From Candidatus Moraniibacteriota bacterium (lineage in GTDB: Bacteria > Patescibacteriota > Minisyncoccia > Moranbacterales > UBA1568): 60,142 bases of DNA. The notes under the pieces were generated by a model that searched no databases, was not told the origin of the DNA, and was given only the letters and a program-made list of their open reading frames with translations. Position numbers and translations under genes: made by a program. How positions within the stretch are numbered: the first letter of the stretch is position 1; every line of letters starts with the position of its first letter. This document shows, piece after piece, positions 1-60,142 of the stretch. The stretch is from assembly GCA_963778555.1 (NCBI GenBank), contig CAVZUR010000001.1, positions 1-60,142 of the forward strand, written 5' to 3'.

Positions 1-1
1 G

Positions 2-1828
2 GCGACGGGGATTACGTCCGCCACCGGCGACATCACCGCGACGGCGGGTAACATCGTCCTCGGCGCCACCACCCGCATCTCCAATGCCGGCGTCGGCACC
101 TTCATCACCGGTACGACCATCGGCTCCCAGACTTTCACCACCAACAACATCGCGGACTCGGGTGCCTTGACCATCAAGTCAGCAACGACCAATGCCCTCA
201 CTCTCGACTCTGGCACCACCGGGACCGTCAATCTCGGCACCGGGACCTCCGGCAAGACGATCAACATCGGCACCGACAACACTACGCTTGACACCATCAA
301 TATCGGCTCGGCTCTCGATGATGTCGCCATCACCGGCGACCAGTGGAGCGTCACCAACGCGGGCGTCCTGACGGTGGTGTCGTGCTCAGGCTGCGGTGGG
401 GGCGGGACGACATGGAATTCGATCGGCGCACCGACCGGCGCACTCTCGCTCTCTTTTGATGCAACAGAAACCTCCGCCTTCGCGTTCAATGGCTTCACAA
501 CGGAGACAGGCTTTGCTCTTTCAGCGGATGCCGGGATTACGTCAGGAGAAATCATGGACCTCACCGTCTCGGCCGCCTCAGGCTTTACGGGAAATGTTCT
601 CGATCTCAATCTTTCGGACGCCACGGGTGCGGCCTCCAATACAGGGACTCTTCTCTCGCTCACCAATGCCGGTACGGCCAATGCGAACACTTCCCTCCTC
701 ATCCAGCACAATGCCACGGGTACGAACAATCTGGCTTTCCGGGTGAATGATGTGGCGAGCGATACGACGCCGTTCGTGATCGATGGGGCGGGCAATGTCG
801 GGATCGGGACGGCGGCGCCGGCCAATATGCTGGATATCTTTGGGACTACCAATACGCTCCGTTTCTCCTATGATGTTTCCAATTTTGTCACTCTGGCCTC
901 AGATAGCGCTGGTAACCTGGTCGTAAACAGTTCGAGCGCTTCACAAAATATTGTGCTGATTGGAGATGGATCTGCGACCGATTCCTCCGTGCAGTTCGAT
1001 GGCAATGTCAATGACTACTATGTCGGTCAAGATGACACCGATGATTTTTTCCATATCGGCGTCGGCGCTGTCGTCGGGACCACGGCCGCCATCACTGTCG
1101 ATAGTAGCCGTAACGTGGGTATCGGCGATACAACCCCAACTGAACTCCTGACCGTCTTAGGGACGACCACTACGGGCACGGTTGCATCCATCACGGATGC
1201 CGCCGTTATGACCACCACGGGCAATCTCCTCACCCTCTCGGCTGCCGCTGCCACTACCGCGACCGGACTCCAGACTATCACTGCCGCCGCCCTCACCACT
1301 GGCTATGCCATGGATATCAATGTCAACGGTGCGACCTCGCTGACTTCCGGTGGCGCGATCAATATCGACGGACCGACCGGAGCGGCTGCCCAAGCCGCGG
1401 GCTCGCTCCTCCTCATCTCGACCACCGGCGCCGTGACCGGTACCGACGGTTCCGGCAACTCCCTCCAAGTGAACTCGGCCACCGCCACGGGTACCGTCGC
1501 TTCGATCAGTAGCTCGGGGACGATGACGACGACCGGCGACTTGCTCACCCTCTCGGCTGCCGCTGCCACTACCGCGACCGGGACTCCAGACTATCACCGC
1601 TGCCGCCCTCACTACCGGCTATGCTATGGACATCAATGTCAACGGTGCGACCTCGCTGACTTCCGGTGGTGCCATCAATATCGACGGACCGACCGGTGCG
1701 GCTGCCCAAGCGGCCGGATCACTTCTGAAGATTTCGACCACGGGTGCCGTGACTGGTACGGACGGCAGTGGGAACTCCTTCCAGATCTCTACGGCCACCG
1801 CCACGGGTACCGTCGCTTCGATCAGTAG
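2..1828 (+). CDS. Giant repeat-rich surface protein, fragment 1 (5' end lies outside the window)
   Basis: Frame is open from the window edge. Thr/Gly/Ala-rich repeats (TGTVNLGTGTSGKTINIG...). Frame is lost near 1578, where an extra G is present relative to the other 315-bp repeat copies. Confidence 0.8.
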   Translation, partial: ATGITSATGDITATAGNIVLGATTRISNAGVGTFITGTTIGSQTFTTNNIADSGALTIKSATTNALTLDSGTTGTVNLGTGTSGKTINIGTDNTTLDTINIGSALDDVAITGDQWSVTNAGVLTVVSCSGCGGGGTTWNSIGAPTGALSLSFDATETSAFAFNGFTTETGFALSADAGITSGEIMDLTVSAASGFTGNVLDLNLSDATGAASNTGTLLSLTNAGTANANTSLLIQHNATGTNNLAFRVNDVASDTTPFVIDGAGNVGIGTAAPANMLDIFGTTNTLRFSYDVSNFVTLASDSAGNLVVNSSSASQNIVLIGDGSATDSSVQFDGNVNDYYVGQDDTDDFFHIGVGAVVGTTAAITVDSSRNVGIGDTTPTELLTVLGTTTTGTVASITDAAVMTTTGNLLTLSAAAATTATGLQTITAAALTTGYAMDINVNGATSLTSGGAINIDGPTGAAAQAAGSLLLISTTGAVTGTDGSGNSLQVNSATATGTVASISSSGTMTTTGDLLTLSAAAATTATGTPDYHRCRPHYRLCYGHQCQRCDLADFRWCHQYRRTDRCGCPSGRITSEDFDHGCRDWYGRQWELLPDLYGHRHGYRRFDQ

Positions 1829-2510
1829 CTCGGGGACGATGACCACGACCGGCGACTTGCTCACCCTCTCGGCTGCCGCTGCGACGACCGCGACCGGACT
1901 CCAGACTATCACCGCTGCCGCCCTCACTACCGGCTATGCTATGGATATCAATGTCAACGGTGCGACCTCGCTGACTTCCGGTGGCGCGATCAATATCGAC
2001 GGACCGACCGGGGCGGCTGCACAAGCGGCCGGATCACTTCTGAAGATTTCGACCACGGGCGCGGTGACTGGTACTGACGGCAGTGGTAACTCCTTCCAGA
2101 TCTCTACGGCCACCGCCACGGGTACCGTCGCTTCGATCAGTAGCTCGGGGACGATGACCACGACCGGCGACTTGCTCACCCTCTCGGCTGCCGCTGCGAC
2201 GACCGCGACCGGAATGCAGACTATCACCGCTGCCGCCCTCACCACCGGCTATGCCATGGACATCAATGTCAACGGTGCGACCTCGCTGACTTCCGGTGGT
2301 GCGATCAACATCGACGGACCGACCGGAGCGGCTGCCCAAGCCGCGGGCTCGCTCCTCCTCATCTCGACCACCGGCGCCGTGACCGGTACCGACGGTTCCG
2401 GCAACTCCCTCCAAGTGAACTCGGCCACCGCCACGGGTACCGTCGCTTCGATCAGTAGCTCGGGGACGATGACCACGACCGGTGACTTACTCACGCTGAC
2501 GGCCAATAAC
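1160..2510 (+). repeat. About 4.3 tandem copies of a 315-bp (105-aa) coding repeat
   Basis: The MDINVNGATSLTSGGAINIDGPTGAAAQAAGSLL unit starts at 1310, 1626, 1941 and 2256. Spacings are 316, 315 and 315 nt. Copies 1 and 4 are one subtype, copies 2 and 3 another. Confidence 0.95.
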
Positions 2511-4007
2511 GCGACCACTGCGACGGGACTCCTGACAATTGACGGCGGTAATACGATGACGACAGGATCCGCCTTGAGCATCACCGGTACGACCTATGTC
2601 CATGGCGCGGAGACGGGGAGTTTGGCCAGCTTCGCGTTCTCTGACACGACCTCAGGTGCGGTCGCCAGCACGACCAATGGCATTCTCGTCACTCCGACCA
2701 TCAACATCACGGCTGGTGCGGCCACCAAAACGATCAATGGCGTCGCTATCAATCCGACGTTCACAGCGTGTACGACCGCGACCTGTAGTGTGAGTGGGCT
2801 CAGCGTCGGGAACGTGACAGATAGCGGCAACTTCAACAGTACAGCCATCGTCACGGGCACGGGCTGGGATACGGGTATCAATGTCGGCTCGGGCAATGTC
2901 ACCATCGCGGCGGGCCAGAGCTATACGGGCGCCGGAGCGGTGACGCTTTCTTCGACCACCAATACCCTGACGCTCGATTCGGGCAACAATATCCTCACTC
3001 TCGCCGCCGGGGATACGACGCTGCAGCGGACGGCAGCCGGCACCTATACGTTCGATCTGGTGGATGCGGCTGATACGACGCTCTTTCTCGCGAACTCGAC
3101 CGGTACGGCGGGAGTTGATCTCTTGCTCCGCATCGACAGCCTGACCAATGGCGGCGCTGGTTGCGATACCATCGACACGACGGCCGATGGGACGCTCATC
3201 TGCGGGACGGATGCCGGCGCGGGCGCATCGCCCTTTGGCGCGGCTGGCGGCGTCATCACCAAGACGACGGGTTCGGACTTTGTGTCGCTCCAGTACGGCG
3301 ACGCGGCCGATACCCAGCTCGTGATCGAAAATACGACGAGCGGCACCGTGCCGACCGTCGACGCGGCGCAGATTACCTTGACGGGCGGTACGACCGGTAT
3401 CGTCACGGCGGACGCCGATGCGCTGCAGATCGCCTGGGAAGCCGGGCATATGACTGCTGGCGGCAGCATCGCCGGCATCAATCTGGCCCTCACGACTGTT
3501 GCGGCCAGCACTACTTCGGCGGATATCTTCAACGGGCTCAATATCAGCAATATTACAGGGACGACGGCGACGGAGAACGCCGTCAATCTCGGCACCGGCT
3601 GGGATACGCTCTTCGCTGGCACCACGGCCGGGACGAGCCTCTTCAACTTCACGAACTTCGACGTGACTACGGGTGGGGATCTCGACCTGACGGGGACGAT
3701 TACCGCTGGTTCATCGAATACGGTGTTGACGCTTTCTACGGGTTTGATCGACGCGGATGCGCTCACCCTTACTGCCGCCGCGGATGCTGGCACAGGCACC
3801 TCGTCGGGTTCGGGACTCATCGCAAGGAGCGATGGCATCGGGCTTTTGCAGGGCTGTACGGACGGGCAAGTACTGGCCTGGGAGGAGACGACCGATACCT
3901 GGGACTGTACGACCGCTGGCGGTGGCGGCGACGCCGGGCTATGGCGTGGAAGCCGTGAACGTCTTCACGGGCAATGGCACCTGGACCAAACAGTCCTATG
4001 TGAATAA
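1626..4007 (+). CDS. Giant surface protein, fragment 2 (continues fragment 1 after a +1 frame change)
   Basis: Same repeat protein read in the next frame, followed by Thr/Gly/Ala-rich beta-strand-like sequence. Ends ...CTDGQVLAWEETTDTWDCTTAGGGG. Confidence 0.8.
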   Translation: MDINVNGATSLTSGGAINIDGPTGAAAQAAGSLLKISTTGAVTGTDGSGNSFQISTATATGTVASISSSGTMTTTGDLLTLSAAAATTATGLQTITAAALTTGYAMDINVNGATSLTSGGAINIDGPTGAAAQAAGSLLKISTTGAVTGTDGSGNSFQISTATATGTVASISSSGTMTTTGDLLTLSAAAATTATGMQTITAAALTTGYAMDINVNGATSLTSGGAINIDGPTGAAAQAAGSLLLISTTGAVTGTDGSGNSLQVNSATATGTVASISSSGTMTTTGDLLTLTANNATTATGLLTIDGGNTMTTGSALSITGTTYVHGAETGSLASFAFSDTTSGAVASTTNGILVTPTINITAGAATKTINGVAINPTFTACTTATCSVSGLSVGNVTDSGNFNSTAIVTGTGWDTGINVGSGNVTIAAGQSYTGAGAVTLSSTTNTLTLDSGNNILTLAAGDTTLQRTAAGTYTFDLVDAADTTLFLANSTGTAGVDLLLRIDSLTNGGAGCDTIDTTADGTLICGTDAGAGASPFGAAGGVITKTTGSDFVSLQYGDAADTQLVIENTTSGTVPTVDAAQITLTGGTTGIVTADADALQIAWEAGHMTAGGSIAGINLALTTVAASTTSADIFNGLNISNITGTTATENAVNLGTGWDTLFAGTTAGTSLFNFTNFDVTTGGDLDLTGTITAGSSNTVLTLSTGLIDADALTLTAAADAGTGTSSGSGLIARSDGIGLLQGCTDGQVLAWEETTDTWDCTTAGGGGDAGLWRGSRERLHGQWHLDQTVLCE

Positions 4008-5481
4008 TGTCTATGTCGAAGTCTGGGGCGCGGGTGGTGGCGGACTTCTTGGCAATGCGAACAACTCGATGGGCGGCGGCGGCGGAGGCGGCTATAGCGC
4101 CGGCATCACGACCGTCGCGGGCAATGTGAGCGTCGTGGTCGGCGCGGGTGGCGGCAACAACGCGAACGGCTCGGCCAGTACCTTTACGGGCGGTGCGACG
4201 CTCACGGGGAACGGTGGAACACGACCGACGACCGTTACCGGCGGCGCGGGCGGCACGGGCGCGAACGGAACCATCAACCTTCCCGGCCAGGCCGGTGGCA
4301 ACGGTGTTGCTCAGGATGGCGCAAAAAGCGGTTTTGGCGGCGATAGTCCGATGGGCGGCGGCGGCGGACAGGGCGCCGGCGGCGCGAATGCGTCTGGCGC
4401 GAACTCGGCGACCGTACCGATGAATGGCGGCAACGGACAAGTCCCGGGCGGCGGTGGTGGTGGTGGTGCGGAAAACAACGGTACGGCCGGGACCGGCGCC
4501 GCGGGACTGGTCATCGTCTGGGCGCTGTCCGGGACGAATGGCTCCGACTTCGCGGAAGTCTATGAGACGAAGCCCGGTGTCGAGCCCGGCGACGTGGTGG
4601 CGATGAGCGCGGACTCCATGGAGTATGACTCGGAATGGGGACTGCAGAATATCGCCATTTTGGAAAAGGCCAAGCCCGACGGCCGCGTGGTCGGCGTGGT
4701 GTCGACGGCCGCGGCGGTGGTCATGGGGCGGACAATAAGTGAAACCGCCGAAAATCCGCAGCCCATCGCCCTGGCGGGCCGCACTCCGGTCAAGGTGTCG
4801 CTCGAAAACGGGCCGATCAAAACCGGGGATCTGCTTGGGCCGTCGTCCATCCCGGGTGTCGCCGCCAAAAACGAGAAAGCGGGCATGGTCATCGGCGCGG
4901 CGCTGGAGGACTATGATCCGCCGCAAGATGGCGGCATCGGCAGAGTGATGATATTCGTCCAGACGGAGTACTCGAGCGGGGCGCGCACGAATCGGCTCTT
5001 GGAGCGCGCCGGCTTCGACCCGGACAATATCCCGCCGGAACTCGACATCGGGCGCCTCATGCTGGCGCAGGCGCTGGTCGAGAAACGCGACATCACGACC
5101 GAGACGCCCTTGTCGGAAGTCTTCACTGACCGCGTCGTCGCTGGATCTCGAGATGATTTCGCCGCGCGTCATCACGGACACGCTGGTGGCGAGCGCTATC
5201 GAGCCGGTGGACCGGGACGTGAAGCTGCGGCTCGAAGCCGACGGCCGATTCACCATCGAGCGCGCGGGCGCGGGGACCTTGTCGGCGACTTTTGGCGGCG
5301 AACCGCCGGAGGGCGGCGGGACGGAAGTGCTGAGTATCGATGCCGATGGCAACGCGACCTTCGCCGGAGTCGTCACAGCCAAGACGCTCCGGGCGGAAAG
5401 CATCGAAGGGCTCGCGTTCATAGAGACCGATATCCGCAATACCCAGAGCGGACTAGAGACCAATGCCGCCGAAGTGAATGA
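3757..5481 (+). CDS. Giant surface protein, fragment 3: glycine-rich (tail-fibre-like) domain
   Basis: True coding probably starts near 3930. Motifs VYVEVWGAGGGG, GGGGGGGYSAG and VVVGAGGG, then DFAEVYETKPGVEPGDVVAMS...PIALAGRTPVKV. Confidence 0.7.
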   Translation: MRSPLLPPRMLAQAPRRVRDSSQGAMASGFCRAVRTGKYWPGRRRPIPGTVRPLAVAATPGYGVEAVNVFTGNGTWTKQSYVNNVYVEVWGAGGGGLLGNANNSMGGGGGGGYSAGITTVAGNVSVVVGAGGGNNANGSASTFTGGATLTGNGGTRPTTVTGGAGGTGANGTINLPGQAGGNGVAQDGAKSGFGGDSPMGGGGGQGAGGANASGANSATVPMNGGNGQVPGGGGGGGAENNGTAGTGAAGLVIVWALSGTNGSDFAEVYETKPGVEPGDVVAMSADSMEYDSEWGLQNIAILEKAKPDGRVVGVVSTAAAVVMGRTISETAENPQPIALAGRTPVKVSLENGPIKTGDLLGPSSIPGVAAKNEKAGMVIGAALEDYDPPQDGGIGRVMIFVQTEYSSGARTNRLLERAGFDPDNIPPELDIGRLMLAQALVEKRDITTETPLSEVFTDRVVAGSRDDFAARHHGHAGGERYRAGGPGREAAARSRRPIHHRARGRGDLVGDFWRRTAGGRRDGSAEYRCRWQRDLRRSRHSQDAPGGKHRRARVHRDRYPQYPERTRDQCRRSE

Positions 5482-5611
5482 TTTGGGACAGGCGGTGGCC
5501 GAAGTGAAGGCATCTCTGGCATCGCTCCGCGACGAAATCGGCTTGCTTGACTCCAGGTTCGCTCCAAGCCCTCGAACTCGCGGGCGGCCTCACGGTGAAC
5601 GGACCGGCTGA
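5153..5611 (+). CDS. Giant surface protein, fragment 4 (coiled-coil segment)
   Basis: Continues fragment 3 in the next frame. Contains NAAEVNDLGQAVAEVKASLASLRDEIGLL. Confidence 0.6.
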   Translation: MISPRVITDTLVASAIEPVDRDVKLRLEADGRFTIERAGAGTLSATFGGEPPEGGGTEVLSIDADGNATFAGVVTAKTLRAESIEGLAFIETDIRNTQSGLETNAAEVNDLGQAVAEVKASLASLRDEIGLLDSRFAPSPRTRGRPHGERTG

Positions 5612-6221
5612 GTTCCGCGGCGAGACGCTCTTCACCGCCTTCACACAGTTCATCGATCGGGTGATCTTTGGGAAGGACGTCGAATTCGCGGGACGGGTGA
5701 CATTCAATCAGGACACCGCCGGGTACGCCATCGTGAAAGAAGGCGAGACGGACGTCGTCGTCACCTTTGACCAAGAATACGCCGTCACGCCGGTTGTCAA
5801 CGCCAGCCTGTCACTCCAGCCGATTGAGAATGCCGAAGTGCGTCGGGCGACCGAGGAGCTTCTTCTCGTCAGCGATGTCCGATACATCATCACCCATGTT
5901 ACGACCACGGGCTTCGAGATCCGGATCGCCGAAGGAGCCCAGATGGATGTGCCGTTCTCTTGGCAAGCCATCGCCGTGAAGGACGCCAAGACGTCCGAAG
6001 AGAGCAGTCTCGGCGGTGCCGCGGCCAAGGAGAGTGAGCCGGTAGTCACGCCGGTTCCCGAAGAAACTCCCCCCGCCATAGTCGCGGATACGCCGGAGAT
6101 ACCGGTGTCAGACACGCTGCCGCCTGTTTCTCCGAGTGAGGCTTCCTCTCTGGATCCGAGCACTCCGGTTTCAGACCCAGCGGTCGTTTCGACCGAAACC
6201 CCGCCCGACGGGACGCTCTGA
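5547..6221 (+). CDS. Giant surface protein, fragment 5 (C-terminal domain and Pro/Thr/Ser-rich tail)
   Basis: Continues fragment 4 in the next frame. Stop at 6219-6221, followed by a terminator. Confidence 0.7.
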   Translation: MTPGSLQALELAGGLTVNGPAEFRGETLFTAFTQFIDRVIFGKDVEFAGRVTFNQDTAGYAIVKEGETDVVVTFDQEYAVTPVVNASLSLQPIENAEVRRATEELLLVSDVRYIITHVTTTGFEIRIAEGAQMDVPFSWQAIAVKDAKTSEESSLGGAAAKESEPVVTPVPEETPPAIVADTPEIPVSDTLPPVSPSEASSLDPSTPVSDPAVVSTETPPDGTL

Positions 6222-6250
6222 CCCGCAACTGTCGAACGTCCAGGTTTCAC

Positions 6251-6277
6251 AAAAACCCTCTGAAAAGGAGGGTTTTT
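6251..6277 (+). terminator. Intrinsic terminator hairpin after the giant gene
   Basis: AAAAACCCTC / GAGGGTTTTT 10-bp stem (6251-6260 / 6268-6277) with a 7-nt loop and A/U-tract arms. Confidence 0.8.
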
Positions 6278-6302
6278 GTGAGTCTCAAGATACAAGTCAC
6301 GA

Positions 6303-6674
6303 CCCTTTCTTTTGGCAGCGAAAGAAAGGGGAAAAAGAAAACTGCCGCCCTCGTTTTCAGCTCGGAAAGTTTCGCAATTCACTCCGGCCATTGTATCGCG
6401 AGAGACTGATACAATGGTGATCCTCCATGAATTGAAAACTTTGACCTCGCTTTTCACTGGGGCGGGTACTGGATTCGAGAAACACCCATTGCGGAAGGCG
6501 AAGCCATTGGTCTAGGGCTGGAGGAAAGAGGTTTCGTAAGTCACTCGTTATGAAACCGCCGGAGGCCATAGCCAGCAATGGCATGAGCCGCGAGCACGGG
6601 TGCGCCTTTCCCCGCCCGTACCGAACGGTACGTTCGGGCGGGCTTTGGTTCATTTCTTTGGGCGGGCAAAGAAA
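6303..6674 (+). ncRNA. Unclassified structured RNA-like element, copy A
   Basis: Homologous to 16501-16873 on the - strand, with compensatory changes in at least 5 helices and covarying complementary loops. Terminal hairpins at 6303-6330 and 6653-6674. G.U pairs indicate + sense. Confidence 0.7.
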
Positions 6675-6838
6675 CGAACGAAGAGTTTTGTCGAAAAAAG
6701 AAAGTGGAGAGAATTTTTTGGCACCAAAACCCGCTTGTCGGCAAACAGGGAAATGAAGAAGCTATCTATTTGCTGCAAAAAGAAAGTGATAAAGAGGCTC
6801 TCCTGTGTGATAGGATAGAGACATTCTGCTGAAAACCC

Positions 6839-7630
6839 ATGAAGAAGCATTTCCCGCGCCCCACCCAGGAGGATCGGTCGCTCATTTTACGCAGGCATAC
6901 CCCGGTCCAGTGGCTGGTTTTCGGACTCCTCCTGGCTTTCTATGGTGTGATCCTCTGGCATCAGATCAAGCTGCCGGCGGCCGATGATCTCGGCCGGCAT
7001 ATCATGAACGGCAAACTGGTGCTCCAGGGGGAGTTCCGAGTGCTGGATTCGAACCTGTATTCGTACACCGAGCCGGACGCTTTTTTCGCCAACCATCACT
7101 GGCTGTTCGGCGTCATCGCCTATCTCCTCCATGCGACTATCGGCTTTGGCGGCATTGTGATCTTTAAAGTGCTCCTTCTCCTCTTCGCCTTTGCCCTGCT
7201 CTTTTTCATCGCGCTGAAACGGGCCGATTTCTGGGTCGTAGCGGTCTTTTCCATACCCACTATTCTCATCCTCATGGAGCGGACCTCGTTCCGTCCGGAG
7301 ATCTTCAGCTATCTCTTCGTCGTGATCTATCTGTATTTTCTGCACGCGGCGGTCGAACGGCCCGAGAGCAAACAGCTCTATTGGCTCGTGCCGCTCCAGA
7401 TCCTGTGGGTCAATATCCACATCTTTTTCGTCATCGGCGTGGTACTGGCCGCCGGCTTTCTTGCCGAAGCGATCATCCGGAATTATCGCGAGTTCTGGCG
7501 AAGCCTCCTGGTGAAGCGGCTAGCCGTCCTCGTCCTCTTCTTGGCTATGCGAGCGTCATCAATCCGCAGGGTATTCACGGTGCGCTCCTCTCATTCCCGC
7601 TCAATATCAAAGGCGAGTCGCCTATATTAA
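6839..7630 (+). CDS. Polytopic membrane protein with C-terminal TPR, fragment 1
   Basis: Multiple hydrophobic helices. Frame is lost near 7535. Confidence 0.7.
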   Translation: MKKHFPRPTQEDRSLILRRHTPVQWLVFGLLLAFYGVILWHQIKLPAADDLGRHIMNGKLVLQGEFRVLDSNLYSYTEPDAFFANHHWLFGVIAYLLHATIGFGGIVIFKVLLLLFAFALLFFIALKRADFWVVAVFSIPTILILMERTSFRPEIFSYLFVVIYLYFLHAAVERPESKQLYWLVPLQILWVNIHIFFVIGVVLAAGFLAEAIIRNYREFWRSLLVKRLAVLVLFLAMRASSIRRVFTVRSSHSRSISKASRLY

Positions 7631-7962
7631 TCGCTGAAGACGTGACGGTGCCGGAATATCTCCAAGGGACGTCCCTTTGGTCGGATGTGTCGATCGCAAT
7701 CTTCGTTCCATTGGCGGCGCTCTTGGCCATCAGTTTTTTGTTCCATCCTAGGAAAGCGTCGCTCTTCTATGCGGCCGCGAGCGCGGCGACGGCACTCGTC
7801 GCGTATTCGCATATCCGCGGGCTGGCGCTGTTCGGTTTGATATTCTTGCCGGCGATCTCAGCCAATGTCGCTCCTGTGTATGAGAAAATCCAAAAGCTTT
7901 CGTCAGGCGGAAACCGACGAATTCGGATATGCCATCGAACGTTCGCTCGTCGAGGCTGCTGA
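7381..7962 (+). CDS. Same membrane protein, fragment 2
   Basis: Continues as ...LLGYASVINPQGIHGALLSFPLNI... with further TM helices. True coding starts near 7535. Confidence 0.6.
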   Translation: MARAAPDPVGQYPHLFRHRRGTGRRLSCRSDHPELSRVLAKPPGEAASRPRPLLGYASVINPQGIHGALLSFPLNIKGESPILIAEDVTVPEYLQGTSLWSDVSIAIFVPLAALLAISFLFHPRKASLFYAAASAATALVAYSHIRGLALFGLIFLPAISANVAPVYEKIQKLSSGGNRRIRICHRTFARRGC

Positions 7963-7977
7963 TAGTGCGTTCTCCTG

Positions 7978-8172
7978 ATGTTTCTCTTTTTCAGTAACGC
8001 GATCGGCATCACACAGTTCCGGGAATACGGCATCGGTTTGGACCGTTGGGGCGACGCGGCCGGGACTTTCTTCAAAGCGCAAGGTTTCCACGGCCCTCTG
8101 TTCAATGATACCGATGTGGGGAGTTATCTGATCTATGCCCTGTATCCGGGGACGAGAGGTCTTTGCGGATAA
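7978..8172 (+). CDS. Same membrane protein, fragment 3
   Basis: GITQFREYGIGLDRWGDAAGTFFKAQGFHGPLFNDTDVGSYLIYALYP, which runs on into fragment 4. Confidence 0.5.
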   Translation: MFLFFSNAIGITQFREYGIGLDRWGDAAGTFFKAQGFHGPLFNDTDVGSYLIYALYPGTRGLCG

Positions 8173-8875
8173 CCGTTTCGGCGATGCCTATAGCCCGGCG
8201 TTCCTCCGCGATGTCTACCTCCCGGCGATCGCGGATGAGGCGAAATGGCAGGAAACGAACGCGCGATACGGATTTGAATCCATCTTTTTCTATCAGTACA
8301 ACGCTGTGACCGGTGCGCGCTCTTTTCTCTCCCGACGGATGGCGGATCCGGCATGGGCGCTCGTGTACGCCGATATCTACAATCTCATCTTCATCCGTGC
8401 GACACCCGAAAACGAAGCGAAAATACGGCAATTCCAGATCACGCCGGACAATGCCGCTCTGAAACTCCGTCACTTGCTCCAGTCGGACAGCGTCGCGGAC
8501 CAGGTGGCGGGAGCGGATATCTTGTATCTCCTGGGGCGGGGAGATCTGGCCATGCAGGCATATATAGATGTCGTCACGCGTCACCCGGAGGAGGACAGTG
8601 TTTGGATGGTGATGGCGCAGATCGAGGCGCGGAACAATACCCCCGCGAGCTCGGCCCTGTCGATGATGTATCTGGAAAAATCCCTGGCGGAGGGGAGGAA
8701 GACTGCGGAAGTCTATTCGTTCCTCGGGCTGGCGTATCTGCGGCTCGAACAGCTGGAAAAAGGCCGGGCGATGCTGGAAAAGGCGCTCGAAATCAATCCC
8801 GATCGCGTCGACGCAAGGAGTTTTTTGGATCAGCTCGATGAGCGCCTCAAGCAAGAACAGAAGAATTCTCCATAA
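8135..8875 (+). CDS. Same membrane protein, fragment 4 (periplasmic-type domain plus TPR repeats)
   Basis: REVFADNRFGDAYSPAFLRDVYLP..., then TPR-like LGLAYLRLEQLEKGRAMLEKALEINPD. Confidence 0.7.
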   Translation: MPCIRGREVFADNRFGDAYSPAFLRDVYLPAIADEAKWQETNARYGFESIFFYQYNAVTGARSFLSRRMADPAWALVYADIYNLIFIRATPENEAKIRQFQITPDNAALKLRHLLQSDSVADQVAGADILYLLGRGDLAMQAYIDVVTRHPEEDSVWMVMAQIEARNNTPASSALSMMYLEKSLAEGRKTAEVYSFLGLAYLRLEQLEKGRAMLEKALEINPDRVDARSFLDQLDERLKQEQKNSP

Positions 8876-8886
8876 TCTCTCTCTTC

Positions 8887-9180
8887 ATGCGCATGTCACA
8901 GACGTCGACCCGATTGAAACTCGCCCTCATTCTCGTCAGCTTTCTCGGGCTCTTTCTCGAGCTGGCCCTCATCCGCTGGCTGCCGGCCAATATTTTGTCG
9001 TTGGCGTATTTCTCCAACATCGTCCTCATCGCTTCCTTTCTCGGACTCGGCCTCGGGTTCATGCTAGCGCCGAGAAAAAGAGGATCTGTTCAAATATTTC
9101 CCGATCGTCCTTTTGGGCGTTTCCATTGCCATCATCGGCTTTCGCCAGATCGAAACGATCGTTCCAAATCTCAGCAATGA
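8887..9180 (+). CDS. Membrane-embedded spermidine synthase-like protein, fragment 1
   Basis: N-terminal TM helices. Frame changes around 9070-9110. Confidence 0.6.
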   Translation: MRMSQTSTRLKLALILVSFLGLFLELALIRWLPANILSLAYFSNIVLIASFLGLGLGFMLAPRKRGSVQIFPDRPFGRFHCHHRLSPDRNDRSKSQQ

Positions 9181-10993
9181 ACTCCTCTGGAGCCGGTATA
9201 CCGAAAATCAATTAGTGTCCTTTAATCTCCATCTCGGATTGCTCCCGACGCTCGTCGCCGTCTTCGCGCTCACGAGCCTGCCCTTCATTCTCATCGGGCA
9301 GAAAATGGCTCGGTTGATGCGGCAATTTCCGCCGCTCACGGCGTATGGCCTCGATATCCTCGGTGCGCTCATGGGTATCGGCGCCTTTAGTCTCCTGTCG
9401 TTCGCCAGCGGCGCTCTCGGTTCACCACTGGCCTGGTTTCTGGTGTCGGGCAGCCTCAGCTTGTGGCTCATCCGAGAGCATCAGCAGTTCCTGCTCGTGG
9501 GGGCGGTCTGTGTCGTCGCGGCGGTCATTATCATATACGCCGTTTCCCGGAATGAGATCTGGTCGCCGTATTATAGTGTCAAAGTTGCTGATGCTGCGGC
9601 TGATCATTCGATTCGGCTCTACGTGAACAATTTCTTTTTCCAGAAAGCCGTCGATTTCCGTTCGGATTCTGAAGCTAGAAAAAAATACGAATTTCCCTAT
9701 CTGTTGAAGTCCCCACAGAGCGTGCTCATCCTCGGGGCGGGGACGGGGAACGACGTGGCGATGGCAGGGCTGCGCGGAGTGCCCGACATCGATGCGGTGG
9801 AGCTCGATCCGGTCATCGCCGACATCGGCCGGCAGCGGCATCCGAACCGTCCCTATCAGAATCCCAATGTCCATCTCTTCATCGACGACGCGCGGTCGTT
9901 CCTGAAGAAGAGCGACAAGCAATATGACATGATCGTCCTCGGGACGCTCGATTCGCACGCTTTGTTGTCGGCACGGTCGACCGTGCGGCTCGATAATTTC
10001 GTCTACACAACTGAGGCCCTCGAGAGCATCCAGGAACACCTGAACCCGGACGGCATCGTGGTCCTCATGTTTTCGGTACCGGAACCGTGGCTGAGGGACA
10101 AAATAATCAAGAGCGTCCAACGAGTCTTTCCTGAGCCGGAACCGACCATCCAGATCGCGAAAAACGCCTATCTCTTCAACTTGATGATACTCGCCGGTCC
10201 GGGACTGACCGACATCCGGCGGCAGTATCCGGTAGAGATCGCGCCGACAGAGCCGATTCCGGAGAGCGTCTTCAGCACCCGCAATCTGTCGACCGATGAT
10301 TGGCCGTATCTGTATCTGCGCGAACACGCGATCCCTCGCTATTATCTCGAGGCCATCGGCCTCCTCTTGGCCCTGGCCCTGTATGCCATCGTCTTTCTCT
10401 ACCGAAAGAACATCATCGCCCTGCCCGATTGGAGCGGCTTGAATTTTTTCTGTCTCGGGGCGGCGTTCCTCTTGCTCGAAACGAAAAGCATCACGACGCT
10501 CTCGCTCCTCTATGGCTCGACCTGGTTCGTCAACGCATTCGTCTTCGGCGGCATCCTCACGATGGTGCTCCTGGCGAACATTGTCGTCACCCGGGTACCA
10601 ATCCGGCGGATCGAGACGGTCTATCTTCTCCTGGGGCTGTCTTTGGCGCTGAATTACTTCCTGCCCGTCTCGATGTTCCTCGGCCTGGAGTTCTGGCTGC
10701 GTTCCGGACTGTCGGCCCTCGTCGTGGCGCTCCCCATCTTTTTCGCCTCCATCATCTTTTCCACCCATTTCCGGTCAGTCACGAGCCTCTCTGTCCTGTA
10801 CGGACTCAACCTGATGGGCGCGGTCGTGGGCGGTTTCCTTGAATACAGCTCGATGCTGTTCGGCCTGAGCGCCCTCTATATCCTGGCCGGCATACTGTAC
10901 GCCCTCTCGTACTATGCCTTCACTCAAACGTCGCAGAGTAAAACGAGCGATGGCAAGCCAATCGATATCCCAGCGGCACATGAATCCCTATGA
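9113..10993 (+). CDS. Spermidine synthase-like (class I SAM-fold) domain flanked by TM segments, fragment 2
   Basis: VLILGAGTGNDVAMAG...AVELDPVIADIGR...NVHLFIDDARSFLKKSDKQYDMIVLG, with TM helices on both sides. Confidence 0.8.
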   Translation: MGVSIAIIGFRQIETIVPNLSNELLWSRYTENQLVSFNLHLGLLPTLVAVFALTSLPFILIGQKMARLMRQFPPLTAYGLDILGALMGIGAFSLLSFASGALGSPLAWFLVSGSLSLWLIREHQQFLLVGAVCVVAAVIIIYAVSRNEIWSPYYSVKVADAAADHSIRLYVNNFFFQKAVDFRSDSEARKKYEFPYLLKSPQSVLILGAGTGNDVAMAGLRGVPDIDAVELDPVIADIGRQRHPNRPYQNPNVHLFIDDARSFLKKSDKQYDMIVLGTLDSHALLSARSTVRLDNFVYTTEALESIQEHLNPDGIVVLMFSVPEPWLRDKIIKSVQRVFPEPEPTIQIAKNAYLFNLMILAGPGLTDIRRQYPVEIAPTEPIPESVFSTRNLSTDDWPYLYLREHAIPRYYLEAIGLLLALALYAIVFLYRKNIIALPDWSGLNFFCLGAAFLLLETKSITTLSLLYGSTWFVNAFVFGGILTMVLLANIVVTRVPIRRIETVYLLLGLSLALNYFLPVSMFLGLEFWLRSGLSALVVALPIFFASIIFSTHFRSVTSLSVLYGLNLMGAVVGGFLEYSSMLFGLSALYILAGILYALSYYAFTQTSQSKTSDGKPIDIPAAHESL

Positions 10994-11700
10994 AAAAACT
11001 CTCCATCCTCATCCCGGCGTACAATGAAGAGAAGACGATTCTGGAGATTTTGAAACGTATCGATGCGGCCCCCCTTAGCATCGGGAAAGAGATTATCATC
11101 GTGGACGACGGCTCGACCGACGGGACGCGGTCCATGTCTCGCGACGCTTGACCCCGATCGCTACCGGATCATCTTGAAGGAGAAGAACGGAGGCAAGGGA
11201 TCATGCCTCAAGGCGGGGATTCAAGCGGCGACCGGGGACATCGTCATTTTTCAGGACGCGGACTTGGAGTATGATCCGGCCGATTACCAAGCGATGATAC
11301 TGCCAATTCTAGACGGTCGGACCGAGGCGGTCTTGGGGGTGAGGGTGGGGAGCGGTCGAGAAATGATGAGCCGGAAGACATTTTACTATTGGGTGAGTTG
11401 GCTGGGCGGGGAACTCATCACCGGGACGACCAATCTGCTCTATTCGAATCACGCGATCGAGTATGAGGGTTGCTACAAGGCATTCACGAAGCAGGCTTTG
11501 GCTTCGATCACCATCACCGCTCGCATCTGAGGTTTGAAATAGACAATGAGATCGGTGTGCAAACTCCTCAAAAAAGGCAAACCGGACCATCGATGTTCCC
11601 ATCCGCTATACCCCGCGCAGCTATGAAGCAGGCAAGCATATCCGCTGGACTGACGGCCTCAAGATCCTCTGGACATCATCAAATATCGTTTTGTCGACTA
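10990..11700 (+). pseudogene. GT2 glycosyltransferase (polyprenol-phosphate sugar transferase-like), several frame disruptions
   Basis: MKKLSILIPAYNEEKTI...IIVDDGSTDGT, then ...GDIVIFQDADLEYDP..., then IDVPIRYTPRSYEAGKHIRWTDGLKILW, read in three different frames. The start overlaps the upstream stop (ATGA). Confidence 0.75.
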
Positions 11701-12126
11701 TGAAAAGGCGCCCTCCTCTTTATTATCACGGAAACCAAAAATGAAGGTGCGGTAGAGGTAAAAACTCTCGAGGGCGATGATGCCCGCCGCGAGCAGTTGC
11801 GCGAAGAGGTAGTGCAGATCCAGTAAGCGGACGAAGAGGTACATGAAACCCGTATTGAGGGCGGTGTTGGCGATGGCGATGGCGATATAGAGGATGAATT
11901 GCACCGGAGCGCGGTCGGTCGCGCGGTCTTGGAAGGTCCAGTATTTCTGGAGGAAGAAGCTGACGATGATGGCGAAAGAGAAAGCGAGAATGGATGCCGC
12001 GAGGTACCACCAGCCGAAAATATCCGTGAAGAGGTAGAGCAGGAGGAGGTCGACGCCGAGGGCTATGCCGCCGGATACGGCATACCGCAGCAGTCGGGTG
12101 AAGTTTTTCGGATCGGGAAAATCCAT
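11698..12126 (-). CDS. GtrA-family membrane protein
   Basis: About 140 aa with 4 TM helices. LRYAVSGGIALGVDLLLLYLF...QKYWTF is typical of GtrA. Confidence 0.8.
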   Translation of the reverse strand: MDFPDPKNFTRLLRYAVSGGIALGVDLLLLYLFTDIFGWWYLAASILAFSFAIIVSFFLQKYWTFQDRATDRAPVQFILYIAIAIANTALNTGFMYLFVRLLDLHYLFAQLLAAGIIALESFYLYRTFIFGFRDNKEEGAFS

Positions 12127-13049
12127 ATCGGGCAGTATACCTCAGTTTTTTTGGTGATGGTTTCCGAGATGCGGATGAGCCAATCCGTGATGCGGTAGCC
12201 GAATGTCGCGTCGGCCAGTGGCGGTTCATCGTTTTGAACGCAGCGGATGAAATGCTTCAATTGGTTTTCTAGTGGCTCGCGGGCGATGATAGGCGGGTAG
12301 ACGAGGCGCCCCTGTCTTTCGACGGCCAGCCGGTCCGTTGTTTTCGTCTCGTCGAGCGCGGCGGTTCCTTGTTCTCCCACGAGCGTCATCGTTCTCACTT
12401 TTTCCTTTCCGGACCAGGCGGCGCTAATTGAGAGGAGCGGACCGCGATCGAATCGGATGGCGACATGGAATGCATCCCTCTGTAGTACTCCCGTTGCCCG
12501 AATGAGTTCCGTCGGCTGAAAGAAGTGTTGAAAGACAGACAGCGCGTGCGGGGCGATATCAGAGAAGCAGTCCGTATCTTCTCGTTCGGGACTGAGAAAA
12601 TGCTCCACTCGGAATTCTTGCAATGGACCGAATGATCCCTGCTCCCACTCTTTTTTCATGTAGCGGATGTGGTCATTGTGGAGGTATTGGAATCCGACCA
12701 TGAGAATACGCCCGCTCTTTTCAGCTCGCGCTTTCAGATCTGCCGCTTCCTCGAGCGAGGCGACCAGCGGCTTTTCGACTAGGACATGCTTGCCGTGTTC
12801 CAAAGCCGTCCGGACAATCGAGTAATGAGTCGCAAAGGGCGTCGCGACCACGACGCAGTCAATTTCGGGATCGGCGAGGACGCTTGTGACGTCTGATGTC
12901 CAGCGTACAGTCGGAGGCAGAGGCTCGGCCTGCTCAAGGTGTGGGGAGCGGGTGACAACAGTCTTCAATCTGATCTTGGTGGTCTTTGAAAGAAGACGGA
13001 GATGATGTCGGCCGAATGTTCCAGCTCCGATGAGGGCGAAGTGCAGCAT
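12063..13049 (-). CDS. Gfo/Idh/MocA-family NAD(P)-dependent sugar oxidoreductase
   Basis: N-terminal Rossmann motif IGAGTFGRHH, then EKPLVASLEEAADL. Confidence 0.85.
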   Translation of the reverse strand: MLHFALIGAGTFGRHHLRLLSKTTKIRLKTVVTRSPHLEQAEPLPPTVRWTSDVTSVLADPEIDCVVVATPFATHYSIVRTALEHGKHVLVEKPLVASLEEAADLKARAEKSGRILMVGFQYLHNDHIRYMKKEWEQGSFGPLQEFRVEHFLSPEREDTDCFSDIAPHALSVFQHFFQPTELIRATGVLQRDAFHVAIRFDRGPLLSISAAWSGKEKVRTMTLVGEQGTAALDETKTTDRLAVERQGRLVYPPIIAREPLENQLKHFIRCVQNDEPPLADATFGYRITDWLIRISETITKKTEVYCPIWIFPIRKTSPDCCGMPYPAA

Positions 13050-13067
13050 GAACGTGGTTCAGATGAA

Positions 13068-14138
13068 CTATGCGGGCCGCTCGCCTTTGAGCTGGTCCTG
13101 GTACCAGGCGAGGGTTTTTGCCAGGCCGACCTGGAGCTCGACGGTGGGCAAAAACCCCAGCTCATTCTTCGCCTTCGTCAGGTCCGGACACCGCCGGTTC
13201 GGCTCGCCCGCTGGGTAGGATTCGGGATAATCGATGTTCTGGAGCGGAATCGGTTCCGCGAAGAGTCGGCTGATGATCTGGGTGAGGGTGGCGATACTGA
13301 TCTCTTCATTATTGGAACCGATATTGTACGTCTCACCCGCTCTGCCTCGGAGCAGCACTTTGAGGAAACCTTGCGTCGCATCACTGATGTAACAGAACGT
13401 CCGGGTCTGTTCCCCCTGGTTGTAGACCAACAGGGGATTGCCGCGAATCCCGCGGATGAGATGGGTGGAAATCACGCGGTAATCGTCGATGCGCATGCCG
13501 GGGCCGTAGATATTGAATGGCCGCACGATTTTCACGGGCACGCCATAGAGCTGATGATAGGTGCTGCACAAGGTTTCACCGAGCCGCTTTGATTCGTCGT
13601 AACAGGCCCGGGGGCCATTGGTCGAGACATTGCCTGAGTAGGTTTCGGGGGTCGGAATCTGATCGGGATCCGGGTCGCCGTAGATTTCGCTCGAGCTGAA
13701 ATAGAGGAATCCCTGTACGTTTTTTCGCCGGGCGAGCTCCAAGAGGTTCTTGGTGCCGCTGGTTGCGACCTCGATCGTCTCGAGGGGCAGTTTGCGGTAG
13801 TGCTGGGGCGAGGCGAGTCCCGCGGCATGAATGATATAGTCAACGTCCATATCCGGCAGGGGGGCGCAGACATCTTGCTCAATGAGCCGGAAGTTCGGAT
13901 TGTTTTCTGTTCCGAACAAGGCGTTATGTTTGGAGCCGGTGATGAAGTTGTCGATGACGACGACCGTGCAGGGCTTCGCGAAGCACTTTTCATTGAGCGT
14001 GAGGAGGACAGTGACGAGGTAACTGCCCAAAAATCCGGCGCCACCGGAGATGAGAATCGTCTTGCCTTCAAGCAAGGGTCGCTCGTCAGTGACGGACTCA
14101 ATGGTCTCCGTAATGTCTGGGCGGATGAGAGGGTGCAT
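13068..14138 (-). CDS. NAD-dependent epimerase/dehydratase (UDP-glucuronate decarboxylase-like SDR)
   Basis: GGAGFLGSYL, YDESKR (YxxxK) and NIYGP. Start placed at MHPLIRPD, just after the upstream stop. Confidence 0.85.
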   Translation of the reverse strand: MHPLIRPDITETIESVTDERPLLEGKTILISGGAGFLGSYLVTVLLTLNEKCFAKPCTVVVIDNFITGSKHNALFGTENNPNFRLIEQDVCAPLPDMDVDYIIHAAGLASPQHYRKLPLETIEVATSGTKNLLELARRKNVQGFLYFSSSEIYGDPDPDQIPTPETYSGNVSTNGPRACYDESKRLGETLCSTYHQLYGVPVKIVRPFNIYGPGMRIDDYRVISTHLIRGIRGNPLLVYNQGEQTRTFCYISDATQGFLKVLLRGRAGETYNIGSNNEEISIATLTQIISRLFAEPIPLQNIDYPESYPAGEPNRRCPDLTKAKNELGFLPTVELQVGLAKTLAWYQDQLKGERPA

Positions 14139-14142
14139 AGGG

Positions 14143-15327
14143 CTATACTTCTCGGGGCGGAATGGGAATGAGATAGCGGTATCTATTATTTGTCTTTTTC
14201 CGGATATCGTCCAGGTATTCGTAGGCGAACACGACCAGGACATCCGGCTGGGGATCGCAGCGTTCCAAAAACTCTTTGGCCACGATGGGGATATGCGTGC
14301 CGGGACTGAAACGGCCCTGCTTCAAGGGACTGTCGTCGACGATGAATTCGATCAGGTCCGGACCGATCGCTCCGTAATTGCAGATGGTCGCGACGCGGGC
14401 CGGGGCGCTGTAGCCGGCGACTCGGAGACCGGCCGCTTGGTACTCGCGGAGCTTGTCGCGAAAGGCTTCGAGCGAGGCGCTGACCGTTTGGCTGAACGCC
14501 TCGAGGATCGGAAAGCTCAATTCCCGCTCTTCCCGCGAGAGAAAATCCGCGACGCGTTGGGAGGTCGCGTGCCCATCGGCCGCTTTGCGGGCCGTCACTC
14601 GAAGCGATCCGCCGTGCGGCTCGATCTCTTCGACATCGGCGATAAACATCCCGTGACTCTCAAAGAGCGTCTTGAGAGAAGTCAGCGAGTAATAGAATAT
14701 CCGGTCCAGGTAGAAGCGTTCGAATTGGATCTTTTGGAGGATATGACCGATGTATTCGACTTCGATGATGCAATCGCCGTCATCGGTGAGGAGCATCTTG
14801 GCCGCCTCGATGAAGGCGTGTGGGTCGGCGACATGGGTGAAGATGCTGCTGGCCACGATCACATCGGGTTGGCCGTACTGCCTCTTTATTTTTTCGGCGC
14901 ATTCGAGATCGAAAAACGAGATGAGTGTGGTGAGTCCGGCGTCGTTCGCGATTTTTCCAACATTGATCGAGGGATCGACGCCGATGGCCCGGACGCCGAG
15001 CGCCTGGAGCGGCCTAAGGAGGATGCCGTCATTGGATCCCACATCGACCACGAACCGGGCACCGGCCAATGTCTGAGCGAGCGCTTCGAAATGCCGCACC
15101 AGGCCGAGATTGACCGACGAGAGATAGTAGTAATCGACGAACATCCGTTCCCGCGACACGCTGGTTCCGAGCTGGACATTTTTGCATTGCGGGCAAAACA
15201 GTACCACGAGCGGGAAAAAGTCCTCGGTTTTGAATTCCGCTTCGGTCGGGTATTTATTGGCCAGCGGCTGCTGTCCGAGATCGAGGAACGGAATGAGTTG
15301 GCTTTGTCGGCAGACGGTGCATGGCAT
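14143..15327 (-). CDS. Sugar C-methyltransferase-like class I SAM methyltransferase with N-terminal zinc ribbon
   Basis: MPCTVCRQ...CPQC zinc ribbon, VVDVGSNDG SAM motif, and a C-terminal C-methyltransferase-type domain. Confidence 0.8.
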   Translation of the reverse strand: MPCTVCRQSQLIPFLDLGQQPLANKYPTEAEFKTEDFFPLVVLFCPQCKNVQLGTSVSRERMFVDYYYLSSVNLGLVRHFEALAQTLAGARFVVDVGSNDGILLRPLQALGVRAIGVDPSINVGKIANDAGLTTLISFFDLECAEKIKRQYGQPDVIVASSIFTHVADPHAFIEAAKMLLTDDGDCIIEVEYIGHILQKIQFERFYLDRIFYYSLTSLKTLFESHGMFIADVEEIEPHGGSLRVTARKAADGHATSQRVADFLSREERELSFPILEAFSQTVSASLEAFRDKLREYQAAGLRVAGYSAPARVATICNYGAIGPDLIEFIVDDSPLKQGRFSPGTHIPIVAKEFLERCDPQPDVLVVFAYEYLDDIRKKTNNRYRYLIPIPPREV

Positions 15328-15395
15328 AGAGAGTGGGGGATATTCAGCAGCGTTAAATTCCACGGGATCCTGACAGTATGATATAGCTTTACGGG

Positions 15396-16346
15396 CTATT
15401 CTCCTCCTTTGATACTGGCTATATAACTGTAGACCATTTTGGAGATGTGGGCGACCTTCTCCTGAGCCGGCCCCATGTCCGTGTTTTTGACAAAGGCGCA
15501 GAGGACATACGGCCGGCTGGGCACGTACACGATGCCGCAATCGATGAAGAGCGACTGATCGGTTTCAGTCGTGTCAAACACACCCACCTTATGCGCGACG
15601 GGGACACCCTCTGCCACGCCGGCCGGAATCCCGTTCGCGAACGCGGTCTCGGTGAGTATGTCCAGAACGGCACTCGAGTTTTGATTGGAAAGGAAGGATG
15701 AGAGGTAGAGGCTTCGGAAAATGGACGCGTAGCTCTTGGGCGTGACGAGTGTCTGGCGCTCGCCACCTACCTGGCTGATTTCGATATTCAGCCCGTCATA
15801 AACCTCATTGACTTCTGATGGGGTGAGCAGGTCGAATAGGGCATGGTAGGCGGTATTATCGGATTCAATCAACGAGGACTTTACTAGATCGAGAATCGGA
15901 AGCTTCGTACCCGCGCCCATTTCCCAGAGCGATCCAAAGCGCTGGTCCAGATGCTCCGGCTTGATCTCGACGGCATCATCGAGAGCTAGTTTCCCACGCT
16001 CGGACTTTTTGAAAATCGACATGGCCAACGGAACTTTGGACAAACTAGACAATTGGACCGCTGTTTCGTCGGATGCTCCGATCGAGGTGCCGGACGGCAG
16101 GTACTCGAAATACACGCCCAGAGTATTATCCTGCGCGGCGACGTATTCTTTGAGGGCATGCCGCAGAGGAATGATATTGATGATGATATCGTTCGGATTT
16201 TCGACAAAGATCCGTTTGGAGAGGTAGGGAAATTCTGTGGCGTCGAGCGGGGCGGCTGTTTTTTCGGGCCGGAACCAGTGATACGCAAAAAACCCGTTGA
16301 TGAGCAGGCTGAGGAAGAGAACGGCGATCAAGGGCTTCGTTTGCAT
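15396..16346 (-). CDS. Class A beta-lactamase-like serine hydrolase (membrane-anchored)
   Basis: SLSK (SxxK), SDN and HKVG motifs, plus an N-terminal TM helix. Start placed at MQTKPLIAV; the longer ORF runs through the RNA element. Confidence 0.75.
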   Translation of the reverse strand: MQTKPLIAVLFLSLLINGFFAYHWFRPEKTAAPLDATEFPYLSKRIFVENPNDIIINIIPLRHALKEYVAAQDNTLGVYFEYLPSGTSIGASDETAVQLSSLSKVPLAMSIFKKSERGKLALDDAVEIKPEHLDQRFGSLWEMGAGTKLPILDLVKSSLIESDNTAYHALFDLLTPSEVNEVYDGLNIEISQVGGERQTLVTPKSYASIFRSLYLSSFLSNQNSSAVLDILTETAFANGIPAGVAEGVPVAHKVGVFDTTETDQSLFIDCGIVYVPSRPYVLCAFVKNTDMGPAQEKVAHISKMVYSYIASIKGGE

Positions 16347-16421
16347 CAGTCCTATTCTATCATGTGAGGCAGGGTCTGTTCTTTTCAATCGCGCCGAAGT
16401 TTCCGAGCCATCGGCACTATC

Positions 16422-16446
16422 AAAACCCTCTGAAGCAGAGGGTTCT
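16422..16446 (-). terminator. Terminator-like hairpin, homologous to 6251-6277
   Basis: AACCCTC / GAGGGTT stem. On the - strand it is followed by TTTTGA. Confidence 0.55.
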
Positions 16447-16500
16447 TTGATCTTTCTATTACGACCCTTTCTATTGGCAGCAAAGAGATATATTCTATCT

Positions 16501-16873
16501 ATTTCTTTGGGCGCCCAAAGAAATGAACGAAACCCGCCCGAACGTACCGTCCGGTACGGGCGGGGAAAAGCACACCCAGGCTTCCGGCTCATGCGGTCGC
16601 CAGCCACAACCTCTGGCGGTTTCCTCGCGGCAGACTGAGAAAACCTTTTTCCTCCAGGTGTGGGGCAACCGTTTCGCCTCCCGCAGTGGGTGTTTGTGAA
16701 CCCAAAATCCGCCCCAGTGAAAGGCGAGGCGAGCGTACCCGATTAGTAAAGGATCACCATTTTCTCAGTCTGCCGCGAGAAAATGGCCGGAATGAATAGT
16801 GGTACGCTCCGAGCCAAAAACGAGGGCGGCACGTTTCTTTCGTCTCTTTCTTTTGGTGCGAAAAGAAAGAGAC
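16501..16873 (-). ncRNA. Unclassified structured RNA-like element, copy B
   Basis: Reverse complement aligns to 6303-6674. The block 16533-16694 vs 6481-6642 has 38 substitutions in 162 nt and no gaps. Terminal hairpins at 16501-16524 and 16842-16873. Confidence 0.7.
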
Positions 16874-17009
16874 ACATAGTTTGCCGTAAAAATGAAAGTG
16901 GAAAATCTATTGGAAGCGGTAAGAAAGAGGTAAATAAGGTCTTGACCCTGGATCCTAGAGCCTTCCTCGTTGTCCTTTCTTACTCGATCCCCATGGTAAA
17001 CTGTCGTAT

Positions 17010-18008
17010 ATGAATCCCAAAGTCTTTACGGCGCTCGTCGCGCTTTTTGGTGTCGGGCTGATCGGCGGCTATGCGCTGCATACTATCTGGACGCCCGAGG
17101 CTCCAGCCATACCAGCAGGGGAGGAAAGTACGTCCAAGCAGGTCCGCCAAATGGGAAATTATTCCTATATCAATCCACTCCTCGAGTGCGAAGTCGCCGA
17201 AGGATCAATCGATGCTCGCAAAGAAAATTTTCATGGGGAACTGGAGGACTTTGTCGCGTCCACCAAAGAGACGCGCCATCTCACCGAGGTCGCGGTGTAT
17301 TTCCGTGACCTGAACAATGGCCCGACCTTTGGAGTGGATGAAGAGGGAGAGTTTTTTCCGGCATCGCTTTTGAAGGTCCCGGTCATGATGGCCTACTATC
17401 ACCTGGCCGAAAGGAATCCGTCGATCATGGATACCCTGATTCCCTTCGAGCAAGAGCGGGAGTTCGGAATCGTGCCGACGATCATCCCGCGCGAAAAACT
17501 CGCTGTCGGACAGAGCTATACGGTCGAGGAACTCATCCGCCGTATGATCGTGTATTCGGACAATCAGGCGATCACACTCCTCTCGGAACGCCTGCCGCTC
17601 GCGGTGGTACAAGACCTCTTCACCATAATCGGCGTCGGCGGGGATGTCTTGGTCGATTCTGCATCCAAGCTGACCGTGAAGGAATACGCCGGCTTTTTCC
17701 GCATCCTCTTCAATAGTTCCTATCTCTCGCGGGAATCATCGGAAAAGGCGCTCGCGCTTCTCGCATCAACTGATTATCACGACGCGCTCCCGGCTGGGGT
17801 GCCCGCGGGTATCGCCATCGCCCACAAATTCGGCGAGGCGGGATCGGGAGCGATCGAGCACCAGCTCCACGATTGCGGCATTGTCTACTTCCCTGAACAC
17901 CCGTATCTCGCCTGCATCATGACACGCGGCCAGGACACGGAGCGGTTGAAGCAAGCGATCATTGATATCTCCCGGTTCATCTATACCCAGATCGACATGC
18001 AGTACTAG
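17010..18008 (+). CDS. Class A beta-lactamase-like serine hydrolase, paralog of 15396-16346
   Basis: SLLK, SDN and HKFG motifs, plus an N-terminal TM helix. Confidence 0.8.
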   Translation: MNPKVFTALVALFGVGLIGGYALHTIWTPEAPAIPAGEESTSKQVRQMGNYSYINPLLECEVAEGSIDARKENFHGELEDFVASTKETRHLTEVAVYFRDLNNGPTFGVDEEGEFFPASLLKVPVMMAYYHLAERNPSIMDTLIPFEQEREFGIVPTIIPREKLAVGQSYTVEELIRRMIVYSDNQAITLLSERLPLAVVQDLFTIIGVGGDVLVDSASKLTVKEYAGFFRILFNSSYLSRESSEKALALLASTDYHDALPAGVPAGIAIAHKFGEAGSGAIEHQLHDCGIVYFPEHPYLACIMTRGQDTERLKQAIIDISRFIYTQIDMQY

Positions 18009-18063
18009 TGCTCAGCGCCTCTCATTTTTGTCGCCTGGCGAGGTTTGGTATACTGGAGGAACT

Positions 18064-18795
18064 ATGGATAGTATTAATCGGCCGAATCTTGCGGGACGAA
18101 ACACTGTACCGAAAGCACGGTGGCGGTTTTCACCGGTGATTATCATCCTTGCGGCCTCGCTTTTTGTGGCTCTCGCCGCGGCGGGGTATTTCTTCTACCA
18201 ATCCAAGTACGCGATAGAGATGCAAGCGGCGAATGAGATCGAAGAGATCGTCACGACTCTCGGCCGGTTCATGGAACTGCCGCCGGAAGAAACGCCGACT
18301 TTGGCGACCGTGACGGACCGGGGGAAGCTGGCCGGCCAGCCGTTTTTCCAGAAGGCCGAGAATGGCGACAAAGTCCTCATCTATTCGAGTGCAGGCCGCG
18401 CTATCCTGTATCGGCCGAGCCTGAAGAAAATCATTGACGTGACTAGCGTGAATGTGAATCAAACTGCTCCCGAAGGGGCCGCTGTACCCGCCGCGGAACC
18501 GGTCATCCCGGCAATCGTCCGAGTGGCCATCTATAACGGTACGCTGACAGCCGGCGCGACGAGCGCGGCCGAGAGCCAGCTGAAGCCAGCTTTCCCCAAT
18601 GTGGCCGTCGTCACCAAAGCCAATGCCGCCAAGCAGACCTATACCCAGACGATCGTCATGGATGTGACTGGCAAGAATGCTGAAATAGCTAAGGGTATCG
18701 CCACGACGCTTTCGGGCTCGGTCGGCTCACTCCCGGTTGGAGAGAAGGCGCCTACAGACGCGGACATTCTCATCATCCTCGGCGGCACGCAGTGA
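18064..18795 (+). CDS. LytR_C (LytR/CpsA/Psr C-terminal) domain protein, membrane-anchored
   Basis: N-terminal TM helix. C-terminal VAIYNGTLTAGATSAAESQLK...ADILIILG pattern. Confidence 0.7.
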   Translation: MDSINRPNLAGRNTVPKARWRFSPVIIILAASLFVALAAAGYFFYQSKYAIEMQAANEIEEIVTTLGRFMELPPEETPTLATVTDRGKLAGQPFFQKAENGDKVLIYSSAGRAILYRPSLKKIIDVTSVNVNQTAPEGAAVPAAEPVIPAIVRVAIYNGTLTAGATSAAESQLKPAFPNVAVVTKANAAKQTYTQTIVMDVTGKNAEIAKGIATTLSGSVGSLPVGEKAPTDADILIILGGTQ

Positions 18796-18920
18796 TGAGC
18801 GCTGGAAAGATCGTGCCGCCCATAGCAGCCGGGCGGTTTTTCATTGAGTTATCCACTGAGGCGGTATACTCAGGACAACATTGCCCCGGTATTCTTTTCG
18901 GGGTAGGATAGCCAGACTTT

Positions 18921-19283
18921 ATGAGTACGACGACCGAAGACATCAAAGCCCGCCTCAATATCGTCGAGGTGGTGGGCCAATACGTGAAGCTCCAGAAAGC
19001 GGGGAGCGCGTGGAAGGCGAATTGCCCCTTCCATCAGGAGAAGACGCCCTCCTTCAACGTGAACGAGGAGCGCAATATGTGGCATTGCTTCGGCTGCGGC
19101 AAAGGCGGTGATGTGTTCGCGTTCATCATGGAGATCGAGGGGCTGGAATTCGTCGAAGCGCTGAAACTCTTGGCTGGGAAAGCGGGGGTGGAACTGCCCG
19201 AGTATCATGGCAGCGGCCGGGCAGCCGGCGGAGACGAAAGATCGGAGCTTGGAGATCCTCGAGCTCAGCATGAAATTTTATGA
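18921..19283 (+). CDS. dnaG: DNA primase DnaG, N-terminal zinc-finger fragment
   Basis: [34 protein letters not shown]. Frame is lost around 19205-19235. Confidence 0.9.
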
Positions 19284-20724
19284 AAAGCAGCTTTGGGAAA
19301 GCGAACGCGGAAAAGCGATGCTCGGGTATCTCCATGAGCGGGGACTGACTGACGACTCCATCCGGACCTATCGGCTCGGCTATGCGCCGGACGGCTGGGA
19401 ACACATCACGAAATTTCTGGTGAGTCGTGGATTCCGAAGCGAGGAGCTCGAAGGCTGCGGGCTGTCGCTCAAGGGGAAAGAAGGCCGTGGATTCTATGAC
19501 CGCTTCCGCGATCGCATCATGTTTCCGATCGGCGATATCCTCGGCCGTCCGATCGGCTACTCGGCTCGCGTCGCGCCGGGCGGCGATGAGTCGCAGGCGA
19601 AATACGTCAATACGCCCGAGACGCATCTCTACCACAAAAGCCGCGCGCTCTACGGGCTCGCCTTGGCCAAAGCTTCGATCAAGGAAACGGGTCGCGCCAT
19701 TCTCGTCGAAGGCAATATGGATGTCATCGCGCTCCACCAAGCGGGACTGCCGAATGTGGTCGCGGTATCAGGGACAGCCCTGACCGCCGAGCAGCTGGCG
19801 ATTCTGAAACGGTATGGGAAGAAATTGGCACTGTTCTTCGATATGGACAAAGCCGGACAAGCGGCAGCTTGGAAGAGCGCCCTCGCTGCGTTCGACCTGG
19901 ATTTCAGTGTCGAAGCGGTCGCGCTCACGAGCGGCAAAGACGCGGCTGATATGAATCGCGAGCATCCCGAACTCTTGCGACAGGCGGTCGCGGAGGCCCA
20001 GCCAGCGATGCAGTATTTCCTGAACTCACTCCTCAGTACGGTCGATGCTCAAGCCCAGGAAGGCAAACGGGAAATCGTCGAACGCTACGCCGAGCTATTG
20101 GCAGCCGTCTCAAACACACTCGACCGAGCTCACTGGACCAAGGTACTGGCGGAGGCAATCGGCGCGGATGCGAAAGTCGTCCAGACGACGGTCGAAAAAG
20201 CATTCCGCTCGCTCCATCGACCAGATCATTTCATCGAAAGCCGTCCAACAGCGGCCTTTCTTCCGAAGACTTTTGGTCGGCGTTCCGAAGTCTTGCGTGA
20301 GGGCCTCATCGGACTCATGCTCGCGAGCCCGATAGCGCGCGAAGTCGTCGCCCTCGAACAAGACGTCGCCGTAACGGATTTTCTCTCACGGCATCCGATT
20401 GCGTTCTTCATCCGCAATAATCCGACTGATCCGATTGCCGCGATTGAGGACCGGACGCTTCAGGCGGTGGCCAGCGATATCTTGTTTCGGACGCTCGACA
20501 TCCCGAGCCTACGGATGGCTGAGGAGAATCGGGAAGCGGTGACCGCTAGCATTGCGGGCGAATACCTTCGGGATCTGCGCTCTGAACTCCATGAAAAGGA
20601 TGAGCGGATCGACCTGGGGCGAGCGCTCGAGGCGGCTCGGCAGTCCGGGGATAAGACCGAGGAACGCCGTCTCTTGGAAGCGTTTGCCCGCCTCACCCGG
20701 AATGACGCTTCCCAGAACGGGTGA
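19207..20724 (+). CDS. dnaG: DNA primase DnaG, RNA polymerase/TOPRIM and C-terminal part
   Basis: [21 protein letters not shown] and [16 protein letters not shown] (TOPRIM). Confidence 0.9.
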
Positions 20725-20770
20725 AATTTGCTAGTCTGAGCCTACGAAAAGTTAATTTGTTTCTTTTGTT

Positions 20771-22088
20771 ATGGCCAAAAAACCGCTGAAAAAGAAGAAG
20801 CCGGCGCCCAAGAAGAAGGCTTCCCAAAAGCGAGCGGTGAAGAAACACGTCTCGAAAAAGCCGGCCCGCAAGCTCGCGCAGCGCAAACATCCGAAACAGC
20901 GGTCCAAGAAGCCCGTATCCTCCCGGAAGAAGAGCATTCAGCGGAAGGCGCCCCACAAGCGCGGCGCGCCGTCACGACGATCGTCGCATGAAGAGTTGAA
21001 AAAGAATGCTTTCGATGAACTTCTCGCTCGCGGCAAGCAGCGCGGCTTTGTCACGGAAGATGAAATCATCCACATCCTGCCGGACATCGAACAGGACCTC
21101 GACAATCTCGAGAACCTGTATGAGCAGCTTGAGACCTCGGGTATTCGTATCGTCGGTTCGGAGGAAATGCTGAAAGTCGGCGAAGAGAAAGAAGAGGTTC
21201 CCGTAAAGGGCGCGAAGAAGAAAGACAAGATGATGGATCTCGGTGAGAGCGACGACGCTTCGGACCTGGTCCAGATGTACCTGAAGGAAATTGGCCGCGT
21301 TACGCTGCTCACCGGCGATGAAGAGGTGCAAGCTCGCCAAGGCAATCGAGAAAGGGGACTTGGTTGCCAAGCAGCGGCTGACCGAAGCGAACCTCCGGCT
21401 CGTCGTGTCCATCGCCAAAAAATATGTCGGCCGTTCGCACAACCTCTCACTCCTCGATCTCATCCAAGAGGGGAATATCGGGTTGTTCCGCGCCGTGGAG
21501 AAATTCGACTACCGCAAGGGCTACAAGTTCTCGACCTATGCCACCTGGTGGATCCGCCAGGCGATCACCCGCGCGCTGGCCGACCAGTCCCGCACCATCC
21601 GCATCCCGGTGCACATGGTGGAGACGATCAATAAATACGCCCAGGTGACCCGCCGCCTGGTCCAGGAGCTCGGCCGCGAGCCGCTCGCCGGAAGAGATCG
21701 CCGCAGAAATGGATCTGGAAGTGGACAAGATCCGCCATATCCAGAAGATCTCCCAGGAAACCGTGTCGCTCGAGACGTCGGTCGGTGACAATGATGACGA
21801 TTCGGTGCTCGGCGATTTCATCGAAGATACGGAAACCGTCATGCCGCATCAGATCGGCGGCGCGCAAGCTCTTGAAGTCCCACATCGCGCGATATCCTCG
21901 ACGAGCTCACTCCGCGCGAGCAGAAGATTCTCCGCATCCGTTTCGGCCTCGAAGACGGCGTGACCCACACTCTCGAAGAAGTCGGCCAGGAATTCGGCGT
22001 GACGCGCGAGCGCATCCGGCAGATCGAGGCCAAGGCGCTCGAGAAGATCCGCGAACACTCAAGCCTGAAAAAGCTCCGCGACTACTAG
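20771..22088 (+). pseudogene. rpoD: RNA polymerase sigma-70 factor RpoD with a Lys-rich N-terminal tail; at least 4 frame disruptions
   Basis: Region 1.2/2 ([54 protein letters not shown]), region 3 and region 4 ([15 protein letters not shown]...[18 protein letters not shown]) lie in successive frames. Shifts are near 21325, 21690, 21850 and 21890. Stop at 22086-22088. Confidence 0.9.
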
Positions 22089-22121
22089 TTTTGACGCTAC
22101 TCATCACGCTGCGCTATCCTG

Positions 22122-22154
22122 ACCTCTCCTCGAGTAGGAGAGGTTTGTTTCTTT
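22122..22154 (+). terminator. Intrinsic terminator after rpoD
   Basis: ACCTCTCCT cgagt AGGAGAGGT hairpin followed by TTGTTTCTTT. Confidence 0.85.
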
Positions 22155-22181
22155 CACCAACTTTAAGGAAGGAGGAGCCAC

Positions 22182-22681
22182 ATGGCTGCTCAAGATACAG
22201 CAATTGTCCGGGCCTACCGATTGTTTACTCGCGCCGAGCTCAGGAATTGAAAAAGAAATGGAGTGGATGGAGTGGGGTGTCGTTCAATCCATCGGGATAT
22301 ATCCTCCAGCGCGGCGGCCTCCGAATGGGCTACCACGTTTCGCAATCGCGGCAGGGAGCGATAGTGAATCAGGCCCCTGCCGAACAAATGGATCTGATGG
22401 TGTATACAGATGGATTCGGAAACGCAGCGCCGCAGCGGCTGGTGACGCTCTATGCTGTGACTGATGACACGCCATCCGGTTTCTGCCTCCTCGTCTCGGT
22501 AGTCCATTGTCTGCCAGAAGTCGATCCGACTCGTGCCGAGCTGAGACAATTTCTCGACCAACTCGGATTCCAGACCAACTCCCTCATGTTTGGCGATCGT
22601 CCTCCAGGCATCCATCGTTTCCAAGCGTATTGGAGCGACCTTCTCGCGCCGTCGGCGGACACGCGGTTTGACAATCGATAG
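22182..22681 (+). CDS. Hypothetical protein (one frame disruption near 22240)
   Basis: Strong AAGGAAGGAGGAG Shine-Dalgarno before the ATG at 22182, and a + strand terminator after the stop. The antisense 156-aa ORF was judged spurious. Confidence 0.45.
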
Positions 22682-22704
22682 CACTTGTCCGTGCGTGCAA
22701 ACTC

Positions 22705-22739
22705 AGCCCCTGGTGGAACTTCACCCGGGGCTTTTTTTT
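22705..22739 (+). terminator. Intrinsic terminator
   Basis: AGCCCC...GGGGCT stem followed by a T8 run. Confidence 0.75.
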
Positions 22740-22775
22740 GACTCAATCCTTTCGAGACGCTAGTCTGCGAATACT

Positions 22776-23255
22776 ATGCCGCATATCCATACCGAACCGG
22801 GGCAGATTGATCATATCGCCGAGATTTTTATCGTTCATAAAGACAAAGTACTGATCCGGCTGCACGAGAAGCATCAGATCTGGATCGCTCCGGGCGGGCA
22901 TGTCGAACTCGATGAGACGCCGGAAGCGGCCGCTATCCGTGAAGCCAAAGAGGAAACCGGCCTCGATGTGGAACTCTACGCTGGAAACAGATTGTCAGCT
23001 GAGAAGGGGACCGGACAATTGCAGCCGCTCATCCCGCCGATGTTTATGAATGTCCATGCTGTGGGGGACGGCGGACACCGGCACCTAAGCCTCGTGTACT
23101 TCGGGACGGCCGAGACAGACGCCGTTACCCAACCAGAAAATCACGAGAAGACGGTTTGCCGGTGGATGACACGAGCCGAGATTCTTGCAGCGGCGGATAT
23201 GGAGGACACGATTAAGTCTTATGCATTGAAAGCCCTGGAGACTTTGGCGTCCTAG
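22776..23255 (+). CDS. NUDIX hydrolase
   Basis: Nudix box GGHVELDETPEAAAIREAKEETGL. Confidence 0.9.
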   Translation: MPHIHTEPGQIDHIAEIFIVHKDKVLIRLHEKHQIWIAPGGHVELDETPEAAAIREAKEETGLDVELYAGNRLSAEKGTGQLQPLIPPMFMNVHAVGDGGHRHLSLVYFGTAETDAVTQPENHEKTVCRWMTRAEILAAADMEDTIKSYALKALETLAS

Positions 23256-23350
23256 GACTTGTTCCGGACCGGATTTGCCCGCCTCGGTTTCGTTTGCTAG
23301 CCTGAACTCTCCGCTTCGGAGAACCCTCGTACATTTACAAGGAGACAGTC

Positions 23351-23944
23351 ATGCGTTTATCCGTGAGACGGCGGGCGAGGACCCGGCACCATCTCACGGA
23401 CGAGATGGCGCTGGCGCTCCCGTCAGAGTTTGATTTCCACTGGCCGATTGAAGAGATTCGAGCGATTCTGTCCGAGCAAGTCGTCCTCGTGCTCCCGTAC
23501 CGGGACTTCGCTCAGGCCGAGCATCGCGGCCAGATGGTGGTGCATGCCGAACTGGCAGATGCGGTACAAGAGATCTTCGAGACTCTCTTCATCACCGGTT
23601 TTCCCATCGGGAACATGGCGCCGGTCGCGGCCTTCGCCTGGGACGACAACCGATCCATGGAGGCCAATAACTGTGTTGGCTTTCATTGGCGCAAAAAAAC
23701 AGGGAAAGATGAGTTGTCTTGGCACGCCTATGGCCGAGCGATCGACATCAACCCGCTGCAAAATCCATATCAAGAGCGGGGTGTGATATTACCCCCCGGC
23801 GCGCGGTATGTTCCAGAGTGTTCGGGCACCTGCGGTCCGGAATCACTGCCCGTCCAGCTCTTTCGAGCTTATGGCTTTGCCTGGGGTGGGGACTGGACCA
23901 GCCTGAAGGACTATATGCATTTCGAGCTCCCGTTTCCGTCTTGA
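23351..23944 (+). CDS. M15-family (VanY/D-Ala-D-Ala-type) metallopeptidase
   Basis: SWHAYGRAIDINP and GGDWTSLKDYMHFE motifs. AAGGAGA Shine-Dalgarno. Confidence 0.8.
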   Translation: MRLSVRRRARTRHHLTDEMALALPSEFDFHWPIEEIRAILSEQVVLVLPYRDFAQAEHRGQMVVHAELADAVQEIFETLFITGFPIGNMAPVAAFAWDDNRSMEANNCVGFHWRKKTGKDELSWHAYGRAIDINPLQNPYQERGVILPPGARYVPECSGTCGPESLPVQLFRAYGFAWGGDWTSLKDYMHFELPFPS

Positions 23945-24030
23945 GGGCTGCCGCTTCGCCGGTTGCCCTTTTTCTTTTTTTGGCCTACCATAGGCCTGTC
24001 GCTCCGAGGGGCGATTTAACAACCCAATAC

Positions 24031-24313
24031 TCCGGCGTAGCTCAGCGGTAGAGCAGGTGACTGTGAACCGCATAAAACGCAGCTCTTGGTGGAAACGCCA
24101 AGATGAACTTTTCGGGATAACGGTGAAGGCTAAGTCCGTAAGGATATGCTAATACCGTGGGAACCCTCATCAATAGGATGAGGGGCGCCGTAGAGACTAG
24201 ATACCGAAACACCTACGTCCGAAAGGATATGGTGAAGATATAGTCCACGCGTCTTGGAAACAAGAGGATAAAGTGTAATCACTTGGTCACAGGTTCGAAT
24301 CCTGTCGCCGGAG
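24031..24313 (+). tRNA. tRNA, most likely Asn(GUU), interrupted by a group I intron in the anticodon loop
   Basis: Acceptor TCCGGCG / CGCCGGA, D arm GCTC-AGCGGTA-GAGC, anticodon stem GGTGA / TCACT, T arm ACAGG-TTCGAAT-CCTGT, discriminator G. Joining 24064 to 24276 gives the loop CUGUUAA. CCA is not encoded. Confidence 0.8.
24065..24275 (+). ncRNA. Group I intron (IC3-like), 211 nt, no ORF
   Basis: 5' exon ends in U, which pairs as U.G with GCAG at 24079-24082 (P1). GAAA-capped hairpins at 24085-24102 and 24252-24265. GTAGAGACTAGA motif at 24190-24201. Intron ends in G. Confidence 0.8.
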
Positions 24314-24327
24314 CAGAGTAGGATAGA

Positions 24328-24352
24328 CCGAGGAAAAAACCTCGGCTTTTCC
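24328..24352 (+). terminator. Terminator hairpin after the tRNA
   Basis: CCGAGG aaaaaa CCTCGG followed by CTTTTCC. Confidence 0.7.
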
Positions 24353-24552
24353 TTTGTTAGCGAGGCTAATGGCAGGTTCGAACGCTTTGTTTTCGGAGCG
24401 TGCTAGGAGTAGGTAGTCTTTGAAGGCCTCAATCGATTTATTGTTTCTAACAGTGGCTTTTTGGCCGAAATAGTTAGGTTCGAACCAAATGTGTGGAGTG
24501 GTAGTTTTTCTTTACCGCAATAAACGTTCGAAGCCCGAGCCAGTGGGCCGTC

Positions 24553-25029
24553 TCAGCCCTGTCGTGCAGCGTCAATAGCGGCGACGTCGATTTTCCCCAT
24601 AGTCATCATCGCATCAAAAGCACGTCTTGCTTCTGTGCCGCCAGCTGCAAGCGCTTCAATCAGGGTGCGCGGCGTGATTTGCCAGGATATCCCCCAGCGA
24701 TCCTTGCACCACCCGCACGCACTCTCCTGACCACCGTTCCCAACAATCGCATTCCAATAACGATCCGTTTCTTCCTGGTCGTCCGTTGCAATCTGAAAGG
24801 AGAACGCTTCACTTTGCTTAAACGCAGGACCGCCATTCAGACCGACACAGGGGATCCCACATACAGTGAACTCTACCGTAAGCACATCACCTTTCTTGCC
24901 ACCTGGAAAATCACTGGGCGCGTAGAAAACGTTCGTTAGTTTACTATTCGGAAAAGTAGCTGCGTAAAAATTCGCTGCGCTTTCTGCATCCTCATTAAAC
25001 CAGAGGCAAATCGTGTTCTTTGGGGTCAT
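24553..25029 (-). CDS. VOC-superfamily protein, PhnB/3-demethylubiquinone-9 methyltransferase-domain type
   Basis: ICLWFNEDAESAANFY...CGWCKDRWGISWQI. Confidence 0.8.
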   Translation of the reverse strand: MTPKNTICLWFNEDAESAANFYAATFPNSKLTNVFYAPSDFPGGKKGDVLTVEFTVCGIPCVGLNGGPAFKQSEAFSFQIATDDQEETDRYWNAIVGNGGQESACGWCKDRWGISWQITPRTLIEALAAGGTEARRAFDAMMTMGKIDVAAIDAARQG

Positions 25030-25331
25030 ATTTGTACACGGCTATTATACCAAATCGTTGTATGCTGGGTAGATTTACTACGATGATTCGATGAGTAGAT
25101 TAGCTGTTCCTTGATAGTCAGTTTTGATGGGGCGATGAATATATCGCAATGGTTGTTTTCATTTCTTTCGTTACCCTCCCAATCCAAATTTCTAAGCCTA
25201 TCCATCAGGGGCAAATCAAAAAAACCTCCTTCAGTTAATCCGCGTTACTATGGTGCGTTTTTGCCCGCAGATTCAAAACGAAGTATCATGATAAAAGACC
25301 CCCCTTCTGTCATTAAGTGAAATGAAATAAT

Positions 25332-25748
25332 ATGGTCGAAGTAAATTATACGTTAATAGTTCTCGCGACGATTGCTCAGTTTATACTCGGAGCGCTCTGG
25401 TATTCGCCGCTCATGTTTGGCAAATGGTGGATGCAGATCATGGAGGCAGCTCACCTTACGAGCGATGAGTTGAAGAAGCTGCAAAAGGACATGAGGCCAT
25501 TCTATGGTTTACAATTCCTTCTGACCTTGTTTACCACCATCAATCTTGCTACGTTAATCGGTCTGCTTCCTCAATTTAGCGCCTATAGCTTAGCCTTTCA
25601 TATCCTGCTCGGGTTTATTATTCCGACGCAGATTGGAGCCGTGATATGGGCCAATACCAAAAAGAAATTTTGGATAAAGCAAATATTTGTGATGGTGGCG
25701 TATTCATTTGTTGGGATCATGCTGGCGGCCTGGATTTTGGGAATGTAG
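25332..25748 (+). CDS. DUF1761-like membrane protein
   Basis: Four TM helices. LGALWYSPLMFGKWW motif. Confidence 0.7.
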   Translation: MVEVNYTLIVLATIAQFILGALWYSPLMFGKWWMQIMEAAHLTSDELKKLQKDMRPFYGLQFLLTLFTTINLATLIGLLPQFSAYSLAFHILLGFIIPTQIGAVIWANTKKKFWIKQIFVMVAYSFVGIMLAAWILGM

Positions 25749-25782
25749 TGGGTAACGCATAATTGGTAATGAATGCAGAACT

Positions 25783-25968
25783 ATGAAGATACTCAAATGC
25801 GATCTGTGCGAGCATGAAGCTCAAGGCGCAACATTCGATGAATGGATGAATGCTCTCAAGCCGCACTATGCTGCGGCTCATCCCGAGATAATGAACGACT
25901 CGAGCAAGACGAAGGAAGATATGGTGGCGTGGATGGTTGAGAACAAAGCACGGTTTGAGGCTGCCTAA
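25783..25968 (+). CDS. Small Cys/His protein, DUF1059-like
   Basis: 61 aa, KCDLCEHEAQGATFDEWMNALKPHYAAAHPE. Confidence 0.55.
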   Translation: MKILKCDLCEHEAQGATFDEWMNALKPHYAAAHPEIMNDSSKTKEDMVAWMVENKARFEAA

Positions 25969-25995
25969 GTGGTAGGTAATGATAGTCTGAAAGGG

Positions 25996-26020
25996 AGCAC
26001 CTACTCAGGGGTGCTTTTTT
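25996..26020 (+). terminator. Intrinsic terminator
   Basis: AGCACC...GGTGCT stem followed by TTTTTT. Confidence 0.75.
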
Positions 26021-26153
26021 GTGCCCCAAATCAGCAGAACACGAAGTCACTATTGCTCTAAGTTGAGAGTGATATACTAGGGGCATGAGAACAATTATCG
26101 GATCCTTTCTGCTTCAAGTGCGGTAGGTAGGTAATTTGTAACCTTCTTTTCTT

Positions 26154-27107
26154 ATGAAAGCGAACATAGCCCTCATTTCTCTGTTGGCATTTTTCATGCT
26201 GATAAGTTACGCGGATGGTGCACGAGCCTATAGTCTCACACCCACCTCTGAGTACGATCCGCAGATCAAGCCGGAAGATTTTTCTTCCGTCATCACCAAT
26301 CCATACATGAATCTCTCTGTCGGCAAGAAGATGGTGTATGAATCAATGACGAAAGATGGATTAGAGCGCATCGAACTTCTGGTTCCCGGTTGGTCAAGAA
26401 ATGTTCTGGGAGTCGAGACATTGGTACTCTGGAATAGGGTATACCTCGATGGCGAATTGATGGAAGATGGCCGCGAATATTTTGCGCAACATACAAACGG
26501 GGATGTCTGGCTTCTCGGCGAGAATATCGATGACTATGAAGACGGGGAGTCCGTCGATCATACGGGAACATGGCTGGCGGGAGTCGATGGCGCCAAGCCT
26601 GGAATCGGGATGCTCGCCAATCCCCAAGCTGGTGATGAATGGCGGGTCGTATACCGCAAGGGAGTGGTAGAGGATATTGCAAAAGTGATTGCTGCCAATG
26701 CGTCCATTACCGTCCCAACCGGTACCTATACTGATTGCATTGAGGTTTTTGAATGGTCGCCGATTGAGTCGGCCATCGCGAAAAAGTATTATTGCCAAAC
26801 AGTGGGAGGGAATGTCGTCGAGATTGAACTGCCAAGCCTCGAGCGGGATTCCGAGGAGCGTGTCGGACTCATACAGGTCGACTTGCAGGCAGCACTTGGA
26901 TTGCCGCTCCCAGAAAGCTATGCCCAAGAAGGCGTCATTCCAGCTAAGCGGCAGAGGTGGCGAGGAATGGGGCGGCGTGAAATAGAGGACAATGAAGATG
27001 TGGATCAGGATGAAGCGGATGTAGAGCGCGTGCTGGCACAAAAGGCACTGCTACGCGTATGGCCATCGTGTGCAGTTTTGATCGGTGACTGGTCTCCTTA
27101 CTGTTAA
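26154..27107 (+). CDS. Secreted hypothetical protein
   Basis: N-terminal signal peptide (ALISLLAFFMLISYADGARA). No family recognised. Confidence 0.6.
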   Translation: MKANIALISLLAFFMLISYADGARAYSLTPTSEYDPQIKPEDFSSVITNPYMNLSVGKKMVYESMTKDGLERIELLVPGWSRNVLGVETLVLWNRVYLDGELMEDGREYFAQHTNGDVWLLGENIDDYEDGESVDHTGTWLAGVDGAKPGIGMLANPQAGDEWRVVYRKGVVEDIAKVIAANASITVPTGTYTDCIEVFEWSPIESAIAKKYYCQTVGGNVVEIELPSLERDSEERVGLIQVDLQAALGLPLPESYAQEGVIPAKRQRWRGMGRREIEDNEDVDQDEADVERVLAQKALLRVWPSCAVLIGDWSPYC

Positions 27108-27485
27108 TCGGAACACTAATTTCGAAACTGGTCTTTAAACAACCGTTACCCGTCGGGAAGTTTACGGTAGGGGAGGAAAACGATTCCGCAGGTGACCAAT
27201 CCGCGTGACGAGAAGCCAGAATAGCGCAGTTCTTTCGCTTCTTTTCAAAAAATTAGAGTGCCTGATGTTCCGACCCCTGATCAGAGAACCGTCTTTTCTG
27301 AAAAATGTCAGTCGACGCGCCGAGAGTAACTAGCAATATCCGCCTGGCTGCTCCATTGGGCCGTGGCGGCATGTATCAGCGGCTACCGCTCGGCTGTTCG
27401 TGGGTGAAGTCATTTTTGTTCCCTCAGTCTGGACTTCGGTGCTCTGCCGGGGGAGGGTGGTATACTCGAAGCATGCTAAAAAGTA

Positions 27486-27896
27486 ATGCTCAGTAGTATG
27501 GATTCTGTCATACATTTTGAAATGCCCTATGAAGACCGAGATCGGGCGGCGCAGTTTTATGCTCAGACGTTCGGTTGGACGTCGAACAAGCTTGGCCAAG
27601 AAATGGGAAACTATATGGTGGTCATGACAAGTGAGAGTGATGAAAAAACCGGCCGTCCCAAAACGCCGGGTTCGATCAATGGCGGCATGTATAAGAAACC
27701 AGAAGACCCGATGGGTCAAGCCCCTTCGGTCGTTATCGCTGTAGAGGATATTCAGGAATCCATGCGAAAGGTAGTCGAGGCCGGAGGAAAGGTGCTCGGT
27801 GAACCGATGGGTATACCCGGTGTTGGACAGTACGCCAGTTTTCTCGATACCGAAGGCAATCGTGTCAGTCTCCTGCAGCCGTCTCCGCAGATGTAA
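27486..27896 (+). CDS. Glyoxalase/bleomycin-resistance (VOC) family protein
   Basis: IHFEMPYEDRDRAAQFYAQTFGW...GQYASFLDTEGNRVSLLQ. Confidence 0.8.
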   Translation: MLSSMDSVIHFEMPYEDRDRAAQFYAQTFGWTSNKLGQEMGNYMVVMTSESDEKTGRPKTPGSINGGMYKKPEDPMGQAPSVVIAVEDIQESMRKVVEAGGKVLGEPMGIPGVGQYASFLDTEGNRVSLLQPSPQM

Positions 27897-27925
27897 TTTT
27901 TGCAAAAAAAGCATCGCGCAGACGT

Positions 27926-28351
27926 ATGCATCCGAAAATCACTGTCACGACAATGATCCAAGCACCGATCGAAGAGGTCTGGACCGCCTGGACTGAACCA
28001 GGACACATCGTCCACTGGAACTTCGCATCCGACGATTGGTGCGCGCCCAGGGCGGAAAATGACCTTCGTGCTGGAGGAAAATTCAACTGGCGAATGGAGG
28101 CCAAAGATGGCAGCGCCGGATTCGATTTTAACGGGGAATATGCTTTCGTTGAGCCAAAAAGCCGCATCGAATATGTGATTGAGGGCGGGAGAAACGTCTC
28201 GGTCAATTTCAGGGAAGAAAAGAGCGGCTGCCACGTCATCGAGTCCTTTGATCCGGAGAACGAAAATTCGCTTGAGATGCAGCGCGCTGGCTGGCAGGCG
28301 ATTCTCGATAACTTCAAAAAGTACGTCGAGAGGCAGCCGGTCAAAAATTGA
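27926..28351 (+). CDS. SRPBCC/AHSA1-domain protein
   Basis: IQAPIEEVWTAWTEPGHIVHW...MQRAGWQAILDNFKKYVE. Confidence 0.8.
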   Translation: MHPKITVTTMIQAPIEEVWTAWTEPGHIVHWNFASDDWCAPRAENDLRAGGKFNWRMEAKDGSAGFDFNGEYAFVEPKSRIEYVIEGGRNVSVNFREEKSGCHVIESFDPENENSLEMQRAGWQAILDNFKKYVERQPVKN

Positions 28352-28462
28352 TTGTATAGGATGCCTGATATACGCAGAGAATCATCTGATGTTTAATATC
28401 ACCGGCCGAGGAGATCAAAAACAGCCCCATCGGAGGAGCTGTTTTTTTCGGACGCTTTGGAT

Positions 28463-28903
28463 TTACTCGACGACGAGCTTACCGAATTGGCCCTTGGCTT
28501 TGTGACCGGGCTTCGAACAGTAATAGGTAAATTCACCCGTTTTGTCGGCCTTGAATTCGATGACGACTTCCTGATTGAGCGGCAACTCGGTCTTCACCCC
28601 GAACTCATCGAGCGTGAAGTCATGCATACCCTTGGTGTTGGTCGCCTTGACGCGGACGGTGTCGCCTTTCTTCACCCGCATTTCCTTGAGTGAGTACCAG
28701 ACACCCGTCTCATCATAGAAGGCGGTGGTGGTGAACTCCTTCACTGGCCCGGTCATTTTCTCTGAGGTGACACTTTTTGGCGCCGCGGTATTCACCGTTT
28801 TGTCCATAGGGTCGGCAGGGGCTACTGCTTTATCGGTTCGGAGGAACATGTAGCCAGCGATTGCCACAATGACGACCAGCACTACTCCAATCAACTTTCC
28901 CAT
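28463..28903 (-). CDS. Membrane-anchored cupredoxin (plastocyanin/azurin-like copper protein)
   Basis: N-terminal TM helix. MHDF...YYCSKPGHKAKGQFG supplies a His/Cys/His ligand pattern. Confidence 0.7.
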   Translation of the reverse strand: MGKLIGVVLVVIVAIAGYMFLRTDKAVAPADPMDKTVNTAAPKSVTSEKMTGPVKEFTTTAFYDETGVWYSLKEMRVKKGDTVRVKATNTKGMHDFTLDEFGVKTELPLNQEVVIEFKADKTGEFTYYCSKPGHKAKGQFGKLVVE

Positions 28904-29197
28904 AGGTTTGAGGGTTAATGATATATCTGCCCACTCCAGCAGTAATCCAGTATACGGTATTTTGAGGACTTATCAAAGCCTGTCTGTCGGCCCGATGGGT
29001 CAGCGCCAGCGATGTCTTTGCCAAAAGTGGTGGGTCGGGCTCTGTCGACGCCTTTGTATCGACGGGATCGGCCCATACGGTTGTAAGAAATCGATGGGCG
29101 TGTCCGACATAGCTTTGAGACCCTGTGGAGGGGTGGAATTGAATCAGTATCAGACCACCTTATCTAGCGAGATGTAATTTGAATAACGACAGTTCCC

Positions 29198-29914
29198 ATG
29201 AGCACGTTCGCGACCGCAGCCCAATCACGCTTCTTCACGGGAGCATTTATTTTTGTCCTCTTTGGTGCCTTCGCACTTTTCGGCAGTTCACAGAGTGTTT
29301 CTGCCAAGGGGAGCATTGACTTGGTGAACGCGACGGTTTCTCTCCCGCCAGTCTACTCGATCACCCCGGTTGGTGCCGTTATGGAAGGCTCTACCCTCAC
29401 GCTCACTGGACGGGCGGCGATTACCAATTTCGCTGGCCGAGAAGACGAGCAATTCATGAAGTTTTCATGGGGTGATGGGACAACCGAGATCGTGAAGGCC
29501 ATGTCCATTCCCAGTTATTACAAAAGCTCGAAGAATATCACTCTTTCAGCCTGGAATAAATCGCATATCTATGCGAAGCCGGAAATCGCCTTCACCGTGA
29601 CTGTCACGCTGTATCACGGGTCAAGCAAGGGGAGCGAATCATATCCGAAAGAACTCGCACGGTCCGTACTCCAGACCGAAAACATGGAATCTGGATGCTT
29701 GGACGGGATTGATAATGATCGCGATAACACGAAAGACTTGGCGGATGCGGATTGCGAGCAATTCCAGAAAGTTGAGAATTCACTTGAGTTGTGTGGCGAT
29801 GGCTTTGACAACGACTACTCAGGCACAGCAGATCTGACTGATCCAAACTGCGCCCCATTTATCCCGACGGAAGCGGACGAGGCCTCCTGTTCGGATGGCA
29901 TCGATAACAACTGA
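29198..29914 (+). CDS. Secreted Cys-rich repeat protein (CxDGxDNDxDxxxDxxDxxC repeats), fragment 1
   Basis: Signal peptide, then repeats such as CLDGIDNDRDNTKDLADADC. The stop at 29912 is created by a missing T relative to the next repeat copy. Confidence 0.75.
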   Translation: MSTFATAAQSRFFTGAFIFVLFGAFALFGSSQSVSAKGSIDLVNATVSLPPVYSITPVGAVMEGSTLTLTGRAAITNFAGREDEQFMKFSWGDGTTEIVKAMSIPSYYKSSKNITLSAWNKSHIYAKPEIAFTVTVTLYHGSSKGSESYPKELARSVLQTENMESGCLDGIDNDRDNTKDLADADCEQFQKVENSLELCGDGFDNDYSGTADLTDPNCAPFIPTEADEASCSDGIDNN

Positions 29915-30390
29915 ATGGCAGTATCAACCTGGAGGACCCGAACTGTGCGCTCTTCATCCCTACGGAAGATTACGCTGCTGTCTGTGCTGATGGCATCGAC
30001 AACAACTTGAATGACCATATCGATCTCGCTGATCCGAACTGCGCCCCGTTCATTCCAACCGAGGCTGCTGCAGAAACTTGCACTGATGGTATTGATAACG
30101 ATTTGGACGGGAGTGTTGATCTCTTAGACATTGACTGTGCTCTGTTCCGGATTATCGAGGAGGAAAGCACGGTAGAACTCTGCACTGACGGTCTCGATAA
30201 TGATTATGATTCATATAAAGACGGAGCGGACATCAGCTGTGTAGGCCTGACACCGCTCGAAAATTCTGAGGTTACCTGCAATGATGGCGACGATAATGAT
30301 TTTGACGGCCATCGTGATTGGACCGATAGCGATTGTGCAGCATTTGTAATTGCGTATCCAGTCGGGTTATTATTGCTTCCTTTTTCCTGA
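29914..30390 (+). CDS. Same Cys-rich repeat protein, fragment 2
   Basis: Continues NGSINLEDPNCALF, CADGIDNNLNDHIDLADPNC, CTDGIDNDLDGSVDLLDIDC, and so on. Confidence 0.7.
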   Translation, partial: NGSINLEDPNCALFIPTEDYAAVCADGIDNNLNDHIDLADPNCAPFIPTEAAAETCTDGIDNDLDGSVDLLDIDCALFRIIEEESTVELCTDGLDNDYDSYKDGADISCVGLTPLENSEVTCNDGDDNDFDGHRDWTDSDCAAFVIAYPVGLLLLPFS

Positions 30391-30455
30391 AGTTAGCAAA
30401 TGGATTTGCGGATGGCATGCGGGGTACTAAACAGCGGTAACTGGTGGTAGAAGAA

Positions 30456-30482
30456 AGCAGCCTCTCGAGGCTGCTTATTTTC
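30456..30482 (+). terminator. Intrinsic terminator
   Basis: AGCAGCCTC / GAGGCTGCT hairpin followed by TATTTTC. Confidence 0.75.
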
Positions 30483-30592
30483 TGATCAGAGTAGAAGCGC
30501 ATGCGTTCCATGCATGCTTGACAGATGCTGGTTCAGGACCGTTGTGTGACTTACATTTCTTGAAAAACTGGTATCATGGAGAAAACAGAACT

Positions 30593-32485
30593 ATGCACAT
30601 ACCACAATGGTTTTCGAGGTTGGGACTTTCCGGTAGGCATCCGCAGCGTTATCATGTGGCAGCGCTGGTTTTGGCACTGATAGCCATGAGCGTCGTTGCG
30701 ACGGCCAGTTTGGCCCAAGAGACGATTTCAGGTACGAATACAACAACTGGCACATCTTCACCGACCGCTTGTGCGTACAGTTATAGCGATTGGGGAGCCT
30801 GCCAGTCGAACAACCAGCGTTCTCGTGCGGTGACGGGTACGTCGCCGGCGGGCTGTGTCCAAGTGAACGCACCAGTACTCCAGGAGGCTTGCAACTATAC
30901 AGCCCCGACTTCTACCACGACCACGAATACGGCAGCGGCAATCTCTTGTAGCTACACTTATTCGAGCTGGGGTGCCTGCCAATCGAATAACCAGCAGTCG
31001 CGGACAGTCGTCTCTGTCTCGCCGACCGGTTGCAGTACCGCCGGGACCCAGCCCGAGCTGACGCGCAGCTGTACGTATCAGAGTCCGACGACGTCGACGG
31101 CCATCCAATGCGTGTACAGCTACTCCACTTGGGGAGCCTGCCAAGCCAGCGGGAAGCGTGTCCGCACGCTCTCGTACAAGTCGCCGGCAGGTTGCGCGGA
31201 ATATGTCGGTCCCGTACTCGAGCAAAGCTGCGTATATGATACAGCCGTCGGAACAGCAGTTTCGACATCACCGACCGAAACCGCGACCGCGCAGACAACC
31301 ACTGCGAGTACGAATGCGGTGACACCAGTGTTCGCATTCTCGAATATCCCCGAAGGCATGACGATTCGGGGCACGATCGATATTCGAGGAACAGTCCAGA
31401 GCGCGCTCGGCGTGGAGTATTTCCTGGTCCCGACCGGATCCAACACATATAAGTACATCGGCAGCGCGGCGCGGGTCACCGATTCGCAGTGGAATCTTCA
31501 TTTCCGCTCACAGGATTTCCCGAATGGCGAATTCTATCTGCGTGCCAAGGTGAGGAATATCTACGGCGAATATGGCAGTGGCCAACGCCGGATCAGCATT
31601 GCCAACGAGGGGCAGACGACGGTGGTCACGCCAGGCGATGAGATTGCTGCACTCGAAGCCAAGGATGTGGAACGGAAAGCAACCTTGCAGCAGATGGAAA
31701 CGGAGCTCCAGATACCGAAGATTGAAGCTTCAGATCTGGAATCCGAAAGTCCTGATCAGCAGAAGAAGCGCATTTTTGACTACTGCCAATCCAATTCCAC
31801 GAAATGTTTCCCAGAGCGCGATAGCGACAAGGATGGCCTGAGCGATGTCGATGAGATCCGCTATGGTACCGACCCGAAGGGCGCCGATAGTGACCTCGAT
31901 GGATTCATTGACGGCGATGAGGTGAAAAGCGGCTTCGACCCGATGAAGTATTCACCTGGCGACCAAAGCGATCGCATTGTCTTTGAGGATCCAAAGACGA
32001 CTGGCGAGGTGAAGGAAAAGGTATACGCGGTCCAGAATGTGGCGTTGGAAAAAACCGAAACGGGTGGCCAGAAGATGAGGCTCTCCGGCAAAGGGCTGCC
32101 GAACAGCTTCGTCACAATCTATGTCTACAGTGATCCGATTGTGCTGACGGTCAAAACGGACAGCGAAGGGAATTGGACCTATGAGCTCGACAAAGAGATC
32201 GAAGATGGTGAACATGCGGCGTATGTTGCGATAACGGACAACACGGGGAAAATCACGGCCAAAAGCGAGCCACTCGCATTTATCAAAACGGCGCAAGCGG
32301 TCACGGTCATTCCTGCTGCTCAGGCAGCCACTGCAGAGACGCTGCCGGTGACCAAGAATCGTACCCAGCGCGACCTACTCCTGTTAGCTTCGATTATCAT
32401 CGCGGCGGTAGCGATCGCCTTGGCAGTCATCGGACTGACGAAGCACCGGCATGATGCCGCGAAAGCGGGGATGCTTCGTCTGTAA
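30593..32485 (+). CDS. Cell-surface protein with three TSP1-like Cys repeats, an Ig-like region, thrombospondin type-3 (Ca-binding) repeats and a C-terminal TM anchor
   Basis: GGAGAAAA Shine-Dalgarno before the ATG at 30593, then a signal peptide. CxYxYSxWGACQ...R.R...SPxGC occurs three times. DSDKDGLSDVDEIRYGTDPKGADSDLDGFIDGDE. Confidence 0.8.
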   Translation: MHIPQWFSRLGLSGRHPQRYHVAALVLALIAMSVVATASLAQETISGTNTTTGTSSPTACAYSYSDWGACQSNNQRSRAVTGTSPAGCVQVNAPVLQEACNYTAPTSTTTTNTAAAISCSYTYSSWGACQSNNQQSRTVVSVSPTGCSTAGTQPELTRSCTYQSPTTSTAIQCVYSYSTWGACQASGKRVRTLSYKSPAGCAEYVGPVLEQSCVYDTAVGTAVSTSPTETATAQTTTASTNAVTPVFAFSNIPEGMTIRGTIDIRGTVQSALGVEYFLVPTGSNTYKYIGSAARVTDSQWNLHFRSQDFPNGEFYLRAKVRNIYGEYGSGQRRISIANEGQTTVVTPGDEIAALEAKDVERKATLQQMETELQIPKIEASDLESESPDQQKKRIFDYCQSNSTKCFPERDSDKDGLSDVDEIRYGTDPKGADSDLDGFIDGDEVKSGFDPMKYSPGDQSDRIVFEDPKTTGEVKEKVYAVQNVALEKTETGGQKMRLSGKGLPNSFVTIYVYSDPIVLTVKTDSEGNWTYELDKEIEDGEHAAYVAITDNTGKITAKSEPLAFIKTAQAVTVIPAAQAATAETLPVTKNRTQRDLLLLASIIIAAVAIALAVIGLTKHRHDAAKAGMLRL

Positions 32486-32497
32486 CCTGATTGAGAC

Positions 32498-33838
32498 ATG
32501 AAAAATCTGCTGCTCAGCGGACTCGCGTTCATCCGGGAGTATCCGCGCATCATCTACTCACTCATATTGTTGGTGTTCGTGCCGGCCGCTTTCTTCTTTA
32601 ATACGCACAGCCTGATTTCCGGCATGGAGCAGGATATCGACCGTATCACGCAGCGCAAAGCGGTGCTCGCTGAGAAGATCATTAACGCGACCGTTTCCGA
32701 GCACCTGGCGAACCGAGAGCGCTTGCAGGCGACGGTTGACCGAATTGCCCGGGAGAGTGGCGAAATCCGCTCGCTCAGCATCTTGTGGCCGGGAGATGAC
32801 CCGAGCCGTTTCCAGGTGATCGCCTCTAGTATCCCCGAAACGCTGGATCAGACGACAGAAGATATCCAGTACCTCCTGGCCTGGAACAAGCCGGAAGGGA
32901 TCGCTTTTCTGGAGAGCGATGCGGACGGCCGCTATTGGCGCATCACTCGACTGCTCAACGATGCGACGGGCGCTAAGGCAGGATTAATCGCGATGACCTT
33001 CTCCCTGCGCGATTCTGATGCCCTGATTAGCAAGACCGTTGATCACTCATATCTCGTCCTGATTATCACGGTCATTGTGGTTATCCTGCTGGTCTCGAAC
33101 CAGGCTCGGTTGTTCGGCTATGTTCTCACCTTGAACAAGCTCAAAGAAGTCGATGCGATGAAAGATAACCTCGTGTCGATGGCGAGCCATGAGCTGCGTT
33201 CTCCACTGACCGCTATCCGGGGCTATTTGGATCTGCTCGATGAGAAACAGGGGAGTTTTGATGAGGAAGCGAAGAAATACTTCGCGAATATCTCAGCGTC
33301 CGTCAATCGGCTCAATACGCTTGTCAAAGACATGCTCGAAGTCTCGCGTCTCGAAGGCAATCGTATACCACTCGAGCTTACGCCGTTCCAGCCTGGTCCG
33401 ATCATCACTCAAACGGTTGAGGAATTGCGTTCGCAGGCAATCCAGAAAGGGCTGGAATTGAACGTCCTCACGATGGAAGTCGCAACAATCCGTGCTGACG
33501 AAGCTCGGATGCGGGAGATACTTGTGAATCTCATCGGGAACGCGATTAAGTACACGCCGGCCGGCTCCGTGACGGTTAGCACTGCGATAAAGGGGAGTCA
33601 GTATCTCGTGACGGTTGCCGATACAGGGTTCGGCATCTCGGCCGAGGACCAGAAAAAGCTCTTTCAGAAATTCGCTCGTATCCAGAATGACCAGACCCAA
33701 GGTATCAGCGGAACAGGGCTTGGTCTCTGGATTACGCTGGAATTGGCCGAACGGATGGGAGGGACCATTACTGTCGAAAGCATCGAAGGGGTTGGCTCGC
33801 ATTTCACGCTTCACCTCCCGCTGGCCAAAGGGGCTTAG
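32498..33838 (+). CDS. Sensor histidine kinase
   Basis: Two TM segments, H-box SHELRSPLTAIRGYLDLL, N/G boxes LIGNAIKYTP and GTGLGLWI. Confidence 0.9.
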   Translation: MKNLLLSGLAFIREYPRIIYSLILLVFVPAAFFFNTHSLISGMEQDIDRITQRKAVLAEKIINATVSEHLANRERLQATVDRIARESGEIRSLSILWPGDDPSRFQVIASSIPETLDQTTEDIQYLLAWNKPEGIAFLESDADGRYWRITRLLNDATGAKAGLIAMTFSLRDSDALISKTVDHSYLVLIITVIVVILLVSNQARLFGYVLTLNKLKEVDAMKDNLVSMASHELRSPLTAIRGYLDLLDEKQGSFDEEAKKYFANISASVNRLNTLVKDMLEVSRLEGNRIPLELTPFQPGPIITQTVEELRSQAIQKGLELNVLTMEVATIRADEARMREILVNLIGNAIKYTPAGSVTVSTAIKGSQYLVTVADTGFGISAEDQKKLFQKFARIQNDQTQGISGTGLGLWITLELAERMGGTITVESIEGVGSHFTLHLPLAKGA

Positions 33839-33866
33839 GGGCCGCCTCTCTCCTTGTGGCTCAAAG

Positions 33867-33895
33867 AAAACACCCCCCAGTCTGGGGGGTGTTTT
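33867..33895. terminator. Bidirectional terminator between convergent genes
   Basis: AAAACACCCCCC agtct GGGGGGTGTTTT. Confidence 0.85.
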
Positions 33896-33911
33896 CCACT
33901 CGGGAATCGGC

Positions 33912-34166
33912 CTATGAGAGGTGCTTGGAGACGAGTTTCGTCATCTCGAACATGTTCACCACTTCCTTGCCACCGAAGACAGCCTTGAGGGCCTCGTCAG
34001 CGTTGATGTTGCGCTTGTTCTCCGGGTCCTGGAGATTCTTGCTCTTGATGTAGACCCAGAGCTGCTTCACCACTTCCGATCGGGGCATCGGCCCAGCGCC
34101 TACTACGACTGCGAGTTCCGGGCTGATTTTCATCGGCTTCATGAACGCAGAATTGCTCGTCGCCAT
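33912..34166 (-). CDS. SWIB/MDM2 domain protein
   Basis: 84 aa, PSPELAVVVG..MPRSEVVKQLWVYIKSKNLQDPENKRNINADEALKAVFG. Confidence 0.85.
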   Translation of the reverse strand: MATSNSAFMKPMKISPELAVVVGAGPMPRSEVVKQLWVYIKSKNLQDPENKRNINADEALKAVFGGKEVVNMFEMTKLVSKHLS

Positions 34167-34288
34167 AATTTCCTGCTTACGGGTTACGGCTCCTATTATA
34201 CACCTTTTCCAGAAAAAAAGGGTTTTTGGGCCATTTTAGGCGATTCGGTATGATAGAGTGAAAGCAATAATCACTTGACTCAGAGCGT

Positions 34289-34693
34289 ATGAGCGTCGAC
34301 GAGCGGATCATCATCAATGATATGGCGGGGGACAGCCAGATGGACTTTATTATCCAGGAAGCGGCCAAGCGCGGCGCGTCCGATATCCACATCGATCCCT
34401 TGCCGAACGAAGTTCTCATCCGTTTCCGTATCGACGGCGTCCTCCGCGAAGCGAACCGATTCCCGCGGGAGTACCTCGATCATGTCATCAACCAGCTCAA
34501 GGTCTTGAGTAATCTGGAGATTGGGACGGTCCGCCTGCCGGAGGACGGTCATTTTTCCGCTCGGCTCAGCGAGAACGGCACGGCGACGGATCGGACTGCT
34601 CGATGTTCGGGTGTCGATCTTTCCGAGCGTGAATGGCGCCGCGGCAGTACTCCGGCTTCTCAATCGTTCCGATATGCTCATCTCGCTGGATGA
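34289..34693 (+). CDS. GspE/PilB-family secretion ATPase, N-terminal fragment
   Basis: ASDIHIDP...IRFRIDGVL. Frame is lost near 34570. Confidence 0.8.
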   Translation: MSVDERIIINDMAGDSQMDFIIQEAAKRGASDIHIDPLPNEVLIRFRIDGVLREANRFPREYLDHVINQLKVLSNLEIGTVRLPEDGHFSARLSENGTATDRTARCSGVDLSEREWRRGSTPASQSFRYAHLAG

Positions 34694-35486
34694 GATATTT
34701 TCCGATGAGAAACTTCGTGCCAAGGTGCGCGAAATGTCGCTCTCGAGCTATGGCATGGTGCTCACTACCGGTCCGACTGGTTCCGGCAAGACCACCTCAC
34801 TATATGCGATGCTCATGGAGACGAATCGCCAAGAGCGGAATATCCTTACACTTGAGGATCCAGTCGAGATGTATTTCGAGGATATGCGCCAGAGCCAGAT
34901 CCATCCCGATATCGGCTTCACGTTCGCAAAAGGCATGAAAAGTATTCTCCGTCAGGATCCGGACGTGATTATGATCGGCGAAATCCGTGATGCTGAGACT
35001 GCCGAGTATGCGGTCCAGGCATCGCTGACCGGCCGGCTCGTTTATTCGACACTGCATGCCAATACTACGATTGGCGCTATCGCCCGGATGATCGATATGG
35101 ATATCGAGCGTGGCCTTATCGCCTACGCGGTGCGCGGTATCATATCGCAGCGGCTGGTTCGAAAGATTTGCGTTAGCTGTGGCGCAGCCGATCCAAACCC
35201 GCGGCCGGAGTTCGTCGCTTTTCTCGGTCTCGATGGAATGATTATCCCGTACCGCAAGGGCGTTGGTTGTAACGAGTGTGATGGAACCGGCTATCGCGGC
35301 CGGGCCGGTATCTTCGAGGTGTTGACCTTTGACGATAACCTGCGCGCCATGATTGTCGACAAAGCATCCATGAATGATCTCCAGGCCTATGCGGTCCAGT
35401 CGGGTATGGAAACGCTTCGTCAGAATGCCATCAGCGCGGTTTCCGCTGGACTGACGACAATCGAAGAAATTGTTCGCGTCGTGTAG
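34521..35486 (+). CDS. GspE/PilB-family secretion ATPase, main part
   Basis: Walker A GPTGSGKTT, Asp box, Walker B DPDVIMIGEIRD, His box TLHAN, and a CxxC...CxxC tetracysteine motif. Confidence 0.9.
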   Translation: MGRSACRRTVIFPLGSARTARRRIGLLDVRVSIFPSVNGAAAVLRLLNRSDMLISLDEIFSDEKLRAKVREMSLSSYGMVLTTGPTGSGKTTSLYAMLMETNRQERNILTLEDPVEMYFEDMRQSQIHPDIGFTFAKGMKSILRQDPDVIMIGEIRDAETAEYAVQASLTGRLVYSTLHANTTIGAIARMIDMDIERGLIAYAVRGIISQRLVRKICVSCGAADPNPRPEFVAFLGLDGMIIPYRKGVGCNECDGTGYRGRAGIFEVLTFDDNLRAMIVDKASMNDLQAYAVQSGMETLRQNAISAVSAGLTTIEEIVRVV

Positions 35487-35538
35487 TGGTCCCGAGACGG
35501 AGTTTCGATCCCCGTGCGCGTGCTAAAATAGGGTAGTT

Positions 35539-36906
35539 ATGCTTCCGCTCCGTACTTCTCCCCAACTGAAATGGGTGGCCCGGCTCCATTTTTGGATCAT
35601 GTTTTTTTCGTTTTTCCTCTATCTCGGGTTGGGATTCTCTCTCGGGCCGGAATTCCTCTATCAGGATATCCGGAAGAAATTTTTTGCTTTTGCGGATGAT
35701 ACAATCGTCATCACCGCTACGGTACCCGGCCCACCCGCCACACCGATCGTAACAGCGACACCGACATGCGTGGCAGGTGCAGCGCGAATCCTCCTCGACT
35801 GGGCGAATGATACCGGCACAACAACCTGGGACATCGAGCGCGACAGCCTGCCACTTACGACGGGGCTGACCTTGTCCCAATATACGGATACGGCGGTCGT
35901 CGCCAATACGAGCTACAGCTATGTCGTCACGGCCAATGGCCCGATGTCGCCTGGCATTGCAGTGTCAACAACCGTTTCAGCGACGACGCTCGATTGTTCC
36001 ATTGTTACGCCGGTCACGGTCCGGATCGAAACGCTCGGGGGGAAAAATGTAGCAGACGCACGGGACAATACCGATCTCTCCAAGCGTCGCCCCAAGGTGA
36101 CCGGGACGAGCAATACCCCCTACGCCATCATCGATATTGAAATCACGAACCCGACGCTTCGGGCCCGTATCAACGCCAACGCCAACGGATATTTTGAGTG
36201 GATCCCGCCGATTGGCATCGACACCGGAAATCATATTCTCACCGTGATCGCAACCGATCCGGCCGACAGCAGTCGGACAGGGACCGATAGTTTTATCTTT
36301 TGGACCAAGAACGTCAGCGGAGCGGGGAATGAAGATACGAGCCGGGCTGTGGCGGGCGTCGGAAGTCGGGGCGCTGAGCGAATCGACTTCAGCGTGAGGG
36401 TGAATAATCCGGACAAACGGGTCTTCCAAGAAGAAAAACTTTCGGCGAGCCTGTTCAGAGAGAGTGGTTCGTTTCCATCTGGTACGACGGCCGACATATT
36501 CCTCAATGATCCGAGCCGACAGGATGTGTTTCGGCTCACCGACCGGCTCGAGATCGGTAATCAGGCGGGAACGACGGTTGAACAGATTCTGCCGCTTTAT
36601 CTCGAGCCGGGCGATTATCGGGTGCGGGCCGATGTCACGCTCGGCACGGAGACGATCAGCCGTGAAGACGCCTTTGTGCTGCAAGGGCTCCCATTCCTTT
36701 CCATTGCCGGACACGAGATCACCTATACTGAGGCTGCGAGCTATATCGGTTTTCTCTTCTTCTCACTCCTTTTCCTCTTCCTGTTTTTTCTTCTCCTCTT
36801 TGTCCGGGAGTATTGGCTCTACCTCCACAGCCTGCGGGCGATCACAGAGTATCATCTCATGCGTCTCGGCCTCCTCGGCCGGCGTAGAAAGGGGGTGATC
36901 CGATGA
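35539..36906 (+). CDS. Hypothetical bitopic protein with FN3/Ig-like domains, TM helices at both ends
   Basis: N-terminal TM helix, FN3-like LLDWANDTGTTTWDIERD...YSYVVTANG, Big-like repeat, and a C-terminal Leu/Phe TM helix. Confidence 0.6.
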   Translation: MLPLRTSPQLKWVARLHFWIMFFSFFLYLGLGFSLGPEFLYQDIRKKFFAFADDTIVITATVPGPPATPIVTATPTCVAGAARILLDWANDTGTTTWDIERDSLPLTTGLTLSQYTDTAVVANTSYSYVVTANGPMSPGIAVSTTVSATTLDCSIVTPVTVRIETLGGKNVADARDNTDLSKRRPKVTGTSNTPYAIIDIEITNPTLRARINANANGYFEWIPPIGIDTGNHILTVIATDPADSSRTGTDSFIFWTKNVSGAGNEDTSRAVAGVGSRGAERIDFSVRVNNPDKRVFQEEKLSASLFRESGSFPSGTTADIFLNDPSRQDVFRLTDRLEIGNQAGTTVEQILPLYLEPGDYRVRADVTLGTETISREDAFVLQGLPFLSIAGHEITYTEAASYIGFLFFSLLFLFLFFLLLFVREYWLYLHSLRAITEYHLMRLGLLGRRRKGVIR

Positions 36907-37241
36907 ATACTGATTTTCTTTTCCTGTTCGTATCGTTCCTGACGGTGACGTCGCTCCTCCTCTCGCTCGTGTTTGTCATCGGTATCGTCTGGCGAGTGGA
37001 GCTGGAACTCGACCTCTCTTTCAAATTCCTGTCGCTGGCGGTCGTTTTTCTTCTGGTGGCGGAGATCCTCGACCTCTTACCGTCGACTCAATCCGAACCG
37101 TGGTGGCAGTTTGCACTACCAGTCGTTCGGCTGCTGGTAGCGACCAACCTCTTGCTCGGGCTCTTCTTCATGCGCGACCTCATCCGACGGATGGACGGAG
37201 AGAAAGACTCTTCGCCAGATGCAGCGACAAACGAAAACTAA
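36903..37241 (+). CDS. Small membrane protein
   Basis: 112 aa with 3 TM helices. Start overlaps the upstream stop (ATGA). Confidence 0.55.
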   Translation: MNTDFLFLFVSFLTVTSLLLSLVFVIGIVWRVELELDLSFKFLSLAVVFLLVAEILDLLPSTQSEPWWQFALPVVRLLVATNLLLGLFFMRDLIRRMDGEKDSSPDAATNEN

Positions 37242-37363
37242 CCCTCAGTGAGGAGGGCGTGCAGGTATGATCGAGGCGATTCAAACCGAGTCGCCTCTTG
37301 ATTTTCTAGGAATATGTGGTAGTCTATCGCCATTCATCCCACCCCAACAACTTTGGAGGCGTC

Positions 37364-38737
37364 ATGAAAGTTCCTTTCATTGCAATTGTCTTGGCAGCCT
37401 CGATTCAGGCGGCCTATGGGAATAGCCAAAACGACCACTATCTGAGCACACTCGCTCGGGAAAATGAAACCTTCATTTCCTGCGATGAGTTCTATCAAGA
37501 GCGAGTCTTGTGTGAGCGTCTCCAGTCAGCTCGTGAACTTGTGCGTGGCATCACGCTCCAGACCTTCATGCGACAGGAGGGCAAGAAGGCCATCCGATAC
37601 CGTGAGTTCGCGCTCATCGCCTTCGATCCAGTTGAAGAAAACTTTCGCATCATCATGCTCGGCATGCCGGTCGATGTCTCGAAACAGCCGGATTTTCAAC
37701 CCATCGTGCTGTCCGAAGACGATGCGCTTCTTCGGGTGAGGCGCGTCCGTGGCAGCTCACTCAATAAGATGGTCTTCGAGATCACATCTGACGGCCGTCC
37801 GCTGTACGCGTATGCGGGCAAACACCTGCTCTTCACTGAGGAGCGTCACAGGAATGGCCAAAAAAGCGAGATCATTGAACCTGTGGTCTACCTGGCTACA
37901 CCGCCGTATCTCGTGAACGATGAGTTCGCGAGAAAAGGGCAGGAACTGTTCATGGCAGCCATCGAACAGGCCATCAGTGAGCTTCGCGCTTCTGGCGTTC
38001 CCTCCCTCGCCTATCCAGGCAGACTCGTCAGTGAAATCGTCACGGTGAATGAGATTGCCAAGCTGGTGGTGGCGGAGCAGACGGATCCCTGCTTTCTGGG
38101 GAAACGTCCGGCAGCTTGTGAGCGGCTCATTCCCGTACGGCCTTATCCAGACGATTGGGTTGCGATGCAGGGAGTCAATGCCGAGTTTGTTGTGAATGGT
38201 CTGGCGGCCTTCAGCCGCATGCGGTCAGCCGCGGCAGCGCGCGGCGTACTCCAATTCACGAACAATCGGAATCGGTACTCCGCCGGCACGTATAGTGTCA
38301 TCGCAGAGCGGTATCCAGCTGCCGAATTGGACCCCAACTTTCCGCGTGGAGCAATGAGCTTCAAGAACCTGGCAAAGGCCGCTGCCTGCCTCATCGATCT
38401 CGAGCTCGCAAGTTCGAAAATCCCACCTTGGTTCCGGGAAGCCTTCTTGGCTGATCGAGACTTCGGAATGGTAGTTCCGGGCAGTGCCTACAATGGCGGC
38501 GGCTCTCAGTCACAACTCCTCTCGCAACTCTTTGCGGGTTTTGTGAAGCGTCACGGGATACAGAGTCTCACCTTTGACCGCTTTCCTTGGGATCAATTCC
38601 TCGAGTGGGTGGATCGCTCCGTGGTAAAGCTCAAGCCCGAGACCCGCGGTTACATCCAGAAGCTCATCATCATTCGCGACCATTTGCTTCGGCATCGTCC
38701 GTCGCCACCGGTCAACTTCGAAGGGGTGCTCGCCTGA
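37364..38737 (+). CDS. Secreted hypothetical protein, possibly lytic-transglycosylase (SLT)-like
   Basis: GGAGG Shine-Dalgarno and a signal peptide. GVLQFT and AYNGGG resemble the SLT motifs GLMQ and AYNxG. The assignment is weak. Confidence 0.5.
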   Translation: MKVPFIAIVLAASIQAAYGNSQNDHYLSTLARENETFISCDEFYQERVLCERLQSARELVRGITLQTFMRQEGKKAIRYREFALIAFDPVEENFRIIMLGMPVDVSKQPDFQPIVLSEDDALLRVRRVRGSSLNKMVFEITSDGRPLYAYAGKHLLFTEERHRNGQKSEIIEPVVYLATPPYLVNDEFARKGQELFMAAIEQAISELRASGVPSLAYPGRLVSEIVTVNEIAKLVVAEQTDPCFLGKRPAACERLIPVRPYPDDWVAMQGVNAEFVVNGLAAFSRMRSAAAARGVLQFTNNRNRYSAGTYSVIAERYPAAELDPNFPRGAMSFKNLAKAAACLIDLELASSKIPPWFREAFLADRDFGMVVPGSAYNGGGSQSQLLSQLFAGFVKRHGIQSLTFDRFPWDQFLEWVDRSVVKLKPETRGYIQKLIIIRDHLLRHRPSPPVNFEGVLA

Positions 38738-38764
38738 GCCCCTTTTTTTCTTGGCCGGGGACTT

Positions 38765-38894
38765 GCCACCACACCAACTTTCGTCCGGTGTCTTGCCCAA
38801 GAAGCCATGGTTTCTAATGACCCTTTTCCTTCGTTGTTCATCCTGTTTGCTTGGATACATTCGGATAGCATGGGACTACAGTTGGTGTGGTGGC
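38765..38894. repeat. 15-bp perfect inverted repeat enclosing 100 nt
   Basis: GCCACCACACCAACT at 38765-38779 and AGTTGGTGTGGTGGC at 38880-38894. Confidence 0.9.
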
Positions 38895-38980
38895 TTGCCG
38901 GTGAACACACTGCCTGATATGCTGGCCTTTGTGCACTATCGTCCCACCGGACTTTTTTTATTTAAATTAAACCGTAGCCT

Positions 38981-39394
38981 ATGGCAACCAGTCATAAACG
39001 CCCAACCAATGTCGTTGTGAAGCGTTCGCGCGCCGGTCTCGGTCTGTTTGCTGCCGTTCCGTTCAAGAAGGGCGAAACCATCATCGAATACATCGGTCAC
39101 CGGATCACTGCCGCGGAAGGGGACGCACTCAAGCGGGCCAGCTATATCTTTACGGTGAACTCCCGGGTCGATATCAATGGCAGTCCGCGCTGGAACACCG
39201 CTCGCTATGCCAATCATTCCTGCCGTCCGAATTGCGAGTCGGTTATTCGCCGCGGCCGCGTCTTCATCGTCGCGCTGAAGCGTATCCAGCCGGGCGATGA
39301 GCTGACCTACGACTATGGCCGTGACTTTTTCAAGGACTTCATCCAGCCATTCGGTTGTCGCTGTGTGAAATGTGACGTTACTGCGCGCGCGTGA
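38981..39394 (+). CDS. SET-domain protein (lysine methyltransferase-like)
   Basis: RYANHSCRPNC and ELTYDYG motifs, plus a post-SET-like CRCVKC. Confidence 0.85.
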   Translation: MATSHKRPTNVVVKRSRAGLGLFAAVPFKKGETIIEYIGHRITAAEGDALKRASYIFTVNSRVDINGSPRWNTARYANHSCRPNCESVIRRGRVFIVALKRIQPGDELTYDYGRDFFKDFIQPFGCRCVKCDVTARA

Positions 39395-39437
39395 GTCCAT
39401 TGACCAACCGGGGTATCTGTGGCAAGCTCTGGTCACT

Positions 39438-40163
39438 ATGGACGACGAAATCGAATTCCCGATCCGCATCAACCGCTACCTGGCGGTTCGAGGCATTGTG
39501 ACTCGCAAGGCAGCCGATGGGCTGATCGCGAAAGGCCTCGTACTCATCAATGGTGAACGGGCCGCGCTCGGCGCGAAAGTGAACGCGGATGATCACGTCG
39601 AGGTGACGGCCGATATGACGGGGAAGCGGTACCGGTATATCGCTTACTATAAGCCGCGTGGCATCATTTCGCACTCGCCCGAGAAGCGAGAGAAAGGTAT
39701 TGCTGATGTCTTTTCTGTGAAGGGCGTCTTTCCCGTGGGTCGGCTCGATAAAGCATCGGAGGGACTGATCATTTTGACGGATGATGGCCGGATCACAGAG
39801 CGACTCCTCCATCCGCGTTTCGTGCATGAGAAAGAGTACGAAGTGAAGATTCAGGAAGCCTTCAAGCCTCGGGATCTCGCCCGGCTGACCCAGGGCATCG
39901 AGAGCGAAGGGGAGCGGCTCACAGCCAAGCGGGTGAAACTATTGGATCAACAGTCGCTGGAAATTGTCCTGACTGAAGGGAAAAAGCATCAGATCCGGCG
40001 CATGCTGGCCGCCTTGCACCTCACGGTGAAGGAACTGCGGCGGGTGCGTATCTTGGATGTTCACCTGGGAACACTCGAACCGGGAGAGGGCCGCGAACTT
40101 CGCGGAAAAGAACTCGATACATTTCTTCGCTCACTGTCGCTTCCTGTTGGGCGAACAGAGTAG
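39438..40163 (+). CDS. Pseudouridine synthase, RsuA/RluB family
   Basis: S4 domain (RINRYLAVRGIVTRKAADGLI), catalytic GRLDKASEGLIILTDDG, and KHQIRRM. Confidence 0.85.
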   Translation: MDDEIEFPIRINRYLAVRGIVTRKAADGLIAKGLVLINGERAALGAKVNADDHVEVTADMTGKRYRYIAYYKPRGIISHSPEKREKGIADVFSVKGVFPVGRLDKASEGLIILTDDGRITERLLHPRFVHEKEYEVKIQEAFKPRDLARLTQGIESEGERLTAKRVKLLDQQSLEIVLTEGKKHQIRRMLAALHLTVKELRRVRILDVHLGTLEPGEGRELRGKELDTFLRSLSLPVGRTE

Positions 40164-40204
40164 CCACCCCTCCTCGACTGCGTGCGGGATGCTAGAATGG
40201 ATGC

Positions 40205-40714
40205 ATGGAGGAAAGGAATAGCGGACAACCGGCGCGCCGAAAAGGCTTCACACTGATCGAGGTACTGATAGTCGTCTCTATCACCTCCATCCTGATGGCG
40301 ACCGTGATGGTTTCACTCCAGGCGGCGCGGCTCAAATCCCAAGCCGTCCAGAGCCTGACGGACATCCAGCGCATCGCGCTCTATATCGAGACGTACAAGG
40401 CGAATTACGGCAGCTATCCGCTGTCATGTGGGACGGGTGGGGCATGGGCGAGTCGCAACGCGAATCCTTGGGGGTGCGGCCTTGGGGCCTGCTGGATTCC
40501 GCAGTTTGCTACTGAAACCTGGTGTCCACTGCCGTCGAATTTGAATGCGCCGACGGCGAGTAGTCAATACATCTATTTCACCAATGCGACGGGGACCGAC
40601 TACAAACTGCTCTATCATCAGCCTGTGAGTCTCGCTATTCCGGCTGAATTCATCGATCCAATGCGGCCGACATGGGCATTCGGTATCTGGAGTTCGGGCG
40701 GGATCACTTATTAG
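40205..40714 (+). CDS. Type IV pilin / pseudopilin-like protein
   Basis: Prepilin signal RRKGFTLIEVLIVVSI followed by a hydrophobic helix. Confidence 0.8.
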   Translation: MEERNSGQPARRKGFTLIEVLIVVSITSILMATVMVSLQAARLKSQAVQSLTDIQRIALYIETYKANYGSYPLSCGTGGAWASRNANPWGCGLGACWIPQFATETWCPLPSNLNAPTASSQYIYFTNATGTDYKLLYHQPVSLAIPAEFIDPMRPTWAFGIWSSGGITY

Positions 40715-40744
40715 CTTGCCGGGGGAGTACCTGAGAGTACATGT

Positions 40745-40978
40745 ATGATCGATACCTTCGTCAGATATATTGAAACGAAAACGGGCATCTATTTGTATCC
40801 GCGGTTCGTGCTTTCGGTCGGATCACTTTTGGCGAGTTTGCTCTTGTTCGGAATCGTGTATTTTTTCGTTTCCGCGTATTTGGAGAGCATCCAGACCGTT
40901 CCGCCAGTCGGAGAAAAAGCCCAGGCTGATTATGACGCGCGGATGCGATCGTCAGCGCGCGGTCTCGAGTTGCCATAG
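40745..40978 (+). CDS. Small membrane protein
   Basis: 77 aa with one TM helix. No family recognised. Confidence 0.4.
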   Translation: MIDTFVRYIETKTGIYLYPRFVLSVGSLLASLLLFGIVYFFVSAYLESIQTVPPVGEKAQADYDARMRSSARGLELP

Positions 40979-41049
40979 GTGCTTTACGGCAACCTTTTTC
41001 TATGGGATAATCTTTCGGAGGCCGAATGCGCGTTTTTGACGCTTCCCTC

Positions 41050-41078
41050 TTGACAAGAAATACAAAAGCTGCTTAATT
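41050..41078 (+). promoter_or_regulatory. Candidate sigma-70 promoter of the glycan operon
   Basis: TTGACA (41050-41055), 17-nt spacer, TTAATT (41073-41078). Confidence 0.45.
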
Positions 41079-41155
41079 AGAGTTTCGCCCTGGAGGAGAG
41101 AACTCGTTTTTTTTATCCCGTTTACCGCCCTTACCCGCTTTTCCGGATACCGGTT

Positions 41156-43474
41156 ATGCCTGACCGTCGGCTTTCAGTTATTATCCCTACGCTCAATGAG
41201 CGGGGGAATATCGGTGCTCTCGTGGAGCGCTTGTCTCGCGCGCTCGGCGACTCCGGCCTGATCTGGGAGGCGATTTTCATCGATGACCACTCGACGGACG
41301 GGACCTATCAAGCATTGGAACGGCTTGCTCGTTCCGAACCGTCCGTCCGTCACTTCCTGAAACAAGGGAAGCGCGGCAAAGCCTACTCGCTTCTCGAAGG
41401 CTTTGAGCAGGCCCGGTACGAATATGTGGCAATCCTCGACGCTGATCTTCAGTATCCGCCCGAAGCGTTGCCTGGAATGGTCGACAAACTAGACACGGGG
41501 CATGCGGACATCGTGGTCGCGAATCGTTCGACGCTCGAGACCAGCTATCTCCGTCGTTTCCTCTCCCGTGTTTTCAAAGGCGTCTTCAGTCAATTTCTCC
41601 ACGGACTCGATTGCGACGTGCAGTCCGGTCTGAAAGTATTCCGCCGGAAAATCCTCCGCGAGGTCCGGCTCGATCCGACGCCCTGGACCTTTGACTTGGA
41701 ATTCCTCCTCTCGGCTCGGAATTACGGCTACGTGATCACGACAGTGGATATCGCGTTCGCGGAACGGATCAAGGGTGAATCGAAAATCCATTTTTTGAAA
41801 GCGATCTGGGAAATCGGTTGGAACGCCCTCATGCTCCGATTCAAGGGCCGTCCGCCGCTCCTCATCTCGCCTGGCTCCTACGACAGCATGCTCGGTGCGG
41901 GCGTCGCGCATGATCGGAAGCGCTTCATCACGCACACGACGCTCCATCATCGCTACTCTGCTCTCAATACCTTCGCCCCGTGGCAGCGCAATTTCGGGAT
42001 TTTTATCCTGACGGCCATTGTCATTGGCCTCATCCTTGATCCGCTCTTGACCGGTATCGTCGTCATCGCGATCCTGTCCTCGGTCTACTTCATCGATGTG
42101 TTCTTCAATCTCGGTCTCGTCCTGAAAAGCCTGAAGACGCCGCCCGAAATCGAGTCGACAGAAGCCGAGCTGCGCGCCCTGCCGGACGCTGAGTTGCCTC
42201 TCTATTCCATCCTCTGCCCGCTCTACAAAGAGGCACATATGCTCCCGGGCTTCATCGCTGCGATCGAGAAATTCGAATGGCCGCATGATAAGCTCGATGT
42301 TCTCCTTCTCCTCGAGGAGAACGATCCGGAAACCGTCGCTGCCGCCGAAGCGATGACACTCCCGGCCTATGTCCGTATCATCGTGGTGCCGCATTCCGAG
42401 CCGAAGACGAAGCCGAAGGCCTGCAATTACGGCCTGTCGCTCGCCCGCGGCGAGTACATCGTCATCTATGATGCCGAGGACATCCCGGATTCGTGGCAGC
42501 TCCGCAAAGCCTATCTCGGTTTCCAGAAGTCCGGACCCGAAGTGAAGTGTCTCCAGGCGAAACTCAACTATTTCAATTCAGAAGACAATCTTCTCACCCG
42601 CTTCTTCACGGCCGAGTACTCGCTTTGGTTTGATATCGTCCTGGTCGGCCTCCAGTCGATCAATACGTCCATCCCACTCGGCGGCACGAGCAATCATTTC
42701 CGGACCAAAGACCTCCTCGAGCTCGAAGGCTGGGATCCGTTCAATGTGACCGAGGACTGCGACCTGGGCGTTCGCATCTTCAAGCGCGGCGCCCGGACCG
42801 CCATCATCGATTCCGTCACCTTGGAAGAAGCCAATAGTCATGTCCAGAACTGGCTGCGCCAGCGCTCGCGTTGGATCAAGGGCTATATGCAGACGTACCT
42901 CGTCCACATGCGCCATCCGTACACGTTCCTGCGCGAGAGCGGCATCCACGCGCTCCTCTTCCAGCTCATCGTCGGAGCCAAACTCTCGTTCCTCTTCATC
43001 AATCCGATCCTCTGGCTGACGACGATCGCGTACTTCGTGCTGTATTCGTATGTCGGACCAACCATCGAAGCGCTCTATCCGACCTGGATATTCTACATGG
43101 CGGCCATCTCGCTCGTTTTCGGGAACTTCCTCTACCTCTATTACTACATGGTCGGCTGCGCCAAGCGCCATCACTGGCCGCTCATCAAGTACGTGTTCTT
43201 TGTGCCGCTCTACTGGATCCTGGGCTCGACCGCGGCCTATATCGCCTTGTATGAGCTTCTGGTGAAGCCGCACTATTGGCAGAAGACGGTGCACGGTCTG
43301 AACCTGGCCCATGCCAAGAAGCGCGAGGCCAATGCCGAGCGCCGACAGGCTCTGCGCGACGTTTTCGGCCGCCTGACCGCTGGTGCGCGGAATCTAGATC
43401 CCAGCAAGCGTCATAAAGATGGCTTTGAGCGTGAAGTCTGCCCTGGTCAAATTCGCATCGTTAACGGCTGGTGA
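41156..43474 (+). CDS. Fusion of two GT2 glycosyltransferase domains separated by TM helices
   Basis: N-terminal VIIPTLNE...FIDDHSTDGT...ILDADLQYPP. C-terminal YDAEDIP...TEDCDLG...QRSRWIKGY (QxxRW processive type), then TM helices. Confidence 0.85.
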   Translation: MPDRRLSVIIPTLNERGNIGALVERLSRALGDSGLIWEAIFIDDHSTDGTYQALERLARSEPSVRHFLKQGKRGKAYSLLEGFEQARYEYVAILDADLQYPPEALPGMVDKLDTGHADIVVANRSTLETSYLRRFLSRVFKGVFSQFLHGLDCDVQSGLKVFRRKILREVRLDPTPWTFDLEFLLSARNYGYVITTVDIAFAERIKGESKIHFLKAIWEIGWNALMLRFKGRPPLLISPGSYDSMLGAGVAHDRKRFITHTTLHHRYSALNTFAPWQRNFGIFILTAIVIGLILDPLLTGIVVIAILSSVYFIDVFFNLGLVLKSLKTPPEIESTEAELRALPDAELPLYSILCPLYKEAHMLPGFIAAIEKFEWPHDKLDVLLLLEENDPETVAAAEAMTLPAYVRIIVVPHSEPKTKPKACNYGLSLARGEYIVIYDAEDIPDSWQLRKAYLGFQKSGPEVKCLQAKLNYFNSEDNLLTRFFTAEYSLWFDIVLVGLQSINTSIPLGGTSNHFRTKDLLELEGWDPFNVTEDCDLGVRIFKRGARTAIIDSVTLEEANSHVQNWLRQRSRWIKGYMQTYLVHMRHPYTFLRESGIHALLFQLIVGAKLSFLFINPILWLTTIAYFVLYSYVGPTIEALYPTWIFYMAAISLVFGNFLYLYYYMVGCAKRHHWPLIKYVFFVPLYWILGSTAAYIALYELLVKPHYWQKTVHGLNLAHAKKREANAERRQALRDVFGRLTAGARNLDPSKRHKDGFEREVCPGQIRIVNGW

Positions 43475-43552
43475 CACACCAAGACGGAACGGCCTCCGAA
43501 GGAGACGGTTGATACGTTAAACAATCAGCTGGCTTTACTGGGATTCTTGGTC

Positions 43553-44860
43553 GGATGATCGAGAAGATTCGCCGTCAAGTGCCGGACAACATCTGGAATT
43601 TTGTCTTTTCGACAAAGGTCTGCTCATGCGAGCGCTTCGGCATCGAGTTTCATCAATTTTATCTTCAATGCCTATCGCGGGACGGATTTTCGATTCGAAG
43701 AGCTCTCGCTAGATGACACTTATCAATACCTTTTGGTTTTTGGTGGTGGTCGTCATCAGTGCCTTTTCCTCGACCATCAATTTCCGAACAGCGTATCTGT
43801 TTGGAGCGAAGACACAAATCCGTCGCCCTCGCCTTCCTGAAGAACAGTCTGAGGCGGCGCTCATTATCATCGGCATCCCTTGCGGATAATCTGGCTGCTC
43901 ATTATCCCGTCATTGTAGATTCTTCCCATCGGCCGATTATCTTTCGCTTCTGCTTTTCACCCCGATCTTCATCTTTGGCGTGCATGACGGCTGCCTACCG
44001 TGGTTTTCTCCAGGGGAATTTCAATTTTGGCTATGTTGCCATTCTCTTCGTGTTCGAGTCGGCTTCTAAACTGGTATTTGCGCTCATCTTACATGCCATT
44101 GGACTTGAACCGTACGTCTATGTCTCGATACCACTTTCCGTGGCGGCTACAGCACTTTTGGCGTTGATTTTCATGCGTAAGGCGACCGAGGAAATGGTGC
44201 CAAGCGAAAATACTTCAGAGACTTTCCCGCGGCCGTTTTTTTTCGCTTCTTTCGCCAGTAACTTTTCCTCGGTCGTTTTTTTGAGTCTAGACGTCCTCCT
44301 CGTCAATCATTTCTTCCCGCCATATCAGGCTGGACAGTATGCGCTCCTGTCGCTGGTGGGGAAGATGGTGTATTTTCTCGGAACGTTACCGAATTACTTC
44401 ACGATTACTTTCGTCAGCCGGCGTGAGGGCTGAACGTCGGAGCTCGCGTCGATATTTTTCTTTGTCTACGGAATTACCGCACTTGTTAGTTTTAGTGCCT
44501 TTTTCCTCCTCGGTCCATTCGGAGAGTATATTGTCCCATTCCTTTTTGGTGAGAAAGCACGTGACATTTTGCCCTATCTCATTCCGTACTGCGCCGCGCT
44601 CGGAATCTTTGCTTTGAATGGATCCTTCGTTTCTTACCACTTAGCCAAGAAACGCTACGCTTTTCGGGTGTGACCTTGCTGATCTCGCTGCTCCTTGTGG
44701 TGGGTATACAGCTTTTTCATCAGAATCTGCATGAAGTAGTCTGGGTCGTGTTCGTTGTCAGCGTCGCGAGTTGGTCATTGTTGTGGCTGCACCCACTTCT
44801 CTTACCAGCACCTGCCATTCTTCCATCGTGGAATCATTGACTTCTTTGATATTTTCTTCG
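43553..44860 (+). pseudogene. Polysaccharide flippase (Wzx/MOP-like) membrane protein, many frame disruptions
   Basis: Hydrophobic segments are spread over all three frames (for example 43759-44433). There is no long intact ORF. Confidence 0.5.
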
Positions 44861-44879
44861 GCCAGCTATCCAGCGCCGG

Positions 44880-46005
44880 TGGTGGCGCGGGAAGAAACGC
44901 ATCCTCGATCATGAACTGGCGCGATACAAGACACAGCTATTGCGGGCGGCGCCGAAGTTTATGTCGAAGAGATCGCGAAGGGATGGGTGAAAGAGGGGCA
45001 CCATGTGACGATCTTCTCCGGGAACGATGGGAAGTCCCCGCGACATGAGACAGTGAATGGCATCCGGATCATCCGGCGCGGCGGCTTCTTCCTCGTCTAT
45101 GCGTGGGCCTTCCTGTACTATATGTTGCGTCTCGGGGCGGCAGTACGATATCGTTGTTGATTGTGAGAATGGCATACCGTTCTTCACGCCGCTCTATGTG
45201 CGCAAGCCAATCGTTTGTCTCATGCATCATGTCCATCAGGATGTCTTCTTCCGTTCACTGCCGAAGCCGCTTGCCTGGTTTGCGAGCTTTCTCGAGAAGA
45301 ACCTGATGCCGCTCATTTACAGTAATGTGCTCGTTCGTCACAGTGTCTGACTCCAGTCGCGAGGAGATGCAGGAACTTGGGCTGGGAAGGCCGGTATCAC
45401 AGTCGTCCATCCTGGTATCGACGGCGAAGAATTCTCTCGCAGTCACTCGTTCCGAAAGCTCTGCATCCGACGGTCCTGTATCTCGGCCGTCTGAAGGCTT
45501 ATAAATCAGTGAATGTTCTGATTCAGGCGTTCCGCATCGTTCTGTCAGAACGGCCCGAAACAAAGCTCATCATTGCAGGTGACGGGGAGGAACGGGAAGC
45601 ATCTGAAACAATCTGGCTGAAGACCTCCGGCTGTCATATGATCAGGTTAAATTAGTCGGTCATATCAGCCATAAGGAGAAGATTAAGCTGCTTCAGGAAG
45701 CCTGGATGCTCGTGAATCCATCATTCATGGAGGGCTGGGGCATTGTCGCTATCGAGGCGAGTGCGTGTGGCACGCCAGTCATCGCCTCAGACGTACCAGG
45801 ACTTCGGGACTCGGTTCGTCACGAAGGGACGGGCTACCTCGTCGAATATGGTGATGTGAAAGGGTTCGCTGAGCGGATACTTCTCATCATCCGGGACAAG
45901 GAGCTCCGCGAAGGACTGTCGACCAATGCTCGAGTGTGGGCAGGGAATTTTGATTGGCAAAGGATGGGCAAGAATTTTCTCGCCATCATTACCGATATCC
46001 GATAA
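44880..46005 (+). pseudogene. GT4 glycosyltransferase, several frame disruptions
   Basis: GGAEVYVEEIAKGWVKEGHHVTIF, ENGIPFFTPLY, and the intact C-terminus 45706-46005 (NPSFMEGWGIVAIEASACGTPVIASDVPG). Confidence 0.75.
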
Positions 46006-46262
46006 TGCGTATGTCATCCGTATCCTCAAGCCATACTTCATCTGTCCCGCGATCTGATAATTCTTCAGCCTCGAAAGTGCGTCTGCCGTCCGATCTGCCG
46101 AAACGAATTGGCGCTTTTACGTTTGTCGGAGTGAAGTCTGGCACTGTCGATAGTCGTCCTTGCCGATTCGGATTGTATGAAGACGAAGAAGGAAGTGTCG
46201 CGCTGGTTAAGTACTGGAGCGGAAAAAAAAGAAACCGCTGCTGCTCGGCGACTGTCCAATGA
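46005..46262 (+). CDS. APH/choline-kinase-like phosphotransferase, N-terminal fragment
   Basis: Start overlaps the GT4 stop (TAATG). Frame is lost at the A8 run 46223-46230. Confidence 0.55.
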   Translation: MRMSSVSSSHTSSVPRSDNSSASKVRLPSDLPKRIGAFTFVGVKSGTVDSRPCRFGLYEDEEGSVALVKYWSGKKRNRCCSATVQ

Positions 46263-47061
46263 GATTTACGTCTATACGGCCCTGTGGCAGTTTTTGGATC
46301 GGCATCCCGATATAGTGAGCCAGTTCCCTGATGTCCGCATCCCGAAACTCATCGAAGCGCATGAGCATAAGAATGAGCGGCTCATTCTTATGGAGTATAT
46401 CGAGGGTGAACGGCTGGAAGACCAATCATGGGAAATGAGAAAGAAGTCCTATGAACGGGTGCTGGCCTATCTGAAAACTATTAGTCTTGGGGTCGCACAG
46501 GAAGAGGGTGGCAAACTGCCGCGTCGGAGCCATCGGTTTCTTTTGGCAATCCTCCCCATCATCATACTCAAGGCCATTGTTCGTCATCCGGCTAAAATGG
46601 GACTGATTATGCGTGGATTTTTTCAGGCTTGCTTGTCGTGGCCCGCGCTTGGCCGGACGGATCGGAAAGCCTTTGCTCATCGTGATCCGGGTGGTTGGAA
46701 CATACTGGTTCGCGACCAACGATTGTGGGTCATTGATTTCGACCTGTCGGCGATAACTCATCCTCTGACCGACCTTGTGGCGCTCAGTCTCAAGTTGTGG
46801 GACAACAGAGAAGAAGGGAGGGAATTTTCTGAGTCGTCCTGGGTGCGGACACAACTGGTTTCACACACAGCCCAGCGTGCCTATAGGGCCCTCAGTCTTC
46901 ATCTCGCTCTCTACAACCTTGCCCTCCCAAATGGGCGGCACGAAGCGGGTGTCAGTGCATTCATCAGATACCTCCTTGCGGACAGCGTTTCTATCGATCG
47001 TCGTCCTGATTGGAAACAGATGGACAAGAGTATTGTTGGCGGTTATCACCGAAAGTCATAA
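46177..47061 (+). CDS. APH/choline-kinase-like phosphotransferase, main part
   Basis: Catalytic loop HRDPGGWNILV and VIDFDLS. Confidence 0.75.
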   Translation: MKTKKEVSRWLSTGAEKKETAAARRLSNEIYVYTALWQFLDRHPDIVSQFPDVRIPKLIEAHEHKNERLILMEYIEGERLEDQSWEMRKKSYERVLAYLKTISLGVAQEEGGKLPRRSHRFLLAILPIIILKAIVRHPAKMGLIMRGFFQACLSWPALGRTDRKAFAHRDPGGWNILVRDQRLWVIDFDLSAITHPLTDLVALSLKLWDNREEGREFSESSWVRTQLVSHTAQRAYRALSLHLALYNLALPNGRHEAGVSAFIRYLLADSVSIDRRPDWKQMDKSIVGGYHRKS

Positions 47062-47070
47062 CTCAGTGCT

Positions 47071-48000
47071 ATGCAAGAATCGAATACCCTCACCGTGACG
47101 ATCGGTATCCCCGCCCACAACGAAGAAGCCAGCATCGGACGGCTGCTACAGGCGTTGTTAGACCAGAGAATGGGCGGCCGATACTCACTCGAGAAGATTA
47201 TCGTGACGACCGACGGCTGCACCGACAAGACGGAGCCAATCGTTCGGGAATACGCAGCGCAAGACGGCCGGGTAACTCTCCACTCCGATGGTCAGCGGAT
47301 TGGGAAGGCCCAGCGCCTGAACCGGCTCTACGAGATGAATGAGAGCGACATTTTGATCACGCTCGATGCCGACATGACATTCAAAGACGACGCCCTATTG
47401 GAAGCACTCATTGCGCCGCTTGATAATCCAGCGATCGCAGCGGTTGCCGGAAACGACCGGCCGCTTCCGGGCCGCACGTTCATGGAGAAAGTCATCAATA
47501 CCCGGGAAGCCTGGTGGTATGAAGCGCGCAAAAACTTCAACGGGGGAGATAGTATCTATAATAGCGCCGGGCGCTGCTATGCCCTGAGAAAGGATTTCAT
47601 CAAAAATTTCCGTTATCTCCCTGGGACGCTTCATGACTGGCAGATCATCTATCTCGAAATTCTCAAGCAGAGGAAGAAACTTGCGTTCGCTGAGGCAGCG
47701 CACTTCTTTTTCCGCGAGGCGGCCAGTTGGCAGGAAGTCGCGATTCGGGCGCGCCGTTATGAATACCAGGACGATATCTCCGGTTATAACTTTCCGTTTA
47801 CTGTGCGGGATGTGCCGCGTATGCCGTTTTTGAGAAAGGCGAGGAGCGCCATCCATTCCTTCTCCCGGCTGCCCTTTTATACTTTCTGCTCAATTCTCTT
47901 GGTTATCGCGCTTAAGATCATACTCCTCTGGAAGAAAGAGAACATGACCCATCTCTCTGGATTATGGCAGGTAACGGAATCCAGCAAGCAGCTGCTCTAG
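47071..48000 (+). CDS. GT2 glycosyltransferase
   Basis: VTIGIPAHNEE...TDGCTDKT...ITLDADM. Confidence 0.85.
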   Translation: MQESNTLTVTIGIPAHNEEASIGRLLQALLDQRMGGRYSLEKIIVTTDGCTDKTEPIVREYAAQDGRVTLHSDGQRIGKAQRLNRLYEMNESDILITLDADMTFKDDALLEALIAPLDNPAIAAVAGNDRPLPGRTFMEKVINTREAWWYEARKNFNGGDSIYNSAGRCYALRKDFIKNFRYLPGTLHDWQIIYLEILKQRKKLAFAEAAHFFFREAASWQEVAIRARRYEYQDDISGYNFPFTVRDVPRMPFLRKARSAIHSFSRLPFYTFCSILLVIALKIILLWKKENMTHLSGLWQVTESSKQLL

Positions 48001-48040
48001 GTTCAGCATTTGTGGCACTTTGTTCTAACAATCAGTACTT

Positions 48041-49720
48041 ATGACACCGAAAGACGAAACCATTCCTCTGCATCTGACCGCCACACCAGAAGAATTCTCC
48101 TCATGTACGGTGGCTACTCGCCTCAGTGAAGAAGAGAGGAAAGACTGGCGGCGACTCTGGGAACGAAGCGCTGGCGCGCATCTTTTCAATTCGCTCGAAT
48201 TCTTTGAAGCCTATTGCCAGGTTATGCCGACCGAGAAGAGCGTAGTCGTCCTCTGCTACCAAGCGCAAGAACTCCAAGCCGTACTGCCGCTGGTCTCGGA
48301 CCGGGTGTTTGGCATCTGCGCTTGGGTGACGCCGGGGCGAGCGGGTAATTATACCGACAAACTTCCGCTTTTGGTGAAGGACGGGAATCGGTTCGCCCGG
48401 GAGAGTCTCATCGCGGCCGCTCAAGAACTCGGGCATGTCTATTTAGCAGAAGCGGAACTGCAGTCCCTCCCATGGCTCATTTCTGGTAGGCGCTTCCATA
48501 TTGCCGAGTGGGTCTCACGCTCGCCTTTCACCACCCTTTCTCTCGAGGCGGATGTTCTCCGGCTCATGTCAGCCGGACAGAAGCGTAACCTCCGTCAGCG
48601 CATTCGTGCTCGCGAGGCGGACCTGAAGTTCGAGCTCTTTGAGACGGATCTCGAAAAAGCATTGGAGAAAGTGATTCAGGTCGAGCGAGGCAGCTACAAG
48701 GAACATCTGCAAATGTCACTTTTCAGCAATCCAAAGACGGTCGAATTGATCCAGGGGTTGATGCAGATGAATCCAGAACGTTTCCGAATCGGCATCCTCT
48801 CATACCAGGGTCGTCCAGCTGCAACTATTCTCGGCCTGGTTCATGGGCAGACATTTTTTTGGTACCATGCCTCTTTTGTCGAAGCATGTCGTCAATGGGG
48901 AGCGGGCAAAATGGCGCTCTATTTCACGCTCGAAGAACTCCGGAAGGCCGGTTTTACGAAGGCCGATCTCCTCAGAGGGGACTCTGATCTGAAGCGGCAA
49001 TTCGCTGAGGGGATGACCGAACAGTACGATGTGTATCTCCCGAAAAACAGGCTTGTTTTTCTCTGGTGGCAGCTGTGTCTACCGCTTCGCAGGACGCTGA
49101 AATCATTCAAGGCTTTCGTGATGAAGAAAGTGCGGAAGACGGTCACACAGTGGGCTGAAGCCATTGCTACCGTCCGGGAACATGCTTCTTGTTTTTTGGC
49201 GGGGCCAAAGAACTACCTGTATATCTTCACCTACTCGACCCGCCAAAAAGTTCACATCGAACCTTATAATCCGCGCATCGCGGAAGTTTCTCAGGCGCTC
49301 CGAGAGCGAATCGAGGGTTTGGGACTGGGTCTGAAAATACATCTCATTGGGTCGGCGCATCTCGGCATATCCGGACAGCGAGATATTGATATCTTTATTG
49401 AAAGTCCAGAACGGGATTTTGAAAAATATGTACCGGCTCTCATTGATCTTTTTGGCTCATTCAAGAGAAAGAGCCGTGATTTCATCGAGTGGTTGTTCGT
49501 TACGGAAGGATATGAAGTGGAACTGGTGCTTATCGATCCAAAAAGTATCAAATTTCAGGATCAGTTAGCCACCTTTCATCTCCTCGGTTCGAGCCAGGAC
49601 ATCTTACGCGCTTATGAGCAACTCAAACTTTCCGCTCACAAGGAAAGTGTGTCGATGAGGGAGTATCAAAAGCGCAAGCTTCTTTTTTTCCATCGTATTT
49701 CAAAGACAGTTGTCCGCTAA
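48041..49720 (+). CDS. FemAB/CelD-like GNAT acyltransferase domain fused to a GrpB-like nucleotidyltransferase-fold domain
   Basis: N-terminal ~370 aa are Acetyltransf_6-like (FNSLEFFEAY...GAGKMALYFTLEELRKAGF). The C-terminus IHLIGSAHLGISGQRDIDIFI resembles GrpB. Confidence 0.6.
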   Translation: MTPKDETIPLHLTATPEEFSSCTVATRLSEEERKDWRRLWERSAGAHLFNSLEFFEAYCQVMPTEKSVVVLCYQAQELQAVLPLVSDRVFGICAWVTPGRAGNYTDKLPLLVKDGNRFARESLIAAAQELGHVYLAEAELQSLPWLISGRRFHIAEWVSRSPFTTLSLEADVLRLMSAGQKRNLRQRIRAREADLKFELFETDLEKALEKVIQVERGSYKEHLQMSLFSNPKTVELIQGLMQMNPERFRIGILSYQGRPAATILGLVHGQTFFWYHASFVEACRQWGAGKMALYFTLEELRKAGFTKADLLRGDSDLKRQFAEGMTEQYDVYLPKNRLVFLWWQLCLPLRRTLKSFKAFVMKKVRKTVTQWAEAIATVREHASCFLAGPKNYLYIFTYSTRQKVHIEPYNPRIAEVSQALRERIEGLGLGLKIHLIGSAHLGISGQRDIDIFIESPERDFEKYVPALIDLFGSFKRKSRDFIEWLFVTEGYEVELVLIDPKSIKFQDQLATFHLLGSSQDILRAYEQLKLSAHKESVSMREYQKRKLLFFHRISKTVVR

Positions 49721-49722
49721 TC

Positions 49723-50835
49723 ATGTCTATGGATAAGATGCGCATCATATTTTCGAGTTACGATGATATCAAGAACCCTTACTATGCCGGTGGGGGGGCG
49801 TGGGCAATCCACGAGGTCGCTTTAAGGCTGACTAAGAAATTCCAGGTGACGGTGCTGACGGGGAATTATCCTTCTGCCGTACAGGAAGAGACAATTGACG
49901 GAGTGAAGTACGAGAGGTTAGGTCCAGTGTTCTGTGGACCTCACATTGGGCAGCTTATTTTTCATTTCCTCATCCTCGTTCAGGTTATATGTCGATCGTT
50001 TGATGTTTGGTTTGAGAGTTTCACTCCACCTTTCTCAACATCACTTCTCCCGCTTTTCACTAGAAAGCCAGTTATCGGTGTGGCGCACATGCTCAGTGGT
50101 CAGGATATGCGGCGCAAGTACTTCTTTCCGTTCGACTGGATTGAGCGGGTCGGTCTACGGGCATACAGTCACTGTATCGCCACCACAGAACACTTTCGAA
50201 GAAAGATTATCGCCATTAATCGCCACGCGAATGTTACCGTGGTCCCGAACGGCGTCGCGGTCGATGCGCTGTATGCCACGAAGAAAACACCAGAGTATAT
50301 CCTGTATTTCGGTAGAATTGAAATGGATCAAAAAGGCCTAGATCTGTTACTCCAGGCCTACACTATCATCCAGGACACGTTGCCGCTTCCTTTAGTCATT
50401 GCCGGGCACGGTACGAAAAGCGAACGGGAGAAGCTGAAGGCGCTTATCACCGTGCTGAAGATTGATGACAAGGTGCGACTGCTAGGTCGGGTTTCTGGGG
50501 ACAAGGCTAAAAAACAGCTCTTCGAGAACTCATTTGTCTGCGTACTTCCTTCACGTTTCGAGACGTTCTCAATGGTGGCGCTCGAGGCGTTTGCCTCTGG
50601 AACGCCGTTAGTCGCGTTTGACATTGAGGGCTTGGTCTGGATCCCAGCCACAGCAATGGTAAAGGTGCCTCCATTTGATGCCACGAGCTTGGCACGGGGA
50701 GTGACGGACTTATGGCAGAACAAGGCGAAGTGGAAAGGATTAGCGGACGGAGGCCCTGTTTTTGCCAAGCGATATGACTGGGACACAATCGCTAATCGAT
50801 ATACTTCCCTCATCACTCGAATACAGAAAGTATGA
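49723..50835 (+). CDS. GT4 glycosyltransferase
   Basis: GGGAWAIHEVA...LPSRFETFSMVALEAFASGTPLVAFD. Confidence 0.85.
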   Translation: MSMDKMRIIFSSYDDIKNPYYAGGGAWAIHEVALRLTKKFQVTVLTGNYPSAVQEETIDGVKYERLGPVFCGPHIGQLIFHFLILVQVICRSFDVWFESFTPPFSTSLLPLFTRKPVIGVAHMLSGQDMRRKYFFPFDWIERVGLRAYSHCIATTEHFRRKIIAINRHANVTVVPNGVAVDALYATKKTPEYILYFGRIEMDQKGLDLLLQAYTIIQDTLPLPLVIAGHGTKSEREKLKALITVLKIDDKVRLLGRVSGDKAKKQLFENSFVCVLPSRFETFSMVALEAFASGTPLVAFDIEGLVWIPATAMVKVPPFDATSLARGVTDLWQNKAKWKGLADGGPVFAKRYDWDTIANRYTSLITRIQKV

Positions 50836-51617
50836 AAGCTATTCTTGACACTATTATCCGCGAACGAATTCCGTGCTATTTTGTTTCGCCGCATCTCGAT
50901 GATGCAATCTTGTCATGCGGAGAAATAATTTCGTATTTAGCGGGGAAAACACCCTTGACGGTAGCGACCATTTTCACCGAGGCTGATGAACCGCCCCATA
51001 CTCTTTCGGCACGGGCCTTCCTGAAGCAGTGTGGTGTCCTTGATGCGCGGGAGCTGTTCTCTAGAAGGAGATCGGAGGACATACAAGTGCTCGGGAGAGT
51101 GAACGCCACTTGGAGGCATTTTGGTGCCGTCGACGCACTTTGGAGGAAAAGAAAAAAAAGTAAATTCTTACGCTGGCTGAGCGTTCTACTGCCTGAATTC
51201 CACCACCTCTATCCGACTTATCGTTTCCACGTCACTTCTGGACAAGTAGCTGTTGAGGATGAAGATTTGAAGAAAGCCATACTTAGCCAGATTACCGAAA
51301 TGGTTGGCGCGGATGAGAAATATGTAATCTTTTTTCCCTTGGGGCTAGGCAAGCATGTGGACCATGTCTTCACTCACGCCATTGGCTTGCATTTTTCCCA
51401 GAATGTGGTATTCTACTCCGATTTCCCCTACTGTCTTACGGACCAGCCGGCTGAGGGGGATCTGGAACAGCAAGGCTTTATACAAGCTGTTTTCAATGAA
51501 ACACGCGGGAAGAAGGACTCACTTATCCGGGGGTATGAGACACAGCCCTTGTTTCCCGGTGAAATCCCATCAGTGCCCGAGGTCTACTATGTTTCGAAAC
51601 CTCTCAACCAAATATAA
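50832..51617 (+). CDS. PIG-L/LmbE-family deacetylase
   Basis: VSPHLDDAILSCG motif. Start overlaps the upstream stop. Confidence 0.8.
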   Translation: MKAILDTIIRERIPCYFVSPHLDDAILSCGEIISYLAGKTPLTVATIFTEADEPPHTLSARAFLKQCGVLDARELFSRRRSEDIQVLGRVNATWRHFGAVDALWRKRKKSKFLRWLSVLLPEFHHLYPTYRFHVTSGQVAVEDEDLKKAILSQITEMVGADEKYVIFFPLGLGKHVDHVFTHAIGLHFSQNVVFYSDFPYCLTDQPAEGDLEQQGFIQAVFNETRGKKDSLIRGYETQPLFPGEIPSVPEVYYVSKPLNQI

Positions 51618-51621
51618 TCGT

Positions 51622-53316
51622 ATGCCAGATATGGAAAAGAAGAATCTGAAAAATTTTCTCCGGAATGTGTACAGCCAATTTCAGAAACTTGGTGTGACGA
51701 TAAAGGTCCGGGGAGTAGTGTTTCTCCTGATACTGAGTCTAGTCGCTCTAATCTCACTCCTTACTATACGGGGTTTGTCAGGTAATCCATCTCTTGAAGA
51801 GCTCAAGACTGTTGACTGGCAATTCAATGGCCCGCTCGAGCTGTCTCCGGAGCGCGGCCGTTTCGCGCTGGTCTACTCTATTGCCGAAGAACATTCGCTT
51901 ATCTTCAGCCTACCGGTCGCCAAGTTGGCGATTCCCGATCTAGCCATGAATGCAGCCGGGGAGTATGTCTCTCTCTTCGCTCCTGCCGTCTCTTTCCTAG
52001 CCGTTCCAGGCTATCTCTTAGGAAAACTGTATGGTGCGGCTCAGATCGGAGCGTTTGCCGTGATCTCAATTTTCGCTCTTCTGAACTTCGTTCTTATCAG
52101 ATCAATCGCCTTTCGACTTGGTGCTGAGCCATGGGCAGCGCTGCTCGGGGCGCTCACATTCAGTCTCGCGACCCCGGCCCTTCCGTATGCGGGGACACTG
52201 TATCAGCATCATGTGACAGTGTTCCTGCTCCTGTTCGCAGTCTGGATACTGGTGTCATTCCGCAATATCTGGAGCCTCGCTTTCGTGTGGTTTGCCTGCG
52301 TGCTCTCAGTCGTCGTCGATAATCCCAACCTCTTTCTGATGTTTCCAGTTGGCCTCTTGGCCCTCATGCGGCTCCGCGAACTCATCGCTGCTGGAAAAGG
52401 CGTTTCGAAACGAGTGACGAGAGGCATTTTCGGACTGCTAACATTCGTGACCGTTATCATCCCGCTTGGATTCTTCGTCTGGTATAACCAGGCAGCCTAT
52501 CATAACCCCTTTCAGTTGCCCGGTACGCTCCGGAGCGTCACCGAAATCGGGCCGGACGGGAAACCGGCGAAAGAGAACAGCTATGAGAAACAAGTCTTGA
52601 CCGAGGAGCAACTCCGTTCATTACGAGAAGGCAAGACTCAGGAGAAGACTGCCGTCGGGTTCTTTGAAACGCGAAATCTCTACAATGGTTTCTACATCCA
52701 TTTTATCTCTCCCGACCGTAGCCTTTTCTGGTTCACTCCGGTCATCCTGCTCGGCCTCATCGGTCTCGCGCTGTTATACCGCCGCGAACGGCAGATAACA
52801 GCGCTTATCGTCGCCTGTATCGGAGCAAACATTCTCTTGTACTCGATGTGGGGTGATCCTTGGGGCGGCTGGGCGTTCGGTTCGCGATATCTCATCCCGA
52901 CCTATGCGCTCCTCACCATCGGTATCGCCTTCACACTCTCGCGTTGGCGCTACAGCCTCGTGACACTTTTCTTGTTCATTCCACTTTTCATTTTTTCGCT
53001 TTGGGTCAATACGTTGGGTGCCGTCACTTCATTGGCTAATCCACCGGAAGTCCAGGTGTTGTCTCTTGAGAAACAGTCTGGCCATGAGCAGAAGTACACA
53101 TTCATGCGCAATTGGGAATTTCTGAACGGGAAATATGAGCCAACGATCGGATCGAAGGCCTTCGTCTATCAGATCTGGGGAAAAAAGATCATGACAGCCC
53201 GAGCCTATCACGGCGCGGTCTTCGGGCTGGGACTAGCGGCACTTTTCCTAGTGCTTTTGACAGAGTTCTTTCCTTGGCGGAAAGTCGATAAGCTGATAAA
53301 ACCCCGTCGCGTATGA
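51622..53316 (+). CDS. Large polytopic membrane protein, GT-C-fold glycosyltransferase-like
   Basis: At least 10 TM helices with a loop-rich N-terminal third. Start chosen at MPDMEKK, after the upstream stop. Confidence 0.6.
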   Translation: MPDMEKKNLKNFLRNVYSQFQKLGVTIKVRGVVFLLILSLVALISLLTIRGLSGNPSLEELKTVDWQFNGPLELSPERGRFALVYSIAEEHSLIFSLPVAKLAIPDLAMNAAGEYVSLFAPAVSFLAVPGYLLGKLYGAAQIGAFAVISIFALLNFVLIRSIAFRLGAEPWAALLGALTFSLATPALPYAGTLYQHHVTVFLLLFAVWILVSFRNIWSLAFVWFACVLSVVVDNPNLFLMFPVGLLALMRLRELIAAGKGVSKRVTRGIFGLLTFVTVIIPLGFFVWYNQAAYHNPFQLPGTLRSVTEIGPDGKPAKENSYEKQVLTEEQLRSLREGKTQEKTAVGFFETRNLYNGFYIHFISPDRSLFWFTPVILLGLIGLALLYRRERQITALIVACIGANILLYSMWGDPWGGWAFGSRYLIPTYALLTIGIAFTLSRWRYSLVTLFLFIPLFIFSLWVNTLGAVTSLANPPEVQVLSLEKQSGHEQKYTFMRNWEFLNGKYEPTIGSKAFVYQIWGKKIMTARAYHGAVFGLGLAALFLVLLTEFFPWRKVDKLIKPRRV

Positions 53317-54941
53317 CTACGATAAATCTCTCAACCTTTCGTCAGCGACTTGCAGCTTTTCGGCCAGCCTCTTTCGAGGCGGTCGCACTACCATTAGTGG
53401 TGCTCATTCTTTCTGGTATTTCCATCGCCGCCTTCATTCATTTCTATCAGAATGGTCTCGGTATCGCCTATAATGACGCCCGTTCACATCTCGACATCGG
53501 GCGGCGCGTCGTAGAAGGCCTGAACGTCGGTGCGGCTCAGCTCGGGAGCGTCTGGCTGCCGCTCACCCATCTCCTCATGGGTGTGACCATCTGGAACGAC
53601 TTTATGTGGCATTCAGGACTGGCCGGAGCCCTCTGGTCGATGCTCGCCTTTGTCATGACGGGGGTGTGGATCTATCTTTTCCTCCGTGAGCTCGGGGTTG
53701 GACTCCTCGGCCGGTTCTCAGGCGTGGCGCTCTTCGTCGCGAACATGAACATCCTCTATCTGCAATCGACCGCGATGACGGAACTCGTCCTCATCGGGAC
53801 CATGACCGGGGGAGCGTACTATCTCCTCCGCTGGTTCCAGACGGAGAACACGCTCTACATGGTCTACTCGGCCTTTTTCATCATGCTCTCGTCTCTCGTC
53901 CGCTATGACGGCTGGTTCATGTTCTTCTTTGCCACAGTGCTCATGACGATCTTCGTTTTCCGGAAATATGGCTACTGGCATGCTGAGGGGGTTTTTATCT
54001 TCTTTTGTACGCTCGGCGGCTTCGGCGTCTTCCTCTGGCTCCTCTGGAACGCCCTTATTTTCCATGACCCGCTGTACTTCGCCTTCGGCCCGTATTCGGC
54101 GCATGCCCAGCAAGACCAGCTGAACAATGCCGGCGTCCTCCCATCGAAGGGCAATTGGCTGTATTCGCTTAAGGTGTATATGTACGCCTATGCGTACAAT
54201 GTTGGCGCCTTCACTATGTTCCTTGGCTTCGTCGGTGCGGCTATGCTCTGGTTCACCAAAAAGCTCGATGGTGCGACACGTCTCGCCTCAGTCGTGCTCA
54301 TCGCGCCTTTGCTCTTCAATATCCTCGCGCTCTATCTTGGCCACTCGGTGCTCTACATCCAAGGTGTCTCCGGGGACACGTGGTTCAATGTTCGCTATGG
54401 CGTGATGATGATGCCGTCGGTCGCCATCTTTGTCGGTTACCTCATCCATCGGGCGGTGGGACTGCGTCCCGTCATCATCGGACTCCTCGTCTTTGTCACC
54501 TTCTTTCAGTTCACGAGCGCGGACGCGGTGACGATCGACGACGCGCGGGTCGGTTCCAGCCAAAAGAACGTCTCTGAAATCTCGAGCTGGCTCAACCAGC
54601 ATGCGGGCCCGGAGAAAGGATTCATCCTCATCTCGGCCGCGTCCCATGACTCCGTCATCTTTTCTTCCGGACTGCCCATGAAGCGCTTCATCCACGAAGG
54701 ATCGGGGACGTATTATGACGTCGCCATCAAGTATCCGGATCAATGGGCGCGCTGGATCGTCGTTCGGAGCTACTCAGATGATGATTCGACCTGGCGGCTC
54801 CTGAAAGACAACTCGGGCTTCTTGGAGCGCTATGATAAAGTGGACGCATATCCGTTCGCCGATATCTATGAGCTCAAGCCTGAATACCTCGACGTGCTCC
54901 ACACCGAAGCCACTCTCAACCCCAAAGTGAAGAAAGAGTGA
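53313..54941 (+). CDS. Second large polytopic membrane protein, GT-C-fold glycosyltransferase-like
   Basis: YNDARSHLDIGRRV early loop, at least 10 TM helices, and a soluble C-terminal domain. Start overlaps the upstream stop. Confidence 0.6.
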   Translation: MTTINLSTFRQRLAAFRPASFEAVALPLVVLILSGISIAAFIHFYQNGLGIAYNDARSHLDIGRRVVEGLNVGAAQLGSVWLPLTHLLMGVTIWNDFMWHSGLAGALWSMLAFVMTGVWIYLFLRELGVGLLGRFSGVALFVANMNILYLQSTAMTELVLIGTMTGGAYYLLRWFQTENTLYMVYSAFFIMLSSLVRYDGWFMFFFATVLMTIFVFRKYGYWHAEGVFIFFCTLGGFGVFLWLLWNALIFHDPLYFAFGPYSAHAQQDQLNNAGVLPSKGNWLYSLKVYMYAYAYNVGAFTMFLGFVGAAMLWFTKKLDGATRLASVVLIAPLLFNILALYLGHSVLYIQGVSGDTWFNVRYGVMMMPSVAIFVGYLIHRAVGLRPVIIGLLVFVTFFQFTSADAVTIDDARVGSSQKNVSEISSWLNQHAGPEKGFILISAASHDSVIFSSGLPMKRFIHEGSGTYYDVAIKYPDQWARWIVVRSYSDDDSTWRLLKDNSGFLERYDKVDAYPFADIYELKPEYLDVLHTEATLNPKVKKE

Positions 54942-54948
54942 TAGTCCT

Positions 54949-56214
54949 ATGCTGTTCCGTACCGTTATCTTCTTTCTCCTCCTCATAGCCTTCTGGATAG
55001 GGGGGTGGGTTTTCGTCCGGCTCTCGCTCTCGACTGATCCGGTGTACTATCCGGAGCCCAGGCGGAGTTTTTGGCAGTACCAGGTCATTGATACGATGAA
55101 GTATTCACGGGATCGGGCCGATGAGATGCTGGGGAATCCGAGCTTCGATCGAACTATCGAACAGCACGTTCGCAATATCGCCGAGACGGGTGCGACCCAT
55201 GTGGCCATCGCGACTCCCTACGATGAGCACTTCGTGCCGTTCTTGACACGCTGGGTGAAGGCAGCTCGGGTACATGGTTTGCGCATCTGGTTTCGGGGAA
55301 ATCTTTCGGGCTGGGAGGGCTGGTTCGGCTACCCGAAAGTCGGGGAAGCGGAGCATATCGAAAAAGTCCGGGACTTTATTCTCGGAAATCCAGAGCTTTT
55401 TCGGAATGGGGATCTCTTCACAGCCTGTCCAGAATGCGAGAATGGCGGCCCAGGCGATCCGCGGCAAACGGGGGATATTGCGGGCTTCCGTCGTTTTCTC
55501 ATCGAGAGTCATGAAAGTGCCCAAGCCGCTTTTCGGGCTATCGGTGTTCTCGTCGATACGCGCCTCGTCTCTATGAATGGCGACGTTGCTCGCCTGGCCA
55601 TGGATGACAAGACAACGGCCGCGCTCGGCAATGTCGTTACGGTCGACCATTATGTTAAGACGCCTGAGAAGCTGGAACAGGACGTCCGCTCCTTTGGGAA
55701 AGATGGTTCACGTGAAGTCTTTCTCGGTGAGTTTGGTGCGCCGATTCCCGATATCCACGGTAAGATGACTGGTACGGAGCAGGCACTCTGGCTTGATCAG
55801 GTGTTGCTCCGTTTCTCACGCATTCCCAATCTGATTGGTTTGAATTACTGGCTATCAGTCGGGGGATCGACAGAGTTGTGGTCGGACAAGGGTGGACCCC
55901 AACCAGCGGTGTCAGTTTTGAAAAAATACTATCATCCCAGGCTTCTCCATGGCTTCGTCAACGACGAACTGGGCCGCGGGATCCGCCAAGCCACTATTAC
56001 ACTCGGGCGATATCGGGCGATGACGGATAGCCGTGGGCATTTCGAACTGCGGTATCTTGCGGATGCGGGCGAGATGGTGACGATCGAGGCAGCTGAGTAC
56101 CGTCCGGTCACGCTTCCCATCCCGAAGGGCGAGGAAATCGAATTCACACTGGAACCGAAACAGCGTTCACTCGTCTACCAAATACTACAGTTCTTGAAAG
56201 CGCACTTTGACTGA
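54949..56214 (+). CDS. Membrane-anchored TIM-barrel glycoside-hydrolase-like protein with a C-terminal carboxypeptidase-regulatory-like domain
   Basis: N-terminal TM helix. CPECENGG and FLGEFGAP are acid/nucleophile-like motifs. C-terminal GFVNDELGRGIRQATITLGRYRAMTDSRGHFEL. Confidence 0.55.
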   Translation: MLFRTVIFFLLLIAFWIGGWVFVRLSLSTDPVYYPEPRRSFWQYQVIDTMKYSRDRADEMLGNPSFDRTIEQHVRNIAETGATHVAIATPYDEHFVPFLTRWVKAARVHGLRIWFRGNLSGWEGWFGYPKVGEAEHIEKVRDFILGNPELFRNGDLFTACPECENGGPGDPRQTGDIAGFRRFLIESHESAQAAFRAIGVLVDTRLVSMNGDVARLAMDDKTTAALGNVVTVDHYVKTPEKLEQDVRSFGKDGSREVFLGEFGAPIPDIHGKMTGTEQALWLDQVLLRFSRIPNLIGLNYWLSVGGSTELWSDKGGPQPAVSVLKKYYHPRLLHGFVNDELGRGIRQATITLGRYRAMTDSRGHFELRYLADAGEMVTIEAAEYRPVTLPIPKGEEIEFTLEPKQRSLVYQILQFLKAHFD

Positions 56215-56235
56215 ATCGGGGAGGGTATCCGAAAT

Positions 56236-56273
56236 AAAAAAAACCAAGGTCTTCGAGACACCTTGGTTTTTTT
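56236..56273 (+). terminator. Strong intrinsic terminator ending the glycan operon
   Basis: AAAAAAAACCAAGGT...ACCTTGGTTTTTTT. Confidence 0.9.
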
Positions 56274-56293
56274 AGGTGAGGAGGGGGTCTTGT

Positions 56294-56470
56294 TTACAAA
56301 AGCCCGACCTGACCGAAGAAAGTGAGGGTGAGTACTGGCACGACGGCGAGGAGGAACGCCATAGACGTCTCTTCGCTTTGCGCCTGTTCACTAGCGACAT
56401 GAGCGCAGTTTTCACACGCGACACCGCTGTGCTGAGCCTCCATGACGGGCTCGTTTCCTTTTGTCTCCAT
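56294..56470 (-). CDS. Candidate 58-aa tail-anchored Cys-containing peptide
   Basis: METKGNEPVMEAQHSGVACENCAHV...MAFLLAVVPVLTLTFFGQVGLL. Below the ORF-track cut-off and has a weak RBS. Confidence 0.3.
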   Translation of the reverse strand: METKGNEPVMEAQHSGVACENCAHVASEQAQSEETSMAFLLAVVPVLTLTFFGQVGLL

Positions 56471-56513
56471 AGGAGTTTTTGTTTTTATTGTTTATTATTA
56501 CGACCTATTGAAA

Positions 56514-56543
56514 GAAAAAAACGGGGGACCTGAGTCACCCGTT
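56514..56543 (-). terminator. Minus-strand intrinsic terminator or attenuator hairpin
   Basis: On the - strand: AACGGG tgactcaggtcc CCCGTT followed by a T7 run. Confidence 0.6.
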
Positions 56544-56563
56544 CCTCTCACTTCAACAAACTT

Positions 56564-56592
56564 AGTATACTCCATTTTTTTGAAGAAGTCAA
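56564..56592 (-). promoter_or_regulatory. Near-consensus sigma-70 promoter on the minus strand
   Basis: On the - strand: TTGACT, 17-nt spacer, TATACT. Confidence 0.55.
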
Positions 56593-56750
56593 GCCCGTTT
56601 GGGGTTTGGTGCGATTTGATTTAAGGAGGGCAGCGTCCGTTCTTCTTTCAGCATATGTTCCTTGTTGAATATACAAAAACTCTAGCGAGCCCAAGCCCGC
56701 TGATCTCTTGATTCCAACGCTGTACCGGGGATGGGAGAAAGCGTCTCTAC

Positions 56751-56779
56751 TTGCACGAAAAATAGTCTCGCGGTAGACT
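56751..56779 (+). promoter_or_regulatory. Candidate promoter of the csoR-like operon
   Basis: TTGCAC, 17-nt spacer, TAGACT. Confidence 0.45.
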
Positions 56780-56782
56780 GGT

Positions 56783-56807
56783 CATGTACCTAGGGGGGAG
56801 GTACATG
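56783..56807 (+). promoter_or_regulatory. Candidate CsoR-type operator
   Basis: CATGTACCT agggggg AGGTACATG: a 9-bp inverted repeat around a G-tract, immediately downstream of the -10 element. Confidence 0.55.
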
Positions 56808-56865
56808 GAGTGCGAGCTCTCACTCCTCACCTAACCCCTAAACCCTAACCTCTAATACATAGCGT

Positions 56866-57147
56866 ATGCATCACGGTGCTGCCGGTGGGAAAAAACTCTT
56901 GACCAGTTACCGCAAAGCGAAGAGCCTTCTCGAGACCATCGAGGGGATGGTGGCGGCTGACGCCTACTGCATCGATATCATGCAGCAGAATCTTGCCGTC
57001 ATGGGACTGCTCCGGTCGGCCCACAGTCAGCTGATGGAGCAGCATCTCCAGCACTGCTTCCGGACTGCCATGGAATCGGGGAGTGAAAAGAAGAAGCAGC
57101 ACATGATTGACGAGATGCTCGCCGTCACTAATTTCTCGCAGAAATAA
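56866..57147 (+). CDS. CsoR/RcnR/FrmR-family metal-sensing repressor
   Basis: 93 aa, AYCIDIMQQNLAVMGLLRSAHSQLMEQHLQHC. Confidence 0.85.
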   Translation: MHHGAAGGKKLLTSYRKAKSLLETIEGMVAADAYCIDIMQQNLAVMGLLRSAHSQLMEQHLQHCFRTAMESGSEKKKQHMIDEMLAVTNFSQK

Positions 57148-57157
57148 TACCGACCCT

Positions 57158-57298
57158 ATGGCACAGAGAAAAGTCTACATCCGGGGCATGCACTGTCGAT
57201 CGTGTGAACTCCTCCTCGAGGACGATCTCGGAAAGATTACTGGCATCAAGAAGACCTGGAAAAAAGATGGAGGGTCATATGACGAAGGATTTGATTAA
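57158..57298 (+). CDS. Heavy-metal-associated (HMA) domain protein, apparently truncated
   Basis: VYIRGMHCRSCE (GMxCxxC). Only 46 aa are present before the stop. Confidence 0.6.
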   Translation: MAQRKVYIRGMHCRSCELLLEDDLGKITGIKKTWKKDGGSYDEGFD

Positions 57299-57514
57299 TA
57301 CAGCATTGCTCACATTGGCTTGTGCCTGGGCATGGCAGCTTGCTCTGGCATATTCATTTCCCAGGCGCGCAGTGAAGGGATTGAGACTGCCATTGCAGCT
57401 TGCAAGGAAAATCCCAAATGCACCTATAGTGTGCTTGATAGCGACGGCGGACTGTTGTTCAAACTCGAAATTGACGGGGCGCACAAAAATGCTGCGTTGC
57501 TCAGGCGAAGGTAA
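57279..57514 (+). CDS. Small secreted or lipoprotein-like hypothetical (one frame disruption)
   Basis: Signal-like MTKDLINTALLTLACAWAW, continuing in another frame as SQARSEGIETAIAACKENPKC... Confidence 0.3.
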
Positions 57515-57726
57515 ATGCATGAGGGTGATGCCAAGAGGCCAGAAGTACATTGTTTCCGATGTGAAGATAATCCTGAAAGCGAAATAGCAATGCAGGGTCA
57601 TATCGCCCATTGACCCCGGATCTTTGCGCCGCAATGCGAGGAAGTGGAAAGTGGATATGGGCTATGTAGTTCATCAGGGGGACACGCCAGAATCCACTAG
57701 CGTTCTCCGGCCAGCGTTTTTGAACG

Positions 57727-58110
57727 ATGGCGAACAAACCAAAATTCACCGACATGGACGCATATATCGCGTGCTTTCCAAAAGAGGTCCAAAACGTTCT
57801 TGAAAAAATCAGGCAAACTATACGGAAAGCGGCGCCGGACGCGGTTGAAGCCATCAGCTATCAAATTCCCACATTCAAACTGAACAGCAAAAACTGTTCC
57901 ATTTCGCCGCCTGGAAAGACCATATCGGATTTTATCGACGCCTTCCGGCAATGCGGCCTTCAAGAAAGAGCTGGCGCAGTACAAGGTGGCGAAAGGCTCC
58001 ATTCAGTTTCCGCTTGATGAACCCATTCCCTACGATCTAGTGAGGAAAATGGTTTCGTTTCGGGTGAAGGAAACCCAGGTGAAAAAGAAACGAAGCGCTG
58101 ACCAGAACAG
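57727..58110 (+). pseudogene. DUF1801 (YdhG-like) protein, two frame disruptions
   Basis: FTDMDAYIACFPKEVQNVLEKIRQTIRKAAP, LFHFAAWKDHIGFY and KGSIQFPLDEPIPYDLVRKMVSFRV lie in three different frames. Confidence 0.7.
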
Positions 58111-58204
58111 ATTGCCGCGCAACAAAAAAGCCCCCGGTGGAGGAGGCCTTTTCGCTGTTCTGGTGTTTGAGCCAGCAAGGGGAATTACTGACCTTTCGAC
58201 CAGG

Positions 58205-58552
58205 CTATTGCGTGACTGGAGCCGTTGCTGGCGGAGTTGCCGGAACGGTTACCGGCGGAGTGGTCTGTTCCATGGCCGGAGGTGTTGCCGGAGCAGGTTC
58301 GACCGGGTCTGGTGCTATCGTTGTGTTGTTCTGCGTAACCGATGGGACCACCGTCGTGGTGCTCATGTTGTTGGTGTAAAGAAGATAGGCACCGGCGATC
58401 AGCACGATGGCCGCCACAATGTAGGCGATGGTTGACCGGAACCCTTGTTCGACTGGGTGACCTGAATTCCCGGACGCGGCGCAATCGGCGTGATCAAATT
58501 CCAATTCAGCACCGGTTACTGTTTTGGGTTTTGTGTCAGTATAGGTTACCAT
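58205..58552 (-). CDS. Membrane-anchored Pro/Thr-rich hypothetical protein
   Basis: One TM helix (TIAYIVAAIVLIAGAYLLY) and a Pro/Thr-rich tail. Confidence 0.45.
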   Translation of the reverse strand: MVTYTDTKPKTVTGAELEFDHADCAASGNSGHPVEQGFRSTIAYIVAAIVLIAGAYLLYTNNMSTTTVVPSVTQNNTTIAPDPVEPAPATPPAMEQTTPPVTVPATPPATAPVTQ

Positions 58553-58693
58553 TATATTTCTTCCTTCTCGAGGGTTGATGACTGGAGCTTAAACGCGAGG
58601 GCCGGGCAATAATTCCAATGATTGGGGAACGGGAACTCTTTGCCACCTTGCCGCGTTCTGCTGATCAACTGTGTCAAACAGCAGGAGACCATC

Positions 58694-58881
58694 ATGCCAG
58701 CCAAATCCCAAGCCCAGCAGAAAGCCGCCGGTGCCGCCCTTGCGGCCAAACGTGGCGAGGTTCCAAAAGCCAAACTGAAGGGCGCCTCCGCGAGATGTAT
58801 GAGACCATGACGGAAAAGGAACTCGACGACCTGGCAAGCGTCAAACGTTCGAAGCTGCCGGAACATGTCAGCGATGACTAA
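58694..58881 (+). CDS. DUF3008-like small protein (one frame disruption)
   Basis: [32 protein letters not shown], then [17 protein letters not shown] in the adjacent frame. Confidence 0.65.
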
Positions 58882-59303
58882 AGCGATGGATACATTGGGG
58901 AGTCTAGGCTTGATGTTTAAAGGCACCAAGGCCTTCAGCAGTTTCTCGGTTGATGACATGAAGAAAGCGAAGGCGTTTTATTCCGGGATGCTCGGCCTGG
59001 ACGTCAATGAATTCCTGAAGGATTGAGCTACATTTTGCCGGCGGTGGCATTCCGGTTTTTATCTACCATTCAACCGACTATCATGTGCCAGAGCATACGG
59101 TTCTCGATTTCATGGTGGAGATATTCATGCGGCCGTCGACCAGCTTGGTACTCGCGGCGTTCACATGGAACATTACGACCTGCCTCAAATGAAGACGATA
59201 GGAAAGGCATTTGCGGAACGAAGGCGGCGGGATGGGGCCCAAGGCCATAGCCTGGTTCAAGGATCCCGCTGGCCACATTCTTTCTGTGCTCCAAGAGAAG
59301 TGA
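58874..59303 (+). pseudogene. VOC/glyoxalase-family protein, frame disruptions
   Basis: [39 protein letters not shown] and WFKDPAGHILSVLQEK lie in different frames. Confidence 0.6.
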
Positions 59304-59380
59304 ATTGCCGGCTTGCAAACCGGCGCCCTTTCGGACACCGGATTTGTCAGTGAAGCTGTCCGATAGAACAATGGTCTGGG

Positions 59381-59878
59381 CTATCGCACCTGATGCTTCT
59401 TGCCGCTGTAGGCTGTCCAGAGGTTGGTGCGCGGGTTGTAGGAGCGGTAACGGTTGAGGCACCACCTGACATGCTTGCTGCTCACCCCGGCATAGTCATA
59501 ATAGTCATCGTAACCGTCATTATAATCATAATAGTTGTATGCACCATAGCCGCCGCCGATGATCAAGGGCAAGAACAAATATGACCTGTCAAAACGATCA
59601 CGGCGATGCCTGTTGCGATGCTTGTTGTAGCAGCCGCCATTTTTGTAATAGCAGTTGTTGTTGAAATGCTTCTTGTTCCAACTCCCACTGCCGTAGTTAT
59701 TGCCGTAGTCATTTACATTTTTGACCTGAACGATGCCACCGTTGACACCATTCACTTCGCCCGATGCAACTGGTGAAAGGGGAAGCATCGCAGCGGCTGA
59801 GGCGCTGGCACCCGAAAATGCCAAGGTGCTGATGCCCAGCATAGCTCCCAAAATGAGCGTGGTATATTTGTACAACAT
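59381..59878 (-). CDS. BA14K-family secreted protein
   Basis: Signal peptide MLYKYTTLILGAMLGISTLAFSGASASA, a Gly/Asn/Tyr-rich middle, and C-terminal HVRWCLNRYRSYNPRTNLWTAYSGKKHQ. Confidence 0.75.
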   Translation of the reverse strand: MLYKYTTLILGAMLGISTLAFSGASASAAAMLPLSPVASGEVNGVNGGIVQVKNVNDYGNNYGSGSWNKKHFNNNCYYKNGGCYNKHRNRHRRDRFDRSYLFLPLIIGGGYGAYNYYDYNDGYDDYYDYAGVSSKHVRWCLNRYRSYNPRTNLWTAYSGKKHQVR

Positions 59879-60001
59879 GACGTGTCTCCAATTTGCCACG
59901 GTTGAGGAGGCGAAAACGCTTCGCAATCCCACCTGATGGCCCAACACATTAGACGGACAATGTGTTCCAAATCCGGTGGTCACGATTTTGTGTATTTGCA
60001 A

Positions 60002-60142
60002 TTACCTGCGGCTCGCGATCCACAGGAACAACCACACCGCTGCCGATGAGACAGCAGGCAAAGACCGAGTGCTATGTAGAAGCCCCACGATGAGCCAGAC
60101 CAGGGCAGGCCTTCGAAGTTCATGCCGAAGAGGCCTGCGACC
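60002..60142 (-). CDS. CorA-like magnesium/cobalt transporter, C-terminal end (partial, frame disruption)
   Basis: On the - strand: FGMNFEGLPW (GMN motif), then a TM helix ending ...LFLWIASRR in a shifted frame. Confidence 0.55.
   Translation of the reverse strand, partial: GRRPLRHELRRPALVWLIVGLLHSTRSLPAVSSAAVWLFLWIASRR

Follow-up and report, generated by a model that had tools for sequence, protein, structure and literature searches.

A covarying, pseudo-palindromic non-coding element with palindromic ends, inverted between related genomes of Moraniibacteriota

Two homologous segments of about 0.4 kb lie in opposite orientations in a 60,142-nucleotide stretch of DNA (the window) from a Candidatus Moraniibacteriota bacterium. 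Structured non-coding elements of this size and with such covariation are rare, and the genomes of Patescibacteria (CPR) are small, with little non-essential DNA expected. What kind of element is this: a gene for a large RNA, a switch, a leader for the adjacent gene, or DNA that moves or inverts?

Two copies of a conserved element with a single-strand fold

The initial annotation paired 6303–6674 (+) with 16501–16873 (−), and pairwise alignment bears out the homology, with a mean column identity of 84%. Recounting the ungapped block of 6481–6642 against 16533–16694 gave exactly the 38 substitutions in 162 nt that had been reported, and the helix sequences AAAGTTT/AAACTTT, CCATTGTATC/GATACAATGG and CCGCCC/GGGCGG, the loops of copy A (GCGAGAGACT/AGTCACTCGT) and copy B (GCGGCAGACT/AGTCTGCCGC), and the GC hairpin at 6611–6642 all lie where they had been placed. 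The ends did not hold, as the element reaches further out: copy A runs from a 5' palindrome starting at 6304 to a 3' palindrome ending at 6679, with a remnant palindrome continuing to ~6711 (Table 1).

Copies A and B are 76% identical and are the only two in the window, where a conserved 23-mer occurs in these copies alone (0 occurrences in 100 shuffles). Scanning genomes with the 23-mer gave no match, and a metagenome scan added just two copies. Related Moraniibacteriota contigs contain 12 further copies that keep the same helices; nhmmer E-values for element copies are ~1e-100 or lower, and lengths range from ~350 to 460 nt. Full-element homologues were gathered and aligned by nhmmer and by hand-anchored alignments, one of them of 400 columns.

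Table 1. Positions of the features of copies A and B and of the adjoining DNA within the window.
Feature	Position	Strand	Basis or remark
Copy A, whole element, 5' to 3' palindrome	6301..6685	+	nhmmer 6302–6685, E 1.4e-100; alignments A1–A6
5' palindrome, CCTTTCTTTT-GGCAGC-GAAAGAAAGG, 13-6-13-like	6304..6329	+	helix 1: 98.9% paired, 3 double-change pairs
5' pseudoknot, loop 6315–6318 (GCAG) × 6342–6345 (CTGC)	6315..6345	+	helix 2: 95% paired
Domain 1 long-range closing helix, 6346–6350 (CGCCC) × 6460–6464 (GGGCG)	6346..6464	+	domain-1 sequences and alignment A5
Domain 1 lower stems, 6359–6361/6449–6451, 6364–6365/6445–6446, 6366–6373/6435–6442, 6375–6382/6427–6434	6359..6451	+	helix 3
Hairpin 1, 6387–6397/6408–6418	6387..6418	+	helix 4: double changes in 6/11 pairs
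Loop L1 of hairpin 1, 10 nt, conserved, GCGAGAGACU	6398–6407	+	consensus GCGRSRGACU
Domain 2 long arm, 6483–6487/6598–6602, 6490–6492/6594–6596, 6497–6499/6587–6589, 6503–6519/6564–6582, 6523–6524/6559–6560	6483..6602	+	domain 2 pair counts
Hairpin 2, 6530–6538/6549–6557	6530..6557	+	domain 2 pair counts
Loop L2 of hairpin 2, conserved, AGUCACUCGU, 9/10 complementary to L1	6539–6548	+	
GC-rich hairpin, optional	6611..6642	+	terminator-like when the U-rich strand follows
3' end module: U-rich strand 6643–6648 and 13-6-13 palindrome 6648–6679, GTTCATTTCTTTG-GGCGGG-CAAAGAAACGAAC	6643..6679	+	homologous to the cross-phylum module
Degenerate outer palindrome, TTTTGTCGAAAAAAGAAAGTGG	6686..6711	+	counterpart of the second 5'-type palindrome flanking the invertible body in other copies
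Intrinsic-terminator-like hairpin, AACCCTCTG...CAGAGGGTT and U run	16420..16447	−	downstream of copy B on the B strand
Degenerate outer palindrome adjoining copy B	16462..16488	.	collinear with L219 while the body is inverted
Copy B, whole element	16493..16876	−	sequence, nhmmer and palindrome scan
Copy B 3' palindrome	16497–16528	−	
Copy B GC hairpin	16533–16564	−	
Copy B loop L2	16627–16636	−	
Copy B loop L1	16767–16776	−	
Copy B 5' palindrome	16846–16876	−	

The earlier proposal of a conserved structured element is upheld by these alignments, which show a single-strand fold with plentiful compensatory change. Among 10 copies the helices of domain 1 are 93.0% paired, with double-sided changes in 23 of 46 pairs; none of 500 shuffles equals this pairing, and slid controls are 37–47% paired. 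Domain 2 is 92.8% paired among 7 copies, with double-sided changes in 18 of 52 pairs. The domain 1 lower stems (21 pairs, 89.5% paired) have double changes at 12 pairs, as does helix 3 of domain 2 at 11 of its 17. At the 5' palindrome the arms are identical among copies and covariation falls in the closing pairs, and the 5' pseudoknot has double changes (CG to UA, GC to CG) in copies B, K and H, with an A-rich strand (6332–6341) between its two halves. Each terminal hairpin loop forms a covarying pseudoknot with bases beside the A-rich strand at the 5' end or the U-rich strand at the 3' end. Conservation is also strong in unpaired loops and internal loops (GAUCCUCC, GGAGGAAA, UUGCGGRAGGCGA and GCAUGAGCCG). 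In all, ~100 base pairs are retained across 25–45% sequence divergence, and the fold is kept in paralogues of 60–76% identity. We conclude that selection acts on the single-strand fold of the body, which consists of two long irregular hairpins whose conserved 10-nt apical loops are complementary to each other.

Some of the proposed helices fared less well. The small hairpin 6565–6569/6578–6582 is unsupported (76.5% paired, with 176 of 500 shuffles as good), and bases 6565–6582 instead take part in the long-range helix 6503–6519 × 6564–6582. The CCGCCC/GGGCGG closing helix of domain 1, described as conserved and judged here by eye without a tool count, is intact in copies A, B, F and I, has a U–A double change in E and wobbles in H and D, and is poor in C and K. 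The GC hairpin lies on the 3' side in A, B, D and G, is inverted and on the 5' side in C, and is missing from E, F, H, I and J.

The contact postulated between the two apical loops stands in part. Complementarity of L1 and L2 (consensus GCGRSRGACU / AGUCYCUCGY) holds at 8–10 of 10 positions in 11 copies, but their covariation is not significant: the two loops of one copy match each other no better than loops taken from different copies (permutation P = 0.22, 11 copies), and full compensation is seen in copy B only, on which the reading of the loops as covarying had rested. The complementarity comes free because domain 2 resembles an inverted copy of domain 1. The argument that G·U pairs identify the sense strand also fails, since all helices together contain 32 G·U and 26 A·C pairs, as expected if neither strand of the body is privileged. 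We also considered the loops as guides to other sites and rejected this, as the loop motif is confined to the elements within the window.

The suggested comparison with Rfam 15 (4227 models) gave no match at the gathering threshold over the whole window, and at E ≤ 10 only chance miRNA, RNAI and leader matches, far below threshold, around both copies; nothing relevant was found at 36 module-bearing loci, and ARAGORN reported no tRNA or tmRNA. The element is non-coding, as had been supposed: there is no conserved ORF, every frame is stopped in some copies and codon 3-periodicity is lacking, and we therefore rejected a protein-coding reading, along with use of the ATG in the end module as a start codon. 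Literature searches by sequence and keyword returned no description of the element.

Palindromic ends and a module found across phyla

The element is pseudo-dyad-symmetric, reading as end module, long arm 1, linker, long arm 2 and end module; the reverse strand of every copy is also matched by the element HMM, and copy B contains an internal inverted repeat of 32 nt. Palindromes of 13-6-13 layout with TTTCTTT arms mark both ends of each copy and are almost confined to element ends. The 5' module is of the reverse-complement type of the 3' module, giving terminal inverted repeats.

A U·A–U triple helix in the 3' module is attractive from its sequence, and we rejected it: the terminal pair of the hairpin, which directly abuts the U-rich strand, covaries (GC 30, CG 9, UA 7, AU 1), and without a linker the full stem leaves no room for a triplex. 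We favor pairing of the U-rich strand with the 5' A-rich strand as a closing helix, in which one compensatory change is seen, in copy B.

The 3' end module, a hairpin with a pseudoknot, occurs at more than 120 loci in many phyla and is nearly identical in Desulfobacterota, Bacteroidota, Bacillota, Fusobacteriota, and Gamma- and Zetaproteobacteria; its pseudoknot and terminal pair covary. The elements that carry it are multi-copy and intergenic and their homology ends at the element edges, as seen in Sphingobacteriaceae and Desulfurivibrionaceae. Copies in one Bacillota MAG are 86–96% identical, and inverted pairs of modules lie 330–410 nt apart in other phyla. Such near-identity across phyla points to a widely shared protein partner or to a very constrained, unannotated RNA or ssDNA fold. 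We rejected a phage or plasmid origin: 2.9 million viral contigs contain no copy of the module, and it is found in only three plasmid records, all large (1–1.3 Mb).

Inversion, patchy presence and gene context

The locus of copy B, just upstream of the dnaG–rpoD genes, can be compared between genomes. Relative to L219, the flanks of the window are collinear and 83–85% identical and the body (74–87% identical) is reversed. Between L220 and L001 the bla-like gene (72.5%) and the giant gene (68%) are both collinear whereas the element is reversed; at 78.9% identity it is more conserved than the neighboring bla-like coding DNA. Because L219, the closest relative of the window, has the opposite orientation, there have been at least two inversion events at this one orthologous locus, although we note that both orientations are seen between genomes and not within one population. 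The breakpoints differ between the two cases, and the spacers of the flanking palindromes in L219 are unequal (GGCGGC vs GGTGCG). In view of these non-identical spacers, a strict tyrosine-recombinase switch operating today is unlikely.

Presence is patchy. The orthologous spacer of L221–L224 and L226–L230 lacks the element and holds a terminator and promoter only, and L002 has a remnant; where present, the element occupies the gap between the terminator of the upstream gene and the promoter of the next. Copies A and J are 87% identical with different neighbors, identities within genomes are 76% (A–B) and 64% (C–D), and copies A, H, I and K lie in quite different gene contexts. Across copies the neighboring genes and the orientation are random, and the fold is kept in either orientation relative to them. 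Neighbors include a giant surface-protein gene and bla-like, LytR_C, dnaG and rpoD genes, with cell-surface and envelope functions among them. Copies flank gene cassettes: a bla-like/LytR_C pair in L001 and L050, and the 10-kb glycan block that separates A from B. Copies A and B each point towards a downstream gene, respectively one for a 263-aa protein with no Pfam match (6839–7630), whose orthologues are too distant to yield an empty site, and one for a bla-like hydrolase (16349–15396).

A terminator-like hairpin (6252–6280) similar to that following copy B precedes copy A. A scan for sigma-70-type promoters found none positioned to transcribe A or B; the only promoter-like match near B is weak and lies downstream, before the bla paralog, and there is none around A. 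We discounted a '-10-like' ATACA upstream of the 5' palindrome, which is part of the divergent bla-like/dnaG promoters and is also conserved where the element is missing. There is no transposase or integrase gene in the window or beside any copy, the one exception being the L225 copy, which has a Xer-like integrase at a distance of 2.3 kb, and no target-site duplication was seen at the ends examined.

What the element may be

A lineage-private RNA gene, as first pictured, is hard to square with an element that is pseudo-palindromic, bounded by palindromes resembling recombination sites, inverted at one locus and furnished with a cross-phylum end module. Our best reading, to which we give a probability of roughly 0.4, is of a ~0.4-kb non-autonomous, recombination-active (mobile or invertible) element that is 'structured MITE-like'. 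A recombinase or transposase encoded in trans would recognize the repeated TTTCTTTG/CAAAGAAA duplexes, and movement or inversion would pass through a single-stranded intermediate (ssDNA, or a copy in RNA) that requires the covarying fold. The A-rich strand would pair with the U-rich strand and close the molecule, the two terminal hairpins and this helix making a compact end clamp. Ordinary MITEs decay, and old copies that still fold point instead to selection on the resident copies, which counts against this reading, as do the lack of viral and near lack of plasmid matches and the absence of duplications and of adjacent transposases or integrases (bar L225). The conserved loops and internal loops, as in functional RNAs, and the G·U pairs of the module, conserved in its stem in 45 of 50 and present also in the pseudoknot, weigh likewise.

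These last features are among those expected of a stand-alone gene for a large structured ncRNA acting in trans from its own promoter, which we regard as the main rival, possible though doubtful. The hairpin-pseudoknot module at either end, together with the A-rich/U-rich closing helix, would lock the termini, the complementary loops would kiss within a molecule (compaction) or between molecules (oligomers), and the inversions would be incidental rearrangements at flanking palindromes. Dense covariation in at least eight helices and two pseudoknots, a fold surviving strong divergence in a non-coding element better conserved than its coding neighbor, and its retention in both orientations, as of an autonomous unit, all agree with such a gene, and so do the terminator-like hairpin after B and the GC hairpin with its U run inside A and B. 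It is harder to reconcile with the lack of a suitably placed promoter, the missing G·U excess in the body, the insignificant loop-loop covariation, and a patchy presence with remnants among close relatives; dyad symmetry in which the second arm is an inverted first arm is also odd for an RNA gene. The inversions themselves raise the prospect of a phase switch, in which a recombinase flips the body between its flanking palindromes and alters how the adjacent giant surface-protein gene, or the bla-like/LytR_C/dnaG/rpoD genes, are expressed. Two cases of a reversed body between collinear flanks (with both flanking palindromes collinear as well in the comparison with L219), the 13-6-13 layout of lox/FRT/dif-type sites and the surface and envelope genes nearby are what an inverton would give, yet we think this improbable: spacers and breakpoints differ, no recombinase gene is adjacent, other copies (A, H, I and K) lie in quite different surroundings, and a terminator precedes the element while the promoter of the downstream gene follows it, a promoter that element-less genomes retain. 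Flipping a near-symmetric element would, moreover, change little, and no inverton is known to need 100 covarying base pairs. Least probable by far is control of the downstream gene in cis, by an RNA leader, riboswitch or attenuator, as the direction of A and B might suggest. Gene contexts largely refute it, with no constant position or orientation upstream of genes: 8 of the 11 first copies have either a divergent gene nearest their 5' end or a convergent one facing their 3' end, both orientations occur at one locus, a terminator and promoter-like site separate B from its downstream gene, and the downstream genes are mutually unrelated.

Known systems resemble the element in part. ERIC/IRU, Correia (NEMIS) and REPIN sequences are likewise non-coding, intergenic and multi-copy in either orientation, bounded by inverted repeats, imperfectly palindromic with maintained secondary structure, element-limited in homology and patchy among relatives. 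Compared with these, the element is 3–4 times longer, has two multi-helix arms and two pseudoknots in place of one long hairpin, still folds in resident copies of 60–76% identity, has an end module conserved across phyla and not within one family, and shows neither a target-site duplication nor a partner transposase (RAYT/IS). The lack of coding capacity is that of a MITE, and near-identical copies at unrelated loci are seen in other phyla, with the window holding two copies at 76%. With ROOL, GOLLD, OLE, raiA and phi29 pRNA it shares a size of several hundred nucleotides and many covarying helices, and these RNAs, too, are sometimes multi-copy or on mobile DNA. Pairing between loops of separate molecules lets ROOL, GOLLD, OLE and pRNA self-associate, and two complementary apical loops would permit such pairing in the element. 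There is, however, no sequence or structure match to these families (Rfam), and the dyad symmetry, inverted end modules, lack of G·U bias, documented DNA inversion and loop covariation at P = 0.22 set the element apart from them.

The palindromes are those of lox, FRT, dif, hix and invertons in having two ~13-bp arms and a 6–8-bp spacer, with the body in both orientations between fixed flanks; they differ in their unequal spacers, the lack of a nearby recombinase, and loops that also enter a covarying single-strand pseudoknot, a feature for which duplex recombination sites have no need. By inverton standards, inverted-repeat flanks and both orientations are found between genomes, and an adjacent invertase and identical crossover regions are not found. 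Integron attC sites, IS200/IS605 ends and CTX phage attP also conserve structure over sequence, being hairpins recognized as folded single strands, and flank gene cassettes as the element does. The element is much larger than these, its ends have opposite polarity (the same polarity in IS200/IS605), it has no IntI, TnpA or TnpB, and no R/L boxes or cleavage-site tetranucleotides were recognized.

Several RNA classes were considered and rejected: an IS200/IS605 PATE or TnpB omega-RNA (no TnpA or TnpB ORF beside any copy, and ends of opposite polarity), an IS110 bridge/seek RNA (no recombinase ORF adjoining any copy or in the window) and a retron/DRT ncRNA (no reverse transcriptase downstream, where the genes encode the 263-aa protein, the bla-like hydrolase and others). 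TIGR arrays consist of tandem 36-nt units with two alternating short repeats and 9-nt spacers, beside a Nop-domain Tas gene (PMC12045711), and a TIGR-Tas array was rejected since the element has no tandem array.

Tentatively, we propose an undescribed cross-phylum class of ~0.3–0.5-kb non-coding elements with a single-strand fold, moved or inverted by trans-acting machinery, of which the window would contain two members; with equal reserve, the class may be defined by its end module, comprising the UUUCUUUG repeat, a 13-6-13 hairpin and loop-to-flank pairing. If true, this would add to the mobile elements a new, structure-dependent kind, or else to the large bacterial RNAs a new family whose members have an 'end clamp' in common. 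Knowing the partner would bring to light a new mechanism of mobility or inversion, or a new RNA function, and would help to annotate many 'empty' intergenic regions.

TwoAYGGAY (RF01731) also has two hairpins with conserved apical loops. The window has no match to it (threshold 43 bits), and the window copies follow the loop consensus given above, not AYGGAY. At Kangiella L141 a TwoAYGGAY match lies ~30 nt upstream of the 3' module, and a further 34 loci with the module, one of them also in Kangiella, lack the motif.

Copies and consensus fold

The two segments described as homologous in the initial annotation, copies A and B, do align, with a mean column identity of 84% in the pairwise alignment; the 38 substitutions counted in their ungapped 162-nt block are exact, and the helix and loop strings are all present where they had been placed. 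A 23-mer is conserved in, and unique to, these two copies (0 in 100 shuffles). Searches with nhmmer, pattern scans and contig look-ups found twelve more copies in related contigs, and pairwise identities among copies range from 52% to 87% (A–B 76%, C–D 64%, A–J 87%). The β-lactamase-like (bla-like) serine hydrolase beside the element has 71% amino acid identity to Candidatus Moraniibacteriota (Patescibacteria/CPR) MAGs, which assigns the window to that group. By eye the element had been matched to none of RNase P, tmRNA, SRP, 6S, T-box, cobalamin and group I/II intron cores, and the whole window gives no match to Rfam 15 at gathering thresholds and only chance matches around copies A and B at E≤10; ARAGORN found no tRNA or tmRNA, and there is neither a conserved open reading frame nor codon periodicity across the copies.

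Coordinates of the element, its copies and associated features (window positions unless a contig is named)
Feature	Location	Remark
Copy A	6301–6685 (+)	
Copy B	16493–16876 (-)	
Copies C, D	L001	
Copy E	L051	
Copies F, G	L050	
Copies H, I	L052	
Copy J	L065	
Copy K	L056	
Copy M	L219	
Copy N	L220	complete genome CP064975.1
Copy O	L225	
Internal loop, arm 1	6421–6428	GAUCCUCC, anti-Shine-Dalgarno-like
Internal loop, arm 2	6520–6527	GGAGGAAA, Shine-Dalgarno-like
GC-rich hairpin CCCTGCCCGAAGTGCTACATCGTTGCAGGCGGG	L001:5760–5800 vs L001:7940–7975 and L050:4975–5010	copies C, D, G
Solo modules/half-palindromes	L002:5790–5916; L220:9400–9470; L056:3771–3860	last is upstream of copy K
Terminator-like hairpins AAAACCCTCTG...CAGAGGGTTTT	6252–6280; 16420–16447	
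TwoAYGGAY RNA	L141:2533–2658	Kangiella taiwanensis
Gene-free gap with module	L186:223640–224259	Ilyobacter polytropus pILYOP01
Conserved gene order	17010–22681	
Glycan/envelope gene block	6700–16490	GT2, GtrA, GFO/IDH oxidoreductase, epimerase/dehydratase, C-methyltransferase, spermine-synthase-like, TPR
Hydrolase paralogues	15396–16349 (-); 17010–18008 (+)	class-A β-lactamase-like
315-nt tandem repeats	1208–2453	four copies
Large ORFs with repeats	167–1828; 1626–4007	
Next large ORF	3757–5481	Gly_rich_2 domain

The same architecture emerges from RNAalifold and from explicit pair counting; 5' to 3', it runs through a palindromic hairpin, arm 1, a linker, arm 2, an optional GC hairpin and a second palindromic hairpin. 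The CCGCCC/GGGCGG pairing that had been picked out by eye closes arm 1 and is followed by three stacked stems and hairpin 1; the linker is variable, with 40–60-nt insertions in some copies, and arm 2 is longer than arm 1 and terminates in hairpin 2. For the region from the 5' hairpin and its pseudoknot through arm 1, pairing in ten copies reaches 93.0% and 23 of 46 pairs show double-sided changes, which none of 500 shuffles equalled; slid controls gave 37–47% paired and 4–7 double-changed pairs. Seven copies gave 92.8% pairing for arm 2 plus the 3' hairpin, with double-sided changes in 18 of 52 pairs. The lower stems of arm 2 are unalignable in the most divergent copies (H, I, K and D), and each of these still forms a long hairpin with the conserved loop cap. 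A small hairpin proposed at 6565–6569/6578–6582 is unsupported, its 3' strand pairing instead with 6503–6509 within a long-range helix of 17 bp, 11 of whose pairs covary. The covariation shows that the element must fold as a single strand, and the structure first proposed is largely right, although its kissing-loop covariation and strand call are not established.

Loop complementarity and strand

The 10-nt apical loops of hairpins 1 and 2, L1 (GCGRSRGACU) and L2 (AGUCYCUCGY), are both conserved, and each of the 11 copies possessing the two loops has 8–10 of 10 positions complementary between them. Their outer seven positions are invariant, full compensation at the three central pairs is found only in copies B, J and C, and a copy's own L1 and L2 pair no better than its L1 does with the L2 of other copies (permutation P=0.22). 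Complementarity is maintained and a kissing contact is possible, but the loops do not demonstrably covary. The hairpin flanks are complementary too (CUCCGGC/GCCGGAG and GAUCCUCC/GGAGGA), so that arm 2 resembles arm 1 in inverted form; the inverted repeat between the arms spans 32 nt at 88% in copy B. The internal loops of the two arms are mutually complementary and occupy the same positions in most copies.

The strand had been called from G·U pairs, but over all counted helices G·U (32) is about as frequent as A·C (26), and the element body therefore does not indicate the strand. Read in reverse complement, every copy still matches the family HMM (E ~1e-20 to 1e-33), as a consequence of the pseudo-dyad symmetry of the whole element.

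Element ends and the 3' module

Palindromes of the form TTTCTTT-N8-AAAGAAA (13-6-13 with the outer arms) bound each element and, in the window and its relatives, are found almost nowhere but at element ends. After the 5' hairpin come an A-rich strand and then 4–5 nt that pair, and covary, with the hairpin loop (GGCAG/CUGCC, GCAC/GUGC, GUACC/GGUAC, GGUAG/CUAUC), and the 3' end mirrors this with a loop partner, a U-rich strand and a hairpin. Read by eye, the A-rich strand is complementary to the U-rich one, with a single compensatory change, seen in copy B; a helix closing these strands would, with the two terminal hairpins, form a compact end clamp. The GC-rich terminator-like hairpin is inserted, in some copies only, at the strand/palindrome junction; copies A, B, D and G have it on the 3' side and copy C has it reverse-complemented on the 5' side, and judged by this placement it seems to behave as a portable insert. 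Solo 3' modules, and half-palindromes consisting of single TTTCTTT arms, are found beside full elements or instead of them, and look like deletion footprints between repeated TTTCTTTG arms. Near-identical terminator-like hairpins lie just outside both window copies, on the upstream side of A and the downstream side of B, and the same hairpin terminates the upstream gene in L219 and L227.

The 3' module, comprising the U-rich strand and palindromic hairpin, has counterparts in other phyla. With one genome scanned per species, TTCRTTTCTTT-N8-AAAGAAAYGAA matched at least 120 loci; among the matches listed are Desulfobulbales, Desulfuromonadales, Bacteroidota, Bacillota, Kangiella, Mariprofundaceae and Fusobacteriota, and the module is often multi-copy within a genome and frequently lies at a contig end. 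The match of the element HMM to these loci is limited to its last ~60 positions. Across 50 non-redundant modules the bases flanking the hairpin covary (GC 30, CG 9, UA 7, GU 3, AU 1), as does the loop-closing pair, and one stem position is G·U in 45. The loop pairs with the 5 nt directly upstream of the U-rich repeat, with a covariation score of 0.252, against 0.084 in shuffled and 0.04–0.09 in slid controls. Module loci are intergenic, with unrelated neighbouring genes in random orientation, and the ATG within the module was rejected as a start codon. In about a dozen of 84 loci examined there is a clear inverted module 330–410 nt upstream, making those elements the same size as that of Moraniibacteriota. 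Copies in one Bacillota MAG are 86–96% identical, and when genomes of Sphingobacteriaceae or of Desulfurivibrionaceae are compared, the homology does not extend beyond the element. Neither viral contigs nor phage records contained the module, and it is very rare in plasmids.

Rfam gave nothing at the module loci apart from one TwoAYGGAY match at a single Kangiella locus (RF01731, 47.5 bits), ~30 nt upstream of the module; a second Kangiella locus, with no Rfam match, has two hairpins with roughly complementary loops (AUCCAU/GGGAUG). The Ilyobacter replicon pILYOP01 carries six module copies, one of them within a 620-nt gene-free gap where RefSeq locus tags jump one number (RS10975), which suggests an annotated pseudogene or RNA outside the plasmid gene table.

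Orientation at the locus and possible mobility

The gene order common to Moraniibacteriota (giant surface protein, bla-like hydrolase, LytR_C protein, dnaG, rpoD) is also that of the window, and we compared the spacer between the giant gene (in the window, a bla paralogue) and the bla-like gene. Relative to the bla-like gene, the element is antisense in the window (copy B) and in L001, L050 and L225, whereas L219 and L220 have it in sense orientation and L002 has a remnant; element and palindrome are absent from the 40–250-nt spacers of L221–L224 and L226–L230, and the L227 spacer reads as terminator and promoter only. Between the window and L219 the bla-like gene has 88% amino acid identity and the flanks, with both outer palindromes, are collinear (83–85%), and the element body is reversed (74–87%) with breakpoints at the inner feet of the palindromes. 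Between L220 and L001 the bla-like (72.5%) and giant (68%) genes are collinear, and the element is reversed together with its 5' palindrome (78.9%). At least two inversions or re-insertions are needed to account for these orientations. Sequence similarity between these genomes is higher for the element than for the flanking coding DNA. There are no transposase or integrase genes in the window, and in L225 an Xer-like integrase lies 2.3 kb from copy O.

Our tentative preference, at a probability of about 0.4, is for a non-autonomous mobile or recombination-active element. Arguing for this are its location in terminator–promoter gaps, the presence, absence and remnant states among relatives, the two orientations with differing breakpoints, the inverted end modules and flanking recombination-site-like palindromes, the lack of strand bias, and the multi-copy, element-only homology in other phyla. 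A functional trans-acting RNA is a possible, if doubtful, alternative, with which it is consistent that old paralogues still fold, unpaired loops are conserved, the module pseudoknot contains G·U and the element is conserved above its coding neighbours; the two readings are compatible and not mutually exclusive. Less likely than either are a true phase-variation inverton, improbable in our estimate, and, at very long odds, a cis-leader, and all other explanations together are unlikely. The finding is real and as yet unclassified. Repeated inversion at one locus and recombination-site-like palindromes make it more interesting than a lineage-private sRNA, as does a covarying end module that is common to many phyla and missing from Rfam.

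Copies A and B face each other across a ~10-kb (9.8-kb) block of glycan/envelope genes; two copies bracket the bla-like/LytR_C pair in L001 and L050, and a single gene in L052. Two divergent serine hydrolase paralogues flank copy B as an inverted repeat, and relatives have only one such gene, with the giant gene before it. The 315-nt tandem repeats near the left end of the window are 73–95% identical and lie inside large ORFs, and together with the neighbouring Gly_rich_2 ORF they suggest a giant, repetitive surface protein; the GC content of this region is 59–66%, as against 54–57% to the right of copy A.

Follow-up and report, generated by a model that had tools for sequence, protein, structure and literature searches.

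The window analysed here, a 60,142-nucleotide stretch of a Candidatus Moraniibacteriota genome, contains two copies, designated A and B, of a non-coding element of roughly 380 bases. The copies bracket a ~10-kb gene block (6839–16346) that comprises, in order, genes for a membrane protein, a TPR protein, a spermidine-synthase-like protein, an oxidoreductase, an epimerase, C-methyltransferases, and a second Beta-lactamase2 paralogue. Copy B lies at the home site of the element, immediately upstream of a conserved gene cluster, serine-hydrolase(bla2)-lytR-dnaG-rpoD. A promoter-like sequence, TGGTAAACT, is found at 16994–17002, 7 nt before the bla2 ATG at 17010. The window assembly shows apparent indel errors, and rpoD and dnaG look frameshifted.

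Copy A is preceded on the plus strand by a terminator-like hairpin (6252–6275; AAAACCCTCTGAAAAGGAGGGTTT), a module that is also present left of locus B and left of the element in the related locus L245. The element opens with a bounding palindrome, H1/HP5 (6301–6332, plus strand; GACCCTTTCTTTT GGCAGC GAAAGAAAGGGGA), with 13-nt arms and a 6-nt centre. Its helix, alignment columns 13–38, is 95% paired, and four of its pairs are changed on both sides. The core (6333–6610, plus strand) is built from a closing AAAGAAA/TTTCTTT helix, a branched hairpin P2, a variable middle P3, and a hairpin P4 with a loop reverse-complementary to that of P2. A 32-nt GC hairpin (6611–6642, plus strand; CCCGCCCGTACCGAACGGTACGTTCGGGCGGG) is inserted at cTTTC^cTTTGG. 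The second bounding palindrome, HP3 (6648–6679, plus strand; GTTCATTTCTTTG GGCGGG CAAAGAAACGAAC), forms the helix of columns 380–411, also 95% paired. The right flank (6686–6795, plus strand) contains two degenerate half-palindromes, TTTGyyGnAAAAAGAAAGTGr. The one at 6686–6706 matches the right flank of B in the same direction (+/+), and the one at 6768–6788 matches the degenerate H1 of B in reverse orientation.

Locus B begins with a terminator-like hairpin (16422–16444, plus strand), oriented like its counterparts at A and in L245, followed by the degenerate H1 palindrome (16461–16486, plus strand; ACGACCCTTTCTATTGGCAGCAAAGA), a static flank hairpin. L245 carries an intact H1 at this position, where it abuts the 5′ end of the core. 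The palindrome HP3, or H2 (16497–16528), the GC hairpin (16533–16564), and the core (16565–16841) of copy B all lie on the minus strand. The core is the reverse complement of the A core, and the GC hairpin occupies the same site and relative orientation as in A. The palindrome H3 (16842–16873, plus strand; GTCTCTTTCTTTT GGTGCG AAAAGAAAGAGAC) adjoins core B at its 5′ end. L245 also has H3, with its centre in the same orientation, but 120 nt beyond HP3 and unjoined to the core.

All coordinates given for this two-locus element in the initial annotation held on rechecking, as did the description of core B as the reverse complement of core A. Segments 6299–6682 (plus) and 16493–16877 (minus) are reverse complements with 77% identity (77.0% over 370 nt by blastn). 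MAFFT and a repeat finder resolve the reverse-complement arms 6305–6476/16698–16869 (76%), 6480–6645/16530–16695 (77%), and 6641–6674/16502–16535 (88%). The bounding hairpins all share a 13-6-13 layout with common arms (C/T)TTTCTTT/AAAGAAA(G/A), and in every copy the arms TTTCTTT/AAAGAAA are common to HP5 and HP3. The pattern TTTCTTT-N(4-10)-AAAGAAA occurs exactly four times in the 60 kb (shuffle expectation 0.00), each time where hairpins had been annotated as bounding a core. The 6-nt centres are GGCAGC or GGCGGC in H1, GGCGGG, GGCGCC, or GTCGCG in H2, and GGTGCG in H3. In addition, ACGACCCTTTCTNTTGGCAGC matches at 20 of 20 specified bases at both 6299 and 16461, with 0.01 expected.

The outer flanks of A and B had been reported to run in the same direction, with a comparison against shuffled sequence suggested as a check. 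In that comparison, the left flanks including the hairpin align +/+ with a Smith–Waterman score of 57 (shuffle maximum 37, n=500) and the right flanks with a score of 31 (shuffle maximum 24). Because each hairpin is a palindrome and the full element is similar to its own reverse complement, some of the similarity between the flanks is also recovered in the opposite orientation (score 35 versus a maximum of 33). A family HMM scores 65–115 bits on the opposite strand of each copy and 270–330 bits on the forward strand. The direction of the flanks is settled by the L245 orthologue, which has the same +/+ flanks and a core opposite to that of window copy B.

Searches with blastn and nhmmer brought up nine more copies or fragments, in L214, L157, L144, L238, L245, and L246. 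The hosts are Moranbacteria-like Patescibacteria, and the family spans 330–420 bp with one or two copies per genome. Synteny at the home site is kept across loci. The window holds two copies per 60 kb and the 13–21-kb orthologous loci hold one or none, at conserved positions and with 61–79% identity. Patescibacteria have small genomes with little spare DNA. This module of ~380 bp is non-coding, yet it is kept about as well as the adjoining genes: element identity between genomes is 69–79%, and that of adjacent coding DNA is 65–72%. A first genome scan with the inner motif TTTCACTGGGGCGG...AAACACCCA gave no matches; that region later proved to be variable. The family appears to be undescribed, as Rfam holds no match and a literature search found no paper on the element or its GC hairpin.

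Comparison of orthologous loci, which the initial annotation had proposed, reveals both orientations at one site with conserved flanks, as well as palindrome-only and empty sites. Among the relatives, the site upstream of bla2 thus exists in four states. The orientation with HP5 proximal to bla2 is present in window copy B, L214, and L157. The opposite orientation, with HP3 proximal to bla2, is present in L245, the closest relative, and in L246, a complete genome. L251 has only the bounding palindromes left, and L247, L248/L249, and L250 have nothing at the site. Between the window and L245, the bla2 proteins are 88% identical and the flanks align +/+ with 85–86% identity on the left and 91–92% on the right (16874–17009, plus strand), yet the core runs the opposite way. 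H1 and H3 keep their places in this pair: their centres keep the same orientation and the core changes sides. Between L157 and L251, bla2 is 97% identical and just two positions differ in the right flank as aligned up to bla2; the core is present in L157, and the palindromes stand alone in L251. Since the orthologous site is found in either orientation or empty, its behaviour is that of a DNA module that recombines and can flip, a kind so far undescribed. Contig breaks at the palindromes in 23 Logan assemblies were rejected as evidence of inversion, because a perfect 30-nt palindrome itself breaks a k=31 graph.

L245 has a single copy, flanked by the left neighbours of A and the right neighbours of B, and lacks the 10 kb between them. 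This copy is chimeric: the 5′ half is closer to A (85% identity, against 72% to B), and the 3′ half is closer to B (84%, against 75% to A). The match of the 5′ half of copy A and the 3′ half of copy B to L245 at 84–85% points to recombination between copies, together with gain or loss of the intervening 10-kb block. The initial view of the two loci as simply old copies, about 23% diverged, is not supported.

The element is best explained as a vertically inherited non-coding DNA module that is quasi-palindromic at several scales. Its left half pairs with its right half, and P2 corresponds to an inverted P4. The pairing covaries strongly, with 50 of 113 pairs changed on both sides compared with 23.9 in shuffles; none of 500 shuffles reaches the observed number. 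Paired cells make up 91.9% of the total, versus 81.4% in shuffles, and slid controls are 43–47% paired. Neither strand is favoured in a test based on only eight full copies, since G·U pairs (26) are not in excess of A·C pairs (25) among the 103 pairs common to the sense and antisense folds. Alifold energies, with G·U allowed, are −118.2 for the sense and −112.5 for the antisense strand, a slight advantage for sense that was wider with six copies (−111 versus −91). Single-sequence MFE z-scores are similar on both strands. As the pairing potential is equal on both strands, a one-strand RNA is a less likely working form than DNA, whether cruciform or folded as a single strand, or than transcripts from either strand. 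Such strand-neutral conservation of base pairing is unusual and directly testable.

Any two of the bounding palindromes are inverted repeats of one another, so recombination can give several outcomes. Our preferred reading, to which we give an even chance of being right, is that the quasi-palindromic module recombines at its 13-6-13 palindromes. Recombination between palindromes or between whole copies could yield several products. It could flip the core in place, as in window copy B compared with L245, or delete the core and leave the palindromes, as in L251 compared with L157. It could also join or split copies with gain or loss of the intervening DNA, as in the 10-kb block compared with the single L245 chimera. 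We infer that A and B would have arisen as direct repeats including their flanks, and that core B would have flipped later between the static flank hairpins at 16461–16486 (H1) and 16842–16873 (H3).

Some features stand against recombination at the palindromes: 13-nt arms are short for RecA-type recombination, and deriving window copy B from the L245 arrangement by inversion also requires loss or gain of the 120-nt spacer. Furthermore, the strong conservation implies a cellular function, and this reading names none. The initial annotation had noted a window free of recombinase and transposase genes; none was found among the 40 window ORFs, and none appears in the precomputed Pfam lists for the 13–21-kb neighbourhoods of L246, L247, L248, and L250. 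The orientation of the module varies, some sites have lost it, and its two copies frame a 10-kb block of genes for the envelope and for sugar modification. Were the palindromes genuine recombination sites, they would account for reshuffling and gene-block gain in reduced genomes without recognisable transposases, and would point to an enzyme still to be found.

In layout, all bounding hairpins resemble the core sites of tyrosine recombinases (dif, 11-6-11; loxP and FRT, 13-8-13), which place inverted arms of 11–13 bp around a centre of 6–8 bp. In those systems, however, partner sites have identical centres and a cognate recombinase. The centres of H1, H2, and H3 differ, so a simple tyrosine-recombinase exchange does not fit, and no recombinase has been identified. 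The inverted whole copies bracketing the 10-kb block are reminiscent of flip-flop systems such as the 2-micron plasmid and plastid inverted repeats, but two orientations are known for the core and not for the block. Integron attC sites, too, are imperfect palindromes that vary in sequence but keep their structure; they lie between gene cassettes and function as folded single strands. They differ in being single hairpins of 57–141 nt with R and L boxes and an adjoining intI; the element has neither such boxes nor an integrase.

A different account would make the element a large structured non-coding RNA gene with its own transcription unit, in which the conserved helices are RNA helices, orientation is irrelevant, and rare palindrome rearrangements are tolerated. 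We regard this as unlikely, although several features favour it. Pairing is strongly conserved with many compensatory changes, conservation is comparable to that of coding DNA, folding z-scores are −4.3 and −7.6, the sense strand does slightly better in alifold, and some G·U pairs are invariant (for example, columns 109–118 and 298–309). A generic one-strand structured RNA would show a G·U excess and one strand folding better, but G·U pairs do not outnumber A·C pairs in the helices shared by both strand predictions, and MFE z-scores are alike on both strands. Extended −10 motifs of promoter type are not consistently directed into the element, no conserved promoter was found, and the sequences upstream of the 5′ hairpin are unrelated in the two orientations. 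The core is also lost between genomes whose bla2 is 97% identical. A known RNA family was rejected: Rfam 15 gives no match at gathering score in the window and none at E<10 inside either core, and in 19 related loci it detects tRNAs and a group I intron elsewhere only. Kinship with guide-type RNAs, as suggested in the initial annotation, thus finds no support in Rfam, in strand preference, or in promoter motifs; unlike omega/re-RNAs, the element shows no strand preference and matches neither HEARO nor any other Rfam model.

Returning to recombination at the palindromes, the same orientations and empty sites could also be produced by excision and re-insertion of a non-autonomous mobile element (an IS200/IS605-type PATE, a REPIN, or a MITE), with a transposase encoded elsewhere recognising the end hairpins. 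The element and PATEs both have similar imperfect subterminal palindromes at the two ends, a structured interior, and no transposase inside, and presence or absence between close relatives would fit. An Uhrbacteria MAG contains a frame of HP5 + AAAGAAA ... TTTCTTTGG + HP3 around an unrelated interior, HP5-type hairpins adjoin unrelated genes in other CPR MAGs, and H1 is preceded by TTAC or TCAC in L245 and in both window copies. Yet mobility of this kind is doubtful. Precise excision of a hairpin-ended unit beside a fixed short target would not leave the hairpins behind, but both palindromes stay in L251, and H1 and H3 remain fixed while the core switches sides. Nor is there a conserved target tetranucleotide, the bases 5′ of HP5 varying among copies (TTAC, TCAC, TCTT, GATT). 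Instead of many near-identical dispersed copies, the window and the 13–21-kb orthologous loci hold one or two per locus, which are syntenic and diverge in step with neighbours that are 63–88% identical. No TnpA, TnpB, IscB, or other transposase was found among the 40 window ORFs or in the neighbourhoods of L246–L250, and plasmid, phage, and viral collections show no match to the element by blastn or pattern search, which also led us to reject an origin in any of these. The assignment to the IS200/IS605 kind is therefore not supported, given the low copy number, the synteny, the 70–79% identity of the copies, the lack of a transposase in these searches, and the palindromes that outlast the core. 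REP/REPIN and BIME elements with RAYT transposases, and the ERIC, Correia, BOX, and RPE repeats, are similar in being extragenic imperfect palindromes with hairpin folds, long persistence, larger foldback units, and compensatory changes. In contrast to them, the element is of very low copy number, syntenic, much larger, and branched, and it evolves at the pace of its neighbouring genes; no RAYT was identified.

Of the two possibilities raised for the inverted cores, an invertible segment is upheld to the extent that both orientations of an inverted-repeat-bounded segment occur at one locus between genomes. As a programmed phase-variation switch, in which inversion by a site-specific invertase would control whether adjoining cell-envelope genes are on or off, it would resemble fimS, hin, and the Bacteroides-type invertons: short, non-coding, bounded by inverted repeats, and present in both orientations at a fixed site beside envelope-related genes (bla2, lytR). 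The 13-6-13 bounding sites also have the layout typical of recombinase core sites. We nonetheless consider such a switch quite improbable. In either orientation bla2 retains its own promoter-like TGnTAnnnT, 7 nt before the ATG and beyond the segment that flips. Conserved sigma-70-type or extended −10 motifs are lacking both within the element and in an outward direction, and no invertase gene was found nearby. Inverted repeats and a promoter would suffice for a switch, and a conserved interior of 300 nt, long and palindromic, is not needed. Unlike in invertons, the bounding repeats are themselves palindromes, and both orientations are seen between genomes only. Chance resemblance, or two independent old duplicates without inversion whose flanks are alike as low-complexity A/T-rich palindromes, would explain why part of the flank similarity aligns both ways, but is almost certainly wrong and already contradicted, as the flank matches exceed all shuffles and the L245 flanks are independently conserved at 85–92% around a reversed core.

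Several other identities were considered and set aside. tmRNAs, including permuted two-piece forms, have a tRNA-like acceptor/T-arm domain, a conserved tag reading frame, and the 5′ motif GGGGnnGnnnnnGGnUUCGA. The stretch GGGGCGGGTACTGGATTCGAG at 6460–6484 resembles a tmRNA 5′ end; it falls within the variable P3 and is lacking in L214, L157, L245, and L246. A tmRNA was rejected, as ARAGORN and Rfam were negative and no tag frame was present. A 5′ leader or riboswitch of the downstream genes was rejected because a separate promoter-like TGnTAnnnT stands between the element and the ATG of bla2, of the bla paralogue, and of the gene at 6839, and because the orientation relative to bla2 is not fixed. 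Support for a replication origin (a DnaA-box-like TTTCCAC in the hairpins and a GC-skew minimum near 3–11 kb) was too weak.

The GC hairpin, overlooked in the initial annotation, is a separate inserted module. It is missing from the same site in L245, L246, L214 copy 2, and L144. The 32-nt hairpin occurs nearly unchanged in >120 unrelated metagenome contigs, and a metagenome scan with it met the hairpin everywhere and the element nowhere, which sets the two apart. It may be a very small mobile unit and is worth separate study. Taken with the palindromes, it invites a broader and rather speculative proposal, which we think is probably not correct as a whole: a hitherto undescribed CPR recombination system of small sequence-specific palindromes, in which 13-6-13 TTTCTTT/AAAGAAA hairpins would frame conserved foldback modules and a putative enzyme acting on folded DNA would flip or excise these modules, or employ them for integron-like capture of gene blocks, alongside an ultra-small mobile 32-nt GC hairpin that would insert at cTTTC^TTTGG-type junctions and tRNA-like D-loops and would have spread nearly unchanged across very different organisms. 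Insertion of the hairpin into functional tRNA genes was rejected, since its in-silico removal never restores a tRNA. The tRNA-like sites are 5′ tRNA fragments located beside intact tRNA genes.

The element is a non-coding sequence of about 380 nt, present in the window as copy A (6299–6682, + strand) and copy B (16493–16877, − strand). Positions 6305–6645 and 16530–16869 align as reverse complements with 76–77% identity, rising to 88% at the 3′ end of the cores, in both MAFFT and a repeat finder; blastn gives 77.0% identity over 370 nt. The initial annotation had described such inverted cores, bounded by TTTCTTT...AAAGAAA hairpins and set between flanks of the same direction, and all three features are borne out. 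Within the 60 kb of the window, the motif TTTCTTT-N(4–10)-AAAGAAA is confined to the four bounding hairpins, once in each, with none expected by chance. The same-direction flanks exceed shuffled controls, with a local alignment score of 57 for the left flanks (shuffle maximum 37) and 31 for the right flanks (shuffle maximum 24). In addition, ACGACCCTTTCTNTTGGCAGC is matched at 20 of 20 specified bases at both 6299 and 16461. Some flank pieces align both ways, because the hairpins are palindromic and the element in its entirety is similar to its reverse complement.

For the neighbouring proteins in the window, the best homologues come from Patescibacteria, most of which bear the name Candidatus Moranbacteria or Moraniibacteriota. 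To find homologues of the element, a genome collection was scanned for the 5′ hairpin motif, and blastn and nhmmer searches were then run. Whole-element homologues are found at the loci L214 (two copies, one partly deleted), L157 (two copies), L144, and L238 (a short form). The copies in L245, the closest relative, and L246, a complete genome, were reached via orthologues of the adjacent serine hydrolase. In all homologous loci found, the element lies just upstream of a cluster of bla2, encoding this Beta-lactamase2-type hydrolase, a lytR_C protein gene, dnaG, and rpoD, which occupies 17010–22700 in the window. A second copy is located between lytR and dnaG in L214 and L157. Between genomes, the element is 69–79% identical, compared with 65–72% for adjacent coding DNA and 58–71% for proteins; non-functional intergenic DNA would not be expected to be alignable at such a distance. 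The window has no Rfam match at gathering score, neither core has one at E < 10, and plasmid, phage, and viral collections contain no DNA similar to the element. It fits no described family and is likened, as a variant, to palindromic intergenic repeats and invertible segments. In L214, which has two element copies, the edge of the locus (49–327) contains a group I intron (71.8 bits in Rfam).

Eight full copies were aligned over about 360 positions after removal of an inserted 32-nt hairpin (GC hairpin). The RNAalifold structure is sequentially composed of a 5′ palindrome (HP5), a closing AAAGAAA/TTTCTTT helix, a branched hairpin (P2), a variable middle (P3), a hairpin (P4), and a 3′ palindrome (HP3). 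The bounding hairpins all have 13-nt arms and a 6-nt centre. Standard pairs fill 91.9% of the cells, compared with 81.4 ± 0.7% in shuffled and 43–47% in slid alignments, and 50 of the 113 pairs have changed on both sides, compared with 23.9 ± 3.0 and 8–15, respectively. None of 500 shuffles reaches either observed value, so selection clearly acts on the potential to pair. In most copies, the loops of P2 (CTCGCGnnAGACTGAG) and P4 are reverse complements of each other, and a family HMM matches every copy on the opposite strand with 65–115 bits. As a whole, the element is therefore a large imperfect palindrome that carries smaller ones at either end.

The covariation could also be that of an RNA gene read from one strand, which we regard as possible but doubtful. 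An RNA read from one strand usually displays a clear G·U excess. However, the element prefers neither strand. Single-sequence folding z-scores are similar for the two strands, and the consensus energy of the eight copies is −118.2 in sense (113 pairs) and −112.5 in antisense (111 pairs). In this test of eight sequences, the 103 pairs common to both predictions include 26 G·U and 25 A·C. A promoter was not found either: no sigma-70-type or extended −10 motif is consistently directed into the element. The flanking genes have their own TGnTAnnnT, located outside the element and a few bases upstream of the ATG; that of bla2 lies 7 nt ahead of the ATG in the window and L245 alike. This extended −10-like motif precedes ATGs by a few bases at 16994–17012, ~16355–16346 (−), and ~6806–6841 of the window and at ~7017–7035 of L214, and its distance to the ATG is 7 nt for both bla genes of the window. 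These closely placed motifs suggest leaderless mRNAs in the lineage.

The orthologous site upstream of bla2 (ATG at 17010) differs among relatives. The HP5 end adjoins bla2 in window copy B, L214, and L157, and the HP3 end in L245 and L246. The element is absent from L247, L248/L249, and L250, and L251 has degenerate HP5 and HP3 with the core absent. Thus, both the opposite orientation and the empty sites for which the initial annotation proposed a search do exist. The orientation calls are assembly-based, and each orientation is supported by two or more independent assemblies, including one complete genome. The bla2 proteins of the window and L245 are 88% identical and their coding DNA 87%. 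The left flank (terminator-like hairpin and H1) is 85–86% and the right flank (H3 to ATG) 91–92% identical. The core of copy B is inverted relative to L245 though both flanks align +/+. The palindrome order H1 (16461–16486), H2 (16497–16528, the HP3 of copy B), and H3 (16842–16873) is kept, as is the orientation of the H1 and H3 centres; the core lies between H1 and H2 (+) in L245 and between H2 and H3 (−) in the window. L157 and L251 are 97% identical in bla2, and their aligned right flanks up to bla2 differ at only two positions, with the full element in L157 and palindromes alone in L251. These two pairs show that orientation and presence changed recently at a fixed site.

Logan assemblies from many different runs (L252–L261, position 1) all break at one and the same palindrome, a perfect one of 30 nt that lies 78 nt upstream of bla2. 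The bla2-locus protein is carried by 23 Logan contigs, and nine of the ten fetched begin at the same base. A k=31 graph is expected to produce such breaks as an artefact. Caution is warranted, as perfect 30-nt palindromes fragment assemblies of such genomes.

L245 contains a single element flanked by homologues of window 1–6221 on the left and 16842–18464 on the right; the window therefore has about 10 kb extra (6839–16346) between its copies. The left flank and 5′ half of the L245 element are 85% identical to copy A and 72% to copy B, and the 3′ half is 84% identical to copy B and 75% to copy A. By these identities, the L245 element is chimeric. Such a chimera is what would be expected from a crossover between two direct copies, or else from the opposite process, in which integration takes place at a single copy. 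From the chimera and the direct flanks of A and B, we infer a former state in which the two were direct repeats, followed by a flip of the core of B. The 10-kb block has a Beta-lactamase2 paralogue (15396–16346) at one end and the 6839 membrane protein gene at the other, and both of these genes adjoin an element copy. In a more distant relative (L001, 188–2415), a Beta-lactamase2 gene is directly upstream of, and co-directional with, a homologue of this membrane protein gene.

The best-supported reading, held with moderate confidence, is that the element is a conserved, quasi-palindromic DNA module and that recombination takes place at the palindromes bounding it as well as between copies. Such recombination could flip the core, remove it, or cause intervening genes to be gained or lost. 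No recombinase or transposase domain was found in 40 window ORFs or in the neighbourhoods of related loci. The 6-nt palindrome centres differ between sites, arguing against simple tyrosine-recombinase exchange. The earlier proposal of an invertible or mobile hairpin-bounded element is supported in general by the comparison of orthologous sites, but its IS200/IS605 guide-RNA link is not supported. A PATE/REPIN/MITE-type mobile element would account for the hairpin ends and the presence or absence among relatives, but is unlikely given few, syntenic copies and hairpins that remain after core loss. A programmed inverton, for which both orientations beside envelope genes might speak, is quite improbable, since neither an internal promoter nor an invertase was found.

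The frame bounding the element also occurs in other CPR lineages. MAGs labelled Peribacteria, Peregrinibacteria, Uhrbacteria, Chisholmbacteria, and Gottesmanbacteria contain a hairpin with (G/A)AAAGAAA that has unrelated neighbouring genes and lacks the Moranbacteria core. At 15 loci, the hairpin CCACTTTCTTT-N-AAAGAAAGTGG precedes (A/G)AAAGAAA. In one of them, an Uhrbacteria contig (L179, 1969–2560), HP5-AAAGAAA ... CTTTCTTTGG-HP3 surrounds a different interior of ~500 nt, largely a long inverted repeat. It thus seems that the frame is the general unit, with variable content inside it.

The GC hairpin, CCCGCCCGTACCGrACGGTACGTTCGGGCGGG (6611–6642, 16533–16564), is the best-conserved stretch of the window copies, with one differing position across it and a short 5′ flank. 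It is missing at the equivalent position in L245, L246, L214 copy 2, and L144. L157 and L214 copy 1 carry there a variant in which the outer stem is unchanged but the inner stem differs, and L157 copy 2 has the variant at the opposite element end in reverse-complement context. The junction is TTTC^TTTGG in every case. GC-type hairpins in the window, L144, and L157 occur only within element copies. At least 120 unrelated metagenome contigs contain the 32-nt hairpin in nearly unchanged form; its exact 22-nt inner sequence occurs in these varied contexts as often as five times on one contig. Among the matches listed (L005–L124), 129 copies were counted, ~90% with the same outer stem; L023, L116, L099, and L044 keep the outer stem with a changed inner stem. 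The GC hairpin is a module separate from the element and looks like a very small mobile one.

Many GC hairpins, at nine loci and others, sit in either orientation at the D-loop position of a 5′ tRNA fragment (~positions 1–31), 50–270 nt from an intact tRNA gene. A location inside a tRNA gene D-loop is ruled out: the host is the fragment, and hairpin removal restores no tRNA. In L046 (five copies in 12.7 kb), L108, and L123, the GC hairpin belongs to a unit that is repeated every 1.2–3 kb and in which a TATAAT-like box precedes the hairpin by ~20 nt. The L046 contig also carries a group II intron fragment.

Within 18870–22700 of the window, rpoD is spread over at least three reading frames (20771–21634, 21291–21788, 21709–21963), and the dnaG ORF lacks the zinc-ribbon start. 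These apparent frameshifts are either assembly indel errors or pseudogenes. Four tandem copies of a ~315-nt unit, 73–95% identical, lie within large ORFs at the left end (1208–2453), where relatives possess giant genes (2400–3100 aa). At 29695–30305, ~96-nt units encode DGIDNDxD-type (TSP3-like) calcium-binding repeats of a surface protein. The cumulative GC skew over 1–17000 has a broad minimum at ~3 to 11 kb and rises steadily thereafter, and gene direction changes at ~16.4 kb.

Follow-up and report, generated by a model that had tools for sequence, protein, structure and literature searches.

Two tRNA halves separated by 211 nt lie at positions 24031–24313 of the window, as we call the whole 60,142-nt stretch of DNA that was analysed, which comes from a Moranbacteria (CPR/Patescibacteria) genome. 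We consider it very probable that this locus is a tRNA-Asn(GUU) gene carrying a compact, ORF-less, Azoarcus-like group I intron between U35 and U36 (Table 1). A preliminary description of the locus had already placed the two halves on either side of 24065–24275 and called the insert ORF-less, and indeed no ORF fits within the 211 nt. CCA is absent from the coding sequence of the 3' exon. A terminator-like hairpin begins 15 nt past the 3' end of the tRNA, and a scan for sigma-70 promoters upstream of the gene found nothing. No other tRNA was found in the 60-kb window by default ARAGORN.

Table 1. Features of the intron-bearing tRNA-Asn locus (positions in the window).
Feature	Positions	Strand	Basis
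5' exon of tRNA-Asn(GUU): acceptor 5' strand, D arm, anticodon stem 5' strand, C32 U33 G34 U35; last base U-1 (U24064)	24031–24064	+	ARAGORN on joined exons; 34/34 identical to intronless tRNA-Asn of L003, L006
Group I intron, ORF-less, 211 nt, G+1 to omega-G (G24275)	24065–24275	+	RF00028; model R1; intronless orthologues
P1, 5 bp: 24061–24065 (CUGUG) with 24078–24082 (CGCAG)	24061–24082	+	Helix map; 82 homologues
P2, 8 bp; L2 GAAA tetraloop 24092–24095	24084–24103	+	Helix map, MFE fold
P3 5' strand UUUCGG (partner 24204–24209)	24110–24115	+	Helix map, MFE fold
P4 (24120–24125 with 24153–24158) around P5 (24129–24149)	24120–24158	+	Helix map, alignment, MFE fold
P6 (GG/CC) and P6a	24159–24189	+	Helix map, alignment, MFE fold
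J6/7 (GUA), P7 5' strand (G24193, bulged A24194, GACUA 24195–24199), J7/3 (GAUA)	24190–24203	+	Helix map, alignment
P3 3' strand CCGAAA	24204–24209	+	Helix map, 82-homologue alignment
P8, receptor-like motif CCUACG...UAUGG; GAAA loop 24221–24224	24210–24234	+	Helix map, alignment, MFE fold
J8/7 (AAGAUA) and P7 3' strand (UAGUCC, 24241–24246)	24235–24246	+	Helix map, alignment
P9; L9 GAAA tetraloop 24257–24260	24250–24267	+	Helix map, alignment, MFE fold
3' exon of tRNA-Asn(GUU): U36 A37 A38, anticodon stem 3' strand, variable loop, T arm, acceptor 3' strand, discriminator G73	24276–24313	+	ARAGORN on joined exons; 38/38 identical to L003, L006
Intrinsic-terminator-like hairpin CCGAGG-AAAAAA-CCUCGG (24328–24345) and T-rich tail	24328–24355	+	Consensus match only

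Two neighbouring genes show apparent frameshifts in the window assembly. The rpoD gene (20771–22085) has at least four frame changes relative to the intact 436-aa RpoD of a related genome (L003), with 87–98% amino-acid identity in its conserved parts, and in dnaG (18921–20724) the Zn-finger ORF (18921–19283) lies in another frame than the remainder (19207–20724). These breaks look like assembly indel errors rather than pseudogenes. Because of them, single-base errors are possible in the intron sequence as well.

The exon/intron boundaries and the identity of the gene are established by the joined exons and by intronless relatives. When the two exons are joined, ARAGORN reports a 73-nt tRNA-Asn(GUU) with anticodon loop CUGUUAA, U1-A72 and G73. 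The loop, U1-A72 and G73 are as given in the preliminary description, in which the host was called probably Asn-GUU. We take U1-A72 and G73 to be tRNA-Asn features under established identity rules, with E. coli tRNA-Asn as reference. The syntenic intronless tRNA-Asn(GUU) genes of L003 and L006 are 72 nt long and 100% identical to exon 1 plus exon 2 of the window; the tRNA-Asn genes of L002, L011 and L012 are also uninterrupted. Intronless orthologues read GACTGTTAATC, a sequence restored only by cuts at 24064/24065 and 24275/24276 and no longer restored when the 211-nt deletion is moved by -2, -1 or +1 nt. Since the joined exons equal the intronless syntenic orthologues, the splice sites are fixed at U24064/G24065 and G24275/U24276, and the intron ends in G24275, where it had first been placed. 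The same frame sets U-1 opposite G24079 as a wobble pair. The predicted ligated-exon junction is GACUGUUAAUC (72 nt of joined exons), and the uninterrupted sequence of an empty site is CTGTTAATC.

The evidence for a group I intron in the 211-nt insert is far beyond chance. A cmsearch with RF00028, proposed as a check in the preliminary description, gave a significant match over 24061–24267, the only one in the window (49.0 bits; E 1.9e-9 for the full 60 kb and 1.4e-11 when searched locally), although its score is 1 bit short of the gathering score of 50 bits. Rfam at gathering thresholds returned no match in the window, and ARAGORN in default mode returned no tRNA in its 60 kb; both blanks stem from limits of the tools, not from absence of the feature. 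Bacterial sequences are absent from the Rfam group I seed (Williams, bioRxiv 2020, doi 10.1101/2020.01.27.920355). We built a covariance model, R1, from 49 other CPR tRNA introns, with the window and its three nearest relatives excluded. R1 omits P1 and the pseudoknotted P7, since the 5' exon/P1 strand was misaligned in the MAFFT alignment on which it is based (A2). This model matched the window intron at 208.7 bits (E about 2.5e-63) over model positions 1–217 of 217, and the intron aligns to it at full length with no odd indels.

The fold and its conservation can be followed helix by helix. Every proposed pair from P1 to P9 forms in the window, and when the window-derived structure was applied to 82 ORF-less homologues, 91.2% of cells were paired, compared with 38–43% when the 3' partners were slid. 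Double-sided changes in these homologues numbered 946, compared with 299 in shuffles, and the helices that covary in the family are P2, P3, P5, P6a, P8 and P9. An unconstrained MFE fold (z = -4.55) recovers P2–P6a, P8 and P9. The insert thus combines a P1 with a U·G wobble and guide, an omega-G, and a P3–P9 core with a P3/P7 pseudoknot, consistent with its initial description as a group I intron.

In P1, the pairing of CUGU with the internal guide sequence GCAG and the U24064·G24079 wobble at the 5' splice site stand as first described, but the helix has 5 bp rather than 4: the extra +1 pair, G24065-C24078, covaries in the homologues (AU 43, CG 20, GC 13). The U·G pair is present in 81 of the 82. 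Two hairpins with GAAA loops had been likened to P2 (24085–24102) and P9 (24252–24265), and both are present. P2 is one pair longer than that and shows double-sided changes at 8/8 pairs in the family; P9 has the additional pair C24250-G24267 and is followed by an 8-nt tail ending in omega-G24275, the last intron base and a conserved G in alignment A1. The 8-bp hairpin noticed at 24164–24184 is P6a. In the core, P3 is paired in 100% of cells, with covariation in 4/6 pairs across the 82 homologues, and P7, invariant in the same sequences, crosses P3 to form the pseudoknot. The string GTAGAGACTAGA (24190–24201) had been assigned to J8/7-P7 by its likeness to the Azoarcus and cyanobacterial tRNA introns. 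It does match the Azoarcus seed row GUAGAGACUAGAC, but the element that it spans is J6/7, the P7 5' strand and J7/3, not J8/7. Inspection of the sequence shows an 11-nt-receptor-like motif (GCUAAG...UAUGC) in P5, whose loop, at 24138–24141, is GUAA. The P5 and P8 motifs are near-canonical 11-nt GAAA receptors, and L2 and L9 are both GAAA. A P10 helix with the 3' exon could not be read convincingly from the sequence.

Is the host nevertheless a different tRNA? ARAGORN in intron mode, another check proposed at the outset, removes the same length of 211 nt from the window but sets the sites two bases upstream (24063–24273), which yields the loop CUUGUAA and the label tRNA-Thr(UGU). The program calls most Asn homologues likewise, and in this frame, too, the intron would follow a U and end in G. 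Its product, however, would mismatch the intronless orthologues, and U24062 would pair with A24081, without the U·G wobble that nearly all homologues keep. All 44 homologous hosts listed begin with U and end in GGAG, and U1-A72 and G73 presumably mark a tRNA-Asn. We rejected the threonine identity against the orthologues and the U·G rule, and regard it as extremely unlikely.

Two further readings accept the asparagine identity and question the locus itself. The insertion could be decayed and no longer spliced, leaving a tRNA pseudogene while a second gene supplies tRNA-Asn, a reading that gains from the frameshifted essential genes in the window assembly. Yet all core helices and conserved junctions are intact, as the full-length R1 match reflects, the exons are identical to functional-looking orthologues, a terminator-like hairpin stands 3' of the gene, and more than 90 genomes have retained the family, with compensatory changes; we find decay very unlikely. 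We give practically no credence to an assembly chimera, in which the insertion would not be a true genomic arrangement, since homologous introns occupy the identical site in at least 44 independently assembled genomes, including the syntenic L010, and both junctions give a perfect tRNA. The one point in its favour is a Logan contig (L001, run ERR11593397) with an identical upstream M15 peptidase gene, which ends at its position 1122, exactly at the last exon-1 base (…GACTGT), and so implies a branch in the assembly graph. Such a branch is expected where intron-plus and intron-minus alleles, alleles with another intron, or related species share an exon, and the end of L001 could reflect any of these.

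How would the group I intron of this tRNA-Asn gene be removed? By homology with characterised group I introns, we propose that it splices itself in vivo. Transcription of the pre-tRNA would run to the terminator-like hairpin, and the intron would fold into P1–P9 with the P3/P7 pseudoknot as its core; docking of L2 and L9, both GAAA loops, in the receptor-like motifs of P8 and P5 is probable. An external guanosine would attack after U24064, held in P1 by its wobble with G24079 of the guide GCAG. Omega-G24275 would then occupy the predicted G-binding site in P7, whereupon the 3'-OH left on U24064 would attack before U24276. Ligation of the exons would create the anticodon loop CUGUUAA and a mature tRNA-Asn, to which CCA would be added post-transcriptionally.

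By DnaG, the relatives of the window are Candidatus Moraniibacteriota MAGs, and the flanking sequences include the syntenic tRNA gene. The closest by DnaG identity (L002, 78%; L003, 76%; L006, 71%) are all without the intron, and L008 and L009 also read through the tRNA-Asn junction before their contigs end. The intron of L010 (DnaG 56%) is of the same family as the window intron and 76.5% identical to it. In L004 and L007, exactly the same Asn site is taken by a group I intron of another, unrelated lineage, 550–552 nt long (9734–10283 in L004 and 9476–10027 in L007); the L007 intron scores 76.6 bits against RF00028, and that of L004 was matched only with model R1, at about 81 bits. The L007-type intron sequence at the exon junction is CTGTGGAGAC. 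Both introns contain a 107-aa ORF with the pattern CxxC...HH...CxxCH; Pfam gave no match to the L007 ORF at E<=1e-3, so that the label 'HNH-like' describes the motif pattern alone. Immediately downstream of the intron-bearing tRNA-Asn of L007, a 497-aa ORF with a serine-recombinase-like N-terminus occupies 10039–11532 on the minus strand, a possible sign that an element has integrated at this tRNA gene.

The introns of L004 and L007 are 88.8% identical, far above the identity of their hosts (55% for the DnaG proteins and about 56% for upstream DNA), which points to horizontal transfer of this type of intron. A second signal concerns the window intron itself. The window shares with L004 and L007, at 100% identity, the 29 nt that follow the P7 3' strand (24247–24275, comprising P9 and the 3' tail), whereas the best match to them among the 98 other family members listed is 83% and P9 is otherwise hypervariable in the family. 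This identical 3' end suggests recombination, or module exchange, between the two intron lineages at P9 and the 3' tail. As with homing introns, the presence of the window intron is patchy, with empty sites among the relatives, but it encodes no endonuclease.

Group I introns of bacterial tRNAs have classically been known from Leu(UAA), fMet, Ile(CAU) and Arg(CCU) hosts. A later bioinformatic survey, of which a splicing assay was not part, extended the hosts to 21 host/site classes, and its seed alignment contains Pam37.Asn.4Ug (Williams, 2020). The window intron falls in this Asn.4Ug class: its host is tRNA-Asn(GUU), it follows loop nucleotide 4 (CUGU/intron/UAA, between U35 and U36), and it shares U-1 and omega-G. 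The Pam37 seed itself differs, being of another lineage, 276 nt long with extra helices, and 68% identical over aligned positions. The closest published sequences are the seeds Mba143.Tyr.4Ug (79.9% identity) and Pgr210.Thr.2Ug (75.6%), which share with the window GGGAUAACGGUGAA, GG-GAA...GCG-CC, GUAGAGACUAGAUACC, AAGAUAUAGUCCA and the CUGU/GCAG P1, and differ in that their hosts are labelled Tyr or Thr. The Pgr210 seed starts cuguc...ggcag, and the 2-nt ambiguity seen in the window may also lie behind its label 'Thr.2Ug'. Group I introns are frequent in CPR tRNAs (Lui et al., 2021). A keyword search of the literature for tRNA-Asn with a group I intron returned organellar or unrelated papers only.

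How close is the window intron to the Azoarcus type? The intron of Azoarcus sp. BH72 pre-tRNA-Ile(CAU), of class IC3, and those of cyanobacterial tRNA-Leu(UAA) are likewise compact anticodon-loop ribozymes of ~200 nt, with P2 and no P2.1, GAAA loops on P2 and P9, and receptors of the CCUAAG/UAUGG type in P8 and P5, and the J6/7-P7 string GUAGAGACUAGA is identical in Azoarcus and the window. In contrast, the host and loop position are different, and the window intron has J3/4 GAUAA, P4 ACGGUG, P6 GG/CC and J8/7 AAGAUA where the Azoarcus/tRNA-Leu type has AAA, UUCGGCG, GCC/GGU and AAGGCA, respectively; overall, it is identical to the Azoarcus seed at about 65% of positions and to the tRNA-Leu seed at about 60%. 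The preliminary description had named the IC3 class. The compact IC3 architecture is there (a lone P2, absence of P5abc, and GNRA loops L2 and L9 with P8 and P5 receptors), and its loop/receptor pairs resemble those of Azoarcus, but these core differences leave the IC3 assignment supported in part only. Self-splicing and crystal structures are on record for the Azoarcus intron; for the window intron, self-splicing is a prediction.

When species-representative genomes were scanned for exact copies of the 18-nt core CCGTAGAGACTAGATACC, at least 120 loci came up, almost all of them in CPR/Patescibacteria MAGs. Among the 98 split tRNAs listed, at least 44 are Asn, at least 28 Asp, at least 18 Tyr and at least 1 His, all interrupted at loop position 4 (after CUGU); at least 2 are Leu, interrupted at loop position 3. 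The window intron belongs to this large CPR family, whose guide reads CUGU and which interrupts the GUN-anticodon tRNAs (Asn, Asp, Tyr and His) at one and the same loop position. The novelty implied for an Asn host in the preliminary description was therefore overstated: with at least 44 further Asn examples among public CPR genomes and the Asn.4Ug class already catalogued (Williams, 2020), an Asn host is common in CPR genomes, not exceptional.

Does the family move between host tRNAs? A neighbour-joining tree implied 13 changes of host tRNA, compared with a mean of 36 in shuffles, and for 67 of 80 introns the nearest neighbour lies in the same host tRNA; both results have weak margins, and they weakly suggest host-tRNA switching within the family. 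Two MAGs each carry family introns in two different tRNAs, Asn and Asp in JAGWIS01 (L096/L097) and Asn and Tyr in JACRID01 (L037/L124), and these copies group with introns from the same host tRNA in other genomes, not with each other. It is conceivable that one promiscuous CPR lineage, with a guide GCAG that reads the CUGU of Asn, Asp, Tyr and His tRNAs, has hopped repeatedly and swaps modules with endonuclease-bearing introns at the same site. The module swap is proposed because of the identical 29-nt P9/3' tail, and the proposal as a whole is tentative, falling in our judgement somewhat short of an even chance. If it were true, CPR tRNA genes would be a natural system in which guide-directed spread, by reverse splicing, could be set against protein-directed spread, by homing.

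The same 18-nt core also occurs in seven viral-labelled IMG/VR contigs (L146–L152). Five of these seven have it within split tRNAs, labelled by ARAGORN as Ile(UAU) in two cases and as Leu(UAA), Gln(UUG) and a suppressor-like 'Stop'(UUA) in one case each; none is Asn, and the labels are based on unrefined splice sites.

The feature is real but already catalogued and abundant in CPR, and its main consequence is for annotation; knowledge of group I introns is unchanged. By its authors' account, tRNAscan-SE 2.0 was not designed for group I introns (tRNAscan-SE 2.0 paper). Most members of the family with an Asn(GUU) host (L026–L145) receive the label Thr(tgt) from ARAGORN in intron mode, because CT[GT]…G[TG]TAA permits two frames with U-1 and omega-G. 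With the gene missed or mislabelled by standard tools in this way, a genome of this kind would be scored as being without tRNA-Asn, with an effect on estimates of completeness and translation capacity in CPR. The window adds one well-delimited member to a large, experimentally unstudied family, and with it come empty sites as natural controls and an intron that competes for that site. A different kind of label is affected in several TPA MAGs among L004–L013, L032, L067, L128, L133 and others: titles such as 'uncultured Bdellovibrionales', 'Gammaproteobacteria' and 'Saccharibacteria' look like placeholder taxonomy, and these MAGs have DnaG proteins 55–78% identical to Moraniibacteriota, or CPR-type tRNA introns.
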